Below are positions 1 through 64,000 of a DNA stretch of 64,000 nucleotides, piece after piece. Each line of letters starts with the position of its first letter. The stretch's first letter is position 1. The stretch comes from an uncultured Nitrososphaerota archaeon (GTDB lineage: Archaea; Thermoproteota; EX4484-205; JAAOZO01): assembly GCA_964408285.1 (NCBI GenBank), contig CAYOYV010000002.1, forward strand, positions 136,194-200,193. The letters run 5' to 3'. The notes under the pieces were generated by a model. It saw only the letters and a program-made list of their open reading frames with translations, ran no database searches and was not told where the DNA came from. Made by a program: the position numbers and the translations under genes.

Positions 1-618
1 AGCGCTGGATGGAGAGGAAGATGGCAAACCGAAGGAGGGGGAGTTCTGATCAATCAGGGTATTCATCACCTTGACCTCTTCCAATGGGTCATAGGAAAAA
101 AACCAAGGAGACTCTGCGCGTTTACCAACACAATGGCGCACGACATAGAAGTGGAGGATCTCGCAACATCGATCATCGAATTTGAGGAATGTACTCAGGC
201 GGCAATTCAGATGAGTACAATAGACCACCCCACTATATGCAGAATTGAATTGAGGGGCCAAAACGCATATGCAGAGTTCGACGATAAATCAATCAAGCTG
301 GCCCGGAATAACCCTACGATTGGAGATAGATCGAAACTCCAGGAAATGTGGGCGACACCAGAACTCACTCTGGAAGAGATTGAAGAACCTAAGGAGGAGG
401 CAAAGAAGCTCCACGAAGCGGTATATCTTGACTTTCTGGACTCGATGACGCACGATAGGCAACCAGCCGTGTCCGGGGAGGAGGGGCGCAAATCCGTCGA
501 GATAGTCAATGCTATCGTGGCCTCCAGTTTCACAAGAAGGCCGGTTCGTTTTCCATTGGATGCAGATAAATACGAACAGATATTGAGGAAGCTGTCGAAA
601 AGCTCTAGGAAAAAGTGA
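1..618 (+). CDS. Gfo/Idh/MocA family oxidoreductase, 5'-truncated by window edge
   Basis: Frame open from base 1; GGGVLINQGIHHLDL motif and VSGEEGRKSVEIV C-terminus. Confidence 0.85.
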   Translation, partial: SAGWRGRWQTEGGGVLINQGIHHLDLFQWVIGKKPRRLCAFTNTMAHDIEVEDLATSIIEFEECTQAAIQMSTIDHPTICRIELRGQNAYAEFDDKSIKLARNNPTIGDRSKLQEMWATPELTLEEIEEPKEEAKKLHEAVYLDFLDSMTHDRQPAVSGEEGRKSVEIVNAIVASSFTRRPVRFPLDADKYEQILRKLSKSSRKK

Positions 619-624
619 CGCCAT

Positions 625-1758
625 TCATATCAAGGACGCTGAGATCTTAGGAGGAGAGGCGTAGTCCGAGTACCTTTGGGCGATTTCTGCCACATGGGAG
701 TCACCGTTGTGAACGCAAATCCTGTACTTGAATTCCAGTTTCTCATCTCTTCTCATAAGTAGTCCTCCTCTCTCATGCGGCTCACCGTTGAAGATCGTCG
801 CACCGAATACATTCGCTGTCATCAGTCCATAGTCCCTCACATGCCAATACGTCGGATGCCTAGGATTCTCCGGAGCGTCAAGTATGGCTATTCCCTGCCA
901 AGTTCCATCGACTGGACCGGAATAGTCGCACCAATTCGCCTTCTTTCCCCAAGTTTTGACCTCATTTATGCCCCCCCATGAGTTCTCAATTCTGCCGCCG
1001 TTCTCAACTTCCATGGACTCCCTGACTCTAACGCATATGGCGCCTGCCTCCTTTGTGTCCCCGAACAAAACATCCCGATAAGGTGCCGAGAAAAAGGATT
1101 CATGGTCCAACAGCCATTGCCTGTCAGGAGCATTCCAGAGCCTTATGGTCCTTCTTTCCTCCAGCAGCTTCTCTGATAGAAAACTGCTCCATGTGAGGTA
1201 CATGGTTATCTCCGAAAAGACCGGGCCGGCGACTACGCGCGGCGTTCCTCTGGTTGTAATGATCCCGTGGTTAGGCAACTCACTCCAGATGTCGTTCTGG
1301 TTGACATCGCCATGGGCAACCCAAAGTGATTTGTGATGAACATGATCCGGAGGTTCATTCCATGTCAAAGGAAGACCTGTTGGGCCGTTCAGTGGGAAAA
1401 CGAATGGTCTGCTCGACTTGCTGGAGTAGTTGCAGCACATGATGAGATCCGTCCCTCTCGAGACTGTGATTTGCTCGTGTGTCGCTTCGGCAAGGAGAGG
1501 GTCTTGGAGAGCGTCAGCCATCTCACCCTTGACGAGAAAGAACCTCAAGATCTGGGATTTCCCGCTATGCAAACCTATCCAATGGACGTTGAGTCCTTCA
1601 TCTGAAAACGTGAATTGGGCAGGAATCCCTTGCCCCTTCTCGTCAACAAGAGCCAGATCAGTTGCTCCGTGCAGACTGGCCCCTAAGATTGCATGGACGG
1701 GAGTTGGCGATCCGCCTCTGGATCCGGTCTTCCACTTCATGACGGCCAATCGTTTCAT
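625..1758 (-). CDS. DUF6807 ('PmoA-like') family protein, probably carbohydrate-related
   Basis: PPDHVHHKSLWVAHG, FGDTKEAG, WCDYSG, WHVRDYGL motifs. Confidence 0.75.
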   Translation of the reverse strand: MKRLAVMKWKTGSRGGSPTPVHAILGASLHGATDLALVDEKGQGIPAQFTFSDEGLNVHWIGLHSGKSQILRFFLVKGEMADALQDPLLAEATHEQITVSRGTDLIMCCNYSSKSSRPFVFPLNGPTGLPLTWNEPPDHVHHKSLWVAHGDVNQNDIWSELPNHGIITTRGTPRVVAGPVFSEITMYLTWSSFLSEKLLEERRTIRLWNAPDRQWLLDHESFFSAPYRDVLFGDTKEAGAICVRVRESMEVENGGRIENSWGGINEVKTWGKKANWCDYSGPVDGTWQGIAILDAPENPRHPTYWHVRDYGLMTANVFGATIFNGEPHERGGLLMRRDEKLEFKYRICVHNGDSHVAEIAQRYSDYASPPKISASLI

Positions 1759-2585
1759 CTAGATCCCCCCCAGAAGTAGGTCCTTAGATTTCTGATGCTT
1801 TCGCTCGCTGTCTCAATTGGATCTCTCGGGCGATCAAATATCTCAACTGAGACGAATCCCTTGTAATCGATGTCTTTCAGCGCCCGTGCGATTGAATCAT
1901 AGTCAGCGTTTCCCATTCCCGGTGCCTTTCCATTTGTATCGTTGGCATGGAAGTGTGCAAGAAAAGGAGCTGAACGCGTGATTATCTCGTGCATCGACTT
2001 CTCCTCGTCGCTCATGCTATAGACATCCAAGGTCATCCGCATATTCGGAAGCCCTACGTCTTCTATCATTCTCATTGCCTCCTCGGCAGTATTGATGAAA
2101 TTGGTCAGGCTTCGCGAAAGCGGCTCCAAGCAAAGGAGAACATCCAGCCTCTCTGCCTCCTCACAGCAGTATCTCAGGATCTGTTTCGCAAACACCCAAG
2201 CGTCCTCTTTACGAACGTTCTTTGAAATGCTTCTTTGTTTCGGAGACCCTAGAACAATAACATGACCTCCGATATCGGCGGTGAATGCGATCAGGTCAGC
2301 CATGTAATTCTTGGTCCTCTCTCTTGTTGACGCGTCTGAATGAGTCAGATGAAGACCCGCGGGTGAAACAAGGACCCAGTGTATCCCCACTATTTCCAAT
2401 CCATTTGAAGCGGCCAGCCCTCTCAAGGCCTCCCTGTCCTTCCTACTAATCTTTCTGACATCGTCTGAAATAGTGAAGGGTGCAATCTCTATACCGCGAT
2501 AGCCGAGTTCAGAGACGATTTCGAATGACCTGTTGATATCAGTATTGGAGAGGAGTTCGTTGCATATTGAGAATCGCTGGCTCAT
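1755..2585 (-). CDS. Sugar phosphate isomerase/epimerase (D-psicose/tagatose 3-epimerase-like TIM barrel)
   Basis: GIEIAP, LEPL, HFHAND, VSVEIF; start placed at MSQRF (2615 is an alternative). Confidence 0.85.
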   Translation of the reverse strand: MSQRFSICNELLSNTDINRSFEIVSELGYRGIEIAPFTISDDVRKISRKDREALRGLAASNGLEIVGIHWVLVSPAGLHLTHSDASTRERTKNYMADLIAFTADIGGHVIVLGSPKQRSISKNVRKEDAWVFAKQILRYCCEEAERLDVLLCLEPLSRSLTNFINTAEEAMRMIEDVGLPNMRMTLDVYSMSDEEKSMHEIITRSAPFLAHFHANDTNGKAPGMGNADYDSIARALKDIDYKGFVSVEIFDRPRDPIETASESIRNLRTYFWGGSR

Positions 2586-2735
2586 ATCTCTTCCTGATTG
2601 GGCGCTTTCAATCATGTGAGAAGATAAACATTGCCAGCTCTGCCGTTCAGCTTCAGAGTTATCTGAACAACTGAGGACGGTCGCAGGTTCTCCGATGAAA
2701 CTTCATATCCTGCATTCTCTACATCACGAGGAAAT

Positions 2736-3821
2736 ATGCTATACAAGGAGGATTGGGAAAACGCAAAAAACAGGATGACCGCCTGGTGGGACGGTGAAAG
2801 CACAGATAGCCCCCTAATCCAAGTATGGGCTCCCAGAACTTCGCGTATGCCTGATAGCAGGATTCTATGGGAACTCGCCCGAAATCCATCAGACCCAGAG
2901 GGCGATATTGATCTGTATGAAAAGTGGTTTTCAAGAGTCTATTTCGGAGGAGCGGCCTATCCGAACCTGTGGATCAATCTGGGGGCCGGAGTCCTTGGGG
3001 CGTATCTTGGAGCCAAGCCGAGATTCATGAGGGACACAGTTTGGTTTGGGGCACAGTGGAGTAACAAATTCGTGAAGGACTGGGATGAGCTCTCAGATAT
3101 CACTCTTGAAGAAGGGAACGAATGGTGGCAGTACACCAAGAGGGTAACGAAGATGGCGGCAAAAAGAGGAAAGAGCAAATTCGTCGTTGGGATGACCGAC
3201 CTCGGGGGCATAGCGGATGTCATCGCATCCCTCAGGGGGCCTCAGAATCTGATAGCGGATCTATATAGGAACAAGAAAGAGGTGGCGAATCTCTCGGGGA
3301 AGCTCGTTGAGATCTGGCACAGATGCTATGAAGATCTACTGGCAATTATCCGGGAGGAAATGCCAGGTTCCTCTGCTTGGATGGGAATATGGTCACCTCG
3401 AAAGTGGTATCCAACCCAATCCGATTTCTCCGCGATGCTTTCTCCCAAGCTTTTCGACGAACTGGTCTTGCCCTATCTAAGGGAGCAGTTCCTGAGGCTG
3501 GATGACCCCCTGTACCACTTGGACGGTCCTGGCCAGCTCTGCCTCGTTGACTCCTTGTTGAAGACGCCGGAGCTCAAGGCGATCCAGTGGGTACCCGGAG
3601 CTGGGGAGGATAATCAAGGTCATCACTGCGGTTCAAGGAAGTGGTATCCACTCTACAGGAAGATCCTCGGCAGAGGAAGGCGCTTGGTTCTAAGCATGCC
3701 ACAAAGGTACATAGTTCCGATAATCAAGGAGCTCGGCTCGAAGGGCATATTATTCCAAACTACGACAAGGAATATTCTGTCCGCAAAGCGGCTATTGAAA
3801 TCCTCTTCAGGCAAACTCTGA
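2736..3821 (+). CDS. Uroporphyrinogen decarboxylase/MtaA-like methyltransferase family protein
   Basis: SLRGPQNL, QSDFSAMLSP, YHLDGPG, IQWVPGAG. Confidence 0.75.
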   Translation: MLYKEDWENAKNRMTAWWDGESTDSPLIQVWAPRTSRMPDSRILWELARNPSDPEGDIDLYEKWFSRVYFGGAAYPNLWINLGAGVLGAYLGAKPRFMRDTVWFGAQWSNKFVKDWDELSDITLEEGNEWWQYTKRVTKMAAKRGKSKFVVGMTDLGGIADVIASLRGPQNLIADLYRNKKEVANLSGKLVEIWHRCYEDLLAIIREEMPGSSAWMGIWSPRKWYPTQSDFSAMLSPKLFDELVLPYLREQFLRLDDPLYHLDGPGQLCLVDSLLKTPELKAIQWVPGAGEDNQGHHCGSRKWYPLYRKILGRGRRLVLSMPQRYIVPIIKELGSKGILFQTTTRNILSAKRLLKSSSGKL

Positions 3822-3873
3822 CTCTTATTGAGTCGTGATACATGTGACTCTCTTTTAATACTCCCGGTCAATC

Positions 3874-4575
3874 GTGCTCATTGATATGGGGAGCAAGGGA
3901 AGGAGTGGCGAGGAGATAGCCATGAGATTGCTTCAGAGCCTCGGATATGAGATACTTGAAACCCGTAAAGAGGTGAGTCTAGAGGGGACTGGAGTTGCTG
4001 AAATAGATATCACGGCAAGGGATCCCAGAGGGACGGTCTACGCCATTGAAGTCAAGTCAGGAAAGGCTTCAGTGTCAGACATTAGGCAAGTCTATGCTAA
4101 TGCAAAGTTGGTGGGATTGAAACCCATGATAATCTGCAAGGGATTCTCGGACAGATCTGCGGAAGTTGCGATCAAGAGATTCAAGATCCGGAGCCTTCTA
4201 CTACCAGAATACTATCTAATCAACCTTGAAGACGTAAAGGAAATAGTTGATGAGTTGGTTGCCGACATATTGCTCGGATTTGAGAAGGCGGACTTGAGGG
4301 CGCTGAACGAAGAGGAGATGAGGGTCCTTGTTGGACTGTCCGAGGTTTCCTCTTTCTCCGAGGCCATGACGAAGTCCGGGATGAATAGGAAGGCCTTTGG
4401 AAGGGCTATCGGAGAGATAAGGAAGAAGTGCCATTTCCCTCTGAAACGGTCAGGATTCATGTACCTGAGTCTTCAGGCGAAGAATCTCATAAGGAGATCG
4501 CGGGAGGAAAAAATGCTCCGTGAAATACTGGAAAAAGTCAAGTCGATTGATGAGAAGCTACAGTCCCGCAAGTAA
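3874..4575 (+). CDS. PD-(D/E)XK nuclease (Mrr/RecB-like) domain protein
   Basis: GEE...EIDI...IEVK...IRQ catalytic pattern. Confidence 0.75.
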   Translation: MLIDMGSKGRSGEEIAMRLLQSLGYEILETRKEVSLEGTGVAEIDITARDPRGTVYAIEVKSGKASVSDIRQVYANAKLVGLKPMIICKGFSDRSAEVAIKRFKIRSLLLPEYYLINLEDVKEIVDELVADILLGFEKADLRALNEEEMRVLVGLSEVSSFSEAMTKSGMNRKAFGRAIGEIRKKCHFPLKRSGFMYLSLQAKNLIRRSREEKMLREILEKVKSIDEKLQSRK

Positions 4576-4710
4576 TCACTGGGTCCGCCGCTCTTGAACA
4601 TTCGGCCTACTTCTTTCCATCTTCTGCCCAAGCAGGCGGCAGATCTCATAGTCATGAAGCATAGTTATTAAATGGCATAATCTCGGAAACGCGGAGGGCA
4701 GACCTCAGGC

Positions 4711-6357
4711 ATGGCTGGAGGAATTCTCGCGGCACTGGACAAAATCTCTTCGAGAAAAGGCCTAGTCCTTGCCCTCTATGCGGCATCAGTTGCATATTTC
4801 TTGGGCATCATTCTTCTTCCGACCACAATTGGAGTCTTGACCAAGCTCGGCTCTGCACAGCAGGTCTTTGCCGATCCTGCTCTATTTGATAGAGCAATAT
4901 CTGCGATCAAGTCATCCTTTGGATTGGCATTTCTTGTTTCCTCGCTCGATCTCATTGCGGGTATACCGCTGGCCTGGCTTATAGCTAGAAGGAAAAGCAG
5001 CCTGATAGGGGTCCTTGATTGGTTAGTTGACTTGCCCCTGATCGTGCCAACGGTGACATTGGGTTATTCCGCTTTGCTGTTTTGGTCTTCAGACAATCCA
5101 TTTGGTTTCCTCGGGATGCAGCCGCTGTCTCCCGGCTGGGTCTTGGTTCTATTGCTGCATTTCTGCTTCTCATACCCAGTTGTTGTAAGAGTAATGGTGA
5201 GCAAGATCATGGAACTCGACCAGATGTATGAGATAGCGGGAAGGACACTTGGTGCAACTCCCCTTACAGCTGCCAGAAGCATATCGATACAATTGCTGAG
5301 TTCCGGGATTGTTGCTTCCTTCTTGTTAGCATTTTCAAGGTCTCTTTCTGAAACTGGGGCAACTATTGTGGTTGCAGGGATATTTGAGAATGGTCCTGTG
5401 TTCATCAGGCGGGCAAAGGAGGCAGGCATGGATGGACCTATGGTCTTCACGAGTCTGGCTCTTATTCTGCTCTCCTTGTTGGTTTACTATCTTGTTCGCT
5501 ATCTAGGAGTCCGGGTGAGAATCCCGTTCATAAGGGCTTGGCCCGACATCGAGAAAAAGCTCAGTGGAAAGGAAACCACAACCGTCAGGGATGTCCTAAC
5601 TGTTCTCATCTTCGTCTTCTTCATAATGTCCCCAACGATCTTTCTCAGTCTGAAGTATGCACCTTCTCTTTTCGGGAGCCAAGTGCTCTCGCAATTTCTA
5701 TCCAGCACCGGCATCTGGAGTTCGTTCTGGGCAAGCTTGATTCTGTCCTATTCAATAGGGCTCGTCGTCGGAGTGATAAACACGGTGTTCAGCATACCAA
5801 TGGCGATCATTATAGCCAGGCGCAGGTTCGGAAAACTCCCAGCTACCATACTTGATGGCCTGACAGCTGTGCCATTGATCATTCCTTCTGTCGCCCTCGG
5901 AGCATCGATGGGGCTATTCTGGGGGGGCCTCAGGACGCTGCCCGAATTCTTGCTAATAGTGTTCGCGCATCTGAGCATTACCTATCCTTATCTTGTCGCT
6001 ACAATGGTTTCCGCCTTCGAGGATATTCCGCCATACTTTGAAGAATCGGCAAGAACATTAGGAGCAAATGCGTTTACGGTATTCAGAACAGTGACCTTGC
6101 CCATGGCGAAATACTCGCTAATCTCCGGCATTATGCTCACCTTTACAAGAAGTGTTGATGAGACGGGGGCGACGCTGGCGGTAGTTTCACAGCTGAAGAC
6201 CGTGCCTGTACTACTGGTTGACTGGATCAGAAGCGCCTTCCCCGGAAGTGACTTAGCAGCCGGATTCGGCACCTTGTTGCTTCTGCTGATTTCCTTTTTC
6301 ATCCTCCTAATGCTTAGACTACTCACTAGGCCAGGTGAAAGATTTGCCAAGAGTTGA
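4711..6357 (+). CDS. ABC importer permease with two fused TM domains
   Basis: Two EAA loops (EIAGRTLGA, EESARTLGA); hydrophobic. Confidence 0.9.
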   Translation: MAGGILAALDKISSRKGLVLALYAASVAYFLGIILLPTTIGVLTKLGSAQQVFADPALFDRAISAIKSSFGLAFLVSSLDLIAGIPLAWLIARRKSSLIGVLDWLVDLPLIVPTVTLGYSALLFWSSDNPFGFLGMQPLSPGWVLVLLLHFCFSYPVVVRVMVSKIMELDQMYEIAGRTLGATPLTAARSISIQLLSSGIVASFLLAFSRSLSETGATIVVAGIFENGPVFIRRAKEAGMDGPMVFTSLALILLSLLVYYLVRYLGVRVRIPFIRAWPDIEKKLSGKETTTVRDVLTVLIFVFFIMSPTIFLSLKYAPSLFGSQVLSQFLSSTGIWSSFWASLILSYSIGLVVGVINTVFSIPMAIIIARRRFGKLPATILDGLTAVPLIIPSVALGASMGLFWGGLRTLPEFLLIVFAHLSITYPYLVATMVSAFEDIPPYFEESARTLGANAFTVFRTVTLPMAKYSLISGIMLTFTRSVDETGATLAVVSQLKTVPVLLVDWIRSAFPGSDLAAGFGTLLLLLISFFILLMLRLLTRPGERFAKS

Positions 6358-7453
6358 GCTCAGGCGTGTCAGTAAGACCTTCGGGCAGATAGCCGCCCTT
6401 CGGGACATTGATCTGGAAGTTGGCGATGGCCAATATGCTTGTCTTCTCGGCCCGACAGGAAGCGGGAAGACTACACTGCTCAAGGTAATCGCAGGCCTAG
6501 TGGCAGTGGATACCGGGAAAATCCTTCTCGATGGGAAGGTCTCCAATGAGGTGCCTCCCGAGCAGAGAAATGCCGTCTACATGCCCCAGAACTATGCACT
6601 GTTTCCTCATATGACGGCCAAGAATAATATCGCATACGGCCTGCGGGTCAGGGGAGTAGACGAGGCGAGCATTTCGGATGTTATCGAAAGAACGCTGGAG
6701 TTAGTCAAGCTCAAGGGCTGGGGAAATGCCTATCCACATGAGCTAAGTGGCGGCATGCAGCAGAGGGTTGCCCTAGCAAGATGCATCACGACAGGCTCCA
6801 AGATTATGCTACTGGATGAGCCCCTCGGGGCTTTGGATGCAAGGCTCAGGCTGGAATTGAGGATAGAACTCAAGAGACTTGCGAAGGATTTGGGACTAAC
6901 GGTTGTCCATGTGACTCACGATCAAGCTGAGGCGACTGCCATGGGAGACGTAATCATACTTCTGCGAGGCGGACAGATAGCGCAGTTCGGAGAACCAGAA
7001 GAGGTACATCTAAGGCCAAGCAGCATCTTCGCCGCTAATTTCGTCGGAGAAAAGAACATAATCGATGGCAGGGTCACAGATGTCAGAGCCGACGAGGCAA
7101 TTATCGATCTTGGTGATGGGCTGCAGATAGTCGCCCCAAGAAACGGGCTTGGAACAGGAGAATTGGCAGTGGTGGTCATAAGATGTGAGGGAATACATCC
7201 ATTTCATATCCATGATAAGAACACCAATAACATTGCAGGGGTTGTAAGGGATGTGAGGTTTCTTGGAAGTTACTTCAGATATTCGATTCAGCTGAAAGGG
7301 GGGAAGGTGCTGCAGGCGAATGTTCCCTCTGCAAGATCGTTACATGTGAATGCAGCAATAGACAACACAATCCCATTGAGCATAAGGAAGGAAGACATAG
7401 CGGTCTTCAAGTATCCGGAAAGGGGGCTTGCATTGGAGGTCGAAGCGATATAA
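6335..7453 (+). CDS. ABC transporter ATP-binding protein with TOBE domain
   Basis: GPTGSGKT, LSGGMQQ, LLDEP. Confidence 0.92.
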   Translation: MKDLPRVELRRVSKTFGQIAALRDIDLEVGDGQYACLLGPTGSGKTTLLKVIAGLVAVDTGKILLDGKVSNEVPPEQRNAVYMPQNYALFPHMTAKNNIAYGLRVRGVDEASISDVIERTLELVKLKGWGNAYPHELSGGMQQRVALARCITTGSKIMLLDEPLGALDARLRLELRIELKRLAKDLGLTVVHVTHDQAEATAMGDVIILLRGGQIAQFGEPEEVHLRPSSIFAANFVGEKNIIDGRVTDVRADEAIIDLGDGLQIVAPRNGLGTGELAVVVIRCEGIHPFHIHDKNTNNIAGVVRDVRFLGSYFRYSIQLKGGKVLQANVPSARSLHVNAAIDNTIPLSIRKEDIAVFKYPERGLALEVEAI

Positions 7454-8547
7454 TGCCCAAGATAGAGGTAAAAGGACTGACAAAGAGATTCGGTGATTTC
7501 GAAGCGGTCAAAGATGTCAGTCTGACGATTGAAGATGGAGAATATGTGTCGATTATAGGACCGAGCGGGTGCGGGAAGACTACTCTGCTCAGGACCTTGG
7601 CAGGTATGATTGGCCAGGATCAAGGACACATCTACTTCGATGGAAATCAAATAGATGACAAGCCCATTGAGGAGAGGGGGGTTGGGTACGTTTTCCAGAA
7701 CATAGCGCTTTTTCCGCACATGACATTGTGGGGCAATGTCACATATGGTCCCCGCGTGAAGGCGTATGACTCAAGAAGAACGAGGGCGATATCGATCGAA
7801 ATGCTGGAAATGATGAAACTTACAGAGAGATACAGGGATTATCCGATCGAACTCAGTGGGGGAATGCAGCAGAAGGCAGCGGTCGCTCGATCTCTGGCTT
7901 CCGAGCCCAGCGTCCTCCTTCTCGACGAGCCACTCTCAATGCTTGACGCGAAGGTCAGGGCACAATTGAGATTTGAGCTAAGACGAATAGCAAAGGATCT
8001 GAACCTCACCGCAATCCATGTCACACACGATCAAGAAGAGGCGATGGCAGTATCCGACAGAATTTTCATCATGAGGAAGGGAAGAATAGTGGAAAGTGGC
8101 AGACCCGACGAACTGTATTTGAGTTCAAAGGAAATCTTCACTGCCTATTTCTTGGGTGAATCAAACATTTTCCAGGGCAGAGTGACTTCTGTTGATGATT
8201 CTGGTTGCTCAGTGGAAATCGATGGGTTAGCAATGAGATCAGGTATGACTGGCCTCGCTGCCGATTCGAAAGCTGTAGTCGTTGTGAGGCCAGAATTCAT
8301 AGAGCTTTCGGAGAATCCTCAGGAAGGCAATTGGCAAGCTACAGTGGCGAACGCAAGTATGGAGGAACCATTTATCAGATATGAATTGAGGGTTAGTGAC
8401 AGCATAAGCATGGTCATGAAACAGCCCTTTTCTTTGGGGATGAAGAGATTCCCCGTGGGAAGCGTCGTTCCTGTAACAATCGTGCCTGATCGCGTAAGGA
8501 TCTACAAATACCCCGAAGGAGGCTTAAATAAGGAGATTGAACTTTGA
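7453..8547 (+). CDS. ABC transporter ATP-binding protein with TOBE domain
   Basis: GPSGCGKT, LSGGMQQ, LLDEP; TAATG coupling to previous gene. Confidence 0.92.
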   Translation: MPKIEVKGLTKRFGDFEAVKDVSLTIEDGEYVSIIGPSGCGKTTLLRTLAGMIGQDQGHIYFDGNQIDDKPIEERGVGYVFQNIALFPHMTLWGNVTYGPRVKAYDSRRTRAISIEMLEMMKLTERYRDYPIELSGGMQQKAAVARSLASEPSVLLLDEPLSMLDAKVRAQLRFELRRIAKDLNLTAIHVTHDQEEAMAVSDRIFIMRKGRIVESGRPDELYLSSKEIFTAYFLGESNIFQGRVTSVDDSGCSVEIDGLAMRSGMTGLAADSKAVVVVRPEFIELSENPQEGNWQATVANASMEEPFIRYELRVSDSISMVMKQPFSLGMKRFPVGSVVPVTIVPDRVRIYKYPEGGLNKEIEL

Positions 8548-8554
8548 CATAGGC

Positions 8555-9241
8555 ATGTCAAAGCCCTTGGAGGAGTGGCTGAAGGCCAGGAGAACAATAA
8601 GGGTGATGGGCTTAATCCAAGAGCACTCTGAAAAAGCCCTTCAGGTTACCGATGAGTTCCTCCATATGGTTGATGCCTCGATCGCGAATAGACAGCAAGA
8701 TCTTGACTTGGCATACAAGAGAGAAGAGCTCAGGGAAAGGGAGGGTGACGCTCTCAGGAGGAAGATATTGGAGGAACTGGCAAGGGGGGAACTCTCCCCC
8801 GAGGAGCGAGAGTACATCATGCGACTGGCTAGACAGATGGACCTGGTTGCTGACTATGCTCATGGTGCTGGACGGATATTGACTTTCCTCCCCTTGGATA
8901 GAACTGACGAGACGCTTAGGCAGCAGATACATGAGATATGCAACAAGACCAGGGACTGCGTGGCCAACCTAGGGCAGTGCATCAAGGAACTGGTCCAAAA
9001 AGATCTGAATGGTGCTGCCTACTACGTTGATATTATTGAGAAGCTCGAGGAGGAGGTCGACGAACTGCACATGAAGACGAGGAGAACTCTTCTTGGCGAT
9101 TATTACTCTAGGGTCGATCCGAGGATTGTGAGTTTCCTTTCAGAATTCTTCGAGGCGGTCGAGGAGACCTCTGACAGATGCGAGGATTGCTCGGATCAGA
9201 TAAAAGTTCTGATCATATACCTTTCAAAGCCTTCCTCGTAA
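8555..9241 (+). CDS. DUF47 (PhoU-like phosphate transport regulator) family protein
   Basis: EREGDALRR, LEEEVDE, EETSDRCED repeats. Confidence 0.85.
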   Translation: MSKPLEEWLKARRTIRVMGLIQEHSEKALQVTDEFLHMVDASIANRQQDLDLAYKREELREREGDALRRKILEELARGELSPEEREYIMRLARQMDLVADYAHGAGRILTFLPLDRTDETLRQQIHEICNKTRDCVANLGQCIKELVQKDLNGAAYYVDIIEKLEEEVDELHMKTRRTLLGDYYSRVDPRIVSFLSEFFEAVEETSDRCEDCSDQIKVLIIYLSKPSS

Positions 9242-9458
9242 CGAGTGTAGCATTTGTCTTCCCAGAAGAACCTTCCGAGAGACGCATCAGGAGGCGTCGC
9301 CGGATTCATAGAAGCCCATGTTCCCAATCGTGCAAGTGGAACTGGTCTGCAGCCCGTCGTTCTCAGGAACAATCCCACTCACACAATATGCTACGACGGT
9401 TAATACTCTATTATAGAGGTGAATCATTAAAACGTCCGAGGAGCAGACATACCTGAGA

Positions 9459-10376
9459 TTGGGAGGCAGCATATTGGTCGCTGGGCACACGTCCGTCGAT
9501 GTAGTGACAGCACCAACCGGGAAGAATGTGCAACCCGGAGGGGCTGCGCTCTATGCGGCCATAGCGGCCAGGATCTTCAACAACGATGTTAGGCTGGCGA
9601 CTTCCATCGGAACTGACTACGAGTATCACGAGCTTCTCAAGCAGTTCCCGAATTCGACCATAGTGATGGCGAATACGAAGAGCTGCAGATTTGAGATTGA
9701 GTACGATGATAGGTGGAGCGCGACCTACAACAAATCGGAATACATGGCTGCCAGATTTCTGAAAGCGGACAGAGTGGTAACAGCGGCACAGGGGTGTTCA
9801 TACGTGCATCTTGCACCGATGCCTCCAAGAAAGATCTCCAAGATGGTTCATGGCCTCAGGGAGAGACCTGGGCTTACGATCTCCTTGAATTCCTGGGAAG
9901 GATACATGAAAGAAGGAAACGACAGAAGACTACTGCGTGAGTTGGCTCCACTTGTTGACTTCTTCATCATAAATGAAAAGGAGATAATGAAGTTGGCAGA
10001 AGTAGACAATCTGAATCTGGCAGTCAATAGTCTGCCTGCCAAGCAATTGATAGTGACACTCGGGCACTTTGGGGCGATATATGCAAAGGAAGGTAGATTC
10101 ACCATATACCCAGCCACTACTTGGTTTGGTGGAAATACGGTCGATGCGACGGGAGCAGGAGATGTTTGGTGCGGAGCATTCATCGGTGCCTACTCATTAG
10201 AACAGGACGTTCCTTCAGCAGTTTCCGCCGCCGGGACCATATCTGCCCTGAAATGCAGGGGATGGAATTTCCAAGAGATAGAGAGATTGAAGTTCGACTC
10301 GGTGAACGATCTAGTCAGGTATGCCTTGAGCGAGAGAGCGGAGGGCCAGCAGACACTCACCAGATTCCTCAGATAG
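9459..10376 (+). CDS. PfkB family carbohydrate/nucleoside kinase
   Basis: PGGAA and DATGAGD motifs. Confidence 0.85.
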   Translation: MGGSILVAGHTSVDVVTAPTGKNVQPGGAALYAAIAARIFNNDVRLATSIGTDYEYHELLKQFPNSTIVMANTKSCRFEIEYDDRWSATYNKSEYMAARFLKADRVVTAAQGCSYVHLAPMPPRKISKMVHGLRERPGLTISLNSWEGYMKEGNDRRLLRELAPLVDFFIINEKEIMKLAEVDNLNLAVNSLPAKQLIVTLGHFGAIYAKEGRFTIYPATTWFGGNTVDATGAGDVWCGAFIGAYSLEQDVPSAVSAAGTISALKCRGWNFQEIERLKFDSVNDLVRYALSERAEGQQTLTRFLR

Positions 10377-10550
10377 CATGGGACGCCTCAATTCAGGGCA
10401 TGATTCCGCCGTGTGTCCGATGCTTCCTTTGAATCAGCAACCCGCCTCGTGATTTCTGGCACCCCGAATCGGGGACTTGTCCAATTGGAATGGGAGCGCC
10501 GCGCTGTATGTTCAGGCATGGTTTAAGTATTCCCAAAAAAGGAACTGGAA

Positions 10551-12170
10551 GTGCCAATGAAAAGCCTCGAAGCGATACTGCAAAAAGCCATAGCCTCAAT
10601 GCAAGGACATCCCCTTCTATTGGGCTTCGTCAGTCTGGCTTGGCTTGCTCTCAGAACCGGAACGAAGCCGACGAGAATATCCTATCCGTGTCAGAGGGCG
10701 GCTTTGGCGAATTCCTGTTTTCTTCTAACTGCCTATATCGTACCATTTCTAATGCTTATTCCCGATGTTCCGGCCAAGTATCTGAAATCCAAGAAGGTTC
10801 TTCTGGCCATCCTTCTGGCAGTGATCATTTCTGGAGGAGCAGCGGTGCTGATTCTGCTGAAGCCGCAAGACAATTCGACAGTGTTGGAAATAAATCCCAG
10901 CAAAGCAAAGGAATCTCCGGCCTCCAAGATATTCATTGTAAACGGGGTGAAGGAGTCCGACTGCTACGAAGCAGTGCGGCAGTTGATCTCTCTGATGGGA
11001 TCCAATGGCTTGTTCTTTTACAGATCAGAATCGGCCGGACTCACTCAAGATCCAAGTGGATTGATTTCAAGCGATGATGTCGTCATAGTAAAAGTCAATG
11101 GCCAGTGGAGCGAGAGGGGCGGGACGAATACAGACCTTGTCAAGGCCTTGATACAATTCATATTGGAACACCCAGATGGTTTCACTGGAGAGATAGTAAT
11201 ATGTGACAACGGGCAGGGCAGGGGGAGCCTATCTTGGTCTCAGAATAACGCCGAAAACAGAGCTCAGTCCTTTGAGACATTGGCAGAATATTTCTCTGGC
11301 AGAAGAGTCTCAACGTATCTGTGGGATAGGATTGCAGATCGCGTGGTCAGGGAATATGATAAGGGCGATCTTGCCGATGGCTATGTCTTGACCGATGTTC
11401 CGCTGGCTGGAGCGACAACTAATATGCAGAACGTTTCCTATCCAAAGTTCAGGACAAAATACGGGACCTACATCAGTTTCAACAGGGGAGTCTGGCAGTC
11501 CGATTTGGGATCCTACAACTCCTCGAGGCTCAAAGTGTTGAACGTTCCAGTGCTGAAATCTCACTCAGGTTACCTATTCACAGGCGCAATCAAGCACTAC
11601 ATGGGAGTGGTGTCGCAGACACTGACGAACGCCCATTCTGCGATCGGCAAAGGTGCCATGGGAACAGAAATGGCGAATACACGATATCCCATCCTGAACA
11701 TCCTAGATGCCATCTGGATCAATCCTCGCCCAGGTTCCGGGCCTGCGACGTCATATGCAGATGCGGTCAAGAGCGGCCTAGTGATGGCAAGCAGAGATCC
11801 CATCGCATTGGACACTTGGGCTGCGATTCACGTGCTCTCAGAAGTGGCAGTCAAAATGGGATTTGCATCCGGTGACGCTATTAGGTTCAATCCAGTCGGT
11901 TCTTATCTGAAGCCCAGCATGGAGGAATTGAGGGGTCATGGATATGACGTTACGATGGATGAGAGTCACATGGACATATGCGTGGCCAATCTCATATCAG
12001 CTACGAACGATGGGAAGGAGCTGATCTTTTCTCTTGGCACATCGCAGAACGGATGGATGCTTCAGACATCCCAAGACTTTGTCAGATCAGAGTATAGCCC
12101 AGTCTCTCCTTCAGGAAATCTGACAATGCCTCGAGAGTCGGCAGTCCGCTCTGAGCGCCGACCTTCCTAA
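10551..12170 (+). CDS. DUF362 domain protein, membrane anchored
   Basis: RTGTKPTRISYPCQ, VIVKVN, NVPVLKSH, TGAIKHYMG, SRDPIALD. Confidence 0.75.
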   Translation: MPMKSLEAILQKAIASMQGHPLLLGFVSLAWLALRTGTKPTRISYPCQRAALANSCFLLTAYIVPFLMLIPDVPAKYLKSKKVLLAILLAVIISGGAAVLILLKPQDNSTVLEINPSKAKESPASKIFIVNGVKESDCYEAVRQLISLMGSNGLFFYRSESAGLTQDPSGLISSDDVVIVKVNGQWSERGGTNTDLVKALIQFILEHPDGFTGEIVICDNGQGRGSLSWSQNNAENRAQSFETLAEYFSGRRVSTYLWDRIADRVVREYDKGDLADGYVLTDVPLAGATTNMQNVSYPKFRTKYGTYISFNRGVWQSDLGSYNSSRLKVLNVPVLKSHSGYLFTGAIKHYMGVVSQTLTNAHSAIGKGAMGTEMANTRYPILNILDAIWINPRPGSGPATSYADAVKSGLVMASRDPIALDTWAAIHVLSEVAVKMGFASGDAIRFNPVGSYLKPSMEELRGHGYDVTMDESHMDICVANLISATNDGKELIFSLGTSQNGWMLQTSQDFVRSEYSPVSPSGNLTMPRESAVRSERRPS

Positions 12171-13017
12171 TCTTCAGAGCAGCCGAAGCATTCGCCACAA
12201 TCGAAGCTTTCGAGAAATCCAAACCCTTCACAAGCACGCCGTACAGGAAGGCAGAATTGAACGCGTCTCCTGCTCCTGTGGTATCTAAGACCTCTGTCTT
12301 GAAGGAATTAAGTGACTCTTCTCCTCCCTCGGTCGCAATTAGGCTGCCCTTCGAACCCATGGTCATTACCACCGCCTTTGGACCTAGCCTCAGCAGAGAC
12401 CTTGCTGCCAAGACGGGGTCCTTGGCATCCGTTATTGACATGGCCCCCAGCTTGTTGGGCATAAGTAGATCGGTTAACTCCAGTATTGGCTTCAGAGTAT
12501 CGAGTCCATACGAAGACACATGCTTCTCGAGGTCAAATGATGTCAGCAGCCCGTGTTCCTTCGCAACCCTCATGGCCTTCAATGCGCTGTTCGGCTTGAT
12601 GGCACTTGTGTGGAATGCCCTAGCTGATGTGATGTAGCCTTCATCAATCTCATCCGGATCTGGTAGGTTATCCCTGAGCAGTGGATCCTGTATTATCATC
12701 TTTTCTCCTGCCCTGTTGACGAGGATGATGTTCAGGGCAGTTCTGCCGCCTTTGTGAATCATCAATTTGTCCAGGTTTACGCCCTCAAGCGACATCGAGG
12801 ACACGATCTGTGTGCCTTCTCCATCATCTCCAATTCCTCCTATGAATCCCGCTTTCCCTCCCAATCTCGCGAAGCCTACGCAGAAGTTGCAGGTTACGCC
12901 TCCAACATTCCTTTGTGATGAGAGACTGAATATCTTCTCATCCGGCTCGGGGAACTCGTCCACAATCTGGGTCAGATCAATACAGGTTTCGCCCAATCCC
13001 ACAAGGTCCAGCGTCAT
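12082..13017 (-). CDS. PfkB family sugar kinase (ribokinase-like)
   Basis: GGVTCN and DTTGAGDAF. Confidence 0.9.
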   Translation of the reverse strand: MTLDLVGLGETCIDLTQIVDEFPEPDEKIFSLSSQRNVGGVTCNFCVGFARLGGKAGFIGGIGDDGEGTQIVSSMSLEGVNLDKLMIHKGGRTALNIILVNRAGEKMIIQDPLLRDNLPDPDEIDEGYITSARAFHTSAIKPNSALKAMRVAKEHGLLTSFDLEKHVSSYGLDTLKPILELTDLLMPNKLGAMSITDAKDPVLAARSLLRLGPKAVVMTMGSKGSLIATEGGEESLNSFKTEVLDTTGAGDAFNSAFLYGVLVKGLDFSKASIVANASAALKIRKVGAQSGLPTLEALSDFLKERLGYTLI

Positions 13018-13022
13018 CTAGA

Positions 13023-13583
13023 TCACTCCAATGTGGCATGAAGTCTCAATATTACCTCTTCAGTGACCCCCTTCCTTTTCATGACTTCCGCCACGACGCT
13101 GTCCAATGTCGATAGCGCGGCAATGTCGAATAGAGAAGTGAACGGAGCCGAGCTGCTCTTCTCAACCAGCCTTGTCTTTCCAGGTATCGAAACTACGTGG
13201 TCCGCCATCTCTCCTATTCGGCTCTGCTTGTGGGCCGTCAGTACCACGACCACTCCACCCATCTCTTTCGCCTTTTTCACCAGGCAAGCCGTGGATTCCG
13301 TTTTCCCGCTGCCAGATATCGCGACGAGTATATCTCCCCTGCCAAAGCTAGGGGTGAAGGTATCCCCAACAAAGAAAGCCGGGATTGCTATGTGATTGAG
13401 CCTCTGAACGAAGGCCTTTATCATGAGCCCCGATCTTCCTGCTCCATAGGCGAACACCCTTTTGCTTCCCACAATCAATTCCACCAATTTCTCAAGCTGC
13501 GTTTCAGAGAGACTAGAGGCTAGGCCTGACATGTGCTTTGCTATCTCATCCAAGGAAATGCCTAACGTGATCAGTCTGTCCAT
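13023..13583 (-). CDS. hxlB: 6-phospho-3-hexuloisomerase-like SIS domain protein
   Basis: GAGRSG, AISGSGKT, HATLE C-terminus. Confidence 0.8.
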   Translation of the reverse strand: MDRLITLGISLDEIAKHMSGLASSLSETQLEKLVELIVGSKRVFAYGAGRSGLMIKAFVQRLNHIAIPAFFVGDTFTPSFGRGDILVAISGSGKTESTACLVKKAKEMGGVVVVLTAHKQSRIGEMADHVVSIPGKTRLVEKSSSAPFTSLFDIAALSTLDSVVAEVMKRKGVTEEVILRLHATLE

Positions 13584-13696
13584 TGTCTCATCTTTATCGA
13601 CGCAAGGGGAAATAACTCTTTAGGCACTAAATGCCGGCCATTCCCCTTGACCTCTGGTTCTGTGGGTCAAAAACCAACATAGGTGTTGTTGAGGGC

Positions 13697-14896
13697 TCAC
13701 AATGCGGAGCCTTCACGAATGTCATGGACTGCCTTATTGATAATCCGTACGCCCTCCCTTATGTTCTCCACTGAATTTGCATAACTTATCCTTATGTAAC
13801 CCTCACCATTTGAGCCCATAGCAGTTCCATGAAGGACCGCTACACCATATTTCTCCAAGATGAACCTCATGAGTCCCTCGCTGTTCATAATTCCATTCTT
13901 TAGCACCTGCTTGACATTTACGAATCCATAGAATGCACCACGCGGTTTCACCATGGAAAGCTGCTTGGTTCTTTCTATTTCCTCCATCAGGACATTCCTC
14001 CTTTGCTGATAGGTTCTTACCATCTCGTAAACAGGTTCCATAGGCCCCTCTAGCGCCGCTATGCCTCCCCTCTGAACAAACATGCTCACACAAGATGTCA
14101 TGAGATTGAGAATCTTGGTCGTGAAGGGCAGAAGATACTTCGGCACTATCATGTAGCCCAATCTCCACCCAGTCATGGCATATCCTTTCGAGAAGCCGTC
14201 CAGTATGATTGTCCTTTCAAGGTTAGGATCGAATTCCGCAGGGGAGCAATTCCTCGTTCCGTCATAGATCAGGTACTTATAGATTTCATCCGAGATGACG
14301 TAGATGCCTTTCTCCCTGGCCAATTCCGTTATCCCTTTCACATCCTCCTTTGTTAGCACGGAACCAGTCGGGTTCTCCGGTGAATTCAGCACGATTGCCT
14401 TTGTTTTTCCAGTGATCAATTTGCTGACCTCCTGAGCCGTCATTCTGAATTCGTTCCCTTCCCTGAGTTTGACCGATACAGGCCTACCGTGGAAGAATTT
14501 TGTCGCGCCTTGATAAGCAGGATAACCAGGGTTAGGCAATATCACCTCGTCCCCTTGCTCTAGGACGGAAGCCAGGGCAGCAAATACTCCCTCCTTTGCA
14601 CCAACCGTTACCAATACATTTTCCCTCCAGTTGAGATCTATGCCAAGATCTTGTTTTGTCTTCTTGGCAATGGATTCCCTGAGCTCAGGCAAGCCTGGCG
14701 TTGGAGTGTAGTGCGTCTCCCCTTTCCTCAAGGCCTCAATCGCGGCCTCTCTAATGTGAAGGGGTGTCACAAAATCAGGTTCTCCTATCTCCAAGTGAAT
14801 GATCTTCTTTCCCTGGGCCTCCAATTCCTTTGCTTTACCCAATACGACGAAAGCGGATTCAGCACCTGCGTCGATGGCTCTCTTTGCAATGTCCAA
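13697..14896 (-). CDS. Class I/II PLP aminotransferase (aspartate aminotransferase-like)
   Basis: IGEPDF, NSPENPTG, SDEIY, FSKGYAMTGWRLG. Confidence 0.92.
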   Translation of the reverse strand: MDIAKRAIDAGAESAFVVLGKAKELEAQGKKIIHLEIGEPDFVTPLHIREAAIEALRKGETHYTPTPGLPELRESIAKKTKQDLGIDLNWRENVLVTVGAKEGVFAALASVLEQGDEVILPNPGYPAYQGATKFFHGRPVSVKLREGNEFRMTAQEVSKLITGKTKAIVLNSPENPTGSVLTKEDVKGITELAREKGIYVISDEIYKYLIYDGTRNCSPAEFDPNLERTIILDGFSKGYAMTGWRLGYMIVPKYLLPFTTKILNLMTSCVSMFVQRGGIAALEGPMEPVYEMVRTYQQRRNVLMEEIERTKQLSMVKPRGAFYGFVNVKQVLKNGIMNSEGLMRFILEKYGVAVLHGTAMGSNGEGYIRISYANSVENIREGVRIINKAVHDIREGSAL

Positions 14897-15100
14897 GGTC
14901 TTCCTCTAGTGCAGTTATGGGCTATCTGGCTATTTGAATTCTATTAGGGATTCCCCTTTGGCACTCAGGACGGCCCTCTTTGGCATCGAGAACCTGATTA
15001 GGGAGCAAATCGGTGAAATGACCCAGTAGAGCTGATTCAGCAGAGTCGCCCGGAAAAAAGGATGGTTCTATGTATTCGATCTCCCCAGACCTTTCATATT

Positions 15101-15394
15101 TCACACTTGTGGTGTGCTGGTTTGTGTGCTTTCGCCACTGGATTCGATCTGAACCGCATAACTACCGTCAGGCTTCTTCCAGAACAATATCTCGTCTCCT
15201 GACTTTGCAATCTCGCTGAGTCCGAAGTAGATCCTGTTATACCTGTCAACTCTCTTGCTGAATTCGGCTGTGCCTACGACCAGCTTGAACGCACCACGCG
15301 GAAATACCTTTACAGAATCGTTTGGCACACGAACAAAACCCTTTTGGACCTCTGAGGCAGTCAATTTCTTCCTGAGCACTATCTGGGCGCTCAT
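15101..15394 (-). CDS. Small protein with B3/EcoRII-N-like DNA-binding pattern
   Basis: KKLTASEV..GFVRVP and GDEILFWKK..GSYAVQI; TTTTTAAA box upstream. Confidence 0.55.
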   Translation of the reverse strand: MSAQIVLRKKLTASEVQKGFVRVPNDSVKVFPRGAFKLVVGTAEFSKRVDRYNRIYFGLSEIAKSGDEILFWKKPDGSYAVQIESSGESTQTSTPQV

Positions 15395-15605
15395 TCTAAC
15401 GTCTGAGTGAGAATCGGGCTTTTAAAAACATTACATTCTCCCGCGATCACGGAGTCGTCGTTCAAAATATGAAGATACCAGACTACCACATGCGATTCAT
15501 TTTCCAAAGGCGCAAAATCGAATCTTGTAATAACTCCAGTCAACTGTCTGCTAAGGTTGTTAAACGGATTCGCCAGTTTGGTTCACTTGCGACCGATCCG
15601 CGAAT

Positions 15606-16928
15606 ATGCGCCAGATTGCTGAACTGCTAACGAGGACACGCTTCGATGATTACTGGTCATTCTCCGATGCAACAAGGAAGGAAATATCGCGTCTCACTCA
15701 TAGCTATCATCGATACCCATCGAAGTTCATCCCGCAACTTTCGAACCGATTGATTAGCCAATATAGCGAACAGAACCAGACTGTATTGGACCCTTTCGTC
15801 GGTGGAGGCACTGCCTTAGTAGAAGGTATGCTCTTAGGACGCAGAGCAGTTGGGATAGATATCAATCCCATAGCATGCTTGATTTCGAGAGTGAAGACAA
15901 CTCCAATTTCGCCAAGCGTCCTTGAGGGCGAGTTCAATAAGATAATGACCAAGGTGCACGATCGCAGCAAAAACACCACCTTGGTGACACGTGCGTCCAG
16001 AACGGTGACATCTGACTTGGACATCAGCAGGATCCGTTACTGGTTTACTGATAGCTCGATAAGACATCTTTCGCTCATTCTGTCCGTGATAGACGAAGTG
16101 GAAGACCATAGGATTCGCGAATTCTCACTCTGCGCGTTTTCGCACATATTGAAGAATTGCTCCCTATGGAGCATGAGAAGCATAAAGCCAACACGTGACA
16201 TGCACAAGAATATTCCGAACCCAATCAATACATTCCAGAAACACATGCTACATATGATTATGAAGAATCTGCAATTCGATGCCCTTCTCCCTCTCTCGGC
16301 AAAGGAGAATCTGGATGAGCATGTTAGAGTGGTGCAAGATGATTGTCGAAATGCTGCTGAGCACTGTCGGAATGCTTCGCTAATAGTGACGAGTCCTCCG
16401 TACGTTACCTCATATGAATATTTCTCCGTTCATCAATTGAGCGTGATGTGGCTTCATCCATCGATAAACTTCACGGAATACAAGAAGAAGTTCATCGGAA
16501 TAAAGCACAAGCCTCTGCTAACTGAGCAATTGGCAAGCGAGACGGGCAGGAAACTCGTCCAACAGCTTTATTCGACGCCACATGCCGCTGTCAATGCTTA
16601 TGCGAGGGCCGTTCAAACTTACTTTGCTGAGATGCAACAGGCGCTTTTGAAATTCAGAGAAGTCCTAAGACCAGGAGGTAAGATCTGCATTGTCATAGGA
16701 AATACCTCCTACTACGGTGTCACTGTCAGAAATGCCGAAGTCATGGCAGAAACCTGCGATGCCTTGGGCTATGAGCTGCAATTCATCATAAAGAGAAGGG
16801 TTCCTCTAAGCGCCAAATTCCTACCTTCGGCTCGCGACCCACGAACGGGAAACTTCGTCTCATCCAAGGGAAACTCCAAAATCGCATATCCATACGAGTA
16901 TATCCTGACTTTCTCAAAGAGAAACTAG
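15606..16928 (+). CDS. DNA methyltransferase, probably N4-cytosine, alpha motif order
   Basis: HRYPSKF, DPFVGGGT (motif I) before TSPPY (motif IV). Confidence 0.88.
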   Translation: MRQIAELLTRTRFDDYWSFSDATRKEISRLTHSYHRYPSKFIPQLSNRLISQYSEQNQTVLDPFVGGGTALVEGMLLGRRAVGIDINPIACLISRVKTTPISPSVLEGEFNKIMTKVHDRSKNTTLVTRASRTVTSDLDISRIRYWFTDSSIRHLSLILSVIDEVEDHRIREFSLCAFSHILKNCSLWSMRSIKPTRDMHKNIPNPINTFQKHMLHMIMKNLQFDALLPLSAKENLDEHVRVVQDDCRNAAEHCRNASLIVTSPPYVTSYEYFSVHQLSVMWLHPSINFTEYKKKFIGIKHKPLLTEQLASETGRKLVQQLYSTPHAAVNAYARAVQTYFAEMQQALLKFREVLRPGGKICIVIGNTSYYGVTVRNAEVMAETCDALGYELQFIIKRRVPLSAKFLPSARDPRTGNFVSSKGNSKIAYPYEYILTFSKRN

Positions 16929-16986
16929 AATCAGGACGGATTATCATCAGGAGAGAAAGAAGCAACGATGAGCTAGAACAGTAGGT

Positions 16987-17784
16987 CTAGGGTGTTCCCT
17001 TTGACTCGGCGACCTTTTCCTCCATTGCAACCTTCTCAGTAGGCTCTGGCTCCTCTCCCGGCTTCTTTTCCTCAGAGGCTTTTTCCTCAGATGGCTTTTC
17101 CTCTTTTTCCCTTTGGTATTCCTCTACGAATATTACTTTGTCTACTGATTTGAGGTATCTGCTGATGTCAGAGAACACAGCTCTCTTCAATACAGGAAGG
17201 CCCTCAACATAGAACATCTCTTGAGGCAGTTTTACGGTCACGATGGACTCGGAGATCTCAGCGGTTATGGCCCCCTCCTTCGGTTTTGGGAATCTCCTGT
17301 TAAGGATTGCATTCGCTTTTCCAAGATCGTCCTCGATCTTGCTGACCACTTTGAACGAATAAGTCAGAGTTTTACCTGCAAGGGGGGGATTGAAATCCAC
17401 GCTAACTCTACCAGAGCTTATTGTCTTTATTGTCCCTATCTTCCCATCTATATCGACCCTTGCCCCGACATCCAAATTCTTCACGCCTGCGAATTTCCTT
17501 ATCGGATAGACCCTGACCTTCGTTGGATCCCTTTGCCCGTATCCCTCCTCTGGTGCCACATTGATTTCGTATTGTTCGTTCACAGTGGCCTCCTTCAGCC
17601 TGTTCTCCAGGCCCTTTGGTATTCCCCCAGCACCCAATATGAACAGCCTGGGTTCATACGCCTGACGTTCATCAAAGCCCTTCATCTCCTTTGCAGTGTC
17701 CGCGTTCGTCGTATCAACCAGTTCGCCCGTTTCTTGCACTTTTGCCGTGAAATCAACCAGGAGAAATGAGCCCTCTTCGTTCAT
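16987..17784 (-). CDS. slyD: Long FKBP-type peptidyl-prolyl isomerase
   Basis: VDTT, PEEGYGQRD, VDFNPPLAGKTL, acidic tail. Confidence 0.9.
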   Translation of the reverse strand: MNEEGSFLLVDFTAKVQETGELVDTTNADTAKEMKGFDERQAYEPRLFILGAGGIPKGLENRLKEATVNEQYEINVAPEEGYGQRDPTKVRVYPIRKFAGVKNLDVGARVDIDGKIGTIKTISSGRVSVDFNPPLAGKTLTYSFKVVSKIEDDLGKANAILNRRFPKPKEGAITAEISESIVTVKLPQEMFYVEGLPVLKRAVFSDISRYLKSVDKVIFVEEYQREKEEKPSEEKASEEKKPGEEPEPTEKVAMEEKVAESKGTP

Positions 17785-17886
17785 GATACATTTTCCCCAA
17801 AAATCGGTCTAATATATAAACCATCCCCGCCCCAAGTCCAAGGCTCGGATGAGAAATGCGTGCGTCTCACCCGTCGCGCGCGGGTC

Positions 17887-18402
17887 CTATTCGTTCACGT
17901 TTATCTCCTTTATCCGGGCATCTCCATCTATTTTCTTTATGAATGCATATACTGAGGGCGGAACTAGGTTAGACCAATCTTCTCCTGCCAATATTCTCCT
18001 TCTGATCTCTGTTCCGGAATACAATTCACGCTCGTAGAAGGGAATCTGCCTCACTTCATACCCCTCCTCCTTGAGGAGCCTGCTCGTCAGTGGATCGTTC
18101 GTGTAGACGCGCCGAAATGAGGGAACGCCCTTCCTGACATATGTAACCCATGATGGATGGAAGTCAGTATCTGGTATCCCTGTCAACAGGTATCTCCTTG
18201 CATCTATTCTGTCTTCATCAAGAGCGTCTAGCAGCATCTCGATCCTTTCTCCAAGAGTGAATGGATTCTTTGGTTCGTGGCTTGAGAGGGAACTCCCTAT
18301 GGCTATTGTCAAGCGGTCTTCCTGCCTCAGAATTTCCCTTATGGCGTGCAAGTGCCCCTTATGGACCGGCTGAAATCTGCCCACATATAGGACCCACGGC
18401 AT
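17887..18402 (-). CDS. nadM: Nicotinamide-nucleotide adenylyltransferase
   Basis: GRFQPVHKGH, NPFT, SGTEIR. Confidence 0.92.
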   Translation of the reverse strand: MPWVLYVGRFQPVHKGHLHAIREILRQEDRLTIAIGSSLSSHEPKNPFTLGERIEMLLDALDEDRIDARRYLLTGIPDTDFHPSWVTYVRKGVPSFRRVYTNDPLTSRLLKEEGYEVRQIPFYERELYSGTEIRRRILAGEDWSNLVPPSVYAFIKKIDGDARIKEINVNE

Positions 18403-18564
18403 TGCTCCTGCTCAACATAGACTGGAGCTGGAGGATTATTTATCGTTTAAAGCTGGATGGACGCGCGCTCGCTCTTGGTGGCAGCTGATAGGCGACATCG
18501 GGCATGTCACTTGCTTTGCCGAAGTCGGAGTGCAATTGGAACAGTCTTCTGAATCCTCCAGATG

Positions 18565-19881
18565 TCAAGGATTCCCAGGTTTTGGAGTTCCCCCTGGCCG
18601 GATTCTTGCAGTGTCCTTGACGCCGAATGCAAGTAACGTTCCTAGGACATAAAGCAAAGCTGCTGATATATAGAGTGCTGTATAGCCCAAGTTCGATGAC
18701 TGGGCATTGAAGTAGTCAAGCATGAACCCACCCATCCCAGCCAATACGCCTGAACCAGCAGTTGCGATGTTCGAAATTCCAAGATAACGCCCACCTGATT
18801 CAGAAGGAATCAGGTCAGCGCCCCAAGCCCAATTCACGCTCAAGAAGATTCCAGCACTAATTCCGATAAGACTCCCAAAAATCAGGACTTGATCCAATGT
18901 GGTGGCGGTGATCAGCAGTAATGCCCCTATCGCACCAAGTACGCCCGAGAGGATGATGAACCATTTCCTGCCCCACCTGTCGCTCAACGCACCTGAAGGA
19001 TAGACAACCACCGCGATCGTAATGGCTATGACAGCAAGCAGACTGCCAACGGCACTGGCCGGATTCGGCAAACCAAGCACATCCCTGAGGAAATAAAGTG
19101 CATAGTTGCGCACGAGATTGCTCGCCGTTATGATAACAAGGCGCGAAATCATCCATAGGAAAAAGTGCTTGCTATGGAAGAGACTCGCCAGAGAATCGCG
19201 AAGCGTACTCGAGCTGGGCCCCTGCATTGTTGATTTGGGCTGGATCTTGGGAGCTCCATCGAAAGGTTGCTCGGTTACAAATATCGCAGTAACCGCCATT
19301 GAGAAGAGGAGAAAGAAAATGATCGTCAGAAATGCGATCAGTATCTGTCCCTGTCCGATTAGATAGCCCATAATGAGAGACGTAACGATCATGCCTGCTA
19401 TCTCCAAGAACTGCTTGACACCAGTTACAGCTCCTCGCTTCCTCTCTGGGACCAGCTCGGGGATGTAGCCCTGATACGGCCCATGAGCTATATTGGAAGA
19501 GGTTTGTAGAAGCAAGTAGGCAGCAAGCAGCACCAAATAATCTCCGGAATAGGCCATGGCCAGCAGGAAGATAACATCGAAGAGGGTGCCGCCGACGATG
19601 TAAGGGCGTCTGCGTCCCCAACGTGTTGTGCGTGTGTCGCTCCACGCGCCGGCAACAGGTTGCACTACTATTGCGACGATCAGACCCAGCGCAGAAATCA
19701 TGCCTAGGGCACCTCCCTTTTGCGACTCGGGAACCAGTAGCGGGACAAGAGTTGGTAGAATGATTGGCCCCATCGAATTCCAAAGGAATGAAAGAGAGAA
19801 CCAATAGACATTGAGGATCAGATAGTCCAGCAAGCGCAATGGATGAGAGGCAATGCTGCCTTTCTGGTCACCGGTGCTCAT
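18565..19881 (-). CDS. MFS transporter (SLC45/sugar symporter-like)
   Basis: GAWSD..WGRRRPY, GALSDRWGRK; start placed at MSTGD. Confidence 0.88.
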   Translation of the reverse strand: MSTGDQKGSIASHPLRLLDYLILNVYWFSLSFLWNSMGPIILPTLVPLLVPESQKGGALGMISALGLIVAIVVQPVAGAWSDTRTTRWGRRRPYIVGGTLFDVIFLLAMAYSGDYLVLLAAYLLLQTSSNIAHGPYQGYIPELVPERKRGAVTGVKQFLEIAGMIVTSLIMGYLIGQGQILIAFLTIIFFLLFSMAVTAIFVTEQPFDGAPKIQPKSTMQGPSSSTLRDSLASLFHSKHFFLWMISRLVIITASNLVRNYALYFLRDVLGLPNPASAVGSLLAVIAITIAVVVYPSGALSDRWGRKWFIILSGVLGAIGALLLITATTLDQVLIFGSLIGISAGIFLSVNWAWGADLIPSESGGRYLGISNIATAGSGVLAGMGGFMLDYFNAQSSNLGYTALYISAALLYVLGTLLAFGVKDTARIRPGGTPKPGNP

Positions 19882-19989
19882 TCTCCCCCGAAGCCCAGTA
19901 TGGGAGTTTAAAAAGCGAGGGTCAATTCGAAGAAGTTCACCTCGAAATGGCCCAAATCTTATCAGGCGGATACGGAGATCTGAATTGAC

Positions 19990-21018
19990 TTGATAGAGAT
20001 CGACGGATCTTACGGTGAGGGAGGGGGACAGCTTGTGAGGATGGCCCTGGCCTTTTCCTCCATTTTCGCAGAACCGATAAGAATTTTCAACATAAGGGCC
20101 AGAAGAAGCAATCCAGGTATAAGACCACAGCATCTTGCCGCGATAAGGTCAGTGATCATGATCTCGGGAGGAAAAGTCGACGGAGCGCATGTGGGCTCAT
20201 CGATCCTAGGATACTTCCCAGAAAGGCCGGTGGGCGGGAAATTCAGCTTAGATATTGGAACAGCAGGAAGCGTCGCAATGGTCCTGCAGGCCTTGCTTCC
20301 AATCTCCCTAATGGCCGAAAAAGAGGTGACTGGGATAATCAGAGGAGGCACAGAAGTCCCATGGAGCCCCACAGTGGACTATTTCGATGAGGTGTTCCTG
20401 AAAGCAGTAAGGAGAATGGGAGCGCAAATACGTCTGAAGCTTCTCAGAAGTGGATACTACCCGAAGGGGGGCGGCTTGGTTGAGTTCAAAGTGGAACCAT
20501 CCAAGGAATTAGGCGGCCTCGATCTCATCGATTTCCCCAAGCGGACATGGGTGAAAGGCATAAGCAGATCCCACAATCTTCCTCAGTCAGTTTCGGAGAG
20601 GCAGTCAAACGCTGCGCGGAAGTATCTTGAATCACGAGGAATCGAGGTCGAGGCAATCCAAACATTATCTGGAAAAGAAGCGCTCGGACCCGGCAGCAGC
20701 ATAACGCTATGGGCAAGCGGGACTTCAGAGCTATACGTTGGAGGTGATGCATTGGGCGAAAGAGGAAAACCCTCCGAAAAGGTTGGCGAAGAGTCCGCTG
20801 GAATGATTTGGCGTTATCTGGAATCGAAGGCGCCGGTTGACGAGCATGTTGCTGACATGCTGCTCCCCTATCTTGTCCTGGCAAAGGGACAGTCAAGGAT
20901 GAGGATCTCAAATCCTACTCAGCATCTCCTCACTGAGATTCATGTTGCTAATCTATTTGGAAAGACCAATGTTTCGCTGACTGAGGACGAAACTCCGACG
21001 CTAATAGTGAGTGCTTAA
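19990..21018 (+). CDS. rtcA: RNA 3'-terminal phosphate cyclase
   Basis: DGSYGEGGGQ, PGIRPQH, GYYPKGGG, DEHVAD. Confidence 0.95.
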   Translation: MIEIDGSYGEGGGQLVRMALAFSSIFAEPIRIFNIRARRSNPGIRPQHLAAIRSVIMISGGKVDGAHVGSSILGYFPERPVGGKFSLDIGTAGSVAMVLQALLPISLMAEKEVTGIIRGGTEVPWSPTVDYFDEVFLKAVRRMGAQIRLKLLRSGYYPKGGGLVEFKVEPSKELGGLDLIDFPKRTWVKGISRSHNLPQSVSERQSNAARKYLESRGIEVEAIQTLSGKEALGPGSSITLWASGTSELYVGGDALGERGKPSEKVGEESAGMIWRYLESKAPVDEHVADMLLPYLVLAKGQSRMRISNPTQHLLTEIHVANLFGKTNVSLTEDETPTLIVSA

Positions 21019-21060
21019 TAACAGAATCCTTTAAATCCATGATGAGATGTCCTTCTTGTC

Positions 21061-21660
21061 ATGTCTGAATACGGCTTTCCCGGTGCCACTGCTTTGGGCC
21101 TGATTTACAAGGATGGCGTGATGTTAGTTGCGGATAGACGTGCTTCTTACGGCACATTCGTACTCAGCAAGAACGCTAGGAAGATCTTCAGGGTCTCGGA
21201 AAGGATTGGAATTGTCTCAGCAGGGTTCATATCCGATATGCAGACCCTAGTTAGGGAGGCACGCTACAATGCGAATATGTTCAGACTTCATAACAACAGG
21301 GAGATGAATGCGAGAGCTTTGGCCAAATTCATGTCGAATGCTCTTTTCTCCAGTCGAACGGCGCCCCTGATGACGCAAACCATAGTTGCAGGATTTGACA
21401 AGGGCGAGAAATCGGTAATAGTCCTAGATGCGTTGGGTTCTCTCATAGAGGACAGATACACTGCCGTGGGAAGTGGTTCTGAAGTTGCACTGGGAGTGCT
21501 TGAGGCCGATTACAAGGAGAACATGACATATGAAGAGGCAAAGGATTTGATTGTCAGAACTGTGAAGGCCGCTCTTGCCAGAGATTCTGCATCAGGAAAT
21601 GGCATAGATCTATTGGTGATAGATGAAAAGGGAACAAGGGAGGAGTTCATCTCTATCTGA
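21061..21660 (+). CDS. psmB: Proteasome beta subunit (no Thr1; likely non-catalytic paralog)
   Basis: PGATALG, ADRRAS, AVGSGS, RDSASG. Confidence 0.92.
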   Translation: MSEYGFPGATALGLIYKDGVMLVADRRASYGTFVLSKNARKIFRVSERIGIVSAGFISDMQTLVREARYNANMFRLHNNREMNARALAKFMSNALFSSRTAPLMTQTIVAGFDKGEKSVIVLDALGSLIEDRYTAVGSGSEVALGVLEADYKENMTYEEAKDLIVRTVKAALARDSASGNGIDLLVIDEKGTREEFISI

Positions 21661-22621
21661 GCCTGATTGGCCGGCTCAGTCTACTCAGTAGGCTTACCCT
21701 ACTATCATCATCGTGCATTATGATCGGATAACTAGATGAGGCCGAAATGGCGCCTGCGAATTGCTTTATCTCCCTATTTGAAGGCATGTTCTCTTCCTTC
21801 ATCCTTCCGACAGTCCGGCCATATCCAATCGACATTGCAGCCTTGACCTCGACGTAGGTCGGGCCATATTTGGAAATCAGGGCCGCGTAGCCATCCGGAT
21901 TCTTCATATTCATTGCTCTTGCTGTTGTTATTCTGAACACCGTCGGGCATGAGAAGGAGCCGGTCAATTCAAGGGATTGAAGCAGCAATGAGTATCTCGT
22001 ATTGGCATTCGGTCTGCACACTTTCAGATATGTGCTCTCATCAGGAGCTCCAACAGTGATGTAGAGCTGGGTCGGTTCGACATCCAGGCTGGAAAGCATG
22101 CTTGGATGTGTCCCATTCGTCACGAGCAATACCGTGAAGGACTTCTCTTTGTATATCGAGATCAGTTCGCCCAACTTCGGATAAAGTGTCGGTTCTCCGG
22201 AAAGTGAAATCGCAACCTGATTTGGATTGACAGCTTCCCTATATTTGCGCCTGTCGACCAAGCCCTTCATGACGAGATCATTATAGCCGCTCAGGATCCT
22301 TCGTTGTTCGTGAATCGACTGCTCCACGATGAGCTCAGGCTCGTCGATTTGTCGCATCTTGCTTTCGTCGAAGGAGAGACCTAATTCCTCGGGCATGACC
22401 CTCCAGCACCACAGACAGGCTTGATTGCAATAGGTCACCGCAGGCGACATCTGCACGCAGCGATGGGAAGGTATGCCGTAGAACTTCTGTTTGTAGCAAG
22501 TGCGATTCCTGACCAAACTCTCATGTGTCCATTTACATTTCTTGACGCCACTGTGCCTGCCTATTATATGGTACTTCTGATTCCTGAGGATCTTCGCAAG
22601 CGATTCAGGGATTTCGGACAA
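21653..22621 (-). CDS. taw1: 4-demethylwyosine synthase (radical SAM)
   Basis: HSGVKKCKWT, CYKQKFYGI, CNQACLWCWR, SGEPTLY. Confidence 0.95.
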   Translation of the reverse strand: MSEIPESLAKILRNQKYHIIGRHSGVKKCKWTHESLVRNRTCYKQKFYGIPSHRCVQMSPAVTYCNQACLWCWRVMPEELGLSFDESKMRQIDEPELIVEQSIHEQRRILSGYNDLVMKGLVDRRKYREAVNPNQVAISLSGEPTLYPKLGELISIYKEKSFTVLLVTNGTHPSMLSSLDVEPTQLYITVGAPDESTYLKVCRPNANTRYSLLLQSLELTGSFSCPTVFRITTARAMNMKNPDGYAALISKYGPTYVEVKAAMSIGYGRTVGRMKEENMPSNREIKQFAGAISASSSYPIIMHDDDSRVSLLSRLSRPIRLR

Positions 22622-22695
22622 TCTGCTGTGGCAACGGCTAGATCAAGGATAAAGAAATTCGTTTCGAGGCCTCGAATCTTACGCGCCGTGCATGC

Positions 22696-24198
22696 TCAAT
22701 CAGCGCCAATGCGTTCCCACACGGGCGGAATTCTGCCTTTGCCTTCTGGTCCTAGGATGACTGGAGCTATGCCAGCTATTTCGCAGAAATAGGTGAGAGG
22801 TCTGACCCTATTGCCTATGATTCCAAGGACATGATTTGAAGGGAACGTGCTGAGAAATTCATCGAAGCCGCAATGAAGCCTCACATGTACATGTGGCCAT
22901 GTTGGATTTGTCTGGTCGTTTAATTCCTTACGCTGCTCGGGCGGAAGGTCAAGACTCTCACCAAGCGCAATGACCATGTACGGTCGATCATTCCAGATCC
23001 CCATCCTGGCAAATGTCATTTCGCCTGGCGCTGCATCGAACTCAACTGATGCGCCTCCAGCTTTGAAGTAGAATTCCAGAGCAGGATGGAATGTGATCTT
23101 CCTGAAGTTTTCCTTTGGGTCCATGCTCCTAGAGGCATACCAGCTAGAGTGATTTCCTGAATTGCACCAATCCCATATGTTCTTGTCAGGGTGATAAAGA
23201 CGGACGTCCATGAAAAGTGTTGGCAGCCCTCCACTGATGTATTTCAAGATCTGCATTGTTATGGCAGCGAACGAATCTGCCTCTGTCGCGCAGACCGTGG
23301 GCTCCTTTGGTCCATTCCAGTCATACGGATCGTTCATGATCATCTCAGGGACATCCCCAAGACAAACATACTCTGTCAGTTCCCTCTGCCCCTTTAGACC
23401 GCAGAAGTCGAATCCCTTCTCCCTGTTGACTTCCTTCATGGCGAGATATAGGCGGATCTGGTTCTTCAAGGTCTCTGGCGTCAGCATCCTCCCGTCGTAT
23501 CTTATCCTGTCTCCGAGCAGTCTGCCGAACCAACCAAAGCCCTTCTCTACCTCTTCATCGTCAATTTCTTCCATCCTTTTCACCAGTAGCAACTGGTCTA
23601 TCTGACGCACCGTTACGCCTAGCGTCTTGAGAACAGGAACAAGATGGTGATAGCCCGTTTCCATGCCCATTGAGTGCCCTCCATACATGCCGTAAACCTC
23701 ATTTCTCATGGTGGTTAGAGCCTCTGAGGCGCGGATCCAGTCAAAGACCTGCTGCTGGGTGGCTGGATCGTCCATGTCTCCGACTATACGGTGGGTCCTC
23801 ATTCCGGCTTGACGTAATGCACCGTCCGTCGCAAGGAGCCCCACGTTGCCAGGGAATTTCCCGCTGTTGTTCGAAAGGCTCAGAATTGGCTTGTCTCTGC
23901 CCACGCTGTTCACGAATGGCCACACAAGAAATGGAAAGTTCCAGACGAAATAGCACATTACTATCTGCTTGCAGTTAGCCCTCGACAATTCCTCTCCTAC
24001 CTTCTGCGCCACCCTTGCGGAGGTTATGATCTCGGAACCTGTGATCACATCGGCTGATGTTCCGTCGAGGTTCTTGATTCCTTGTCTTATTATTCCAGCC
24101 CATCGTTGCACGACCTTCATGCACTCTGGGTTGTTTTTCGTATATACGTGCTCCCTTTCGTCATTCAGCAACACAATTCCAATTGGTGTAGATTTCAT
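22696..24198 (-). CDS. L-fucose/D-arabinose isomerase family protein
   Basis: SMGMETG, GLKGQREL, ATEAD, CNSG, PTWPH, PSNH. Confidence 0.85.
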   Translation of the reverse strand: MKSTPIGIVLLNDEREHVYTKNNPECMKVVQRWAGIIRQGIKNLDGTSADVITGSEIITSARVAQKVGEELSRANCKQIVMCYFVWNFPFLVWPFVNSVGRDKPILSLSNNSGKFPGNVGLLATDGALRQAGMRTHRIVGDMDDPATQQQVFDWIRASEALTTMRNEVYGMYGGHSMGMETGYHHLVPVLKTLGVTVRQIDQLLLVKRMEEIDDEEVEKGFGWFGRLLGDRIRYDGRMLTPETLKNQIRLYLAMKEVNREKGFDFCGLKGQRELTEYVCLGDVPEMIMNDPYDWNGPKEPTVCATEADSFAAITMQILKYISGGLPTLFMDVRLYHPDKNIWDWCNSGNHSSWYASRSMDPKENFRKITFHPALEFYFKAGGASVEFDAAPGEMTFARMGIWNDRPYMVIALGESLDLPPEQRKELNDQTNPTWPHVHVRLHCGFDEFLSTFPSNHVLGIIGNRVRPLTYFCEIAGIAPVILGPEGKGRIPPVWERIGAD

Positions 24199-24370
24199 CG
24201 TCCTTCCCTCATTCCAGGTGAAGAAAGCACGCAGAAGCAATTTGAATCTTTTCGGGCACAGTAAGATGACGAGGGATGTAGCGCGCTGTCCTGTTTAGCC
24301 AGATGCTCTCGAGCCTCTTCAGGATGCAGAAAGTGCTTTAACTTCCCAGAATGTCAGACTGTGCAATAGA

Positions 24371-25375
24371 ATGACGGTCGGGGTTGGCATAGTCGGGGCT
24401 GGATTCATGGGCACTACGCATTCAAAGGCATACAGTCAAATTCCTAATGCGAAGGTCGTGGGCGTGGCCGATCTGGAGTTGGAAAGGGCAGCTGGATTGG
24501 CCCAGAGCTGGCAATGTCCGTCATACGATTCCATCCAAGGGTTATTGAGGAATCCGAATGTGCAACTCATTGATGTAACGCTCCCGACTCCATTGCATTG
24601 TGACGCCGTGGTGCAGGCAGCGGAGGGAGGTAAGCACGTGATCTGTGAGAAGCCAATCGCTCTGACATTGGCTGATGCGGACAGGATGATCAAGGCTGCG
24701 AGGCAAAACAAAGTTGAACTCATGGTCGCGCATGTCATCAGGTTCTGGCAAGAATGGGCATTGCTTGCTGAGAAGGTAAAGACAAGGGATTTCGGGCGCG
24801 TGATGGCGATTAGCTGCCTGAGGCTCTCTGAAGAGCCAAAATGGGGCTGGAAGGGCTGGTTGCTGGACGGGAAGAAGAGTGGAGGCGCCATCATAGACCT
24901 ACACATCCATGACACGGATTTCATCTGCCATCTCTTGGGAAGGCCGAAGGCGGTGACTTCGATGGGAGATCCAAACCATATTCTCACGATCTACGACTAT
25001 GGGAGGAGCCTTGTAGCCTCGGCTGAAGGAGGCTGGTTCCATTTGAAGGGCTATCCATTCGTAATGGCCTATGAGTGCTATCTTGAGAAGGCCACATTCA
25101 AATATTCCTCAGATCGCACCCCAACTTTGACGATCTTCCAACCGGAAAATGAACCGTACAGTCCGGAGTTCCTGAGCATTGCCAAGGACTCTGGGGTCTC
25201 GACGGGCAACATAGCTGAGCTCGGAGGATATTACGAGGAGCTGAAATATTTCATCGAGTGCATCGATGCCGGTAAGAAACCTGACAGGATAAGACCACAG
25301 GATGCCAGACAGTCCTTGGAGATCTGTCTTGCTGAATTCAAAAGCCTGAGAACAGGGCGAAAGGTGGGGCTCTAG
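24371..25375 (+). CDS. Gfo/Idh/MocA family oxidoreductase
   Basis: GAGFMG, CEKP, DLHIHD. Confidence 0.92.
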   Translation: MTVGVGIVGAGFMGTTHSKAYSQIPNAKVVGVADLELERAAGLAQSWQCPSYDSIQGLLRNPNVQLIDVTLPTPLHCDAVVQAAEGGKHVICEKPIALTLADADRMIKAARQNKVELMVAHVIRFWQEWALLAEKVKTRDFGRVMAISCLRLSEEPKWGWKGWLLDGKKSGGAIIDLHIHDTDFICHLLGRPKAVTSMGDPNHILTIYDYGRSLVASAEGGWFHLKGYPFVMAYECYLEKATFKYSSDRTPTLTIFQPENEPYSPEFLSIAKDSGVSTGNIAELGGYYEELKYFIECIDAGKKPDRIRPQDARQSLEICLAEFKSLRTGRKVGL

Positions 25376-25497
25376 AAGGATTCCGCGCACGACGCTCCAG
25401 GGCAAATTCTGCCGGATCCATGCGCCAACAGAAGAATGAGAGCAAGTGGCAGCCAAGTAACATTTATATAGGTAACCATTGAGGTATGTAACAACAA

Positions 25498-25953
25498 ATG
25501 TCGCATGTAACAACGAATGGTAGCTGCTGCGAAGGCGATTCGGTTCCCCAGCATGAAGAGTGTGGCAAGCCTCATCACGAGGCAGGTCATCGCTGTGTAT
25601 ATGTTCGCGTAAAACATTACCCAGAAAGGGGATGGATTCAGTTTCTCATTCTCAGGATACTGTATGAGAAACCCATGCATGGCTACCAGCTACTGGAGGA
25701 AATCGAAAGCCGAAGCCAAGGATACCACAGGTTGATGCCTGGGGCGATCTACACAATTCTAAGAAGGATGGAAGCGAACGAATTGCTTAGGTCGGAATGG
25801 GAGAAGGTCGAGTCAGGACCAGACAGGAGAGTCTACAGGCTGACCGACAAGGGCGTTATGATGCTCAAGAGCGGATTGGAGGCAATAATCAGGAGGCAGA
25901 AACTCACCGAGGATTTGGTCAAATTTTACGACGAAAAATTCAGGGGGAAATAG
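25498..25953 (+). CDS. PadR family regulator with Cys/His-rich N-terminus
   Basis: PMHGYQL, GAIYTILRRME, RRVYRLT. Confidence 0.88.
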   Translation: MSHVTTNGSCCEGDSVPQHEECGKPHHEAGHRCVYVRVKHYPERGWIQFLILRILYEKPMHGYQLLEEIESRSQGYHRLMPGAIYTILRRMEANELLRSEWEKVESGPDRRVYRLTDKGVMMLKSGLEAIIRRQKLTEDLVKFYDEKFRGK

Positions 25954-25954
25954 G

Positions 25955-26128
25955 ATGAAGATCGTGATGTGTGATTCATGCTGTTGTTCTTACGACACGG
26001 GTCTAAGTTGTGAATGTGACGAACTGGACTTGGACAACCTCGAGATCCTCCCTCCAGAACTCACCCGGGATTCGTTCGACGATGAATTCGCTGATTCGCT
26101 ATTCATTCCAACTCCAGAAGAAGCATGA
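25955..26128 (+). CDS. Putative 57-aa Cys-rich acidic peptide
   Basis: Hand translation MKIVMCDSCCCSYDTGLSCECDEL...EEA*, starts 1 nt after padR stop; not in ORF track. Confidence 0.5.
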   Translation: MKIVMCDSCCCSYDTGLSCECDELDLDNLEILPPELTRDSFDDEFADSLFIPTPEEA

Positions 26129-26328
26129 GCATGGGACGGCACCAGAGAGCGGAAACCTTGTTTGCGCTTTCTCCCAAGACCCGCTCTTGAATCCAAGCCT
26201 GTTTGGCCATGATGGCGTATGATCTAGGCGGCATGCCTGCTCTTCTTCCAGTCACACTAATAGCTGGATCCTTCTGACCGACCAGGATCAGATGGGCTGA
26301 ACATGTCACTTCGCCTGTCGGGGAATTC

Positions 26329-27081
26329 TCACGGCTCAAGTTTCTGCATCAGGACTATGTTCTCTCTTTCATTTTCTTTCAACGGGGCCCATGACAGGTG
26401 TTTGAAAAACCCTACGAATCTGAAAAGCCCGCTCAGATCAACCAGAGACTTCATCTCCTGAGGGCAGAAATCCTTTGAGGCCAAGTGTGACGTGAGTGTC
26501 CTCTTAATCCCGCGATCGTTCACCTCCAAAATCAACCTCTCCTCTGATATCTGCTCAATCGGATTCAGAGGAATTGCCTCGAAGGTTGTCTTTACCTCTA
26601 CATCTCCTCTCCTCATGGTCCACTCTTCCTTTCCATGGGATGATGGATCCAATGCGACATTTTCCAATAGGTAGACGCCCTTCTGATTCAACGAATTCGC
26701 AACACATCGCAGATGCTTGAGGAACTCCTCATTGGAATTGACAAAGAGCGAACCGGATAGGACAAAGGCAAAATCACATTTTCTGCTAAGCGAGAAGTCC
26801 CTCATGTCAGCCTGAAGAGTTTCTATCGCCAATCCCTCTTCTGATGCTTTCTGATGCAAATACTGGAGCATCATTGGACTATTATCTAGGCCTACTCCTT
26901 CGTATCCTCTCCTTGCGATCTCCCTCAGCTGTATGCTTGGGCCACAGCCTATGTCAAGGAATCTCTTTGCCCGTTTTCCTGTCAATTTGAGTGCGACATC
27001 CTCAAAGAAATTTACCTGACGCCTGACATCCTGATATCCAAAGGCGATTTCGTAGTATTGCGGATTATCATACACGCTCAT
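26329..27081 (-). CDS. Class I SAM-dependent methyltransferase
   Basis: LDIGCGP, GLDNS, ADMRDF. Confidence 0.9.
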   Translation of the reverse strand: MSVYDNPQYYEIAFGYQDVRRQVNFFEDVALKLTGKRAKRFLDIGCGPSIQLREIARRGYEGVGLDNSPMMLQYLHQKASEEGLAIETLQADMRDFSLSRKCDFAFVLSGSLFVNSNEEFLKHLRCVANSLNQKGVYLLENVALDPSSHGKEEWTMRRGDVEVKTTFEAIPLNPIEQISEERLILEVNDRGIKRTLTSHLASKDFCPQEMKSLVDLSGLFRFVGFFKHLSWAPLKENERENIVLMQKLEP

Positions 27082-27162
27082 TTGTGATGATGCTTCGAAT
27101 CAGGAGGCTATAAACGCTGTTAGGCCTCGGATATCTTATATTAGGCTAGTCGGTAGCCTGCC

Positions 27163-29118
27163 CTATTTCTCGGCAGGGAACATCTCTGACTGAAGCTCTT
27201 CGATCTTTCCGCTCAATTCCTTGGCCCTAGTCGAGTCGAATAGAGTTCCTCTGAGTATGCGGAGGGCAAAGACGGAGGCAATCCAACTGTTCATCCAGCC
27301 GGACTCTACACACCATGCTCCCCATCCAAGATCCGAGGAGCTACCCCAATACTCCCATTTGTCGTAATCGAAGCTTCTCATCCAGCAGCCGTTCAGATAC
27401 CGATGTCTCTCAGAACTCACCTGTATCCTTGAAAGAAAGCCCGCCAATCTGTCCTCTGCCCTTCTGATGTTCGGATCATGGGAAGCGGACGCCAGCTCAT
27501 GTAGTCCGAGGAATGTGAAATTCGCAGTGTACAGTAGATCTGAGGCCGGGTCCCCATTCTCCTGTATGACCGGGGCTTCCGTCGTTGCATAGGCCTCATT
27601 TGAGTTTGGCGGCGGATAGTGTCCATCCTTTGGATCTCCCACTTTCTCAGCAATCGCACCGCAAGGTTGTTGCTGTTCTAGCACGTAATCTGATATGGTT
27701 CCTATCCATTTTCGATACTCTGCTTTCTGTTCTGTCCGGATCAGAAACGCTAGAGGAAGGAGCATCCTTCCCATCTCCTGTGAAATACCATTCGACCATC
27801 TCCATTTGGGACAGACCTCCATCGTCATTCTGATGGCATTCACCGTTCGTCTCAGGAAGAGGTCCTTGCCCGTTAGCAAGAAGGCCCATAGGAAACAAGC
27901 CCAAAGGAACGCCTGATAGTGAGGCGTGTATGAAATCGTGTCTTTGTTGTAGTAGTAAGCCCATCCATTCTTGATCAGGTCCGGCATATCAATTCTGTCC
28001 TGTCTGAATCCCAAGGCGCCCGTTGTTCTCAGATTTGCGAGTAAGGCCATTGCTACATGTCTGTCCCATTTGTCATCCTTCAGGATCTGGATGGCTGAGA
28101 GTGTCGGGAGGATGACCCTTGCGTTGTCGTCTCCGTAAAACACGCCGAGTCCCTTGGCCCAATCAACAAGGCCATAGGCTGGGCTCGTCGGATCAGAATA
28201 CTGAAAAGACCAAGTGTAGTCCAGAAGGCCTTCAGCGATTCTCTTGCTCCTTGGATTCCGTGTCGCCTGCCAATCGAGGGCAAAAATAAGTGCGGCTTCG
28301 GCCAAGCAGTCCATGCGGATATAAGGCCTAGCCAGTTGATCTCCTTCGAAGTCTATGCCTGATTGATAGCCCTCTATGACTCCTCGGTCCTTGTCCAATG
28401 CGAATAGGGCGTTTTTGGAGAACCACTCAACAGATTTTCCAAAGGCTTTGTTCTCCGCATCCGGTGGAAGTCCCTCATCCTTGCTAAACGCAGTGTTCAC
28501 CGTGGGATTCCATGAAATGGATATCTCATCCCCATTAGTGAGCCATCTGAGCAGTGTCTGCAATACCAACTTCCAAGAGTTGATTGGAGCATAACGTCCT
28601 TTCCTGAATTGGCTGAGCTTGCTTGTAGCCACGATTGCGAAATCCGAATAGCTTAGTAGAATTGGATGAATCTGGTTCGGCAGTCCGTATACTGCCTTAT
28701 CATATCCAGCGACTCGCGCAAGAACAAGGTGATGGTCTCTGGCTTCGGTCGGCAGAAACCAGCAGCCATGCATCGTGAGGATGGTCATTGGAGGAAGTCT
28801 TGGGCCAAACAAGTCAGATGTCACTACGAGGCGTTCCCACTCCGCTGTCCTAGGTTCAGCGAATTCCATGTTGGGAATCGAAAGCGGGTATTCCAGGTAC
28901 AACTTCAGATCCTTTTGTCTTGCAGTTTCGAGCATGCTCTCATTTATGGTGAGCTTTGGGATCGGGTAGGTGTCGGCCAATGCCAGTACTACGTTCTCAC
29001 TCCTTGCCAGGCTAATCGCTGTCTCTATCCGGTCGAAACGCAGAACTGACACTCCACAATTTATCGCGGCTTCGTAGAGATCGTTGTCTTCGGAGCAACA
29101 GAAGATAAGCTGCTTCAT
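27163..29118 (-). CDS. Conserved hypothetical protein, possible (alpha/alpha)-barrel enzyme
   Basis: Long ORF; YGDDNAR, DLLYT, WGAWCVESGW; start placed at MKQLIF. Confidence 0.65.
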   Translation of the reverse strand: MKQLIFCCSEDNDLYEAAINCGVSVLRFDRIETAISLARSENVVLALADTYPIPKLTINESMLETARQKDLKLYLEYPLSIPNMEFAEPRTAEWERLVVTSDLFGPRLPPMTILTMHGCWFLPTEARDHHLVLARVAGYDKAVYGLPNQIHPILLSYSDFAIVATSKLSQFRKGRYAPINSWKLVLQTLLRWLTNGDEISISWNPTVNTAFSKDEGLPPDAENKAFGKSVEWFSKNALFALDKDRGVIEGYQSGIDFEGDQLARPYIRMDCLAEAALIFALDWQATRNPRSKRIAEGLLDYTWSFQYSDPTSPAYGLVDWAKGLGVFYGDDNARVILPTLSAIQILKDDKWDRHVAMALLANLRTTGALGFRQDRIDMPDLIKNGWAYYYNKDTISYTPHYQAFLWACFLWAFLLTGKDLFLRRTVNAIRMTMEVCPKWRWSNGISQEMGRMLLPLAFLIRTEQKAEYRKWIGTISDYVLEQQQPCGAIAEKVGDPKDGHYPPPNSNEAYATTEAPVIQENGDPASDLLYTANFTFLGLHELASASHDPNIRRAEDRLAGFLSRIQVSSERHRYLNGCWMRSFDYDKWEYWGSSSDLGWGAWCVESGWMNSWIASVFALRILRGTLFDSTRAKELSGKIEELQSEMFPAEK

Positions 29119-29192
29119 TGGAGGATTCGCTCTTGGTCTTCTAATTAAGCTTTCAAGTTGATTTACTCGTTTCAGGGGAGATAGAACCAATG

Positions 29193-30656
29193 TCAGAGAG
29201 CCTTTAGAAATCCCTCGATGTTGTTCCTGATCGATTGAACCAAAGGATTTCCCAATCTCTCCGGGGCCTCCAACTTCTCCAGCTGTTCCACCCTGAAATA
29301 GATTGGCGGGTGGGGATCCCATCCAATCCATTCCATGATTCTGAACGAGGGGCTTCGCTCCAGCTGTAGCCTATGAAAACCTATCTTCCTTAGAGCCTGA
29401 GCAAGAATCCTCGGTTGCCCTAAAACCTTCGCCGCTTCAAGATCCGATTTCCCCTCGAAGAACTTGGCGATGAAATAGACAAGACCCAGAGAAATGAAGA
29501 GGTAGAAGAATCCCAGATACATAACAAGGGGCCAGATCAGATATGCCCTTATCAGATACTCAAGTGATGTGAGAGCGAAGAAGACAAGTGTGTCCCTGCC
29601 CTTGAGATGACTGAATTCATGGCCCACTACCGTGTATATCTCATCTTCTTCGAGTTGTACGAGCAATCCCGTCGTAATCAGCATCACTCCTTGGCTTGGG
29701 CCCGGTCCCGAGGCTGCAGCATTGGGGATTGTCAAATTCTCAACGACTATTCTAGGAAGGGGGAGACCAAATTTCTCTGCTACCTTTCGGACAATGCCAT
29801 ACACGTCAATAGTCTTGGTGGACATATTCTCTGTCGAGCATTCAAGGCCGTGTTTTGAGAGTATTTCGCCTATTTCAGAGCAGTCCACTGGCTTTCCAAG
29901 TGCCAATGTCTTGTCATAGATCTCAGATTTGATTTGGATCAAGGAGACTCCTCTGAGTTTTCTCCTAAAGTCCTCCTGACCATCGAATGGCAACTGATAT
30001 GCGAACACGTGAACTCTTGGATTCTGTGGTGTGATCTGCCAATCTGCCATCCTGGCTACTATTCTGCCGGAGGCTAGGACCAACAGGAATTGGACCAGTA
30101 CAAGGACTATCGGTGCATATTGTCCCAATACTAGGAAAAGGTATACGTTAATCGCTGCAAAGAGGATGAACAGGGGAAGCATACTATCTGAGAACATGTT
30201 CCGAATGATGTTCCTCCGGGAAGCTGGTGGCTTCTCGGGCAGGATCTTCTCGCCTTCTGCCCAGGCGAAATATATCGTGGCAGTCCTTGCCTTTTCCTCA
30301 AATAGATTGACCACTATCGTCAGGTCTTCCTCAAGACGTTCGATCTCCTCTCTTGGCGTGTCTGGGTCAACATGAACCAATTGAACAAGGATCGGCCTTC
30401 CGGTGGTGATCTCCACATCAGCAAAGCCTACTCCACGGGAACCGATTGCCCTGAACGAAAGGGTGGGCTTCTTATCAACCAGTTTAAGTTCAACATTCCC
30501 AAAGCGATCCTGATCGGCAAGAAGGTATTGGTCCATGATGAACCTCAGCAAATAGCCGAAATAGCCCTCGGCAAGTTCCGTTTCGATCGTGAATGAGGAG
30601 TCGATCCTTTCGACCATTTCGCTGACCTTTGGGAACGAACTTGATGACCACTCCAT
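29193..30656 (-). CDS. M48 (HtpX-like) membrane metalloprotease
   Basis: PNAAA, GHEFSH, HPPIYFR. Confidence 0.88.
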   Translation of the reverse strand: MEWSSSSFPKVSEMVERIDSSFTIETELAEGYFGYLLRFIMDQYLLADQDRFGNVELKLVDKKPTLSFRAIGSRGVGFADVEITTGRPILVQLVHVDPDTPREEIERLEEDLTIVVNLFEEKARTATIYFAWAEGEKILPEKPPASRRNIIRNMFSDSMLPLFILFAAINVYLFLVLGQYAPIVLVLVQFLLVLASGRIVARMADWQITPQNPRVHVFAYQLPFDGQEDFRRKLRGVSLIQIKSEIYDKTLALGKPVDCSEIGEILSKHGLECSTENMSTKTIDVYGIVRKVAEKFGLPLPRIVVENLTIPNAAASGPGPSQGVMLITTGLLVQLEEDEIYTVVGHEFSHLKGRDTLVFFALTSLEYLIRAYLIWPLVMYLGFFYLFISLGLVYFIAKFFEGKSDLEAAKVLGQPRILAQALRKIGFHRLQLERSPSFRIMEWIGWDPHPPIYFRVEQLEKLEAPERLGNPLVQSIRNNIEGFLKAL

Positions 30657-30798
30657 ATAAAGGTGAATACCAACGACATCCTACAATCGGAGCATTTAGT
30701 CTGAGCTTCGCACGAGCACCCAAGAACCATGACGCTTGATGGCAATCATGCTTTTATCATGGACAGAATAGCCGTGTTCGCTCAGGAGCGATGGAGAA

Positions 30799-31434
30799 AT
30801 GCGCGAGAATTTGGCCCTAGATATAATAAGGAAAAAAAGCGAGGAATTCTTGAAGCATTCACATCATAGTCGATCACACGTGGAAAGGGTATACAATCTG
30901 GCTTTGAAGATAGGGCAAGAAGAGGGCGCCGATCTTGAAGTCGTGAAGGCAGCCGTCCTGCTCCATGATATCGCCAGAGCGATGGAAGACGAGGGAGAAA
31001 TAGATGACCACGCAACAGAAGGAGCAAAGATGGCAATGAAGATCCTAGAGGAGGCTGGTTTCCCAAAGGAGAAGATCGGAGAAGTAGTTCACTGCATAGA
31101 AGTACACAGATTCAGGAAAGGCGCCGAAGCTAAGAGTCTGGAAGCAAAAATACTGCAGGACGCGGACAGGCTTGACATCTTGGGTGCGATTGGACTTGCA
31201 AGGGTCTTTGCGCGTGGTGGTTGGGCAAATCTCCCCATTCACGATCCATCAATCCTGCCAAAGGCAAGATACGATGGCAGATCCCTCACTTCGATTAATC
31301 ACATATACGAGAAGATATTGAAGGCCAAGGAGACGATGAACACAAAGACCGCAAAACGATTGGCAGAAGGTAGGCACGAATTCGTGGAGCAGTTCATGGA
31401 GAGATTCCTCAAGGAATGGGGCGGCCAACTGTAG
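30799..31434 (+). CDS. HD domain phosphohydrolase
   Basis: HVERV, LLHDI, QDADRLD. Confidence 0.9.
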   Translation: MRENLALDIIRKKSEEFLKHSHHSRSHVERVYNLALKIGQEEGADLEVVKAAVLLHDIARAMEDEGEIDDHATEGAKMAMKILEEAGFPKEKIGEVVHCIEVHRFRKGAEAKSLEAKILQDADRLDILGAIGLARVFARGGWANLPIHDPSILPKARYDGRSLTSINHIYEKILKAKETMNTKTAKRLAEGRHEFVEQFMERFLKEWGGQL

Positions 31435-31469
31435 CTTTCCGTCTGCTATCCTAGACAGCACATTCCTGT

Positions 31470-32360
31470 TCATGTGGAGAAAAGCCCCGGTACGAGTTTC
31501 CTCACTACCTCGATCGACTGAAGAGCTCCAGACATAGACAGCTCGAACACAGCTGGTCCGTCGAACCCGAACCGGGTAAGCGCTCCGAAGAAATCCTGGA
31601 TATTCATGTCGCCGCTTCCTAACGGGAGATGATCCCTAAGGAGCATTGATCCATCTTCATTCTTCCGCCTGAATCCATCATGGAGGTGAAGCCCGATTAA
31701 CCTCTGTCTGAACAACTCGAGTGCTTCCATCAGCGAGAGGGTCTCGCTAAAGCCTCCGAGAATGTGCCCTGTATCAAGAACAACTGAACAACCCGTTTCC
31801 TCGGCCATGCTCACAGTCAGATCAAGTGGGAATTCGACGCTCTCAAGAGCCAACCTTTTTGGATCAATTCCGGTCTGTTTCAGGAGTTCTGCGGTGCTTC
31901 TTGATGCGTTTGAACCCATCGAGAGGTTTATCAGGTCAACGGAGCGTCTGGGGTAGGGCAATCTGCTGAATTCCGATGCAAGTGCACCTGTTGCGTGAAA
32001 GACGTAATATTCTGGTTGGAATCCCTCCGCCAATTCAATGGCCTCTATGCATGTTTCCACGGATGCTTTTCTTATTCTCTCATTGAATGAAGCCGGCTCA
32101 ACAGCCCATAGGGGAAGATGAGCCGAGAGGGTCAACTCTTCGGATTTCCTGATCTCAGATATCTCCGCTATTCTGTCATTGTTCAGGGATCCGGGTAGCG
32201 CATGAAGCACGTCGAGAGTGATCTCTACATGGACGAATCCCGCGGAGGCTGCGTTCTTGACTATTTCGGGATAACAGAATCTTGAGAAGTCGATCTGATC
32301 CCCTTGGAGAATTCTGCTCAAGACATCAGCGAAGTCAAGAGGGGTTATTCCGAATCGCAC
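31470..32360 (-). CDS. AP-endonuclease-2/sugar isomerase TIM-barrel protein
   Basis: AHLP, LDTGH, HLHDG, DHLPLG. Confidence 0.8.
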   Translation of the reverse strand: MRFGITPLDFADVLSRILQGDQIDFSRFCYPEIVKNAASAGFVHVEITLDVLHALPGSLNNDRIAEISEIRKSEELTLSAHLPLWAVEPASFNERIRKASVETCIEAIELAEGFQPEYYVFHATGALASEFSRLPYPRRSVDLINLSMGSNASRSTAELLKQTGIDPKRLALESVEFPLDLTVSMAEETGCSVVLDTGHILGGFSETLSLMEALELFRQRLIGLHLHDGFRRKNEDGSMLLRDHLPLGSGDMNIQDFFGALTRFGFDGPAVFELSMSGALQSIEVVRKLVPGLFST

Positions 32361-32414
32361 GGATGTGCTGTCCGTCTGAGGTATATAACCGACTCGCCTT
32401 GCCCTCGGGAATCT

Positions 32415-33449
32415 TTACCCCTCTCTCCTCCTTAACACTTGATCAGTCCTTTCTATGAGGGGCTCTAGATGAGGCAAGTCTGAAATGCAGTCTCTTATGA
32501 TTCCCTCAAGGTCCCTTCTGTTCTGGTCCTCATCTCTATTCTCATGCAATATTCTAATCATCCAGTCCACCAAATCCTCGAGGATCCTTCTATACAGATA
32601 GAATCCGAGGAAATCGGTTTTGAGGCAAACACGACCGAATTCATCCTCATAATTGTCTAAGAACAGATCGAAGCGATCCCCAGTGAATGCAAAAATATCA
32701 TGCTCAGGGGGTGCCAAGATTGCACCCTCCCAATCCAGAACATAGACCTCCCCCCTCGCATCTATCAGGATATTACTGCCTATGGGATCGGTGTGACAAA
32801 GGACCGTTTGCTTCTTGATTCCCCTGACTGAAAGTTGAAGGGTCTCCAGTCTCCCAAGACGCCCGAGGAGTTCCTCCTTCAATGGCAATATGAGATCCCT
32901 CAATGCCAGCTTGCCCTCTCCATCTCCCTGAGTAGTACGCTCAAGTGTCTCAAGGCCCGTCAGCATTTCGCCCTTGAATGGAATCCCGAGATCATCGATC
33001 GGTGGGTTCTCAGTACCAATGTAGGGGGCGCAATTGTGAATCCTTGCGATCTGTCTCGCCACGGTTGCTAGGACCTCGTCAGAAGGTCTCTCATCATTAA
33101 TGGTCCTTCCCTCAATGAAGTTGTAGACAACGACTGGCATGCCACCGAAGTCTGACTTAAGTGAGCCCGCTTGTGTTCTTACTGGGCAAGGAAGGCTTCT
33201 GAAGTAATTACCATGAAAAAGGTTCCACATCAACGGTAAGCAAAAGTCCAGAGCTTTCGCGCTCTTCAGTCCCATGCGAGTGGAAGGAAGGACTTTTACT
33301 AGATATCTCAAACCGATATCGCTATCGATTAGATAGCAGTATCCGACTTCTCCTTTGGGAAGAAACTCGATGCGCCCCACCCAGAGTCCGTATTCGGTGC
33401 CGATTCTAGCAGCTAGCGATTCCCTGTCTATTCCAAGATCGTCCTTCAT
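32415..33449 (-). CDS. Aminoglycoside phosphotransferase family kinase
   Basis: CHTDPIGSN (HxDxxxxN), LDWE, APPEHD. Confidence 0.82.
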   Translation of the reverse strand: MKDDLGIDRESLAARIGTEYGLWVGRIEFLPKGEVGYCYLIDSDIGLRYLVKVLPSTRMGLKSAKALDFCLPLMWNLFHGNYFRSLPCPVRTQAGSLKSDFGGMPVVVYNFIEGRTINDERPSDEVLATVARQIARIHNCAPYIGTENPPIDDLGIPFKGEMLTGLETLERTTQGDGEGKLALRDLILPLKEELLGRLGRLETLQLSVRGIKKQTVLCHTDPIGSNILIDARGEVYVLDWEGAILAPPEHDIFAFTGDRFDLFLDNYEDEFGRVCLKTDFLGFYLYRRILEDLVDWMIRILHENRDEDQNRRDLEGIIRDCISDLPHLEPLIERTDQVLRRREG

Positions 33450-33511
33450 GCTATGGTCACATACCTATGTTCTGTTCCGGCGAATTTCTAACAACCCTGA
33501 ACTTGGACATA

Positions 33512-34384
33512 TCAGTACTGTCCTAGAGCACCCTCACGCCTAGTAGAATCATAGGCCTTCTTGAAGACCCAGAGAGAAACGGGTAGTAGGATCAATATGA
33601 ATAATCCAAGCTTTGTGATGTCCTCCAGTATCGCCAATGAGGAAAAGCCTTCTCCGCTCATCAGGCATCTCCTGATTCCGTCAAGTGAATAGGTCAATGG
33701 AAACACAGCGCCCACCCACTGGAGATAGCCAGGAAGCAGTCCCAATGGGTACAGGACTCCTGAGAACAGCTGTGTCAGCCAAGAGAATGCCCAGACTATC
33801 GGGTCTCCCTGTTTCAGCTTCAGGATGGCACCCGCGCCCAAGATACCGACTACCATGTGACTGACTATGAGAAGTATCGTGAGGACAGCTGCAGCCAAAA
33901 AAGAGCTGAAGTTCAGATTGAAGCTGGCACCCATGAGGAGTCCCATGCTCATTGAGGCCAGAAGGAAATAGGATGCCACTATGAATCTGAAGACTGATTC
34001 TCCCAGTAGGAAGACCCTGAAGCTCGTTCTGGAGGACAGTATTGTCTCCATGGTGCCATCCCACTGTTCCTCCCTTATAGCCTCCGACAGCCCAGAAACA
34101 GAAGAGAAGACGTAATTCTGGAAGGCTATGCCTATGACCGTGAAGGTCAAGAAATCTGCTGCATACCCGGCATTGACTAGTGCCTGCGGAGACACTATCT
34201 TCGAGACGAAATAGTAGGTAGCAACGAAGAGCAGTGAGCCTAAGATGTCCAGTATTATCCACAGCTTGTAAGTCCACCAGATTTTGAAATCCCTCGATAT
34301 GAACGCGATTACCTTTGTCACAGGATCCACTTGGGCCTCAGGGACCGGCTCTGCCAAGAACTTGATTATCTCTTCCACCTTCAT
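33512..34384 (-). CDS. ABC-2 exporter permease
   Basis: EEQWDGTME, SGVLYP, PLTYSLD. Confidence 0.88.
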   Translation of the reverse strand: MKVEEIIKFLAEPVPEAQVDPVTKVIAFISRDFKIWWTYKLWIILDILGSLLFVATYYFVSKIVSPQALVNAGYAADFLTFTVIGIAFQNYVFSSVSGLSEAIREEQWDGTMETILSSRTSFRVFLLGESVFRFIVASYFLLASMSMGLLMGASFNLNFSSFLAAAVLTILLIVSHMVVGILGAGAILKLKQGDPIVWAFSWLTQLFSGVLYPLGLLPGYLQWVGAVFPLTYSLDGIRRCLMSGEGFSSLAILEDITKLGLFILILLPVSLWVFKKAYDSTRREGALGQY

Positions 34385-34394
34385 TCAAGGTCAC

Positions 34395-35285
34395 CTAGTA
34401 TGATGAGGTCGTCCCCTGCCTCCTGATGGTCCTATAGCCCCATTGCAACACCGCTAGTCCCAGTGGCACTAGAATCACGGTAGACCCGAACAGAATCGAG
34501 AGATCCGAGAACACATTCTGGTCAGCCAGTGAGACACCGAACATCAGCGAGCGTCTCATTGCATCAAGTGCGTATGCATATGGTAGCATCATCGACAGGC
34601 CTTGGAGAATCGGAAATGCCTTGAGCATCTCCAGCGGATACAGAACCCCTGCAAGAAATTCGTTCATCGCCGCGACTATGAAGGTCACAGGATCTCCTCT
34701 CTTGTGAACCATTACTATGCCGGCTGCGATGAGACCAAGTGCTTGGTTTGCTATCAACATCAGGGCGAATGAAAGGAGTGCCGTAGCAACAGACTGCGCT
34801 GTCAGGATGAATCTCACTCCCAACCCGACAATCCCCACCGCGAAGACCCCTATCAGATAAATCGAACTCACTAGGTATCCACGGGCTGTCAGCCCTATGA
34901 AGAACACGAACATATTGACTGGAGTGACTGCAACAGTTTCAAGGGTCCCGCCTCGTATCTCGTGTTGAATTGAGTGACTCAGTCTGGTCAGACATGACCA
35001 CAGATAGTGCGAAGTGGCAACCCCGATCAATGAAAAAGCAAGATAACTTGTTCCCCAACCGGTCTGCACCAGTCTCTGTGGATCGACCTGCAGCCCCACG
35101 AAGTAATACATCACCACTGAGGCCACTGTGCTGAGCAGGTCCATGATCAACCAAGATTTGTACGCTAGCAGAATCTTCAGATTGGCCCATATGATGCCAA
35201 GGAGCTGTCTGACCGGAGATGCCAGACGAGGCTCATCGTTCTTGAACAACTGGATGAGCTTATCCGCCTTCAACTCTTTCTTCAC
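34395..35285 (-). CDS. ABC-2 exporter permease
   Basis: EIRGGTLE, AGVLYP. Confidence 0.88.
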   Translation of the reverse strand: MKKELKADKLIQLFKNDEPRLASPVRQLLGIIWANLKILLAYKSWLIMDLLSTVASVVMYYFVGLQVDPQRLVQTGWGTSYLAFSLIGVATSHYLWSCLTRLSHSIQHEIRGGTLETVAVTPVNMFVFFIGLTARGYLVSSIYLIGVFAVGIVGLGVRFILTAQSVATALLSFALMLIANQALGLIAAGIVMVHKRGDPVTFIVAAMNEFLAGVLYPLEMLKAFPILQGLSMMLPYAYALDAMRRSLMFGVSLADQNVFSDLSILFGSTVILVPLGLAVLQWGYRTIRRQGTTSSY

Positions 35286-36249
35286 CTGTCAAACGGATGA
35301 AGACCTCCTCCAAGTCTGGGAGTGCTTTTTGTATCCCGATCATCTTGGTTCGTCTCGACCTAAGATACTGTGGGATCCTCACCAGGGCCTCATCCTCATT
35401 CTCTACTTCGAGTTGTATGATGACGTGATCCTCCTCCGGTTGAACCTTCACGACCTTCTTCACTCCTGGCACGCTTTGTAGTTCCGACACCGCAGTCTCT
35501 CCTGATCCAAGAAGTCTCAGCTCAACTCCCCTGAAGCTCTTGGTTATCTCGCTCAACTTCAACGGAGTGTCCACTGCGACTATCTTCCCCTTGTTCATCA
35601 CTGCTATCCTATCGCAGAGTCGTTCGGCTTCCATTATGTTGTGAGTGGTAAAGAATATCGTCTTATGTAGCTCCTTGCATAGGGACCGAAGGAGATTGCG
35701 GGTCTCTATTGCACCTGATGCGTCGAGGCCAACAGTCGGCTCGTCCATGAGCAATATCGTTGCATTAGCGAGCAGTGTTCTGGCCAGCATGACTCTAACT
35801 TTCATCCCTGTTGAGAAATCCTTGACGAGCCTGTCCGCGTCCTTTGTCAACTCGAAGAAATCCAGGAGAGCGTCTATTCTCCTGCCTGCCATATCTGAGG
35901 GAATGTTCTGTAAGAATGCGTAGAATTTCAGGTTATCTCTTGCAGAGAGCCTCCAATAGAGTGCTCTGCCACCTGTTTCCCCGTGAAGCCAGCCTATGTT
36001 CTCCTTGACTTTGTCTGGCTCGTTGACAACATCATAGCCTGCGATCTTGGCGGTTCCCTCATCCGGAATTATCAACGTACAAAGCATTTTGATTAACGTG
36101 GTCTTTCCTGCTCCATTTGGGCCAAGTAGCCCGAAGAAAGCCCCTTCCTCAACATCCAGATTGACGTGATTAACGGCGATAATCCTATCTACTTTACCGC
36201 CCTCCTTCTCGAAGTATTTCGTCAGATCTATCGTTTGGACGGAGTACAT
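35260..36249 (-). CDS. ABC exporter ATP-binding protein
   Basis: GPNGAGKT, FSTGM, MDEPT. Confidence 0.92.
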   Translation of the reverse strand: MYSVQTIDLTKYFEKEGGKVDRIIAVNHVNLDVEEGAFFGLLGPNGAGKTTLIKMLCTLIIPDEGTAKIAGYDVVNEPDKVKENIGWLHGETGGRALYWRLSARDNLKFYAFLQNIPSDMAGRRIDALLDFFELTKDADRLVKDFSTGMKVRVMLARTLLANATILLMDEPTVGLDASGAIETRNLLRSLCKELHKTIFFTTHNIMEAERLCDRIAVMNKGKIVAVDTPLKLSEITKSFRGVELRLLGSGETAVSELQSVPGVKKVVKVQPEEDHVIIQLEVENEDEALVRIPQYLRSRRTKMIGIQKALPDLEEVFIRLTGEERVEGG

Positions 36250-36517
36250 AGGGCATTCCTTTCAACTGCTGCGTCTCACTGCCAGCTTCTCGGCTATTTT
36301 AGCCTTTAATGGTTTCAGAAATGGACCGCCCCTTGATCTAGGACGAGAGTTGGGTCTCCAAGAACAAGCCTTGAGAAGCTTATGGGCGAAGGGATGACTA
36401 TTTTCTGGATTAGACATCGCATTCTAGGGCATTTCCACTCAAGCGGAAGGCATCAAGGCAAAGGTGTCCCTTCTTGGTTTGATTCTCTTTTGGCGCCCAA
36501 GGCCGTCAGTTTTTCGA

Positions 36518-37921
36518 TCAAGAAGAGAGATCCAATGAGGTGTACGAAAGCTCATACTTGCCTTGGAGGCCTTTCACGAATCTGTTCTCATACCTTTTGA
36601 AATAACCACCGAAAGCAGATGCAAGTCTCTTGGCCTCCTCCGGCTCTTCATCAACAAGATTTTTTGTCTCCTTGGGATCTTCGATCAGATCATATAGCTC
36701 GTCAGGTTGTCCCTCCGGCCTTTGAATGTAGCTCCATCTGGAATCCCTTGTGCATCTATCGATTGCCTCGTAGTATCCGGATATCGCGTACTTCCGATGC
36801 TCGTCTGATTTTCCCATCAATACGGGCAAGAAGCTCCTGCCGTGCATCGAGTGTGTGTTATTGCCCAGACCCAAGAATTCGAGAAGGGTCGGAAGCAGGT
36901 CGGGGCACTGGACAATCCCGTTAGTATTTCTTGCTCCAACCCCCTCTGGCATTTTTATCATCAGGGGGACTTTCAACAGCTCGTTGTACAGTCTGTCCCC
37001 TCCCTTCAGGAATTTGCCGTGATCTGCCAAGGGATGGCCATGATCTGCTAGAACAACTATGAGAGAATCTCTCATGAGGTCCAATGCTTCAAGCTCAGCC
37101 AGAAACTCGCCGAACCAATGATCTACAAAATTCGCCTCTCCTGCATATAGCCCCCTTATGTGGTCTATCTGATCCTCACTTGCCCAGGTCCTTGCCTCGC
37201 CCCCCATGGGGAGGATCAGCTTTGGACCCTTGTATTTCGCCCGAGTATATTTGTCATAGTCACTTGGTGGAAGCCATGGTTCATGGGGGTCAAAGCTGTC
37301 AATCCACAGGAACAGCTTCTCATGTGCTCTGTTCAGCCTGAGCCATTTTGATGCTTCCTTGAACACCTTCGCAGCGAACCAATCTTCCTCGCTTTCGAAA
37401 TCGTCGATATTTGCTAGGAACCTCTGCACGTACCTTCTGAAATTCTCGTCATATCCTTGGTTCACATAGTCTTCAATATTCCTCTTGACAGGAGGCCCAG
37501 AATTGTAGGCGTCATACTCTTGCCCCCTTATCCATACAAAGGAGTCAAAGCCCTTGTGGAAGTTCATTCCTGGCTTAAACAGATGATATGTGTCCGTGAT
37601 TAATCCCGTCACGTATCCCTCACGTTTCAATATCTCAGCAACGGTGATCTCTGTCGGGTGCATTGGTGTCCAAGGCTTATAGGGCAAGGTGAACTGGCCT
37701 GTCATGAGTTCCGTTCGAACTGGAATTGTGGGAAGTCCTGCTGGGTACGCGTTGTGGAAGACTATGCTCTGCTCGGCTAGCTTGTCCAGATTCGGAGTCC
37801 TGCATGGCGCAACGGCTTCGAAAATTGGCTTTCCGTTACTGTAATGACCGATGTGATCTTGCCTGAAGCTATCCAGCATTACAACGAAAACGTCATGTGC
37901 CTCTCCTAGTTGCTTGACCAT
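36518..37921 (-). CDS. Sulfatase-like hydrolase with Thr at nucleophile position
   Basis: LDSFRQD, TIPVR, DPHEPW, ADHG, ELYDL. Confidence 0.85.
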   Translation of the reverse strand: MVKQLGEAHDVFVVMLDSFRQDHIGHYSNGKPIFEAVAPCRTPNLDKLAEQSIVFHNAYPAGLPTIPVRTELMTGQFTLPYKPWTPMHPTEITVAEILKREGYVTGLITDTYHLFKPGMNFHKGFDSFVWIRGQEYDAYNSGPPVKRNIEDYVNQGYDENFRRYVQRFLANIDDFESEEDWFAAKVFKEASKWLRLNRAHEKLFLWIDSFDPHEPWLPPSDYDKYTRAKYKGPKLILPMGGEARTWASEDQIDHIRGLYAGEANFVDHWFGEFLAELEALDLMRDSLIVVLADHGHPLADHGKFLKGGDRLYNELLKVPLMIKMPEGVGARNTNGIVQCPDLLPTLLEFLGLGNNTHSMHGRSFLPVLMGKSDEHRKYAISGYYEAIDRCTRDSRWSYIQRPEGQPDELYDLIEDPKETKNLVDEEPEEAKRLASAFGGYFKRYENRFVKGLQGKYELSYTSLDLSS

Positions 37922-38024
37922 TTGGCGACGGGAGTCGAGGCTTCGACCAGGATTTAATCCCTTTGCTCATGATGTGGCGCCCAGTCGCAGTCAGATGGAA
38001 TAGAGCCTAGAGTCAGGATACTTG

Positions 38025-38537
38025 CTACAGGTATTTCTTGCAGGCGTAGCAATACCAACGCTGATATTGTGATACGTAGACTAGAGGTCTACCACAGGTA
38101 GGGCAGCCGTAAGCGGGTTGTGGTTGGGCATACTGCGGAACGGGAGATATTGGTGCCCTCGGTCTACTGAAGATTCCTCCGATCAGGCCTCCGATGGTTG
38201 CAAACGTCACAGCTCCGGCACCCAAAATGATGATCACCACCATCCAGCCTGTTCCTCCCAGGACGGCGTCAGCTCCTTCCAGAAGTTGGGTCCAACGACC
38301 TAGCACGCCGATTCCCACTGCACTGAGGATGAGGCCAGCCCCAACTGCCCACAAGGTTGAGCTTAGGAAGGCAGCAATGATGCCCTTCAGGACACCTCCC
38401 TTTGTGACATAGCCGGATATAGTGCCGGCGATTATGGGTCCCAGAATTGGAATCCAGCCTACGAAGATCATGGTCACGAGACCAACGCCAATTCCCCCGA
38501 GAATACTCAAACACGACTCACCCAGCCGTTTGGCCAA
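38025..38537 (-). CDS. Membrane protein (DUF5518-like) with C-terminal Zn ribbon
   Basis: Gly-rich TM helices; CPTC...WYCYAC. Confidence 0.75.
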   Translation of the reverse strand: MAKRLGESCLSILGGIGVGLVTMIFVGWIPILGPIIAGTISGYVTKGGVLKGIIAAFLSSTLWAVGAGLILSAVGIGVLGRWTQLLEGADAVLGGTGWMVVIIILGAGAVTFATIGGLIGGIFSRPRAPISPVPQYAQPQPAYGCPTCGRPLVYVSQYQRWYCYACKKYL

Positions 38538-38662
38538 CGGCTTTGAAATATCCTAATAGGTCTTTCGTTGAAGCATTGACGCTCTGTGGCATTAGAACAG
38601 ATCCGTGAAGGCGACGATGCTGGAAATGGACAGACTGGAACAATGTCGCTGAAGCGAGTTGC

Positions 38663-39211
38663 TTACAGTTCCAGTCTCATCAGGGGAAACTCAGAATCGT
38701 TTCTGAATATTCTGAATCCATTCTTAAGGTAGAACTCGATCGGTCCAGACGGATTCCCTAGCCTGCCCCTGCGTGCGAAGGTCTCAACTGCCTTGACCCT
38801 TCTTTCCCTCAGCTCGGTTGTTATACTATCAAGTATCTTGGTTCCGATTCCAATCCTCCTCAATCCCTGTTCCGCCACAAATAGACAGGAGATCAATGTC
38901 GCGTCATCGCTCGGAGGCCCTGACTTGTACTCTAGGGAGCCCGGCAGAAACCTAGCTGGTGCATATTCGGCGTAGCCAATCGGTTTTCCATCGACATATA
39001 CTAACCTACCACAATTGCCGAACTCCCTATTCGTCCTTTTGAGCCAAGTCAACTTCTTTTGGAGCATTTCCTCTTTCCTCTCCTTCGCGGGATCCAGGCA
39101 TTCTTCAGGAAATTCCCAGTAAATGCAGTACTTGCAGCTAAATGGGTGCCCTTCCCATTCTGGCGTGTCTTTGATATTATCGCCAGTCAGGTTCACTATG
39201 TCTATTTTCAA
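38663..39211 (-). CDS. GNAT family acetyltransferase
   Basis: RRIGIGT, FYLKNGF. Confidence 0.85.
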   Translation of the reverse strand: MKIDIVNLTGDNIKDTPEWEGHPFSCKYCIYWEFPEECLDPAKERKEEMLQKKLTWLKRTNREFGNCGRLVYVDGKPIGYAEYAPARFLPGSLEYKSGPPSDDATLISCLFVAEQGLRRIGIGTKILDSITTELRERRVKAVETFARRGRLGNPSGPIEFYLKNGFRIFRNDSEFPLMRLEL

Positions 39212-39314
39212 ATTCCCAGATTCATTCCGACGACCTAGGTATCTGTATAATAGATTTTCGTCCGAAGAGAGAAGTTATATCCGAAAAGCCAGTGGCCATT
39301 GTCGAGGCTCTCTC

Positions 39315-40427
39315 ATGGGGAGGTGCTTGGTCTGTGGTGAGAACTCCACCGAGATATCAGGTAATCTGGGAGCTTGCCTCAGTTGCATCAGGAACAGGCC
39401 TGAACAAGCCATCCGAACCACGAAACAGGTTCATGCCAGAAGCCGTTCTGTCTTCGGACTGCCCGTGGAGCCTCCCCGGAACTCACATGGACTGTCATGC
39501 GGGGTCTGTGCGAACGACTGCAGAATCGGTCCTGACAGTAGCGGATTCTGTGGCATAGTCCGTAACGTCAACGGCGAGCTGGTCCGCTTCGGCGGTACGC
39601 CAGAAAAGGGAATTCTGGAATGGTATTATGACGATCTCCCGACGAACTGCGTCAGCTGGTGGTTCTGTCCAGGTTGCACTGGAATCGGCTATCCCAAGTA
39701 TGCATACAAACCTCACGCTGAATCTGGATTCTCCAATCTCGCGATTTTCTACGGGGCTTGCAGTTTCGACTGCTTGTTCTGCCAGAATTGGCGCTATCGC
39801 GACCTGTCCTCTAAGCATAGGCCCATCATGAGCGCGGGCGAATTGGTTGAAAGGGCAGACAAGCATGTCTCCTGTATATGCTATTTCGGCGGAGATCCTT
39901 CCCCGCAGATGCCGCATTCACTCGAGGTGAGTCGCCTGGCCATTTCGAAGGCGGGAGCTGGGAAACGAATATTGCGATTGTGCTGGGAAACGAATGGATT
40001 CATGAATCCAGCCCTAGCTGAGAAAGCCGCCCAATATGCACTTGAAACCGGGGGCAATATCAAGTTCGACCTGAAGACTTGGAATGAGGATCTGAACATT
40101 GCCTTGTGTGGAGTATCAAATAAGCCCTCCTTGGAGAACTTCAAGAGGATGGGTGAGAAATTCTTCGAAAAGAGAGGGGAACTGCCAGTTCTAACTGCCA
40201 GCACGCTGCTTGTTCCTGGCTATGTGGATGAGGTGGAAGTCGAGGGCATCGCGCGATTCATAGGTGAGGTGAACCCGGATATTCCCTACACATTACTGGC
40301 GTTCTACCCATGCTATATCATGAACGACTTGCCAACAACTACGAGAAAGCACGCCGAGGAATGCCTCAGGGTTGCACGGAAATACCTCAGGAATATCAGG
40401 ATCGGGAATCTACACCTACTCCAATGA
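39315..40427 (+). CDS. Radical SAM protein (PFL-activase/AmmeMemoRadiSam-like)
   Basis: CSFDCLFC, FGGDP, WETNG, FDLK; extra Cys clusters. Confidence 0.88.
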   Translation: MGRCLVCGENSTEISGNLGACLSCIRNRPEQAIRTTKQVHARSRSVFGLPVEPPRNSHGLSCGVCANDCRIGPDSSGFCGIVRNVNGELVRFGGTPEKGILEWYYDDLPTNCVSWWFCPGCTGIGYPKYAYKPHAESGFSNLAIFYGACSFDCLFCQNWRYRDLSSKHRPIMSAGELVERADKHVSCICYFGGDPSPQMPHSLEVSRLAISKAGAGKRILRLCWETNGFMNPALAEKAAQYALETGGNIKFDLKTWNEDLNIALCGVSNKPSLENFKRMGEKFFEKRGELPVLTASTLLVPGYVDEVEVEGIARFIGEVNPDIPYTLLAFYPCYIMNDLPTTTRKHAEECLRVARKYLRNIRIGNLHLLQ

Positions 40428-40557
40428 ACGGGCAAGTCTTGCTCATGTTGAAGGATTCATGAGTAGAAAGTGGAAAGTCATGTGCCAGCAACGTGAATGG
40501 AATTCCCCCGTTCATATCAAAGACCCTAGCTGCGCGATTCCTTCATTGTGAATGAGA

Positions 40558-41238
40558 TCAACCGAACCTACTAATTACCATGTCCATTGCCTCATTCAGG
40601 TTTTTTACTACTGCAACAGCTTCCTTGCAGTCCTCTGCCCTCAGTCTTCCTGTTCTATCCAACAGGATGGCATCGATTCCAATACTTCTAGGAAGCAGGA
40701 TGTCAAGAGCAACATCGTCGCCAATCATAAGCGCCTCACCTGGCTTGAGCCCCAACCTCTCCAATGTCTTTGAGTAGATAGCCGGATTCGACTTCTCACA
40801 ACGGAAAGTGTAGCCGTCAACGATCAAGTCGAAGTTCTTCAGGAGGGGCTTCAGGATTCTCATGTACTTGAACCTAGCAATCGTTGTTATGATGGCGCTC
40901 TTGAGTCCTGCCTGCTTCGCTCTTGATGTGGCTGTCTTGGCGTCAGAATAGAGGACCCACTTGCTGCCCTCATACCTCCCCGCAAGTTCCTTCAAAGTCT
41001 TCCCATCGGGTCTTATCCTTGCTCTCTTGAAGACCTGCGTCAGATATGACTCCCAATCCCCATATCCGCTCTTTGGATAGTCAAGGAATGATACATATTG
41101 CCATGCTGCCTTCCATGATTGTGGATAGACCTGATATCCCCGCTTGACCAAGAACTCCGAGGTGGCTTCATCAGTGAAGGGTATCTTCACATAACAGAGG
41201 GTTCCATAGAGATCAAACAGAGCTGCCTTGAGCTGCAT
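40558..41238 (-). CDS. HAD family hydrolase
   Basis: FDLYGTL, IGDD...DI. Confidence 0.88.
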   Translation of the reverse strand: MQLKAALFDLYGTLCYVKIPFTDEATSEFLVKRGYQVYPQSWKAAWQYVSFLDYPKSGYGDWESYLTQVFKRARIRPDGKTLKELAGRYEGSKWVLYSDAKTATSRAKQAGLKSAIITTIARFKYMRILKPLLKNFDLIVDGYTFRCEKSNPAIYSKTLERLGLKPGEALMIGDDVALDILLPRSIGIDAILLDRTGRLRAEDCKEAVAVVKNLNEAMDMVISRFG

Positions 41239-41341
41239 GATCTGGAGTATTTCATCAGGAATTTAAGGCTAAAGATGCGGAAGAAGTCCAGTGCCGATGC
41301 AAGAGCTACGCAGCGCACTGTAGGTCACGCGATCTGTTCGA

Positions 41342-42100
41342 TCAAACGTTCAGCTTCCGTCGAGTACATAGAATGTAGATGTAACCACTATCGACGACTT
41401 CCTTTAACTTCTCAAGTCCGACGTCACGTAGAAGTTTCGAGAGCGTCCATGTATCTATGTGAACATGGTAATGCCAACCCTTCCATCGATCCCTGACTTC
41501 CCCTGTGAGCTGATACAGGAATTCGCCCCATAGAAGGGGCTTGCCCTTTTCAAATCTCCAGTGGAAATAAAGCTTGAGGTCCCCAAAAAGTTCCTTGAGG
41601 GAATTCCAGAGGCTTGGAAGCATCCAAGTCTCCGCGCTCATGTAAATGATCCCCTTCTCTTCAAGCAGACCCCTCAGGTTCGATAGAAGGCCCTCCCTTC
41701 TCTCTGGAGGCACATATTCAAAGGCCTGAGAAAACCATATTCCATCGAAGGCGTTTGTCCTGAAGGGTAGACAGAACATTGAGCCCTTGATAAAACTGAC
41801 ATTACTCACCTGGGAGCATTTCATTTTTGCCATCTTTAGCATGTTTGGGGACATGTCGAACGCCAATACATGTTTCTGCCCTTGTGAAAGCCTTAAGGTG
41901 TGTCTTCCATCTCCGCAAGCTAGATCCAGAATAATAGCGTCTCCTCCGACAATCCTCACGAAGCGTTCGAAGAATTCCAATTCGACTTGATTCTCGAACT
42001 CTCCGACTATATCTTCCTCATAGACTGTGCTTGCCTCATAGGGAGAGAGGATGTTTTCTATGATCTCCGATAGGAATCCCTTCCTCTTCTCCGATGTCAT
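41342..42100 (-). CDS. Class I SAM-dependent methyltransferase
   Basis: LDLACGDGR, FDMS, LPF..NAFD. Confidence 0.88.
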   Translation of the reverse strand: MTSEKRKGFLSEIIENILSPYEASTVYEEDIVGEFENQVELEFFERFVRIVGGDAIILDLACGDGRHTLRLSQGQKHVLAFDMSPNMLKMAKMKCSQVSNVSFIKGSMFCLPFRTNAFDGIWFSQAFEYVPPERREGLLSNLRGLLEEKGIIYMSAETWMLPSLWNSLKELFGDLKLYFHWRFEKGKPLLWGEFLYQLTGEVRDRWKGWHYHVHIDTWTLSKLLRDVGLEKLKEVVDSGYIYILCTRRKLNV

Positions 42101-42249
42101 CCATTGTTCACTTGTGCCGGTCCATCGGACCTCTTTCCTCTATAACTTCCTTTTGTCCGCCTAATCTCAAGGGAGTCCAGTAGAAGCTTACGGTCATCAG
42201 TTCGATGATGTGGAAAGGCATCTCAAGTGAGTTTCTCGCTTCAGGTGGA

Positions 42250-43749
42250 CTAGCTCATTTCCTTCCATTGCCTATAAGTGTGATAGTCCACGTACTGCCT
42301 ATGGGGATTCTCGACCTGGGATCTGGCGGCCAGGCACCTGTGTCTTTTCTCCTCTATGGCCTCCGTTACTGTGAATATGTAGGCGTCACTTCCGGCTCCA
42401 GAGCCATAACTCGTCATCAGTATCCTATTTCCTGGCTTAGCCTCATCCAAGACAGCAGCAAGGGCCGCTGGACTTGAGCCAGAATAGAGATTGCCTATCC
42501 ACTGCACCAAAAGACCTGCTTTGGCCTGATTTGGCTCGAAACCTGCCTCCAAGGCTGCCTGGAGCGGAAACCTGGCGTTTGGGGAGTGACAGACAACATA
42601 ATCGAAATCTTTGGGCTTGAGGGTTGCCTCTTCCATGATAAGCTTCATTGCCGTCACTACATGCTTGAAATACGCAGGCTTTCCAGTGAATCTTCCGCCA
42701 TGGCGGGGGTATTTCGCTCCGTCGCGCCTGTAGAAGTCGGGTGTATCAGAAGTATACGGGAGGTAGTGATCCAGTGTTGCAATGACATCCCTTTCCCCGA
42801 AAATGAAGGCTGCGCCTCCAGCCCCAACAGTGAAGTCCAGTGGGTCATCCCTGGCTGCTTGCGAGTTATCTGCGCCTATGACCATGACGTTCTCCCCCCT
42901 GAACGAAGGGAAAGCCACAAGTGCGGCGGCATCTATGAAGAGATCAGAGGCGGCCTTGCACGCGAACTGGGTGTCGACCCCCCCTGAGATGAACCCGTCG
43001 TCATACTCCTCGCCCAGTTGTAGGACTTGGCTGACGGTTGCCATGCTGGGTTTCACGGCATAGGGCGCGGACTCTGATCCCAGGTAGCATTTCTTGACAT
43101 ACCGGCCGTCGAGGCCAGCATGGATCAAAGCCCTTTTCGCTGCCTCCACAGCAAAGGTTGTGGTGTCCTCGTCTGCGAAGGGAACTGTCCTCTCCTTCAC
43201 TCCATGGGACTCATCCGCGTCCTTGTTCTCTATCCTGAACTTTGGAATGTAGACTCCATAGCCAACGATGCCCGGCCTTCCTCTCTCACCTGAGGGCTTG
43301 ACCTTCTGGTATTCTTGGTACGGATAGTAGTCATCTGTGAAGGAGAAATTCTGGCTCGAATAGTAGATAATTCCATGCGGACCGTCCTCATAGGCCTTCC
43401 TGAATCTTGGAACGACCTCGCGATCGATAAACTGGTCGACATTCACCTCTTCCTCCGGAGGAACATAATCCGTGATCCTGCCGGGGACTCGAGGGCCATC
43501 ATGGAGCAATATGAAACCGGCTAGGAAAGAACCCATATATTCGAATCGGTTCGTGGGCCTGCGAACCACCGCTCCCGTGCTGAAGGTTCCCTTTGAGTTG
43601 AAATAGTCCCTGAAAACCATTCTACTACCACGTCCCTCAACGTTGCAGAATAACTTGGGGGGAAAGTAGATCCTCCCACAGAGCTCGCATTGGGTTGCCC
43701 TGATCCTGTAGTCTGTTAGGATCTTTCGCCTCGTCACGGGCTCACTCAT
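42250..43749 (-). CDS. DUF35 (Zn ribbon/OB) - HMG-CoA synthase fusion
   Basis: N-terminal CELCGRIYFPP; then GIVGYGVYIP, GSES, FACKA, HSPN, GNLYSG, SYGSG. Confidence 0.88.
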   Translation of the reverse strand: MSEPVTRRKILTDYRIRATQCELCGRIYFPPKLFCNVEGRGSRMVFRDYFNSKGTFSTGAVVRRPTNRFEYMGSFLAGFILLHDGPRVPGRITDYVPPEEEVNVDQFIDREVVPRFRKAYEDGPHGIIYYSSQNFSFTDDYYPYQEYQKVKPSGERGRPGIVGYGVYIPKFRIENKDADESHGVKERTVPFADEDTTTFAVEAAKRALIHAGLDGRYVKKCYLGSESAPYAVKPSMATVSQVLQLGEEYDDGFISGGVDTQFACKAASDLFIDAAALVAFPSFRGENVMVIGADNSQAARDDPLDFTVGAGGAAFIFGERDVIATLDHYLPYTSDTPDFYRRDGAKYPRHGGRFTGKPAYFKHVVTAMKLIMEEATLKPKDFDYVVCHSPNARFPLQAALEAGFEPNQAKAGLLVQWIGNLYSGSSPAALAAVLDEAKPGNRILMTSYGSGAGSDAYIFTVTEAIEEKRHRCLAARSQVENPHRQYVDYHTYRQWKEMS

Positions 43750-43785
43750 CTTTCAATCCCTCCTCGCGGCCGTTTGCATTTGCCC

Positions 43786-45015
43786 TCACCGATTCAGCTC
43801 CCTGGCCAGGACATGCACAGTTGCTATCCCTCCCGTTCCGCCGATGTTGTGACACAATGCTATGTTGAGCGGCTTATCGGAGGAAACCTGATTGCCTCCG
43901 GCTTCGCCCCTAAGTTGCACAAAAGACTCATAGATCTGCCTGACCCCGGTCGCTCCTACTGGATGCCCATCGGCCTTCAATCCTCCTCCAGGGTTCACGA
44001 TGAGTTCTCCGTTCTCACCCACATATGGTATATGTTTAGACGCATTGAAGGACTCGTAGCTTTTATAGACTCCCTTCCACGCCTCTCCCTTCTTGTAGAA
44101 ACCCGCATCCTCTAGGAAAAGGATCTCCTCTATTGTGAAGCAATCATGGACTTCTGCGATCTGGATATCCTTCATGCTCAATCCCGATTGTTCGAGGGCC
44201 TTCGACACGGCGATCTTGGTTGCCCTTATGCTAGTGAGGCTTTCTCTGCTGAAGAGTGAAACATCGTCCGTCGCTTGCTGGCCCGCTACAATGTAAATTG
44301 GTGTATCGGTGTACCTCTTTGCTACCTCGGGACTTGTCACTATAAGGGCCACTGCCCCATCGGAGATAGGGGAGCAGTGGAGCAATCTTACTGGGTCGGC
44401 AATCAGGGTGGACTTCGTGACATCATTCACTGTGATTTCCCGTCTGAACTGGGCATATTCATTTCCCATGGCGTGATGGTGATTCTTACAGGCAACCTGA
44501 GCCATGGCCTCCAGGCATCTTCCGTCCTTTCCACCGTAGTCATGCATGTATTTGACCATCATTGCCGCATAGAGACCTGAGAAGGTAAAGCCAGCGTCGA
44601 ACTCGTGAGCATCACCCGCGAACATCAAATTGTCGACGATTTTGCTGAATCGATCGCTCATCTTCTCGAATCCGCCAACTAGGACGACATCATATCTCCC
44701 ACTCATGATTCCCAAGCAGGCGTTAAAGAGGGCTGAGCTTCCCGAGCCGCAGGCTGCCTCAGTCGTGAGCATTGGAACATTCACTCCCAACTCCCTAGCC
44801 ATATATCCAGGGATCAGCGCAAGCTTGTTCGTGACCTGATATAGGAAGCTGCCAAAGTAGCAGGCTTGGATGTCGCTCCTCCTGAGTCCTCGGTCCACCG
44901 ATCCAAGGGTGGCTTCTCCAGCTATCATCATGAGCCTTTCAGGACTCTCATACCAGTGTTCTCCGAATTTGGTCCTGCCGGCGCCCACTATTGCCGCGCA
45001 AGGTTTGAATCCCAG
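43786..45015 (-). CDS. Archaeal acetoacetyl-CoA thiolase
   Basis: EAACGSG, EVHDCF, GHPVGATG, HNIGG; CTG start inferred. Confidence 0.9.
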   Translation of the reverse strand: MGFKPCAAIVGAGRTKFGEHWYESPERLMMIAGEATLGSVDRGLRRSDIQACYFGSFLYQVTNKLALIPGYMARELGVNVPMLTTEAACGSGSSALFNACLGIMSGRYDVVLVGGFEKMSDRFSKIVDNLMFAGDAHEFDAGFTFSGLYAAMMVKYMHDYGGKDGRCLEAMAQVACKNHHHAMGNEYAQFRREITVNDVTKSTLIADPVRLLHCSPISDGAVALIVTSPEVAKRYTDTPIYIVAGQQATDDVSLFSRESLTSIRATKIAVSKALEQSGLSMKDIQIAEVHDCFTIEEILFLEDAGFYKKGEAWKGVYKSYESFNASKHIPYVGENGELIVNPGGGLKADGHPVGATGVRQIYESFVQLRGEAGGNQVSSDKPLNIALCHNIGGTGGIATVHVLARELNR

Positions 45016-45347
45016 TGGTTTTCACCTTGAAATTGCCGGGCGATTCTTGCGACCCATATAAGCGTTGTTTAATCATCGTGTATGAATTCTGGCGGTTGTC
45101 GAATAGTTCTCAGGCATACTTTAGGAATCAAAGCGTGTGAATCCGCTTCAAGACGATTACCAGAATATTGCGCAAGAAATCGTGGGTCAGAAGCGCGCTG
45201 AGGGCGCTTGAGATGAGAAGCGGGGCGAGAAGAGCACTCATTGTCCCAAAGTAAGTCAAATGGTGGGGCTTACCGGAATCCAAGGTGGGGAAATCGACAT
45301 GTTGAAACCGCGATTGTAACAACCAAGCCGGTTGGGGACATTCAACC

Positions 45348-45917
45348 TCACTTCAAGGCATCCCGAGGTCTTTTCTTTCGCTTTCCTGCTCCTTCCCTCC
45401 GAACGATCTCAATGCCGCCGAATTTCGGATATAGGTGATTAGAGGCCGTGATGTCATGAAGTGTCTCAACCATCGCATAGGAGCAGTTCATCCTCCTCAG
45501 CTCGCAAAGCGTCCTGTGGAGAAGTGCCGTACCGATTCCCTGCCTCCTCTCCTGCTTGGCTACTACAATGCCAGCGAAGATTCTTCCGATGCCTCGATCA
45601 GTTCCGAATAAGGGACCACTCACACCAACCAATCTCCCCTCCTTTTCTGCAACGATTGTCTTCGCTCGGTTCATGTCATGATGGTGCCTGAACCATCTTT
45701 CCACAACCCTAGGAGTCCAAGAGTGCAACAGGTGGTTCCACGGGCCTCCCTGCTCTTCACTAGTCCCGTTGCGCCAGACGCATGCAATGGAAGGAAATTC
45801 GTCGACTGTGGCATACCTGATCCGTAGTCCAGCAGGAACTGGTGGCTCTGGGTAATCGAATTTAGTCAAATCCCATCTGAACCTCGAATCCAGTTTCTTC
45901 TTCGGCATGCGTGCCAT
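45348..45917 (-). CDS. GNAT family acetyltransferase
   Basis: RRQGIGTALL, LYPKFG. Confidence 0.82.
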   Translation of the reverse strand: MARMPKKKLDSRFRWDLTKFDYPEPPVPAGLRIRYATVDEFPSIACVWRNGTSEEQGGPWNHLLHSWTPRVVERWFRHHHDMNRAKTIVAEKEGRLVGVSGPLFGTDRGIGRIFAGIVVAKQERRQGIGTALLHRTLCELRRMNCSYAMVETLHDITASNHLYPKFGGIEIVRREGAGKRKKRPRDALK

Positions 45918-46007
45918 TATGCGTCGTTATGAACTGCTCGCATCATATACCTTCCTCGGTACCCGCGGCCAAGATTTCACACGTCGTATATATCCCCCCC
46001 AGTCCTC

Positions 46008-46022
46008 GTTGACAATGTCAAC
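46008..46022. promoter_or_regulatory. Putative operator, GTTGACA-A-TGTCAAC
   Basis: Perfect 7-1-7 inverted repeat about 10 nt upstream of CTTTAA box of an HTH gene. Confidence 0.5.
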
Positions 46023-46062
46023 CACAATGGACTTTAACAGCCATTTTATGGATTCAACTGGA

Positions 46063-46890
46063 ATGAATAGAGAGTACATGGGTCAAGTCACTGAGAAGGA
46101 CATCGAACTAGTCAACCTTCTCATACTTCATCCCGACCTGGCCCTTGAGAAAATAGGTGCAATGCTTGGAATCAGCAAACAAGCCGTGGCAGAAAGGAAG
46201 TCAAGACTGGAGGAGCAGGGCTTCACAAAGCTATTCTACTTCTGGAACATAGCACCAAGGTTCGAGTCGACGATTAGATTAACTGCGCCTGTGAGGAATC
46301 CCGATGCGATGGTGGGACCAATGCTTCAAATCTTGGATAAGTTCAATCCTGTCGTTGCTTTCTTCAGGACTAACCCACAAGGCTTCTTTGATGGAACGTT
46401 CTCTTCCTTGTCAAGCACCATTTCGGAGATAGAGGCAATACTGAATATCAATGATGAAGCGGACCTGGTTGACCTCAGGGCGCAGTTGCGTGATATTGGG
46501 GTATCCGATTTCTCGTTGGAGCCCATATTGTTCTCGAGGCTCCTAGGGGAGAAATGCGACATCACTAGGAGAACGCCTGAAGATATCAGGGCGATAGCCG
46601 AAGAGAGTTCCAGGGATTTCTCGTCGCAGCCTTCCACTAAGGCTGTGCTCTATGAGGAAGCAAAACATGCGACGGACCAATTCGATATGGTGATAATCAG
46701 GGACGCAAGACTTCAGCCAAATCCTGACAGTTTCGAAAGAAGGGTGTCCAATGTCTTGATTGACTATCACTTCCTCTCGATGGAGGATTTTCTCAAGATA
46801 GAGCATGACTGGTCAAAGGAACTTCAGGTCCTCTATGCAGAGGGGGATAGGCTAAGGACTGAGCTCGAGAGAAAAATAAAGAGCCTCTGA
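46063..46890 (+). CDS. Lrp/AsnC-type HTH regulator with extra C-terminal domain
   Basis: LEKIGAMLGISKQAVAERKSRLEEQG; start uncertain. Confidence 0.7.
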   Translation: MNREYMGQVTEKDIELVNLLILHPDLALEKIGAMLGISKQAVAERKSRLEEQGFTKLFYFWNIAPRFESTIRLTAPVRNPDAMVGPMLQILDKFNPVVAFFRTNPQGFFDGTFSSLSSTISEIEAILNINDEADLVDLRAQLRDIGVSDFSLEPILFSRLLGEKCDITRRTPEDIRAIAEESSRDFSSQPSTKAVLYEEAKHATDQFDMVIIRDARLQPNPDSFERRVSNVLIDYHFLSMEDFLKIEHDWSKELQVLYAEGDRLRTELERKIKSL

Positions 46891-46909
46891 AGAACTCTCA
46901 TCCAAATCG

Positions 46910-47848
46910 CTAGGAGGAATCAGACTTCAGCCTTCTCAGTTCTATGAAAAGCGTGGCGGCCAAACCTGCAACAAGCCCTTCTCCTTTACATGTCTCAAGT
47001 TCTAGCCCCCCATGATTCGTGCAATTGCCTGCAGCGAGGACACCTGACACATTGGTCCTCTGTTGTCTATCGACGGTGATGCAACCCTGCAGATGAGTTC
47101 GAATCCCAGCGCTCTGTACTATTCTCGTTGATGGCTGAATACCAGCTGCAATGAACACCCCATTGACCTCTATTCGCCTTGGTTTCGACTCAGCACTCTC
47201 CTGCACCATGACCTTCTTTCTGGGGAAGTCCCCTTCTATGCCCAAGACCTTGTAGCCCTTCAGGAGTTCAATGTTCGTTGATTCAAGTAACTCCTTCCTG
47301 ATCTCTGGTTCGCGCTGTTGTGGAAGCAATATGAGTACGACTTTTTCCGCGGCATCTGCGAGCCTGACCGCTTGATCCACCCCTGACGCGCCCAGTCCTA
47401 TCACGGCGACCTCCCTTCCCTCAAAAATAGCCGCATCGCACTGCGCACAGTACGAAACTCCCCTCTTCAACCATTGTTCTCCGGGGATGCCCAATGTCTT
47501 GCTCCTCAGACCAGTTGCTATGACCAAAGCATCCGAAGAATATTGTGCCTTAGTGGTCTTGACGCTTTTCTCCTTCCCAGTGATTTCCAGTTCGATGACA
47601 GGTTCTCCCTCGTGAAAAGGCACCCCAGAGGTCTTGGCCTGCTCAATCATCTCTTGAACGTGCCGACATCTCTCAACCCAGGGAGTGGAAGGAACAGGGC
47701 CTCCGAGCTTGTTTGCCTCAAGGATCAGGGTCTTCGCCCCATTCAGCGTCGTATAGGTCCCAGCAGCCAAGCCGGCCGGGCCTCCTCCCATTACTATGAC
47801 CTCAAAGTGATCCAATTGACGCTTCTCTTCTAGGACGATTTCTTGCAT
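46910..47848 (-). CDS. Thioredoxin reductase-like flavoprotein
   Basis: GGGPAG, IATG, GVSYCAQCD. Confidence 0.85.
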   Translation of the reverse strand: MQEIVLEEKRQLDHFEVIVMGGGPAGLAAGTYTTLNGAKTLILEANKLGGPVPSTPWVERCRHVQEMIEQAKTSGVPFHEGEPVIELEITGKEKSVKTTKAQYSSDALVIATGLRSKTLGIPGEQWLKRGVSYCAQCDAAIFEGREVAVIGLGASGVDQAVRLADAAEKVVLILLPQQREPEIRKELLESTNIELLKGYKVLGIEGDFPRKKVMVQESAESKPRRIEVNGVFIAAGIQPSTRIVQSAGIRTHLQGCITVDRQQRTNVSGVLAAGNCTNHGGLELETCKGEGLVAGLAATLFIELRRLKSDSS

Positions 47849-47960
47849 GAAAAACCTTTCCTGAGAAGGGATCTCGTTCGCTTCAACGTCATATCTGCAG
47901 TACCTTCCAGAATGGCTAATGTCAGGCAGTCTGAACGATGTTTTCCCAGATCCCATTAGC

Positions 47961-48410
47961 ATGGAAGACGAGAAGATCCCCTTGGATCTACTGAAGCAGA
48001 GGATGACGGTTCTTGCCGAGATCGCGGTGGACCTTTTCAGGGCCATGGAGAGGCGTTTTGGGCCTGAGGCCCGCTATGTCGTGCTTGAAATGGCGAGGAA
48101 TCAGCAGTTCCCTCCACGTGAGGAAGTGGGAGAACCAGAGGCAGACCTTCAGGATTCTTGTGCCTTGATCAGTAGGACAGCGGTAGGAACGCACATATGG
48201 AAAATGTCACAGACGAGAAAGATTGCGTCACCTATCATTTCACGCGATGCATGTATGCTGAAACATTCAGAGAACTCGGAGAGCCATAGTTGGGACTATA
48301 CTATGTGCAAGGGATGAGCCCTGCGTGAAATCACACAATCCAAGGCTTTCCTTCAAGAGAACGAAGAGGTAGATGAGCGGAGACGAGCTTTGTGACAACA
48401 CGTATTATAT
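47961..48410 (+). pseudogene. L-2-amino-thiazoline-4-carboxylic acid hydrolase family pseudogene
   Basis: Pieces FTRCMYAETFRELGEP*, ILCARD, NPRLSFKRTKR*MSGDELCD in different frames; TAG at 48287 and 48370. Confidence 0.7.
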
Positions 48411-48461
48411 GCAGAAGCAGACAAGGGACAAGAGGTCCTCTAGAGAGACTTCCTCACTGCC

Positions 48462-49655
48462 TCACTGAGTCCGGTTAATGTCGATGTCGAAGATCGAATC
48501 CTTCAGACTGGATAGATCACGGTGATCTAGAATGAGCTTTTTGAAAGCGCCAAGCTTGGTTGTATCGCCCAAGAGTATCGCCCCCACGATGACACCATCT
48601 TTGAAGACCAATTTCGTGTAATTGCCCCGATCAGCATCAACGTTCTTGCGTTCCTCATACTCTCCACCAGAGGAAGATATCTCGCCTATGGATGCTAGCT
48701 TTATGCCACCAAGCCTGAGAGTGAATGCGTATGGCGTGGCTCCATATGTTGCCGATCCCCCGAGGATATTCTGTGCTGCGATCCTAGACTGATCCATTGC
48801 GGCGGGAATTATGCCATCGATCTTGCCTTTCGCCTCAGCCGCATCGCCACAAGCATATATGTCTGACTCGCTTGTCTGCATTCGGTCATCCACCAGAATC
48901 CCTCTGTTTACCTTCAGGGATGCCTCCACGGCTAGCTCGTTTCGAGGCTTCACACCCGCTGATATCAAAGTGAGGTCTGCCTCAAGCCTGGTTCCATCTT
49001 TGAGGGAAATCTGACTTACGCTCTCATCTCCAAGGATCGTATCGACCTCGCCTCCAACTATGACCCTTATGCCAATCCTCTCAATCATTGAGGTCAGCAT
49101 CAGAGCGGCCTCCTCGTCCAACTGCTTTGGAAGCAATCGCTTGAGGAATTCCACCACTGTTACCTGAAGGCCCAAGGACCGAAGAGCTCCAGCTGCCTCC
49201 AGACCCAAGAGCCCCCCTCCGATTACCACGGCCCTTCGCGCATTTCGTGAATAATCAACTATTGATAGCGCATCTCTTGCGGACCTCAGCGTGAAGACCC
49301 CTTTCTTCTCAACGCCCTTGATAGGAGGGACATTTGGTTTGCTACCTGTTGCCAGTATCAGCTTGTCAAATGCGACCCGTCCATTACCCAAAGAGATTTC
49401 CTTCCGGCTGGGATCCAAGGCGAGCACTTTTTCTCGCAATCTAGTCCTGATTCCCTTCTTCGCGTACCATTCCTCTGGATAGACGAAGATGCTCTCAAAA
49501 GGGGCTCTTCCAGCTATGAATTCCAGAAGATGAGGCCTATTATAATATCGGAACTCCTCATCGGAAATCATCTCGACGCTCACATTTGGAGAGTCTGCCA
49601 AGAGGCTTGCAGCCGACACTCCAGCCACGCCATTGCCGATTATAACTGCCCTCAT
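48462..49655 (-). CDS. FAD-dependent NAD(P)H oxidoreductase (rubredoxin reductase/NirB-N-like)
   Basis: GNGVAG, LATGS, GGGLLGLE, YACGD. Confidence 0.88.
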   Translation of the reverse strand: MRAVIIGNGVAGVSAASLLADSPNVSVEMISDEEFRYYNRPHLLEFIAGRAPFESIFVYPEEWYAKKGIRTRLREKVLALDPSRKEISLGNGRVAFDKLILATGSKPNVPPIKGVEKKGVFTLRSARDALSIVDYSRNARRAVVIGGGLLGLEAAGALRSLGLQVTVVEFLKRLLPKQLDEEAALMLTSMIERIGIRVIVGGEVDTILGDESVSQISLKDGTRLEADLTLISAGVKPRNELAVEASLKVNRGILVDDRMQTSESDIYACGDAAEAKGKIDGIIPAAMDQSRIAAQNILGGSATYGATPYAFTLRLGGIKLASIGEISSSGGEYEERKNVDADRGNYTKLVFKDGVIVGAILLGDTTKLGAFKKLILDHRDLSSLKDSIFDIDINRTQ

Positions 49656-49772
49656 CGTTCCTCTCACCGGAAGGACAATTCCCTTGTCTGAAAAACTTTC
49701 CTCAGGAATAGTGCCCTGTCTCGCGTGCGGCATCAGCTCGCACCGTGAATGCTTATATGACCTTGGCGGTTC

Positions 49773-50285
49773 GTGACGAAGGAATGTCCTTTGGAGCATC
49801 CTGAATCTGGGACTAAGCCGTTTGAGAACGTCAGAAATCAGATAGGCTTCTGTGGAATCTGGTGCGGCAGCTGTGTGGTAGGCAATGGGGCCTTGGTTGA
49901 ACTAACAAGCAAGTATCAGGAGGTCGTTAAGAACTATGGGTTGGATGAGTGGGGTCCCAAGGACTTCGATTTCAAGGAATTCACAAGGGGGCTTACTTCA
50001 ATCAGTTCTATGGCGCTGTGTCAAGGATGTCTGAAGGGAGGGGGAAGGGACAACTGTGAGATCAGATCCTGTGCATCAAGAAAGAACATATCTGACTGTG
50101 GCCAATGCGACCAACCCCTCGCATGCAAGAACCTCAAGATCCTGCAGCACATGCGTACGGGCGCTCAACAAGCGGGTCTATTTGTGAATACCGAGAAAGC
50201 TGATCGAGAGATACTGATACAGAGATGGACTGTCGACCTGAAAAATAGGTGGCCCTCTTGCGTGTTATTTCTAGAGAGCCGATAG
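49773..50285 (+). CDS. DUF3795 Cys-rich protein
   Basis: CGIWCGSC, CQGC, CEIRSC, CGQC. Confidence 0.8.
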   Translation: MTKECPLEHPESGTKPFENVRNQIGFCGIWCGSCVVGNGALVELTSKYQEVVKNYGLDEWGPKDFDFKEFTRGLTSISSMALCQGCLKGGGRDNCEIRSCASRKNISDCGQCDQPLACKNLKILQHMRTGAQQAGLFVNTEKADREILIQRWTVDLKNRWPSCVLFLESR

Positions 50286-50746
50286 GCTAGATTGATTCTT
50301 CTCAGATGCCGCGCCGGGTGAGCCGAGCCAGAAATGCCGATATTCGCTACTGGATTCCGAGTTTCGTTTCCAAGCGTTTGACATAAGGTGGAGGGAAGTG
50401 TCCAGTTCTCACTATGTTCACAAGCCTCATCAATTCTCTCTTTGCCCTCTTGTAGAGAGTCTTCGTGATCCATCCCCTTGCGAGGGCGCGGGCGCTTGGG
50501 CTCTGATGCTCCCTTTCGCAGGCCGGATTCAAGAGTCACATGAACCCATTGGGAGACTGCTGCATCAGGTACAAAATAAGGATATGCATGCTCGCCGCAA
50601 CGCACAAACCATTTGATCCGTCTATTCTCGAACCAAAGCCTTGGCGTGACGAGTGATACGTGGGATCCCTTCCTAAGGGATGAGAGATTCACCGGGAAAT
50701 ATATATTTCTGAACGAGGATCGCAAAGGGGCATGAAAGAGATGATC

Positions 50747-50791
50747 GTAAGCCTTCTGCGTTGTCTTCCTGACTACGCGAGCCGCGATTGC
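50747..50791 (-). repeat. EF-1alpha 3'-end remnant, copy 1 (most decayed)
   Basis: Minus strand reads AIAARVVRKTTQKA(tac); DNA aligns with copies 3 and 4. Confidence 0.55.
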
Positions 50792-50852
50792 CTTGAGCGA
50801 ATCTCGGACTAAATTGCTAAATACATCAGGCGAAGCGGACTAAATCGATGAT

Positions 50853-52061
50853 ATGAATAGGATATCTGCTTACATTTGCGGAGATAGTGGGGGGAGTGAC
50901 GAGTTCAATCCGTTCAAGATAACCCAACAAGATCATGTGCCGGAAATGCTCTTCCTTCTGAATTCAGCGCCAATGAACGTCAACGAACTGTCGTCGAACT
51001 TGGATATCGGTGTTGAGCTTGTGGAAAAGCTGCTAAACGATCTATCCAAAATCAGAGCAGTTGTTCACCAAGACGGCAGATGGGCCGTTTCATTCGCTAT
51101 ATTCAGTAAGCAGGACATCGATCTAATTGCCGAGAGAACCGAGAAACCTGCGCGGAGGCTTGCCGAAGAGATAATGGGAACGGGACCGGAGATCGAGAAG
51201 CGCCTACTTCAATTGACTTGCGCGAAGCAAGTAGAAATGAAGAAGCTGATGCTCGCGGTAGTGGGTTGCTTCTTGCTTGATTGGAGGAGTCTGGAGATCC
51301 TGAACGAGAAGAATCTCACGCTATGCGGGAAGAAGGAGCAGCCTGGGGGAGGAAAGTACATCCTACTCGGGAAGGAGGAGGGGGTAGAGAAGAAGCTATA
51401 TGACAAGGTATATTGGGGAAGTCACAACAGCAACTTCGGAGGATTCAAGTTCACTAGTTTCGGTGATCATACTGGGTATAGATACTCATTCCCAGACCTC
51501 GTCTGGAACTTCCCTGATACGACTTCCCAAAATAGGACTGACCTACCCGATTGGCTTAGGACCAATATCTCTGAAGCTGTCAGGACCTTTGAAACGAACT
51601 CACTCGTAGACTGCGGCCAGTTGCTTCTTTTCCTGAACAAGAAGGGCTCTTTTGACATTGGCCACTTGGCAAGCAAGCTCGGCAAAGAGAAGTACCAAAT
51701 AGAAATCCTCCTTAGGCTTCTTTCTGATATGAAGTATGTTACGCTGACAGACGAGAAGGTTGGACTGAACTATCCAGTTTTCGAGACTCAAGACAAGGGG
51801 GCTGTCGACTCGGCGTGGGAGATCGTGTCTGAATCCATTGAAAGAGAAGCGTGCAGATACTTCGATTCGCTAAGATCTGAATTGGCCGAAATAACTCCTA
51901 TCAGGAGGGGAATCGATCCAAGGGAGATATACACGGATATATGGCACTGGGTCTTCGGACAAACTAACCGTATTATGGCTGAAAGGGGATTTCTTTTCGA
52001 CCCGACAAGAGAAAGAGAGCAGGAGGGCAGGTACATCGCTTGGATTGAAGAAGCGTATTGA
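50853..52061 (+). CDS. Hypothetical protein with winged-helix segments
   Basis: 402-aa ORF; PMNVNELSSNLDI, IGHLASKLG. Confidence 0.7.
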   Translation: MNRISAYICGDSGGSDEFNPFKITQQDHVPEMLFLLNSAPMNVNELSSNLDIGVELVEKLLNDLSKIRAVVHQDGRWAVSFAIFSKQDIDLIAERTEKPARRLAEEIMGTGPEIEKRLLQLTCAKQVEMKKLMLAVVGCFLLDWRSLEILNEKNLTLCGKKEQPGGGKYILLGKEEGVEKKLYDKVYWGSHNSNFGGFKFTSFGDHTGYRYSFPDLVWNFPDTTSQNRTDLPDWLRTNISEAVRTFETNSLVDCGQLLLFLNKKGSFDIGHLASKLGKEKYQIEILLRLLSDMKYVTLTDEKVGLNYPVFETQDKGAVDSAWEIVSESIEREACRYFDSLRSELAEITPIRRGIDPREIYTDIWHWVFGQTNRIMAERGFLFDPTREREQEGRYIAWIEEAY

Positions 52062-52095
52062 GTGGCCCCTCCCTTTTCGTAATTGCCTGCTCTCT

Positions 52096-53103
52096 TCAGC
52101 CGAAGTATCTTTTCAAGACCCCTAGGGCGCCGAGGGTAATCCATTTGCTCGGTTTGGTTTTTTGTTCGATGTTCGTCTGAAAGCGCCCGTTGAAAGTGCT
52201 TTCGAGCTTCCATTTGCCCTCATCGTCTTGTTTCGAAACAACCAAGTCTATGGCTTCTTGCATCCGTTCGTCCTTATAGCCGAGCTTCGTAAGTATTCCC
52301 AGAATTTCTAAGACATCTGTCTGGTACATCAAAGGGAAGCCGAATCTCAACCAACCGGGCTTAGATACGCGGCTTAGGTCGTGACTTCTTTTGTAGATGT
52401 GGTGTTGAAGAAAATATTCCGTTCCCTTCTCGATTACGTTTTCCACTTCCCCGTTTCTCTTTGTCTCTGGGATTTCCGCAAGCGCTTTCAACGCCTTAGC
52501 CGCACCCATGTGGCAGGTATGCTTCCCAAAACACATTTCAAACCTTTCGTAAGGCCAACCTCTAGGCCGCTCCTCTATTCCATCATCGAATCGTTGATAG
52601 GTTACAATCCAGTCTATTCCATGCTGGACCCTTTGGTCTTCGAGATAACCGAGTCTGATCAGACTCCAGACCATGTTACCCGTCAAGCAAGGAATCACTC
52701 CGCTATGCAAGCCCCCGCCAGTTTTTGCACTGGTACAATAAGAGAAGCCGCCGCTTTCGCGATCTTGAGAGGTGCTAAGTATGAATTCACAAGCCTTCCT
52801 AACGCGCTTATCTTTTCCATCGGCATCAAGTTCGGCAAGGATCAAGAGCTGCCACGCCGTTCCCTTGTATTTGGCCGTGTAGAATCTCCCAGGCTGTTCC
52901 CAGTATCCTGCTCTGTTCTGTTTAGCCAAAATCTTCGGAACGACGCCGATTTTCATTATTTCATTCCTCGCCCTCTTAACTTCTACATCCTTCTCAGACT
53001 TTCCCACAATGTCGGTTAAGGCAAAGAACCGTACAGAAGGATTATCACTTTCCAAAAGCCAATCCGTCTGGTCTTCTTTCAAAAGCGATTTCCAGTCATG
53101 CAA
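52096..53103 (-). CDS. Prenyltransferase/squalene-cyclase-like (alpha/alpha) repeat protein
   Basis: WLLE..NPSVR, QNRAGYW, FGFPLMYQTD, QDDEGKW, PSKWIT. Confidence 0.75.
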   Translation of the reverse strand: MHDWKSLLKEDQTDWLLESDNPSVRFFALTDIVGKSEKDVEVKRARNEIMKIGVVPKILAKQNRAGYWEQPGRFYTAKYKGTAWQLLILAELDADGKDKRVRKACEFILSTSQDRESGGFSYCTSAKTGGGLHSGVIPCLTGNMVWSLIRLGYLEDQRVQHGIDWIVTYQRFDDGIEERPRGWPYERFEMCFGKHTCHMGAAKALKALAEIPETKRNGEVENVIEKGTEYFLQHHIYKRSHDLSRVSKPGWLRFGFPLMYQTDVLEILGILTKLGYKDERMQEAIDLVVSKQDDEGKWKLESTFNGRFQTNIEQKTKPSKWITLGALGVLKRYFG

Positions 53104-53185
53104 TTGGTTTCACTCTCATTCAGACGAGCTTGTTGGCTTTTAAGCAAATCGCCTAGGCAACAGCGTGCGTTTCGGTCCAGCACAG

Positions 53186-53212
53186 AACTGACTGAACTAA
53201 TAAACTCTACGA
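53186..53212 (+). repeat. 27-nt dispersed repeat, also at 63968-63994
   Basis: AACTGACTGAACTA-NN-AAACTCTACGA, 25/27 identical. Confidence 0.8.
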
Positions 53213-53270
53213 CTTTCTGACGGATGCTGCCAACTGGCAACTATTCGATTAGACGATCAGCTAACTCGCA

Positions 53271-53861
53271 CTATGGACCCCCTTGAATTCTTTTCTGTAC
53301 TCTCTTCCAAGAATTTGTAGTGAGGAAACTTTCTTTCATGTTGTGAACCATACGCTCGAACTTGAGCATGGGTACAGAAAACGACAATATGTTCTGTGGA
53401 ATAAGGGAGCGCGGTGAAACATCAAACAATCCTATGACTGCTCTTGGATGGATAGAGTCTTTCTCAAGAAAGGGATACGTTACGATTGAGGAACACCCTG
53501 AACCCCAAGGAGTGAAAACAGCGTTGGGTTCCGTTACTTCAAAATTCGCCAATGTGAAGAGGCCTGAAAGCACATCGGGGGATGCGAAAAAGATTACGAC
53601 TTCGGGTTCATCCGACTCACTCAATAAGTCCCACCTCTTGAAAACCATGAATCTTCCTGGGGCCTTGAACGATGGAAGAAGCTTGAGCGCCTCGGCAGCG
53701 ATTTCGGGGAGGTCGGTTCCTACCGAGACGACGAGAAGACCTATCACCATTGTGGGTACGCCGAAAGCCGCCGCGAGATGTACTGCATGATCTACTCCCC
53801 GATGGCTACAATACGCAAGCAAGGCCATTCCCAAGACCAATGACGCGAGCTCAGTAATCAT
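53271..53861 (-). pseudogene. Chimeric ORF: Na/Ca exchanger N-terminus joined to DUF169 C-terminus
   Basis: VIGLLVVSVGTDLPE then VFKRWD..PEVVIFF..PDVLSGL..GSGC..GLFDVS. Confidence 0.65.
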
Positions 53862-54064
53862 TTCGGATGGCCTGGTTTTTCGCCCTAATATATGTTTGGT
53901 TTTTCACACGCGGCGATGCACGCAGGCTAGTGGGACTGGAAGGCTAAAGGACTTCGCCCAGCCGACCCTCACTCTTTTGTCTCGGCTTCACGACCGCTGC
54001 AGACCGGAGACTGCTGCGAGAAAAACGATACACTTATCTACGACAAGGCCCACTCATAAACGGG

Positions 54065-54127
54065 ATGGCAAAAAAGAAAGCGAAGCCTGTAAAGAAGAAA
54101 CCAGTGCCAAAGAAACCGACATGCTAG
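54065..54127 (+). CDS. Putative 20-aa lysine-rich micropeptide
   Basis: MAKKKAKPVKKKPVPKKPTC*; CTTATCTA upstream, oligo-T downstream. Confidence 0.5.
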   Translation: MAKKKAKPVKKKPVPKKPTC

Positions 54128-54280
54128 TCTGGGAATTCGGCAAGTCAGTATGCTCACCTCCTTTTTTTGCATTCACGTACGAGACCGCGGTGGCTGACCC
54201 GCGCGCAAGCCGTGGGCTCACGGCCGTGAGCTGTGACCGAACCTACACGCTCTCTAGATAGAAGAATGAAGAGGAAGGTT

Positions 54281-54343
54281 CTATACCATGCGTTATTTCC
54301 CTGATTAGGTCAGCCGCCATTATCATGCCCGTGCCCCGATTGC
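54281..54343 (-). repeat. EF-1alpha 3'-end remnant, copy 2 (frameshifted)
   Basis: AIG-/-TGMIMAADLIREITHG; aligns with 59731-59796. Confidence 0.7.
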
Positions 54344-54422
54344 AGAGGTAGTTGTTAGGGGAAATGCCTCAAGATACCAATGACGATCAGTCGAATTTGC
54401 GAATCTTAGTGAACTTGGGGCC

Positions 54423-54782
54423 TCACAGTATTAAGCCTGAAGCCCTTACTCCTCTGGCGTCGCCGGACGTGGGATCTATTGCTATGCCTAGGTCTTCCAT
54501 AACAGAGGTCCCCAGTAGCGGCTCAGGAGATTCGAGCACGGCGGCCAGGGCTATGCTCTCACCATCCAGGGCGTTCGCATAGACCACGACGAGGGGTGCC
54601 TCCGTCTTCCTTCCGTCTGCCAACATCAAGATCCTAGTCGCTACTGGAGCCAGATTAAGCTCAGCGGCCATGACCGGGGGCAAGACCATGTACGAAGAGC
54701 CGGTGTCGGCCAAGAATTCTACCTCTTTCAGTCTGGACTTGTCCGGCGGACCGACCAAAGCCTTAATCTTCACATATTCCAT
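54423..54782 (-). CDS. Clan AA (retropepsin-like) aspartyl protease, copy A
   Basis: FLADTGS, PLLG, LGIAIDP. Confidence 0.88.
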   Translation of the reverse strand: MEYVKIKALVGPPDKSRLKEVEFLADTGSSYMVLPPVMAAELNLAPVATRILMLADGRKTEAPLVVVYANALDGESIALAAVLESPEPLLGTSVMEDLGIAIDPTSGDARGVRASGLIL

Positions 54783-55003
54783 GTTGCAATAAACACCAAG
54801 ACATCGAGGTATATAGACCGACCCGGATTGGCTATCTCAAGATTGTGATGATGCGCGTTCATGTTCTGTACCAATGCCTCTGATTTCGGTCTTGATGTCC
54901 AACTTAAGTGCCAAGTCTGTTTCGATCCAGCAAATATCACTGAAGTATTGAAAAACGAGATAGGGGTCGTGCGCCTCGTTGTGAATCGTCGCGTCCCTGG
55001 AAA

Positions 55004-55240
55004 TCAGGACGTTGAGGGCTTACGTAATCGGGCCATTACATAGTAGAGGGAGAAAAGTCCTGAAGCAAAGAAGATGATACACAGAATCACGAGCACACCG
55101 CGTTGAACTCCGATCCAAAAAACGTCTGAATGTAACGGGAAATCTGTCGTGAGCAAGTGCCAAGCAATGGACAAGGTTGCAGGAATCAGCACAATCGAAC
55201 TAATAGCATATAGGAGTATCCTAGATTTGTCGTTTCTCAT
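55004..55240 (-). CDS. Small two-TM membrane protein
   Basis: Two hydrophobic helices; TATA-like box upstream. Confidence 0.55.
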   Translation of the reverse strand: MRNDKSRILLYAISSIVLIPATLSIAWHLLTTDFPLHSDVFWIGVQRGVLVILCIIFFASGLFSLYYVMARLRKPSTS

Positions 55241-55524
55241 GGGGTTAAGTCAGGTCAACAGACGTATATGGATCTTTTCGCTATAGACACAGTTGTAGCA
55301 TGAATTAAAAACCTCCGAAGGCAAGGAGTATAATTCGCACTGGTATCGTACAGAAGGCAGATGCGTCCGCGCGCGATGACCAGAAGGTGTGTGATTGGGG
55401 AGTAGCACGCGCCGTTTTAACGTCATGAGCGGTCACCAAGCACTCAAAGGTTTAAATAGCGCAGAGAATTAGGCCCCACCAGATCGGTTTTTTCACATTT
55501 GACCGATTCGAGGCAACAAACTAT

Positions 55525-56094
55525 TTGGGCATTAGAGAGAGGATAGAAAAGTTCACTAATGGTCTTATGGGGAATGACGACATTGCTAAGATTGCAAGGA
55601 GATACCTTGTGATGAACTCCTTCGACGGTGTCCTGACCATTCTAGGAGTCGTCGTTGGAATCTACATGGCTGATGGGGCACCCCATCCTAGCATTGTTCT
55701 TAGTGCAGGCCTAGGTGCAAGCTTAGCGATAGGCATCTCTGGATCGGTGGGCACTTATCTTACTGAGAGGTCTGAGCGGACAAGGGAAAAAGCCAGTAGT
55801 GAGGACGCGCGTAGCAAGGACGTACATGGGGAGTCTTTGCTCCTAGCCCTTGTTGATGGTCTTTCCCCGCTGCTCGCTACCTTGATAGCGATCATCCCCT
55901 TCTTCCTGGCTTTGAAACACATAATCTCGATTGAGGCGGCGTTCATCTTGTCAATAATCATCATCTCAGGGGAACTCTTTGGCTTGGGAGCCTTTCTCGG
56001 CAAAATCGCTGGAAGGGATATTGTCCTTCACGGACTGATCACTGTGTTTGCAGGGGCAGCTACATTCCTAGTAGTTTCTGCACTACCTTTCTAG
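55525..56094 (+). CDS. VIT1/CCC1 family transporter
   Basis: RRYLVMNSFDGVLT, GISG..YLTERSE. Confidence 0.82.
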   Translation: MGIRERIEKFTNGLMGNDDIAKIARRYLVMNSFDGVLTILGVVVGIYMADGAPHPSIVLSAGLGASLAIGISGSVGTYLTERSERTREKASSEDARSKDVHGESLLLALVDGLSPLLATLIAIIPFFLALKHIISIEAAFILSIIIISGELFGLGAFLGKIAGRDIVLHGLITVFAGAATFLVVSALPF

Positions 56095-56136
56095 GTATAG
56101 ACTGAACTACTAACAAAACGCTTGTGCGCGCGCGAG

Positions 56137-56280
56137 CCCCCACGCACTTTCTCGATCTTTCTTACTTTTTTCTCTATTCTCCCTTTTCTGTTCTCTCTCA
56201 GTACACAGTACACCACAATATATCACTATATCACCGTATCACGTATTTCGCATATATTGTATATATCACATACAGAGCAC
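56137..56280 (+). repeat. Variant copy of the 61001/63944 repeat element
   Basis: CCCCCACGCACTTTCTCGAT ... four TATCAC ... ATCACATACAGAGCAC. Confidence 0.6.
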
Positions 56281-56350
56281 ACCCGTGCCTTGACTTGTTC
56301 CTCCCGCCTCCGTCACTCATGCTTTTATAGCTGGGCCTAAGAACTGGAAA

Positions 56351-57163
56351 ATGTCCTATACATTGGACAAAGCCAAACAAGCAAAGGCCAAGGAAATTCA
56401 GAAGCAGGTCAACGAGGCCCTCGAGGATTTCAAGAGGAATTTCGAACCGGAATTGAAGAAAATGGGCCTAGTGGCCCATTTCAGCCTTTCAGGCTTAGAC
56501 GCAGAGGAAGGGAGGCCGGGTAACATGATTGCAAGATTCATTGATAAGGATGGAAACCAGGTGGCGATCGTCCGGTGTCTGGACATCTACGAATACGTTT
56601 CTCTGGAATTCCCAAGGCATCGCGTGTACTTCCCTGCAACGATCTGGCGCACAATTGTCAGGGGTTCCTTGCCGTTCACGCTCGTGTTCAAGGAGATCCA
56701 TATGGGCCTATTCAAGGGGTTTGAAGGGTACTTCGTGCCTCTAGATTCGCTGCTCTCCATGACGAAGGAGCAGGAGGGGCAACTGCTCAACGATCCAGTC
56801 CTTCGACATCCTCTCACAGCGGCCTTGAACGCAGACAGGAACCTCGCGGAGAACATCCTCAAGAAGCTCTATTTGTCCGGGGAACTCTACTTGGATGTCT
56901 TTAGGAGACTGAATATCACACTTTCAGATCCCGGAAACCGATGTGTGATCATGCCCGTCGGAGAGGAGACCGCAATCTTCCTCAGAACCGTGGAGTACGA
57001 ACCCAACATTGAAAGAATGCTTGAGTTCCTCTCAGCGATTCGCGGACATGTCCTTCCTCATGTCCAGATAGGAAGCGTTGTGGGCACATCCCCTGCCCCT
57101 GTGTTCAACGCTCTCTATTTCCTCGCCCTCGAGTCGGGACCAACAAACCTGGAATCCAAGTAG
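56351..57163 (+). CDS. Hypothetical protein
   Basis: 270-aa ORF with TTTTATA box upstream. Confidence 0.7.
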   Translation: MSYTLDKAKQAKAKEIQKQVNEALEDFKRNFEPELKKMGLVAHFSLSGLDAEEGRPGNMIARFIDKDGNQVAIVRCLDIYEYVSLEFPRHRVYFPATIWRTIVRGSLPFTLVFKEIHMGLFKGFEGYFVPLDSLLSMTKEQEGQLLNDPVLRHPLTAALNADRNLAENILKKLYLSGELYLDVFRRLNITLSDPGNRCVIMPVGEETAIFLRTVEYEPNIERMLEFLSAIRGHVLPHVQIGSVVGTSPAPVFNALYFLALESGPTNLESK

Positions 57164-57216
57164 GACTGAAGCCCCGCGCGCGTCCGATGAAAAACCGGAG
57201 AGACTGGGGATCTTGA

Positions 57217-58038
57217 CTAGGGAGGTGGTGGAGGTGGCGGAGTCATGAAAGCACGGTCGCGCTGTTCCATTATTTCAGTCCTCAGAGTTTCGACTTCCAT
57301 TATGTCACCGAATTCCAGCTGTTTGGGCTCAATGGTAGATGCAGGTGGCTGGGAAAAACCCTGTGTTACCACCTCTTTCAAGACGAGGTTTGATAAATTC
57401 TTGTAGATTGCTCTCCTGGCTGTCACAACTAGTTTCTTCCCCCCGAATAGTGGTTTCTTCACGTCACAATTGACTATCTCAGTCAGGGGTATTTCGAGAG
57501 AGAACGCCTCCAGTGCTCTGTATCCATGGTAGATCAGTCTTTGACCTGTTAACAGGAGAAAGCCCCGGCTCTCAAGTCCTCCTACACCCTTAACCCTCTT
57601 CACGATTGTCTCTCCTTCCTCCAGCTTCATAGGGATTGGAATGGCGCCAAGGGCAAGCGTAGCGATCCTTCGCACAGTCTCGTTTTTGTCCTTGACCAGG
57701 GATTCTACCAGAGATTCAACGACTTCCTTTGTCCTATTCCCCTCAAAAGCCCAAGCTTTCCCGTCAGGATCAGAAGCAGCGCCGAGAAAACTGAATGAAA
57801 GAGCAAGTGCCGCTTCCGAGCGAACCTCGGCGTTTTCATCCTTGAGCGATTTCATCAGTGGTCCAACGACATTTTCTAGCAATGGTGCAGCGACCTTTTC
57901 TTCCTGTGCGATCTTACCTATGGCTGAACTAGCATCGCGGCGGACGTGCCAATCGTCATGCTCCAGTGCCCTCAGCAATCCCTCGATATCTGTCCTTTTT
58001 CTCAGTTCTCCAATATTCGGTTTGGAATGATTGGACAT
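57217..58038 (-). CDS. HEAT-repeat protein with PH-like domain and poly-Pro tail
   Basis: WHVRRDASSAIG, EVRSEAALAL, GFLLLTGQRLIY, PPPPPPP. Confidence 0.75.
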   Translation of the reverse strand: MSNHSKPNIGELRKRTDIEGLLRALEHDDWHVRRDASSAIGKIAQEEKVAAPLLENVVGPLMKSLKDENAEVRSEAALALSFSFLGAASDPDGKAWAFEGNRTKEVVESLVESLVKDKNETVRRIATLALGAIPIPMKLEEGETIVKRVKGVGGLESRGFLLLTGQRLIYHGYRALEAFSLEIPLTEIVNCDVKKPLFGGKKLVVTARRAIYKNLSNLVLKEVVTQGFSQPPASTIEPKQLEFGDIMEVETLRTEIMEQRDRAFMTPPPPPPP

Positions 58039-58167
58039 TCCTTGGGCGATTGATTGGCACGCCTATCTGCTATAAATTCATTTTCCTGTCAGAGCTGAAG
58101 AGATATCGTGTGTGTGGGGGTTGAAGTCTTAGAACCTGATACTAGTCTGACGCAGGCTGTTTGCATA

Positions 58168-58206
58168 CGCGAAATACTCTATATATGTGGAAAGATTATC
58201 GAAAAA
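58168..58206 (+). repeat. Conserved ~39-nt motif next to EF-1alpha remnants
   Basis: 32/39 identical to 59683-59721; partial copy 60410-60433. Confidence 0.8.
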
Positions 58207-58219
58207 TGAGATGAGTGTC

Positions 58220-58291
58220 CTAACGCTTCTGTGTGATTTCGCTGATTATGCCAGCCGCGATTGTGATGCCCGCGTCCCTGATGGCGCGCCC
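58220..58291 (-). repeat. EF-1alpha 3'-end remnant, copy 3
   Basis: Minus strand reads GRAIRDAGITIAAGIISEITQKR*. Confidence 0.8.
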
Positions 58292-58570
58292 TTCGAGATA
58301 GGTCTACGAATGCCTTGGGTTCTTGGCCGAGGCTCCTTCGATGATCAGGAAATGCTCATGGATGTGCAAGAGAGTGCACAGCCTGGGTACAAGATACGTG
58401 ATTCAGATGTCTCGCGATCCTGTCACTCTGTTGAGCCGGAGTTCCTCTTCGCGCACGCGACCTAGCCAATGGAATCAAACCACAAACCGCCTCTCGATCG
58501 TCTGCGAAAGGGAGCGATGCGGAGGGGCCTTAATATGATAACGCTTAAATAGCCTGTGGTGGGATGAAAA

Positions 58571-58822
58571 GTGGGACGTTTGGCAGACGAAGCTACAGTG
58601 GACGAGAAGGGCAGGATAGTGATTCCAAGAGATGTGCGTGAAAAATATGGTCTGCGTCAGGGAGCCAGAGTTAGGCTGAGGAGAGAAGGTAGGGGGATAG
58701 TCGTAGCAAGTTCAATATCCCCAGAGAAGTTCATCGATGAAATGGAGGGGTTTATCAAGAAAGGATCTAAGGTTACACAAACTGACCCCCTACGTCTGAA
58801 GAGAATCTGGGAAATGCCTTGA
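58571..58822 (+). CDS. vapB: AbrB/MazE-type antitoxin
   Basis: VDEKGRIVIPRDVRE..GLRQG. Confidence 0.88.
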   Translation: MGRLADEATVDEKGRIVIPRDVREKYGLRQGARVRLRREGRGIVVASSISPEKFIDEMEGFIKKGSKVTQTDPLRLKRIWEMP

Positions 58823-59223
58823 TTTACATCGATGCCAACTATTGGATATATTGGTTTGATGGACGTTTGCCGGAACACAAACATGTGCTGACTACAATGA
58901 GAGAATCCATTCGAGAAGGCATCTTGATGAATGCGGTTACGCTTATTGAGGTTGCGCATTATTTCCGCCATCTACCCAGAGAGGAATTCCTAGATAGGAT
59001 GACCGCCATACAGGACTTGGACACATTAACCCTAGTCAACCTAGATGAGGAGATCTCGAGGCTCGCGTTCGAACAACTAACCGAATATGCGAAGATCGGC
59101 ATTGGTGGTAGAGATAGTGTGATTCTTGCAACAATGAAGGCTGCCGCCGTTAGGAGGATAGCCACTCATGATAGTGTGTTCAAGAAAGTAAAATCCATTA
59201 AGGTGATTGATGCAATCACCTGA
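58819..59223 (+). CDS. vapC: PIN domain toxin
   Basis: IYIDAN, E, RDSVILA, ATHD; TTGA overlap with antitoxin. Confidence 0.9.
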   Translation: MIYIDANYWIYWFDGRLPEHKHVLTTMRESIREGILMNAVTLIEVAHYFRHLPREEFLDRMTAIQDLDTLTLVNLDEEISRLAFEQLTEYAKIGIGGRDSVILATMKAAAVRRIATHDSVFKKVKSIKVIDAIT

Positions 59224-59254
59224 ACTGTTTCGATCTTCCCGCGCGCGTGAAGCT

Positions 59255-59512
59255 CTATGTTCTTGTGCTTTCGTCAGAGCCTTCTGACCTCTTGGCGCTG
59301 GATTCTTCTTCTATCTTCTTCTTTTTGGCCCACTCTTCCAGTCTGCTCCCAAGAACCGCCACGAAGAAACCCGGGAGACCAAAGAACACTCCAACGGGTC
59401 CAAGCCCCCCGAAGACGGCAGCCCCGATTCCGCCTAAGATCAATAGCACCCCGAGTGCAGAGACACAAATTCCAAGTATCCTTAGAGCCTCGTAGAAGGC
59501 GGGAGAAGCCAA
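59255..59512 (-). CDS. Small membrane protein
   Basis: Two Gly-rich TM helices, charged tail. Confidence 0.55.
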   Translation of the reverse strand: MASPAFYEALRILGICVSALGVLLILGGIGAAVFGGLGPVGVFFGLPGFFVAVLGSRLEEWAKKKKIEEESSAKRSEGSDESTRT

Positions 59513-59730
59513 CCCTTTTGGTCTTGAGCCTTCGCTGCTACGTAGCTATTTAAGACTAAGAGAGACGCGCGCGAGAAATATTCCTGATATAATTTGTATG
59601 ACAGTGAACGCGCGTTCTGTAGGTTTCGTGGCCACGCGCGCAAGCTCGCGCGCTCGACTTTGACAACCGGATCTAGCATTCGCGCGAAAGACTCTATGTA
59701 CGTAGAAAGATTACTAAAAAAAGAATAGGC

Positions 59731-59796
59731 CTAACCTTTCTGAGTTATTTCTCTGATTACGTCAGCCGCGATTGTCATTCCCATGTCCCTGATTGC
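59731..59796 (-). repeat. EF-1alpha 3'-end remnant, copy 4 (best preserved)
   Basis: Minus strand reads AIRDMGMTIAADVIREITQKG*, then oligo-T. Confidence 0.85.
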
Positions 59797-59878
59797 AGAA
59801 GTACGCGCTAGGGGGAATCCCTCAGGACATCCATGACGATCAATCGAAATTCCGAATCCTAGTGAACTCTGAGCAGCG

Positions 59879-60238
59879 TCATAGCATTAGGCCTGATGCC
59901 CTCACTCTTCTGGCCTCGCCTGACACGGGATCTATGGCTATACCTAGGTCTTCCATAACAGAGGTCCCCAGTAGCGGCTCGGGAGATTCGAGAACGGCGG
60001 CCAGGGCTATGCTCTCACCATCTAAGGCCTTGGCATAAACTACCACAAGGGGTGCCTCCGTCTTCCTTCCGTCTGCCAATGTCAAGATTCTAGTGGCTAC
60101 TGTAGCCAACTTAAGCTCTGCTGCGATATGTGGGGGCAAGACCATGTACCAGGAGCCAGTGTCGGCCAAGAATTCTACCTCCTTCAATCTAGACTTGTCC
60201 GGTGGACCCACTAAGGCCTTAATCTTCACGTACCCCAT
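59879..60238 (-). CDS. Clan AA (retropepsin-like) aspartyl protease, copy B
   Basis: FLADTGS; 107/119 aa identical to copy A. Confidence 0.88.
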   Translation of the reverse strand: MGYVKIKALVGPPDKSRLKEVEFLADTGSWYMVLPPHIAAELKLATVATRILTLADGRKTEAPLVVVYAKALDGESIALAAVLESPEPLLGTSVMEDLGIAIDPVSGEARRVRASGLML

Positions 60239-60514
60239 GTCTCAACAAACGTAGGGCATCGAGGTATATAAACCGACCCGGATTTGAGCAGGTCTTAGAG
60301 AATCAGCCTTGATGGGCTTGCGATGGTCATGTTGTGCTGCGCATTAATAGGATTCCGTTATGACTTCTTCAAACTGAAGGGTCTATTCCTTCGCCCGAGC
60401 TTGAGTACCATGTGTGTAGAAAGATTATTAAAACTAGTGGCGCGCTCGTGGGAGAGGGTTTCGCAACTGATGGACCGCGCTCTCCTGATGCGTCAAGCCT
60501 TATAACCGAACCGG

Positions 60515-60940
60515 ATGCTGACTCCTCAAGTGCTAGTCGGCGAAAGGCCTCTGGGTGTTACCATTGTGGGCATTTTGGTCTTCTTGGACAGCGGACTCAT
60601 GATGATGATCGGGTTGAACACGGGTTTGCCCCTTAGTTACCTCGGAGGTCCAATGAGCTTGATAGGAATCTTATGGCTCTTCTGTGCAGTGATTGGGATG
60701 ATTCTCTCGCGGGGATTGTGGTCTAGGAAGTGCTGGGCATGGCTCGCGACATTGATAGTGACGGTACTCGCCGCAGTCGGACTGATTGGAGGGTGGATCG
60801 CGCTTATTCCGCAGGTCTTCCGCGGCGGCATTGTGAGTGCCTTTGTGCAGGATGCTATCATCATCTACTACCTACTCGGGCCAAATGTAAGAGCTTGGTT
60901 CGCGCGTGCCTCTTCACTAGCTCCACCACCACCAAAGTAG
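60515..60940 (+). CDS. Four-TM membrane protein with Pro-rich tail
   Basis: RPLGVTI, GLW..K.WAW, IIYYL..PNVRAWF. Confidence 0.75.
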   Translation: MLTPQVLVGERPLGVTIVGILVFLDSGLMMMIGLNTGLPLSYLGGPMSLIGILWLFCAVIGMILSRGLWSRKCWAWLATLIVTVLAAVGLIGGWIALIPQVFRGGIVSAFVQDAIIIYYLLGPNVRAWFARASSLAPPPPK

Positions 60941-60977
60941 TGCAAGCGCGTCGTGTGTGGATTAAATTTTAGTTTGC

Positions 60978-61061
60978 TGTGTGTGGGGCTAAACCTTAAT
61001 CCCCAACACGCACATTTTCTCGATAGCGCGCGCTATCACATGTATCACGTATATCACACAC
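60978..61061 (+). repeat. Left palindromic repeat element
   Basis: TGTGTGGGG-CTAAACCTTAAT-CCCC hairpin, GATAGCGCGCGCTATC palindrome, three TATCAC. Confidence 0.85.
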
Positions 61062-61072
61062 GCGCGTCGTCG

Positions 61073-61495
61073 TTATCCGTATTTGATCCCCAATTCGTCG
61101 AATCGCTTGCGGAACGCCTTCCAATACGGTATGTCCTTCGTGGCCTCGTTAAAGTAAGTTGGATTTACACCTATGTGAACCTCGTAATCTTTGATATATT
61201 TGCCCCAGTGTCTCATGAATTCCTCCCCCATCTCTACCCAGTCCGCCAAGTCGTTGACCTCGTAGACTACGAAGGCATCAAACTTACCCATCATGACACA
61301 ATTATACCAGAAGGCCGACACTCCTTTCTTCTCCCATCGCTTGGCGGTCTCATCGAAACCTTGACGCAATTCCACCCATTTCTCTGGGGGCATTGTGAAG
61401 TTGTCATCAGTCCACTTGCATAGAACCAGAATACCAATCTTCTTCTCCGGAGACATCCTTCCATATACATCCCATTCCTCAGACAACGTTGTCAC
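61073..61495 (-). CDS. Hypothetical protein, possible dimeric alpha+beta barrel (GYD-like)
   Basis: MGKFDAFVVYEVND pattern; TATA box upstream. Confidence 0.6.
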   Translation of the reverse strand: MTTLSEEWDVYGRMSPEKKIGILVLCKWTDDNFTMPPEKWVELRQGFDETAKRWEKKGVSAFWYNCVMMGKFDAFVVYEVNDLADWVEMGEEFMRHWGKYIKDYEVHIGVNPTYFNEATKDIPYWKAFRKRFDELGIKYG

Positions 61496-61696
61496 TTCCT
61501 GTTGCGTTGGTAATCCTGGCGCACTCCTTATTATTTAAAGTCATGCGGCGCGCGAGCCCATCCGTCGTTATCATGCTCTCGAAATAAAGTCGGCTTTGTC
61601 TAAATAATTTTCTCGCTGGCTAGATGATTATTCTTTCTGAAGATCTGATGATCGGGAGACTACGCATCCGCAGCAGATGAAAGAAAGCGTGCACGT

Positions 61697-62698
61697 TTAC
61701 TGAAACGGAGGCTCTTGCATGTCAAGCCAGGCTTCAGCAATGTTCGTTGCATTTCCCCTCATCCCATGGATTTTGTAGAACAGGCAGACTAGCGAACTTG
61801 TCTTCGCCGAAGACCTTACAGACTTCTCAATGTCTCGCTCTTCCTGGTGCTTCGTCTTGATTATTTCCATGAGCTTCTGCCTATCATTCTTGCCGGAATA
61901 TGCTTTTTTCACCAGCTGGTGGCTCTGGTCATAATATTCTTTCAAAGCGAAGGGATCCCCAGCGAGACCGATATCCTTCCTCGCTTGCTCTCCCCTCTCT
62001 TCACTTAATCTGCAGAGTTCTTCAAAGATTTCGCATTGTAAGTCACCCAGTCTTTCTATATTCGCGTTTATCGTGCTGTATTGCTCGAGATCCGTTATGT
62101 CTTCAATCTCCATCTGAGGCGCAATCGAGGGCATCATCAGAAGCCGGTTCAATAATCTCTTCAAGAGGAAGCTGTGTCCGTCGATGGCATCTTCAGAAGC
62201 CTGTATAATCGAACGCGTCTGGTCAGATTCGTCCGTGGATATGGGCAATCTACCGAGAATGACATTGTTGTGTTCATACATGGCTGAATATTGTTCAAAC
62301 ATGATGTCCAGCAACCGCGAAACCGGTACAGGATCTGTCGAAATCGAAACCTGGAATCTGTTTCCAGAGGGAGGACCAACTCTGAGGCCAATCAGCTTCG
62401 TTTGGAGTCTGTGCAGTTCCTCGATGCATTTGGGCCATGGCTTCTCAAACACCACATCAATCTCGTCATAGTGGTTTAGGTATGCCCCGATCATGTCATT
62501 GCGAAGTTCCAGCGGATCCCCGACCTTGACCTGCATTCCTAAATTACTGTGCTCATATATCTCGGAAGGCGTGAGAGTTAGCCCGTATTTTGTCTGAGTA
62601 ACGACGATTTTTCCTTCCTTCACCTTTTCCGCCCATTTCTTTGGGACGACAGTAACATAGCTGAACTTTCCCGCTCTCCAAATCCTCCGGTGCTCCAT
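61697..62698 (-). CDS. Divergent AbrB-PhoU phosphate uptake regulator-like protein
   Basis: RRIWRAGKFSYVTVVPKKWA, GAYLNHYDEI, IERLGD, ATNIAE. Confidence 0.75.
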   Translation of the reverse strand: MEHRRIWRAGKFSYVTVVPKKWAEKVKEGKIVVTQTKYGLTLTPSEIYEHSNLGMQVKVGDPLELRNDMIGAYLNHYDEIDVVFEKPWPKCIEELHRLQTKLIGLRVGPPSGNRFQVSISTDPVPVSRLLDIMFEQYSAMYEHNNVILGRLPISTDESDQTRSIIQASEDAIDGHSFLLKRLLNRLLMMPSIAPQMEIEDITDLEQYSTINANIERLGDLQCEIFEELCRLSEERGEQARKDIGLAGDPFALKEYYDQSHQLVKKAYSGKNDRQKLMEIIKTKHQEERDIEKSVRSSAKTSSLVCLFYKIHGMRGNATNIAEAWLDMQEPPFQ

Positions 62699-62832
62699 AG
62701 CTACTGTCGTCTTGAAATATTGTAGCCTTTGTTTAAATATATTCTTATGAGCCTAGTCATTACTTTTCTGAAGACTTCCTTACTTCGATTAATCCTTGTT
62801 GAGGTTCAGGATTTTCTCTAGAGACGCCTTAT

Positions 62833-63861
62833 ATGGGGGAAACCCCGGCGGTGCAACAAATGAACAAGATGTTATTGGTAACAGTGGCGGTGGCTGTTTG
62901 TGTTGTGGCGGCTGTCGTCATTTACTTTGGCTATGGTCCGAAGCCCCAACCAGCAGGATACTTCGCGGCAACCGGAACGAGCCCAGTCATCGAATCGGGG
63001 GCACGGGGGGCCTCATGGGACAGCAGTAACTGTTGGTGGTCCAGTGTTGTTGTGAAGGGCGGAACGTACTACTTGTTCTATTCCGGTAGCTCATCAGAGG
63101 AGCTCATTACCTCGTGGATCGCTCTTAACATGTCGATCGGCTACGCGACCTCCACTGATGGGTATACCTTCACAAAGTCCAACTCCAACCCCATTCTCAC
63201 AGGCGCTTGGGCGCCTGCGGTCCTGTGGGACGGAAGCAAGTGGATACTTTATTACAGCGCCTCCGTAGGAGGAGATATTGTGGGGCCTGTCAGACGGGCT
63301 ACTGCCCCGGACCCCTCAGGCCCTTGGACAAGGGATGAGAAACCTGTTCTTGAACTCGGAGGCGAAGGCGAATGGGATTCATTCGCTACCCTGCCAGACT
63401 GTGTCATGCTCGTAGATGGCACATACGTGATGTACTACACAGCTGTTGATTCTGGGGGGACGGGCATAGCAATCGGAAGGGCGACTTCGCCGGATGGAAT
63501 TACGTGGACAAAGTACAATAACGCTACAACAGGCCGGCCCTACGCTGAGAGCGACCCAGTGCTAAAGCCCGGCAAGGTTTATGATGCATATGAAATCTGG
63601 AAATCCTGTGTGAGGAAGACCGCGACAGGCTGGGAGATGTTCTATACTGGAGATCCCTCAGCAGACGTCCCTTGTGCGATATGCTATGCAACCAGCTCCG
63701 ACGGCATCTACTGGACAAAGTTCGAAGGCAACCCGATAATCGCGCGACAGTCGTTTCAGCCGACCTTCTTCGTGAAGGACTCGACCTACTTCCTGTATTA
63801 CGATGAGGGCCCGCGGGGAATCTATCTGGCAACAGGCCTGAAACCACCCTTCGCGCCTTAG
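62833..63861 (+). CDS. Membrane-anchored beta-propeller glycosidase-like protein (GH43/32/130-like)
   Basis: N-terminal TM; repeated YYLFYSG / IGYATSxDG..WTK..NPI. Confidence 0.78.
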   Translation: MGETPAVQQMNKMLLVTVAVAVCVVAAVVIYFGYGPKPQPAGYFAATGTSPVIESGARGASWDSSNCWWSSVVVKGGTYYLFYSGSSSEELITSWIALNMSIGYATSTDGYTFTKSNSNPILTGAWAPAVLWDGSKWILYYSASVGGDIVGPVRRATAPDPSGPWTRDEKPVLELGGEGEWDSFATLPDCVMLVDGTYVMYYTAVDSGGTGIAIGRATSPDGITWTKYNNATTGRPYAESDPVLKPGKVYDAYEIWKSCVRKTATGWEMFYTGDPSADVPCAICYATSSDGIYWTKFEGNPIIARQSFQPTFFVKDSTYFLYYDEGPRGIYLATGLKPPFAP

Positions 63862-63879
63862 CTTCTGTTCAACGTGCTT

Positions 63880-63994
63880 TGTGTGTGATATACGTGATAC
63901 ATGTGATAGCGCGCGCGCTATCGAGAAAATGTGTGTGTGTGGGGAGCTAAACTTTAACCCCCACACAAACTGACTGAACTACGAAACTCTACGA
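63880..63994 (-). repeat. Right palindromic repeat element (inverted relative to 61001-61061)
   Basis: Reverse complement matches left element; GATAGCGCGCGCGCTATC palindrome; TGTGTGGGG/CCCCACACA hairpin. Confidence 0.85.
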
Positions 63995-64000
63995 GGGCGC

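Follow-up and report, generated by a model that had tools for sequence, protein, structure and literature searches.

Integrated elements that insert into the 3' ends of genes, reconstitute the reading frame of the target, are flanked by att direct repeats and form arrays by re-use of one site are known from hosts in a related archaeal phylum (PMC6563490, 2019, in the accessible part of that article). The same part of the article places family 1 casposons at the 3' end of aEF-2 in Nitrosopumilus, including tandem pairs. In the Tycheposon islands of Prochlorococcus, successive integration takes place at a single site, newer elements push older ones inward, partial remnants of the target are left behind and populations are heterogeneous (bioRxiv 10.1101/2020.12.28.424599, as given in the accessible part of the preprint). 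The locus described here resembles the elements of the first group in 3'-end insertion with a restored frame, flanking direct repeats and re-use of the site; the repeats at our locus and its parallels are 41–125 nt long. While those elements were found via their integrases, no integrase was detected here in six inserted blocks or in the assembly, and EF-1alpha is missing from the target genes named in the accessible part of PMC6563490. With the casposons of Nitrosopumilus, the locus shares the use of an elongation factor gene end as docking site and tandem occupancy. Our literature searches found no report of the EF-1alpha gene tuf as an archaeal integration target.

The analysed stretch of 64 kb (the window) ends at position 64000 together with its contig, and belongs to the 1.82-Mb, 93.7% complete assembly of an uncultured sediment archaeon. 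Its probable source run is X1, in which 0.93 of sampled words are present. Within 9 kb, the window carries four minus-strand copies of the last 22 EF-1alpha codons (r59, r58, r54 and r50), each of which closes one block of accessory genes. A unit comprises about 66 nt of coding sequence and about 50 nt past the stop codon, and all four units are located between ORFs with family matches. No tuf was found on the contig or anywhere in the assembly. The C-terminal 22 residues of EF-1alpha from a close relative (metagenome locus L079) were used as reference; they end in FAIRDMGMTIAAGVIREITQKA, and same-family genomes have LGRFAIRDMGMTIAAGVVKEITQKA/V at this position. The window contains no tRNA. 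Extents of the scars are nhmmer envelopes in window coordinates:

50689–50813, minus strand: r50, tuf 3'-end scar, the oldest of the four and the one with most decay, stop codon lost
54232–54347, minus strand: r54, scar of the tuf 3' end that lacks 1 nt and has lost its stop codon, inside a duplicated protease module
58163–58288, minus strand: r58, tuf 3'-end scar with intact frame, AIRDAGITIAAGIISEITQKR followed by a stop codon
59679–59798, minus strand: r59, youngest scar, AIRDMGMTIAADVIREITQKG followed by a stop codon
60410–60433, minus strand: x60, post-stop motif alone, 24 nt (repeat family D4)

These segments are 3' ends of tuf, as the preliminary description had proposed. In a six-frame scan of the assembly (ungapped BLOSUM62, 22-residue EF-1alpha end as query), they take the four highest scores genome-wide (86, 74, 45 for r50 and 39 for r54) against a best background of 32. 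Local DNA alignments to the L079 tuf end yielded scores of 78, 57, 48 and 53, above the maxima of 200 shuffles (25–29); for the two weakest segments the comparison is 53 against 25 (r50) and 48 against 28 (r54). E-values are 9e-6 for r59 and 3e-4 per genome for r58. Neither blastn nor an nhmmer profile, whose model contained all four copies by construction, found a further tuf-end copy in the genome (next nhmmer match: E 0.45); the fragments are confined to the 9-kb array, whereas genome-wide scatter was part of what the preliminary description had named as an argument against its proposal.

The readings first given for r59 (59731–59796) and r58 (58220–58291), each followed by a stop codon on the minus strand, were recovered, whereas the frame first chosen for r54 is interrupted by stops. 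In a single frame, r54 reads NRGTGMIMAADLIREITHGI, with a deletion of 1 nt relative to r59. The oldest copy, r50, reads AIAARVVRKTTQKA, which upstream extension turns into VRDSLKAIAARVVRKTTQKA; it aligns to real tuf over positions −42 to +12, the latter lying past the stop. The short element x60 has a score of 33, which none of 500 shuffles reached. No recognisable tuf coding part lies upstream of it, and it is possibly a fifth, truncated boundary.

The left boundary of tuf homology is at −66 in r59, where homology begins at position 59796, at −67 in r58 and, by protein alignment, at about −60 in r50. A related scar on the metagenome contig L078, the context of which differs from that of our array, begins at about −57. 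These boundaries fall within about 10 nt, and the four segments of the array begin no more than about 7 nt from codon −22. With distance from the expected tuf side, the coding parts become monotonically less similar to L079 tuf, with identities of 45/52 in r59 (0.87), 40/52 in r58 (0.77), 36/52 in r54 (0.69) and 31/52 in r50 (0.60), and reading frames are intact in the first two and broken in the last two. Compared with L079 tuf, r59 differs in 9 synonymous and 3 non-synonymous codons out of 23; one of the latter is the boundary codon and another the variable last residue. The homologous part of the L078 scar shows 9 synonymous differences and 1 non-synonymous difference. Such synonymous-dominated divergence indicates that the scar copies evolved as coding sequence, i.e. 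as working gene ends. Past the stop codon, a motif of about 55 nt is common to r59, r58 and L078 (63–76% alike), whereas the native downstream sequence of L079 tuf is only 42–44% alike; the crossover point can therefore be placed only approximately. Among themselves, the scars are only 58–83% identical in the coding part and have no long exact word in common.

The blocks between the scars measure 0.6–3.9 kb. Both strands carry genes, which possess promoter-like stretches of their own:

50814–54231, both strands: oldest block, between r54 and r50, with the following three ORFs
50853–52061, plus strand: 402-aa protein with weak wHTH-type matches
52096–53103, minus strand: prenyltransferase/SQHop-cyclase-like protein
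53271–53861, minus strand: chimeric ORF of a Na/Ca-exchanger N-terminal fragment and a DUF169 C-terminal fragment
54278–54829, minus strand: protease module copy 2, with protease gene (54423–54782), spacer and r54
54830–58162, both strands: block from r58 to protease module copy 2, with the following three ORFs and small ORFs
55525–56094, plus strand: VIT1-family membrane protein
56351–57163, plus strand: hypothetical protein, 270 aa
57217–58038, minus strand: HEAT-repeat protein
58571–59223, plus strand: VapB (AbrB/MazE-type, PF04014) and VapC (PIN, PF01850) toxin-antitoxin pair, in the block of about 1.5 kb between r59 and r58
59730–60284, minus strand: protease module copy 1, with TATA-like promoter stretch, protease gene (59879–60238), 82-nt spacer and r59
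60285–64000, both strands: tuf-proximal DNA to the contig end, with the lowest depth in X1 (10–13x); includes a 141-aa membrane protein and a 140-aa protein
61697–62698, minus strand: AbrB/MazE-PhoU regulator
62833–63861, plus strand: GH32/43/130-like protein

The accessory genes between the segments include those for VapBC and for the HEAT-repeat, VIT1 and prenyltransferase-like proteins, as well as the protease module, which is present in two copies. The module of about 555 nt (repeat families D1, D3 and D6) encodes a retropepsin-like protease of 119 aa (clan AA; PF13650 match, TIGR03698 match below the cut-off). DNA identity between the copies is 80–96% depending on the segment, the proteases are 90% identical in amino acids and the TATA-like stretch (D6) is conserved. 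Both r54 and r59 contain a derived GGC-to-GAC change (G to D), and GAC is absent from all 119 real tuf ends that were compared. The scars r54 and r59 are not independent but of common ancestry through the duplicated module, so that at least three, not four, independent events are indicated. At least one step is a duplication or re-insertion of the protease module and not the arrival of an unrelated element.

A junction with tuf is found in run X1, where one contig matches the window as far as 59796, from which it continues for at least 255 letters into the body of tuf; the junction depends on this one contig, whose extent of overlap with the window is not visible. Translated by hand from the reverse complement, the first 30 letters past 59796 encode FKEFPPLGRF, the residues before AIRD in L079 tuf. 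Depths of X1 contigs from 49.0 to 63.4 kb are 25.9/27.6, 24, 21.9, 19.1, 17.3, 13.1 and 10.1, a stepwise drop from about 26x to 10x towards tuf. This gradient is compatible with incomplete fixation of the newest blocks in the population, with one figure per contig and with strain mixtures able to give the same picture.

Based on these results, we consider it fairly probable that the scars record successive site-specific insertions, each restoring the gene end, by a recombinase that is not seen. The four units would be attR-type scars of small integrative DNA blocks in the last 22 codons of EF-1alpha. The gene itself would be located on the minus strand, immediately past the end of the contig; like tuf, the attL side was absent from the contig and from the assembly. 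An incoming block would bring its own tuf end and terminator region, and recombination near codon −22 would leave the essential gene whole. The old gene end would be pushed downstream together with all earlier inserts and, freed from selection, would decay; the newest block would then be nearest to tuf, and the oldest scar, r50, would abut the original flank. The reaction is presumed to be site-specific, with an enzyme that may be encoded in unassembled DNA, for example in a tuf-proximal element, or may belong to an unrecognised family. Successive insertion at tuf had already been suggested in the preliminary description; scars, boundary, gradient, the X1 junction at 59796 and parallels at aEF-2 and a nitroreductase gene speak for it, while the part that counted r54 and r59 as separate insertions had to be given up.

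Parallel scars were found at two other loci of the same genome, both with a single copy and an intact gene. The aEF-2 gene (contig C29, minus strand, stop at 7330) is accompanied by a 41-nt copy of its own end at 4892–4932, which is 88% identical (alignment score 57, highest shuffle score 26), with a VapBC pair in between. The nitroreductase gene (contig C7, 3818–4339, minus strand) has a 49-nt end copy including the stop codon at 1686–1734, again 88% identical. At both genes, the repeats end at or just past the stop codon. A short-frame copy of the tuf end was found in none of the 25 other class genomes, which are of other genera and so do not represent isogenic empty sites, and in none of a sample of 400 other genomes of the phylum; second tuf-end matches in other genomes were frames of 416–459 aa, i.e. 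paralogues. In one relative (G003), a conserved GTPase gene is located directly 3' of tuf. No free element with a tuf end was matched in viral_contigs, and among the contigs of the runs no joint between scars, as an excision product or circle would give, was listed.

The preliminary description saw no recombinase in the region of the segments and proposed to look for an integrase, Cas1 or transposase on the contig beyond 64000. This absence holds for the whole assembly: tyrosine recombinases (PF00589, PF16795), serine recombinases (PF00239) and Cas1 (PF01867) gave no match at E ≤ 0.1, not even as a fragment, and none of the island ORFs matched a recombinase family, even though the genome contains six inserted blocks and three different targets were used. 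Metagenome-assembled genomes often lose mobile elements.

Capture without an integrase is an unlikely alternative, although the one that survives best. Circular DNA with a short gene-end copy, e.g. excised from another strain, would enter by a single homologous (Campbell-type) crossover, which would duplicate 40–125 nt of homology and insert the remainder. The lack of any recombinase of the searched families with six blocks at three unrelated targets is in line with such a process, as are repeats long enough to serve as homology arms, and some archaea recombine via very short homology. However, random circle junctions would scatter, whereas the four left boundaries nearly coincide; the aEF-2 and nitroreductase repeats end as gene-restoring att sites would, and the assembly is incomplete.

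Slightly less likely still is a single old insertion or rearrangement that split the tuf end from tuf, after which local duplication and gene conversion spread the scar while tuf was not re-used. The duplicated module that contains r54 and r59, their common GAC codon and the high identity of the two proteases speak for this scenario. On the other hand, r58 and r50 have upstream flanks that are related neither to the module nor to one another, and the blocks between scars have no other sequence in common. Synonymous-dominated divergence marks the copies as former working gene ends, ordered decay and depth steps fit serial addition, and the related scar on L078 is found in a different context.

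An assembly or binning artefact, in which strain variants with different blocks behind tuf were joined via a common tuf end, is very improbable. The sample is a strain mixture with differing contig depths and listed variant letters, and the contig ends in a repeat. Nevertheless, the units are divergent and have no exact word in common that would be long enough to mislead an assembler, and r58 (54594–58587) and r54 (53473–54623) are each crossed by an independent Logan contig from X1; X1 contigs also run from r50 into its block. Casposon-type insertion as at aEF-2 in Nitrosopumilus is close to negligible: translation-factor gene ends and tandem arrangement are known for casposons and an aEF-2 scar is also present in this genome, but the assembly has no Cas1, the repeats are direct and, at 66–125 nt in the array and 41 nt or more in all, much longer than casposon target-site duplications (14–15 nt), terminal inverted repeats bracket no block (the only long inverted repeat, 61001–61061/63881–63943, encloses none bounded by scars) and the blocks fall well short of casposon size and gave no polymerase match in ORF family searches.

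Successive insertion at tuf, the reading we prefer, is comparable to the Tycheposon islands in its repeated use of one site, its partial target copies and its heterogeneous population, and in that newer inserts displace older ones and remnants decay, here visible in the identity gradient, the reading frames and the depth steps. The islands differ in their tRNA target, their bacterial hosts and the presence of integrases and integrase fragments; our array uses the end of a protein gene, with none of these enzymes seen and no tRNA in the window. Integron cassette arrays possess an IntI-type recombinase, of which none was found here. The integron attC site folds as a hairpin, whereas the repeat is here a gene end with fold z-scores of −1.63, −0.01, +0.20 and −1.57, and integron cassettes are promoterless and co-oriented, in contrast to the genes on both strands and the TATA-like stretch of the protease module. 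Shared with integrons are blocks of one to few genes, each closed by a site-like repeat, the newest block beside a fixed site and toxin-antitoxin cargo. A wider reading, which we put forward as speculative and rather unlikely, is a cassette-capture system that docks small, often toxin-antitoxin blocks on the 3' ends of EF-1alpha (repeatedly), aEF-2 and nitroreductase genes without a recombinase of a known family, is driven by an undescribed enzyme or by short-homology recombination and continues to operate in the population that was sampled. If true, such capture would be an archaeal functional counterpart of the integron and tycheposon platforms, located on gene ends.

The four minus-strand segments r50, r54, r58 and r59, taken in the preliminary description as remnants of the 3' end of the EF-1alpha gene (tuf), were confirmed as tuf ends. 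In a six-frame scan of all 22-residue windows of the genome (assembly G000), they occupied ranks 1-4 (scores 86, 74, 45 and 39; next best 32). The query was the peptide of metagenome contig L079, which carries the nearest tuf among the matches listed and ends in FAIRDMGMTIAAGVIREITQKA; the EF-1alpha C-terminus in genomes of the same family is LGRFAIRDMGMTIAAGVVKEITQKA/V. DNA scores against the L079 tuf end were 78, 57, 48 and 53, compared to shuffle maxima of 25-29, and the last 44 EF-1alpha residues of the same-family genome G005 matched r59 and r58 with per-genome E-values of 9e-6 and 3e-4, respectively. The translations reported for r59 and r58 were reproduced, both ending in a stop codon, as was the reading of r50, which extends upstream to VRDSLKAIAARVVRKTTQKA. 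For r54 the match to the tuf end was retained, but the frame assigned to it was not, since a frame change is required. Neither blastn nor an nhmmer profile yielded a further copy in the assembly, so the fragments are not scattered genome-wide. The units, referred to as scars, are as follows.

Scar units in the window, delimited by the nhmmer profile
50689-50813, minus strand, r50 unit
54232-54347, minus strand, r54 unit
58163-58288, minus strand, r58 unit
59679-59798, minus strand, r59 unit

Each unit comprises about 66 nt of tuf coding sequence and about 50 nt following the stop codon. The tuf homology starts at -66 in r59 (window position 59796), at -67 in r58, at -59 or earlier in r54 and, in protein terms, at about -60 in r50. 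Identity of the coding part to L079 tuf drops away from the high-coordinate side (r59 45/52, r58 40/52, r54 36/52, r50 31/52), and an open frame with stop codon is kept only in r59 and r58, the two units nearest that side. Over 23 codons, r59 differs from L079 tuf by nine synonymous and three non-synonymous changes, one of the latter being the boundary codon and another the variable last residue. The predominance of synonymous differences suggests that r59 diverged as a working gene end and began to decay only recently. Its G-to-D change falls on a position occupied by G in each of the 119 real tuf ends among the matches listed. The 55 nt following the stop codon are 69% identical between r59 and r58, while either is 42-43% identical to the native region downstream of L079 tuf. 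A 24-nt piece of this motif recurs at 60410-60433 (x60) without a coding part. A candidate sixth scar near 54960 (x55) was rejected, as its best alignment (to r58, score 23) was reached by 6 of 500 shuffles and the nhmmer profile did not match it.

The window corresponds to G000:C2:136194-200193, and position 64000 is the end of the 200,193-nt contig. The archaeal metagenome-assembled genome (MAG) is 1.82 Mb in size, consists of 46 contigs and is 93.7% complete; only 26 species genomes belong to its GTDB class. The G + C content of the island, the region with the scars and the accessory genes between them, is 47-54%, which is the same as the genome average. An Rfam scan gave no match at E <= 0.1, and the promoter and terminator scan used a bacterial model, which is uninformative for an archaeal host.

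Blocks of the island in minus-strand reading
contig end to r59: GH-like protein, AbrB/MazE-PhoU regulator, two small proteins, protease module (promoter, 119-aa retropepsin-like protease gene and 82-nt spacer before r59)
r59 to r58: VapBC pair
r58 to r54: HEAT-repeat protein, 270-aa hypothetical protein, VIT1-family protein, small ORFs, second protease module
r54 to r50: chimeric ORF, prenyltransferase-like protein, 402-aa protein with weak wHTH-type matches

Between the protease modules at 54278-54829 and 59730-60284, which include r54 and r59, identity is 80-96% at the DNA level and 90% at the protein level. Together with a common derived GAC codon, this points to a joint ancestry of the two scars, so that the independent events number at least three rather than four. 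The protease itself was rejected as an element marker, because its two homologues in genome contigs (67-74% amino acid identity) have no adjoining tuf remnant; records with protease homologues are titled Nitrososphaerota and Bathyarchaeia MAGs, and viral contigs gave no confirmed match. The chimeric ORF (53271-53861, minus strand) joins an N-terminal piece of a Na/Ca exchanger to a C-terminal piece of DUF169. Within it, 53322-53552 had a depth of about 140-1670x in all four sequencing runs compared (X1-X4), against 2-30x for the island, which indicates a fragment common, at 90% identity or more, to very abundant organisms or elements in these sediments. At the contig end, a 56-nt inverted repeat (61001-61061 and 63881-63943, 84% complementary) flanks a 2.9-kb segment of three genes and contains a GTGTGTGGGG...CCCCACACAC hairpin with a fold z-score of -4.4. 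The hairpin 10-mer has six copies in the genome, three of them in the island; positions associated with the repeat and hairpin are 58108-58127, 60979 and 63935. One low-depth X4 contig, possibly the product of an inversion, connects 61025 with 63916 on opposite strands.

An intact minus-strand tuf beyond 64000, as envisaged in the preliminary description, could not be recovered: the contig stops there and tuf is absent from the whole assembly. PF03143 gave no match, and the best TIGR00483 match reached 302 bits compared to a cut-off of 540, which was exceeded in 24 of the 31 genomes searched. The 302-bit match, the only tuf-like gene of the assembly, is a 403-aa EF-1alpha/CysN-like GTPase paralogue (C4 99081-100292, plus strand). 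The end of C2 does not overlap with any other contig end of the assembly. Contig C29 likewise ends within aEF-2, whose N-terminal third is lost; tuf may thus be located in that same unassembled region. The order rps12-rps7-tuf of the same-family genome G002 is not preserved: rps7 (C12 18206-18781) is solitary and followed by a deoxyhypusine-synthase-like gene (named from sequence reading, without a family search), nusA (C8 61933-62370) is followed by a methyltransferase-like gene, and tblastn with rps12 of G002 gave no match at E <= 1e-10.

The runs holding the island are sediment metagenomes, freshwater and other. Of the words sampled from the island, a fraction of 0.93 is present in X1, the probable source run. 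Coverage of the island by X2-X4 is fragmentary, at 3-9x. One X1 contig matches the window up to 59796 and then continues for 255 or more letters, the first 30 of which, reverse-complemented and translated by hand, read FKEFPPLGRF. These are the residues preceding AIRD in L079 tuf, and the DNA is one base off L079. This continuation into the body of tuf indicates that the X1 sample contains an intact tuf, which stops matching the window exactly at the left edge of r59. This single contig may represent either an occupied junction (attL) or an allele without the newest block.

Depth of X1 contigs along the window
49001-49852, 25.9
49988-50649, 27.6
50715-53374, 24
53473-54623, 21.9
54594-58587, 19.1
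58558-59792, 17.3
60050-60583, 13.1
61032-63444, 10.1

X1 depths drop stepwise across the island toward the contig end. With one figure per contig, these steps are only suggestive, but fit cells with nested subsets of blocks, the newest being present in the fewest cells. r58 and r54 are each bridged by X1 contigs, and the scar units are too diverged for chimeric assembly joins to be expected from them.

Copies of the tuf end in a short frame were found in none of the 25 other genomes of the class and in none of the 400 others in a 401-genome sample of the phylum. Second tuf-end matches in G007, G009, G010, G121, G251 and G293 were rejected as scars, because they lie in frames of 416-459 aa and hence in paralogues, which resemble the 403-aa GTPase of G000. 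The tuf loci of the same-family genomes G002, G003 and G005 are free of scars. Compared to G003 (L018, G003:C55 6947-7406), G005 (L019, G005:C158 3548-6635) carries additional genes, about 3 kb in total, between tuf and the conserved GTPase gene behind it; this difference between two species of a sister genus, without a tuf-end scar, indicates that the spot downstream of tuf is variable there as well.

A degenerate DNA pattern of the tuf end matched at least 120 loci in metagenomes and none in viral contigs. Among the matches listed, 119 of 120 are real tuf gene ends, including L096 and L139 (full-length with a frame break). The only non-gene tuf end among them is a scar on L078 (Ga0129298_10037988, 2299 nt), at about 179-232 of the stored strand, with a frame of 32 codons ending in TDMGMTIAAGVIREITQKG. 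Over window 59682-59787 (r59), post-stop motif included, the identity is 81%; the L078 scar adjoins a membrane-protein gene in a context unlike that of the window. Self-blastn found no second scar copy within the 120 loci listed. Three hairpins resembling those of the island occur on L078.

Two more gene ends of G000 were targeted likewise. When the genome was scanned with the last 24 residues of aEF-2 (C29, locus L149, minus strand, 7330 to the contig end at 8782), the second-best place lay 2.4 kb downstream on the same strand (score 62, next best 41). The 41-nt end copy is 88% identical (7333-7373 and 4892-4932), with a DNA score of 57 compared to a shuffle maximum of 26. The copies are separated by VapB (6975-7226), VapC (6572-6985) and about 1.6 kb in which no family was matched. 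The remnant is continuous in frame with a wHTH ORF, behind which lies a PIN gene. This scar occurs in 1 of 26 class genomes, namely G000. Short direct repeats within 25 kb were searched for across the genome, which yielded eight pairs, including r58/r59, the aEF-2 pair and a pair at a nitroreductase gene (C7, locus L150, 3818-4339, minus strand), whose last 49 nt with the stop codon (3818-3866) recur 2.1 kb downstream at 1686-1734 (88% identical). Its insert encodes a MarR/DUF5678-like protein, a 132-aa ORF and a 2-hydroxyacid dehydrogenase; after the remnant comes an MNT/HEPN pair. The three targets are mutually unrelated in sequence. The 12-mer CGAAACCCTCTC, located just past the aEF-2 stop codon and just upstream of x60, was dismissed, as the third of its three genome copies is intragenic and no extended alignment beats shuffles. 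On C12, 133-nt direct repeats (7216-7346 and 8768-8898, 81% identical) surround a single 453-aa membrane-protein gene (7355-8716, minus strand).

No recombinase family was detected among the island proteins in Pfam, PHROGs, NCBIfam or PADLOC, and two Atlas look-ups of unnamed island proteins gave no recombinase-like family. Anywhere in G000, PF00589, PF16795, PF00239 and Cas1 had no match at E <= 0.1, tyrosine recombinase models at the same threshold revealed no XerA-type gene, and TnpB-type matches stayed below the cut-off. A tyrosine recombinase match was obtained in 16 of the 25 other class genomes (15 above the cut-off); none of those compared lies beside tuf.

The common orientation and boundary of the scars, their ordered decay and their coding-type divergence, taken together with the tuf junction at 59796 and the parallel loci whose genes are intact, lead us to favour a series of insertions into the tuf end that each restored the gene and left the newest block nearest tuf. 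Insertions at gene ends would also explain the absence of tuf and of the aEF-2 start from an otherwise 94%-complete MAG. From the scars alone, a minimum of three or four additions can be placed in order behind a gene that is essential and highly expressed, and the newest blocks are apparently still variable between cells of one sediment population. Little is known about the formation of flexible genomic islands in uncultured archaea, and since their mobile elements are usually detected via integrases, insertions lacking one are missed. Given no trace of a recombinase over six blocks and three targets, a route that is independent of an integrase or uses an unknown enzyme is possible. Discovery of a recombinase would make EF-1alpha a new archaeal att site; if none exists, the locus indicates an unrecognised route of gene gain. 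No description of EF-1alpha/tuf as an attachment site was found in the full-text literature search, which did not extend to the supplementary target table of PMC6563490.

Compared to known systems, the locus differs from casposons and integrons in every feature tested. PMC6563490 names aEF-2 as a casposon target in thaumarchaea. The same source places 14 of 68 thaumarchaeal elements in 3'-distal regions of protein genes. Elements with tyrosine recombinases build arrays in the same way at tRNA genes and protein-gene ends; the G000 locus differs from these families in that no integrase was found. Tycheposon islands, as presented in passages of bioRxiv 10.1101/2020.12.28.424599, are arrays formed likewise by tyrosine-recombinase elements.
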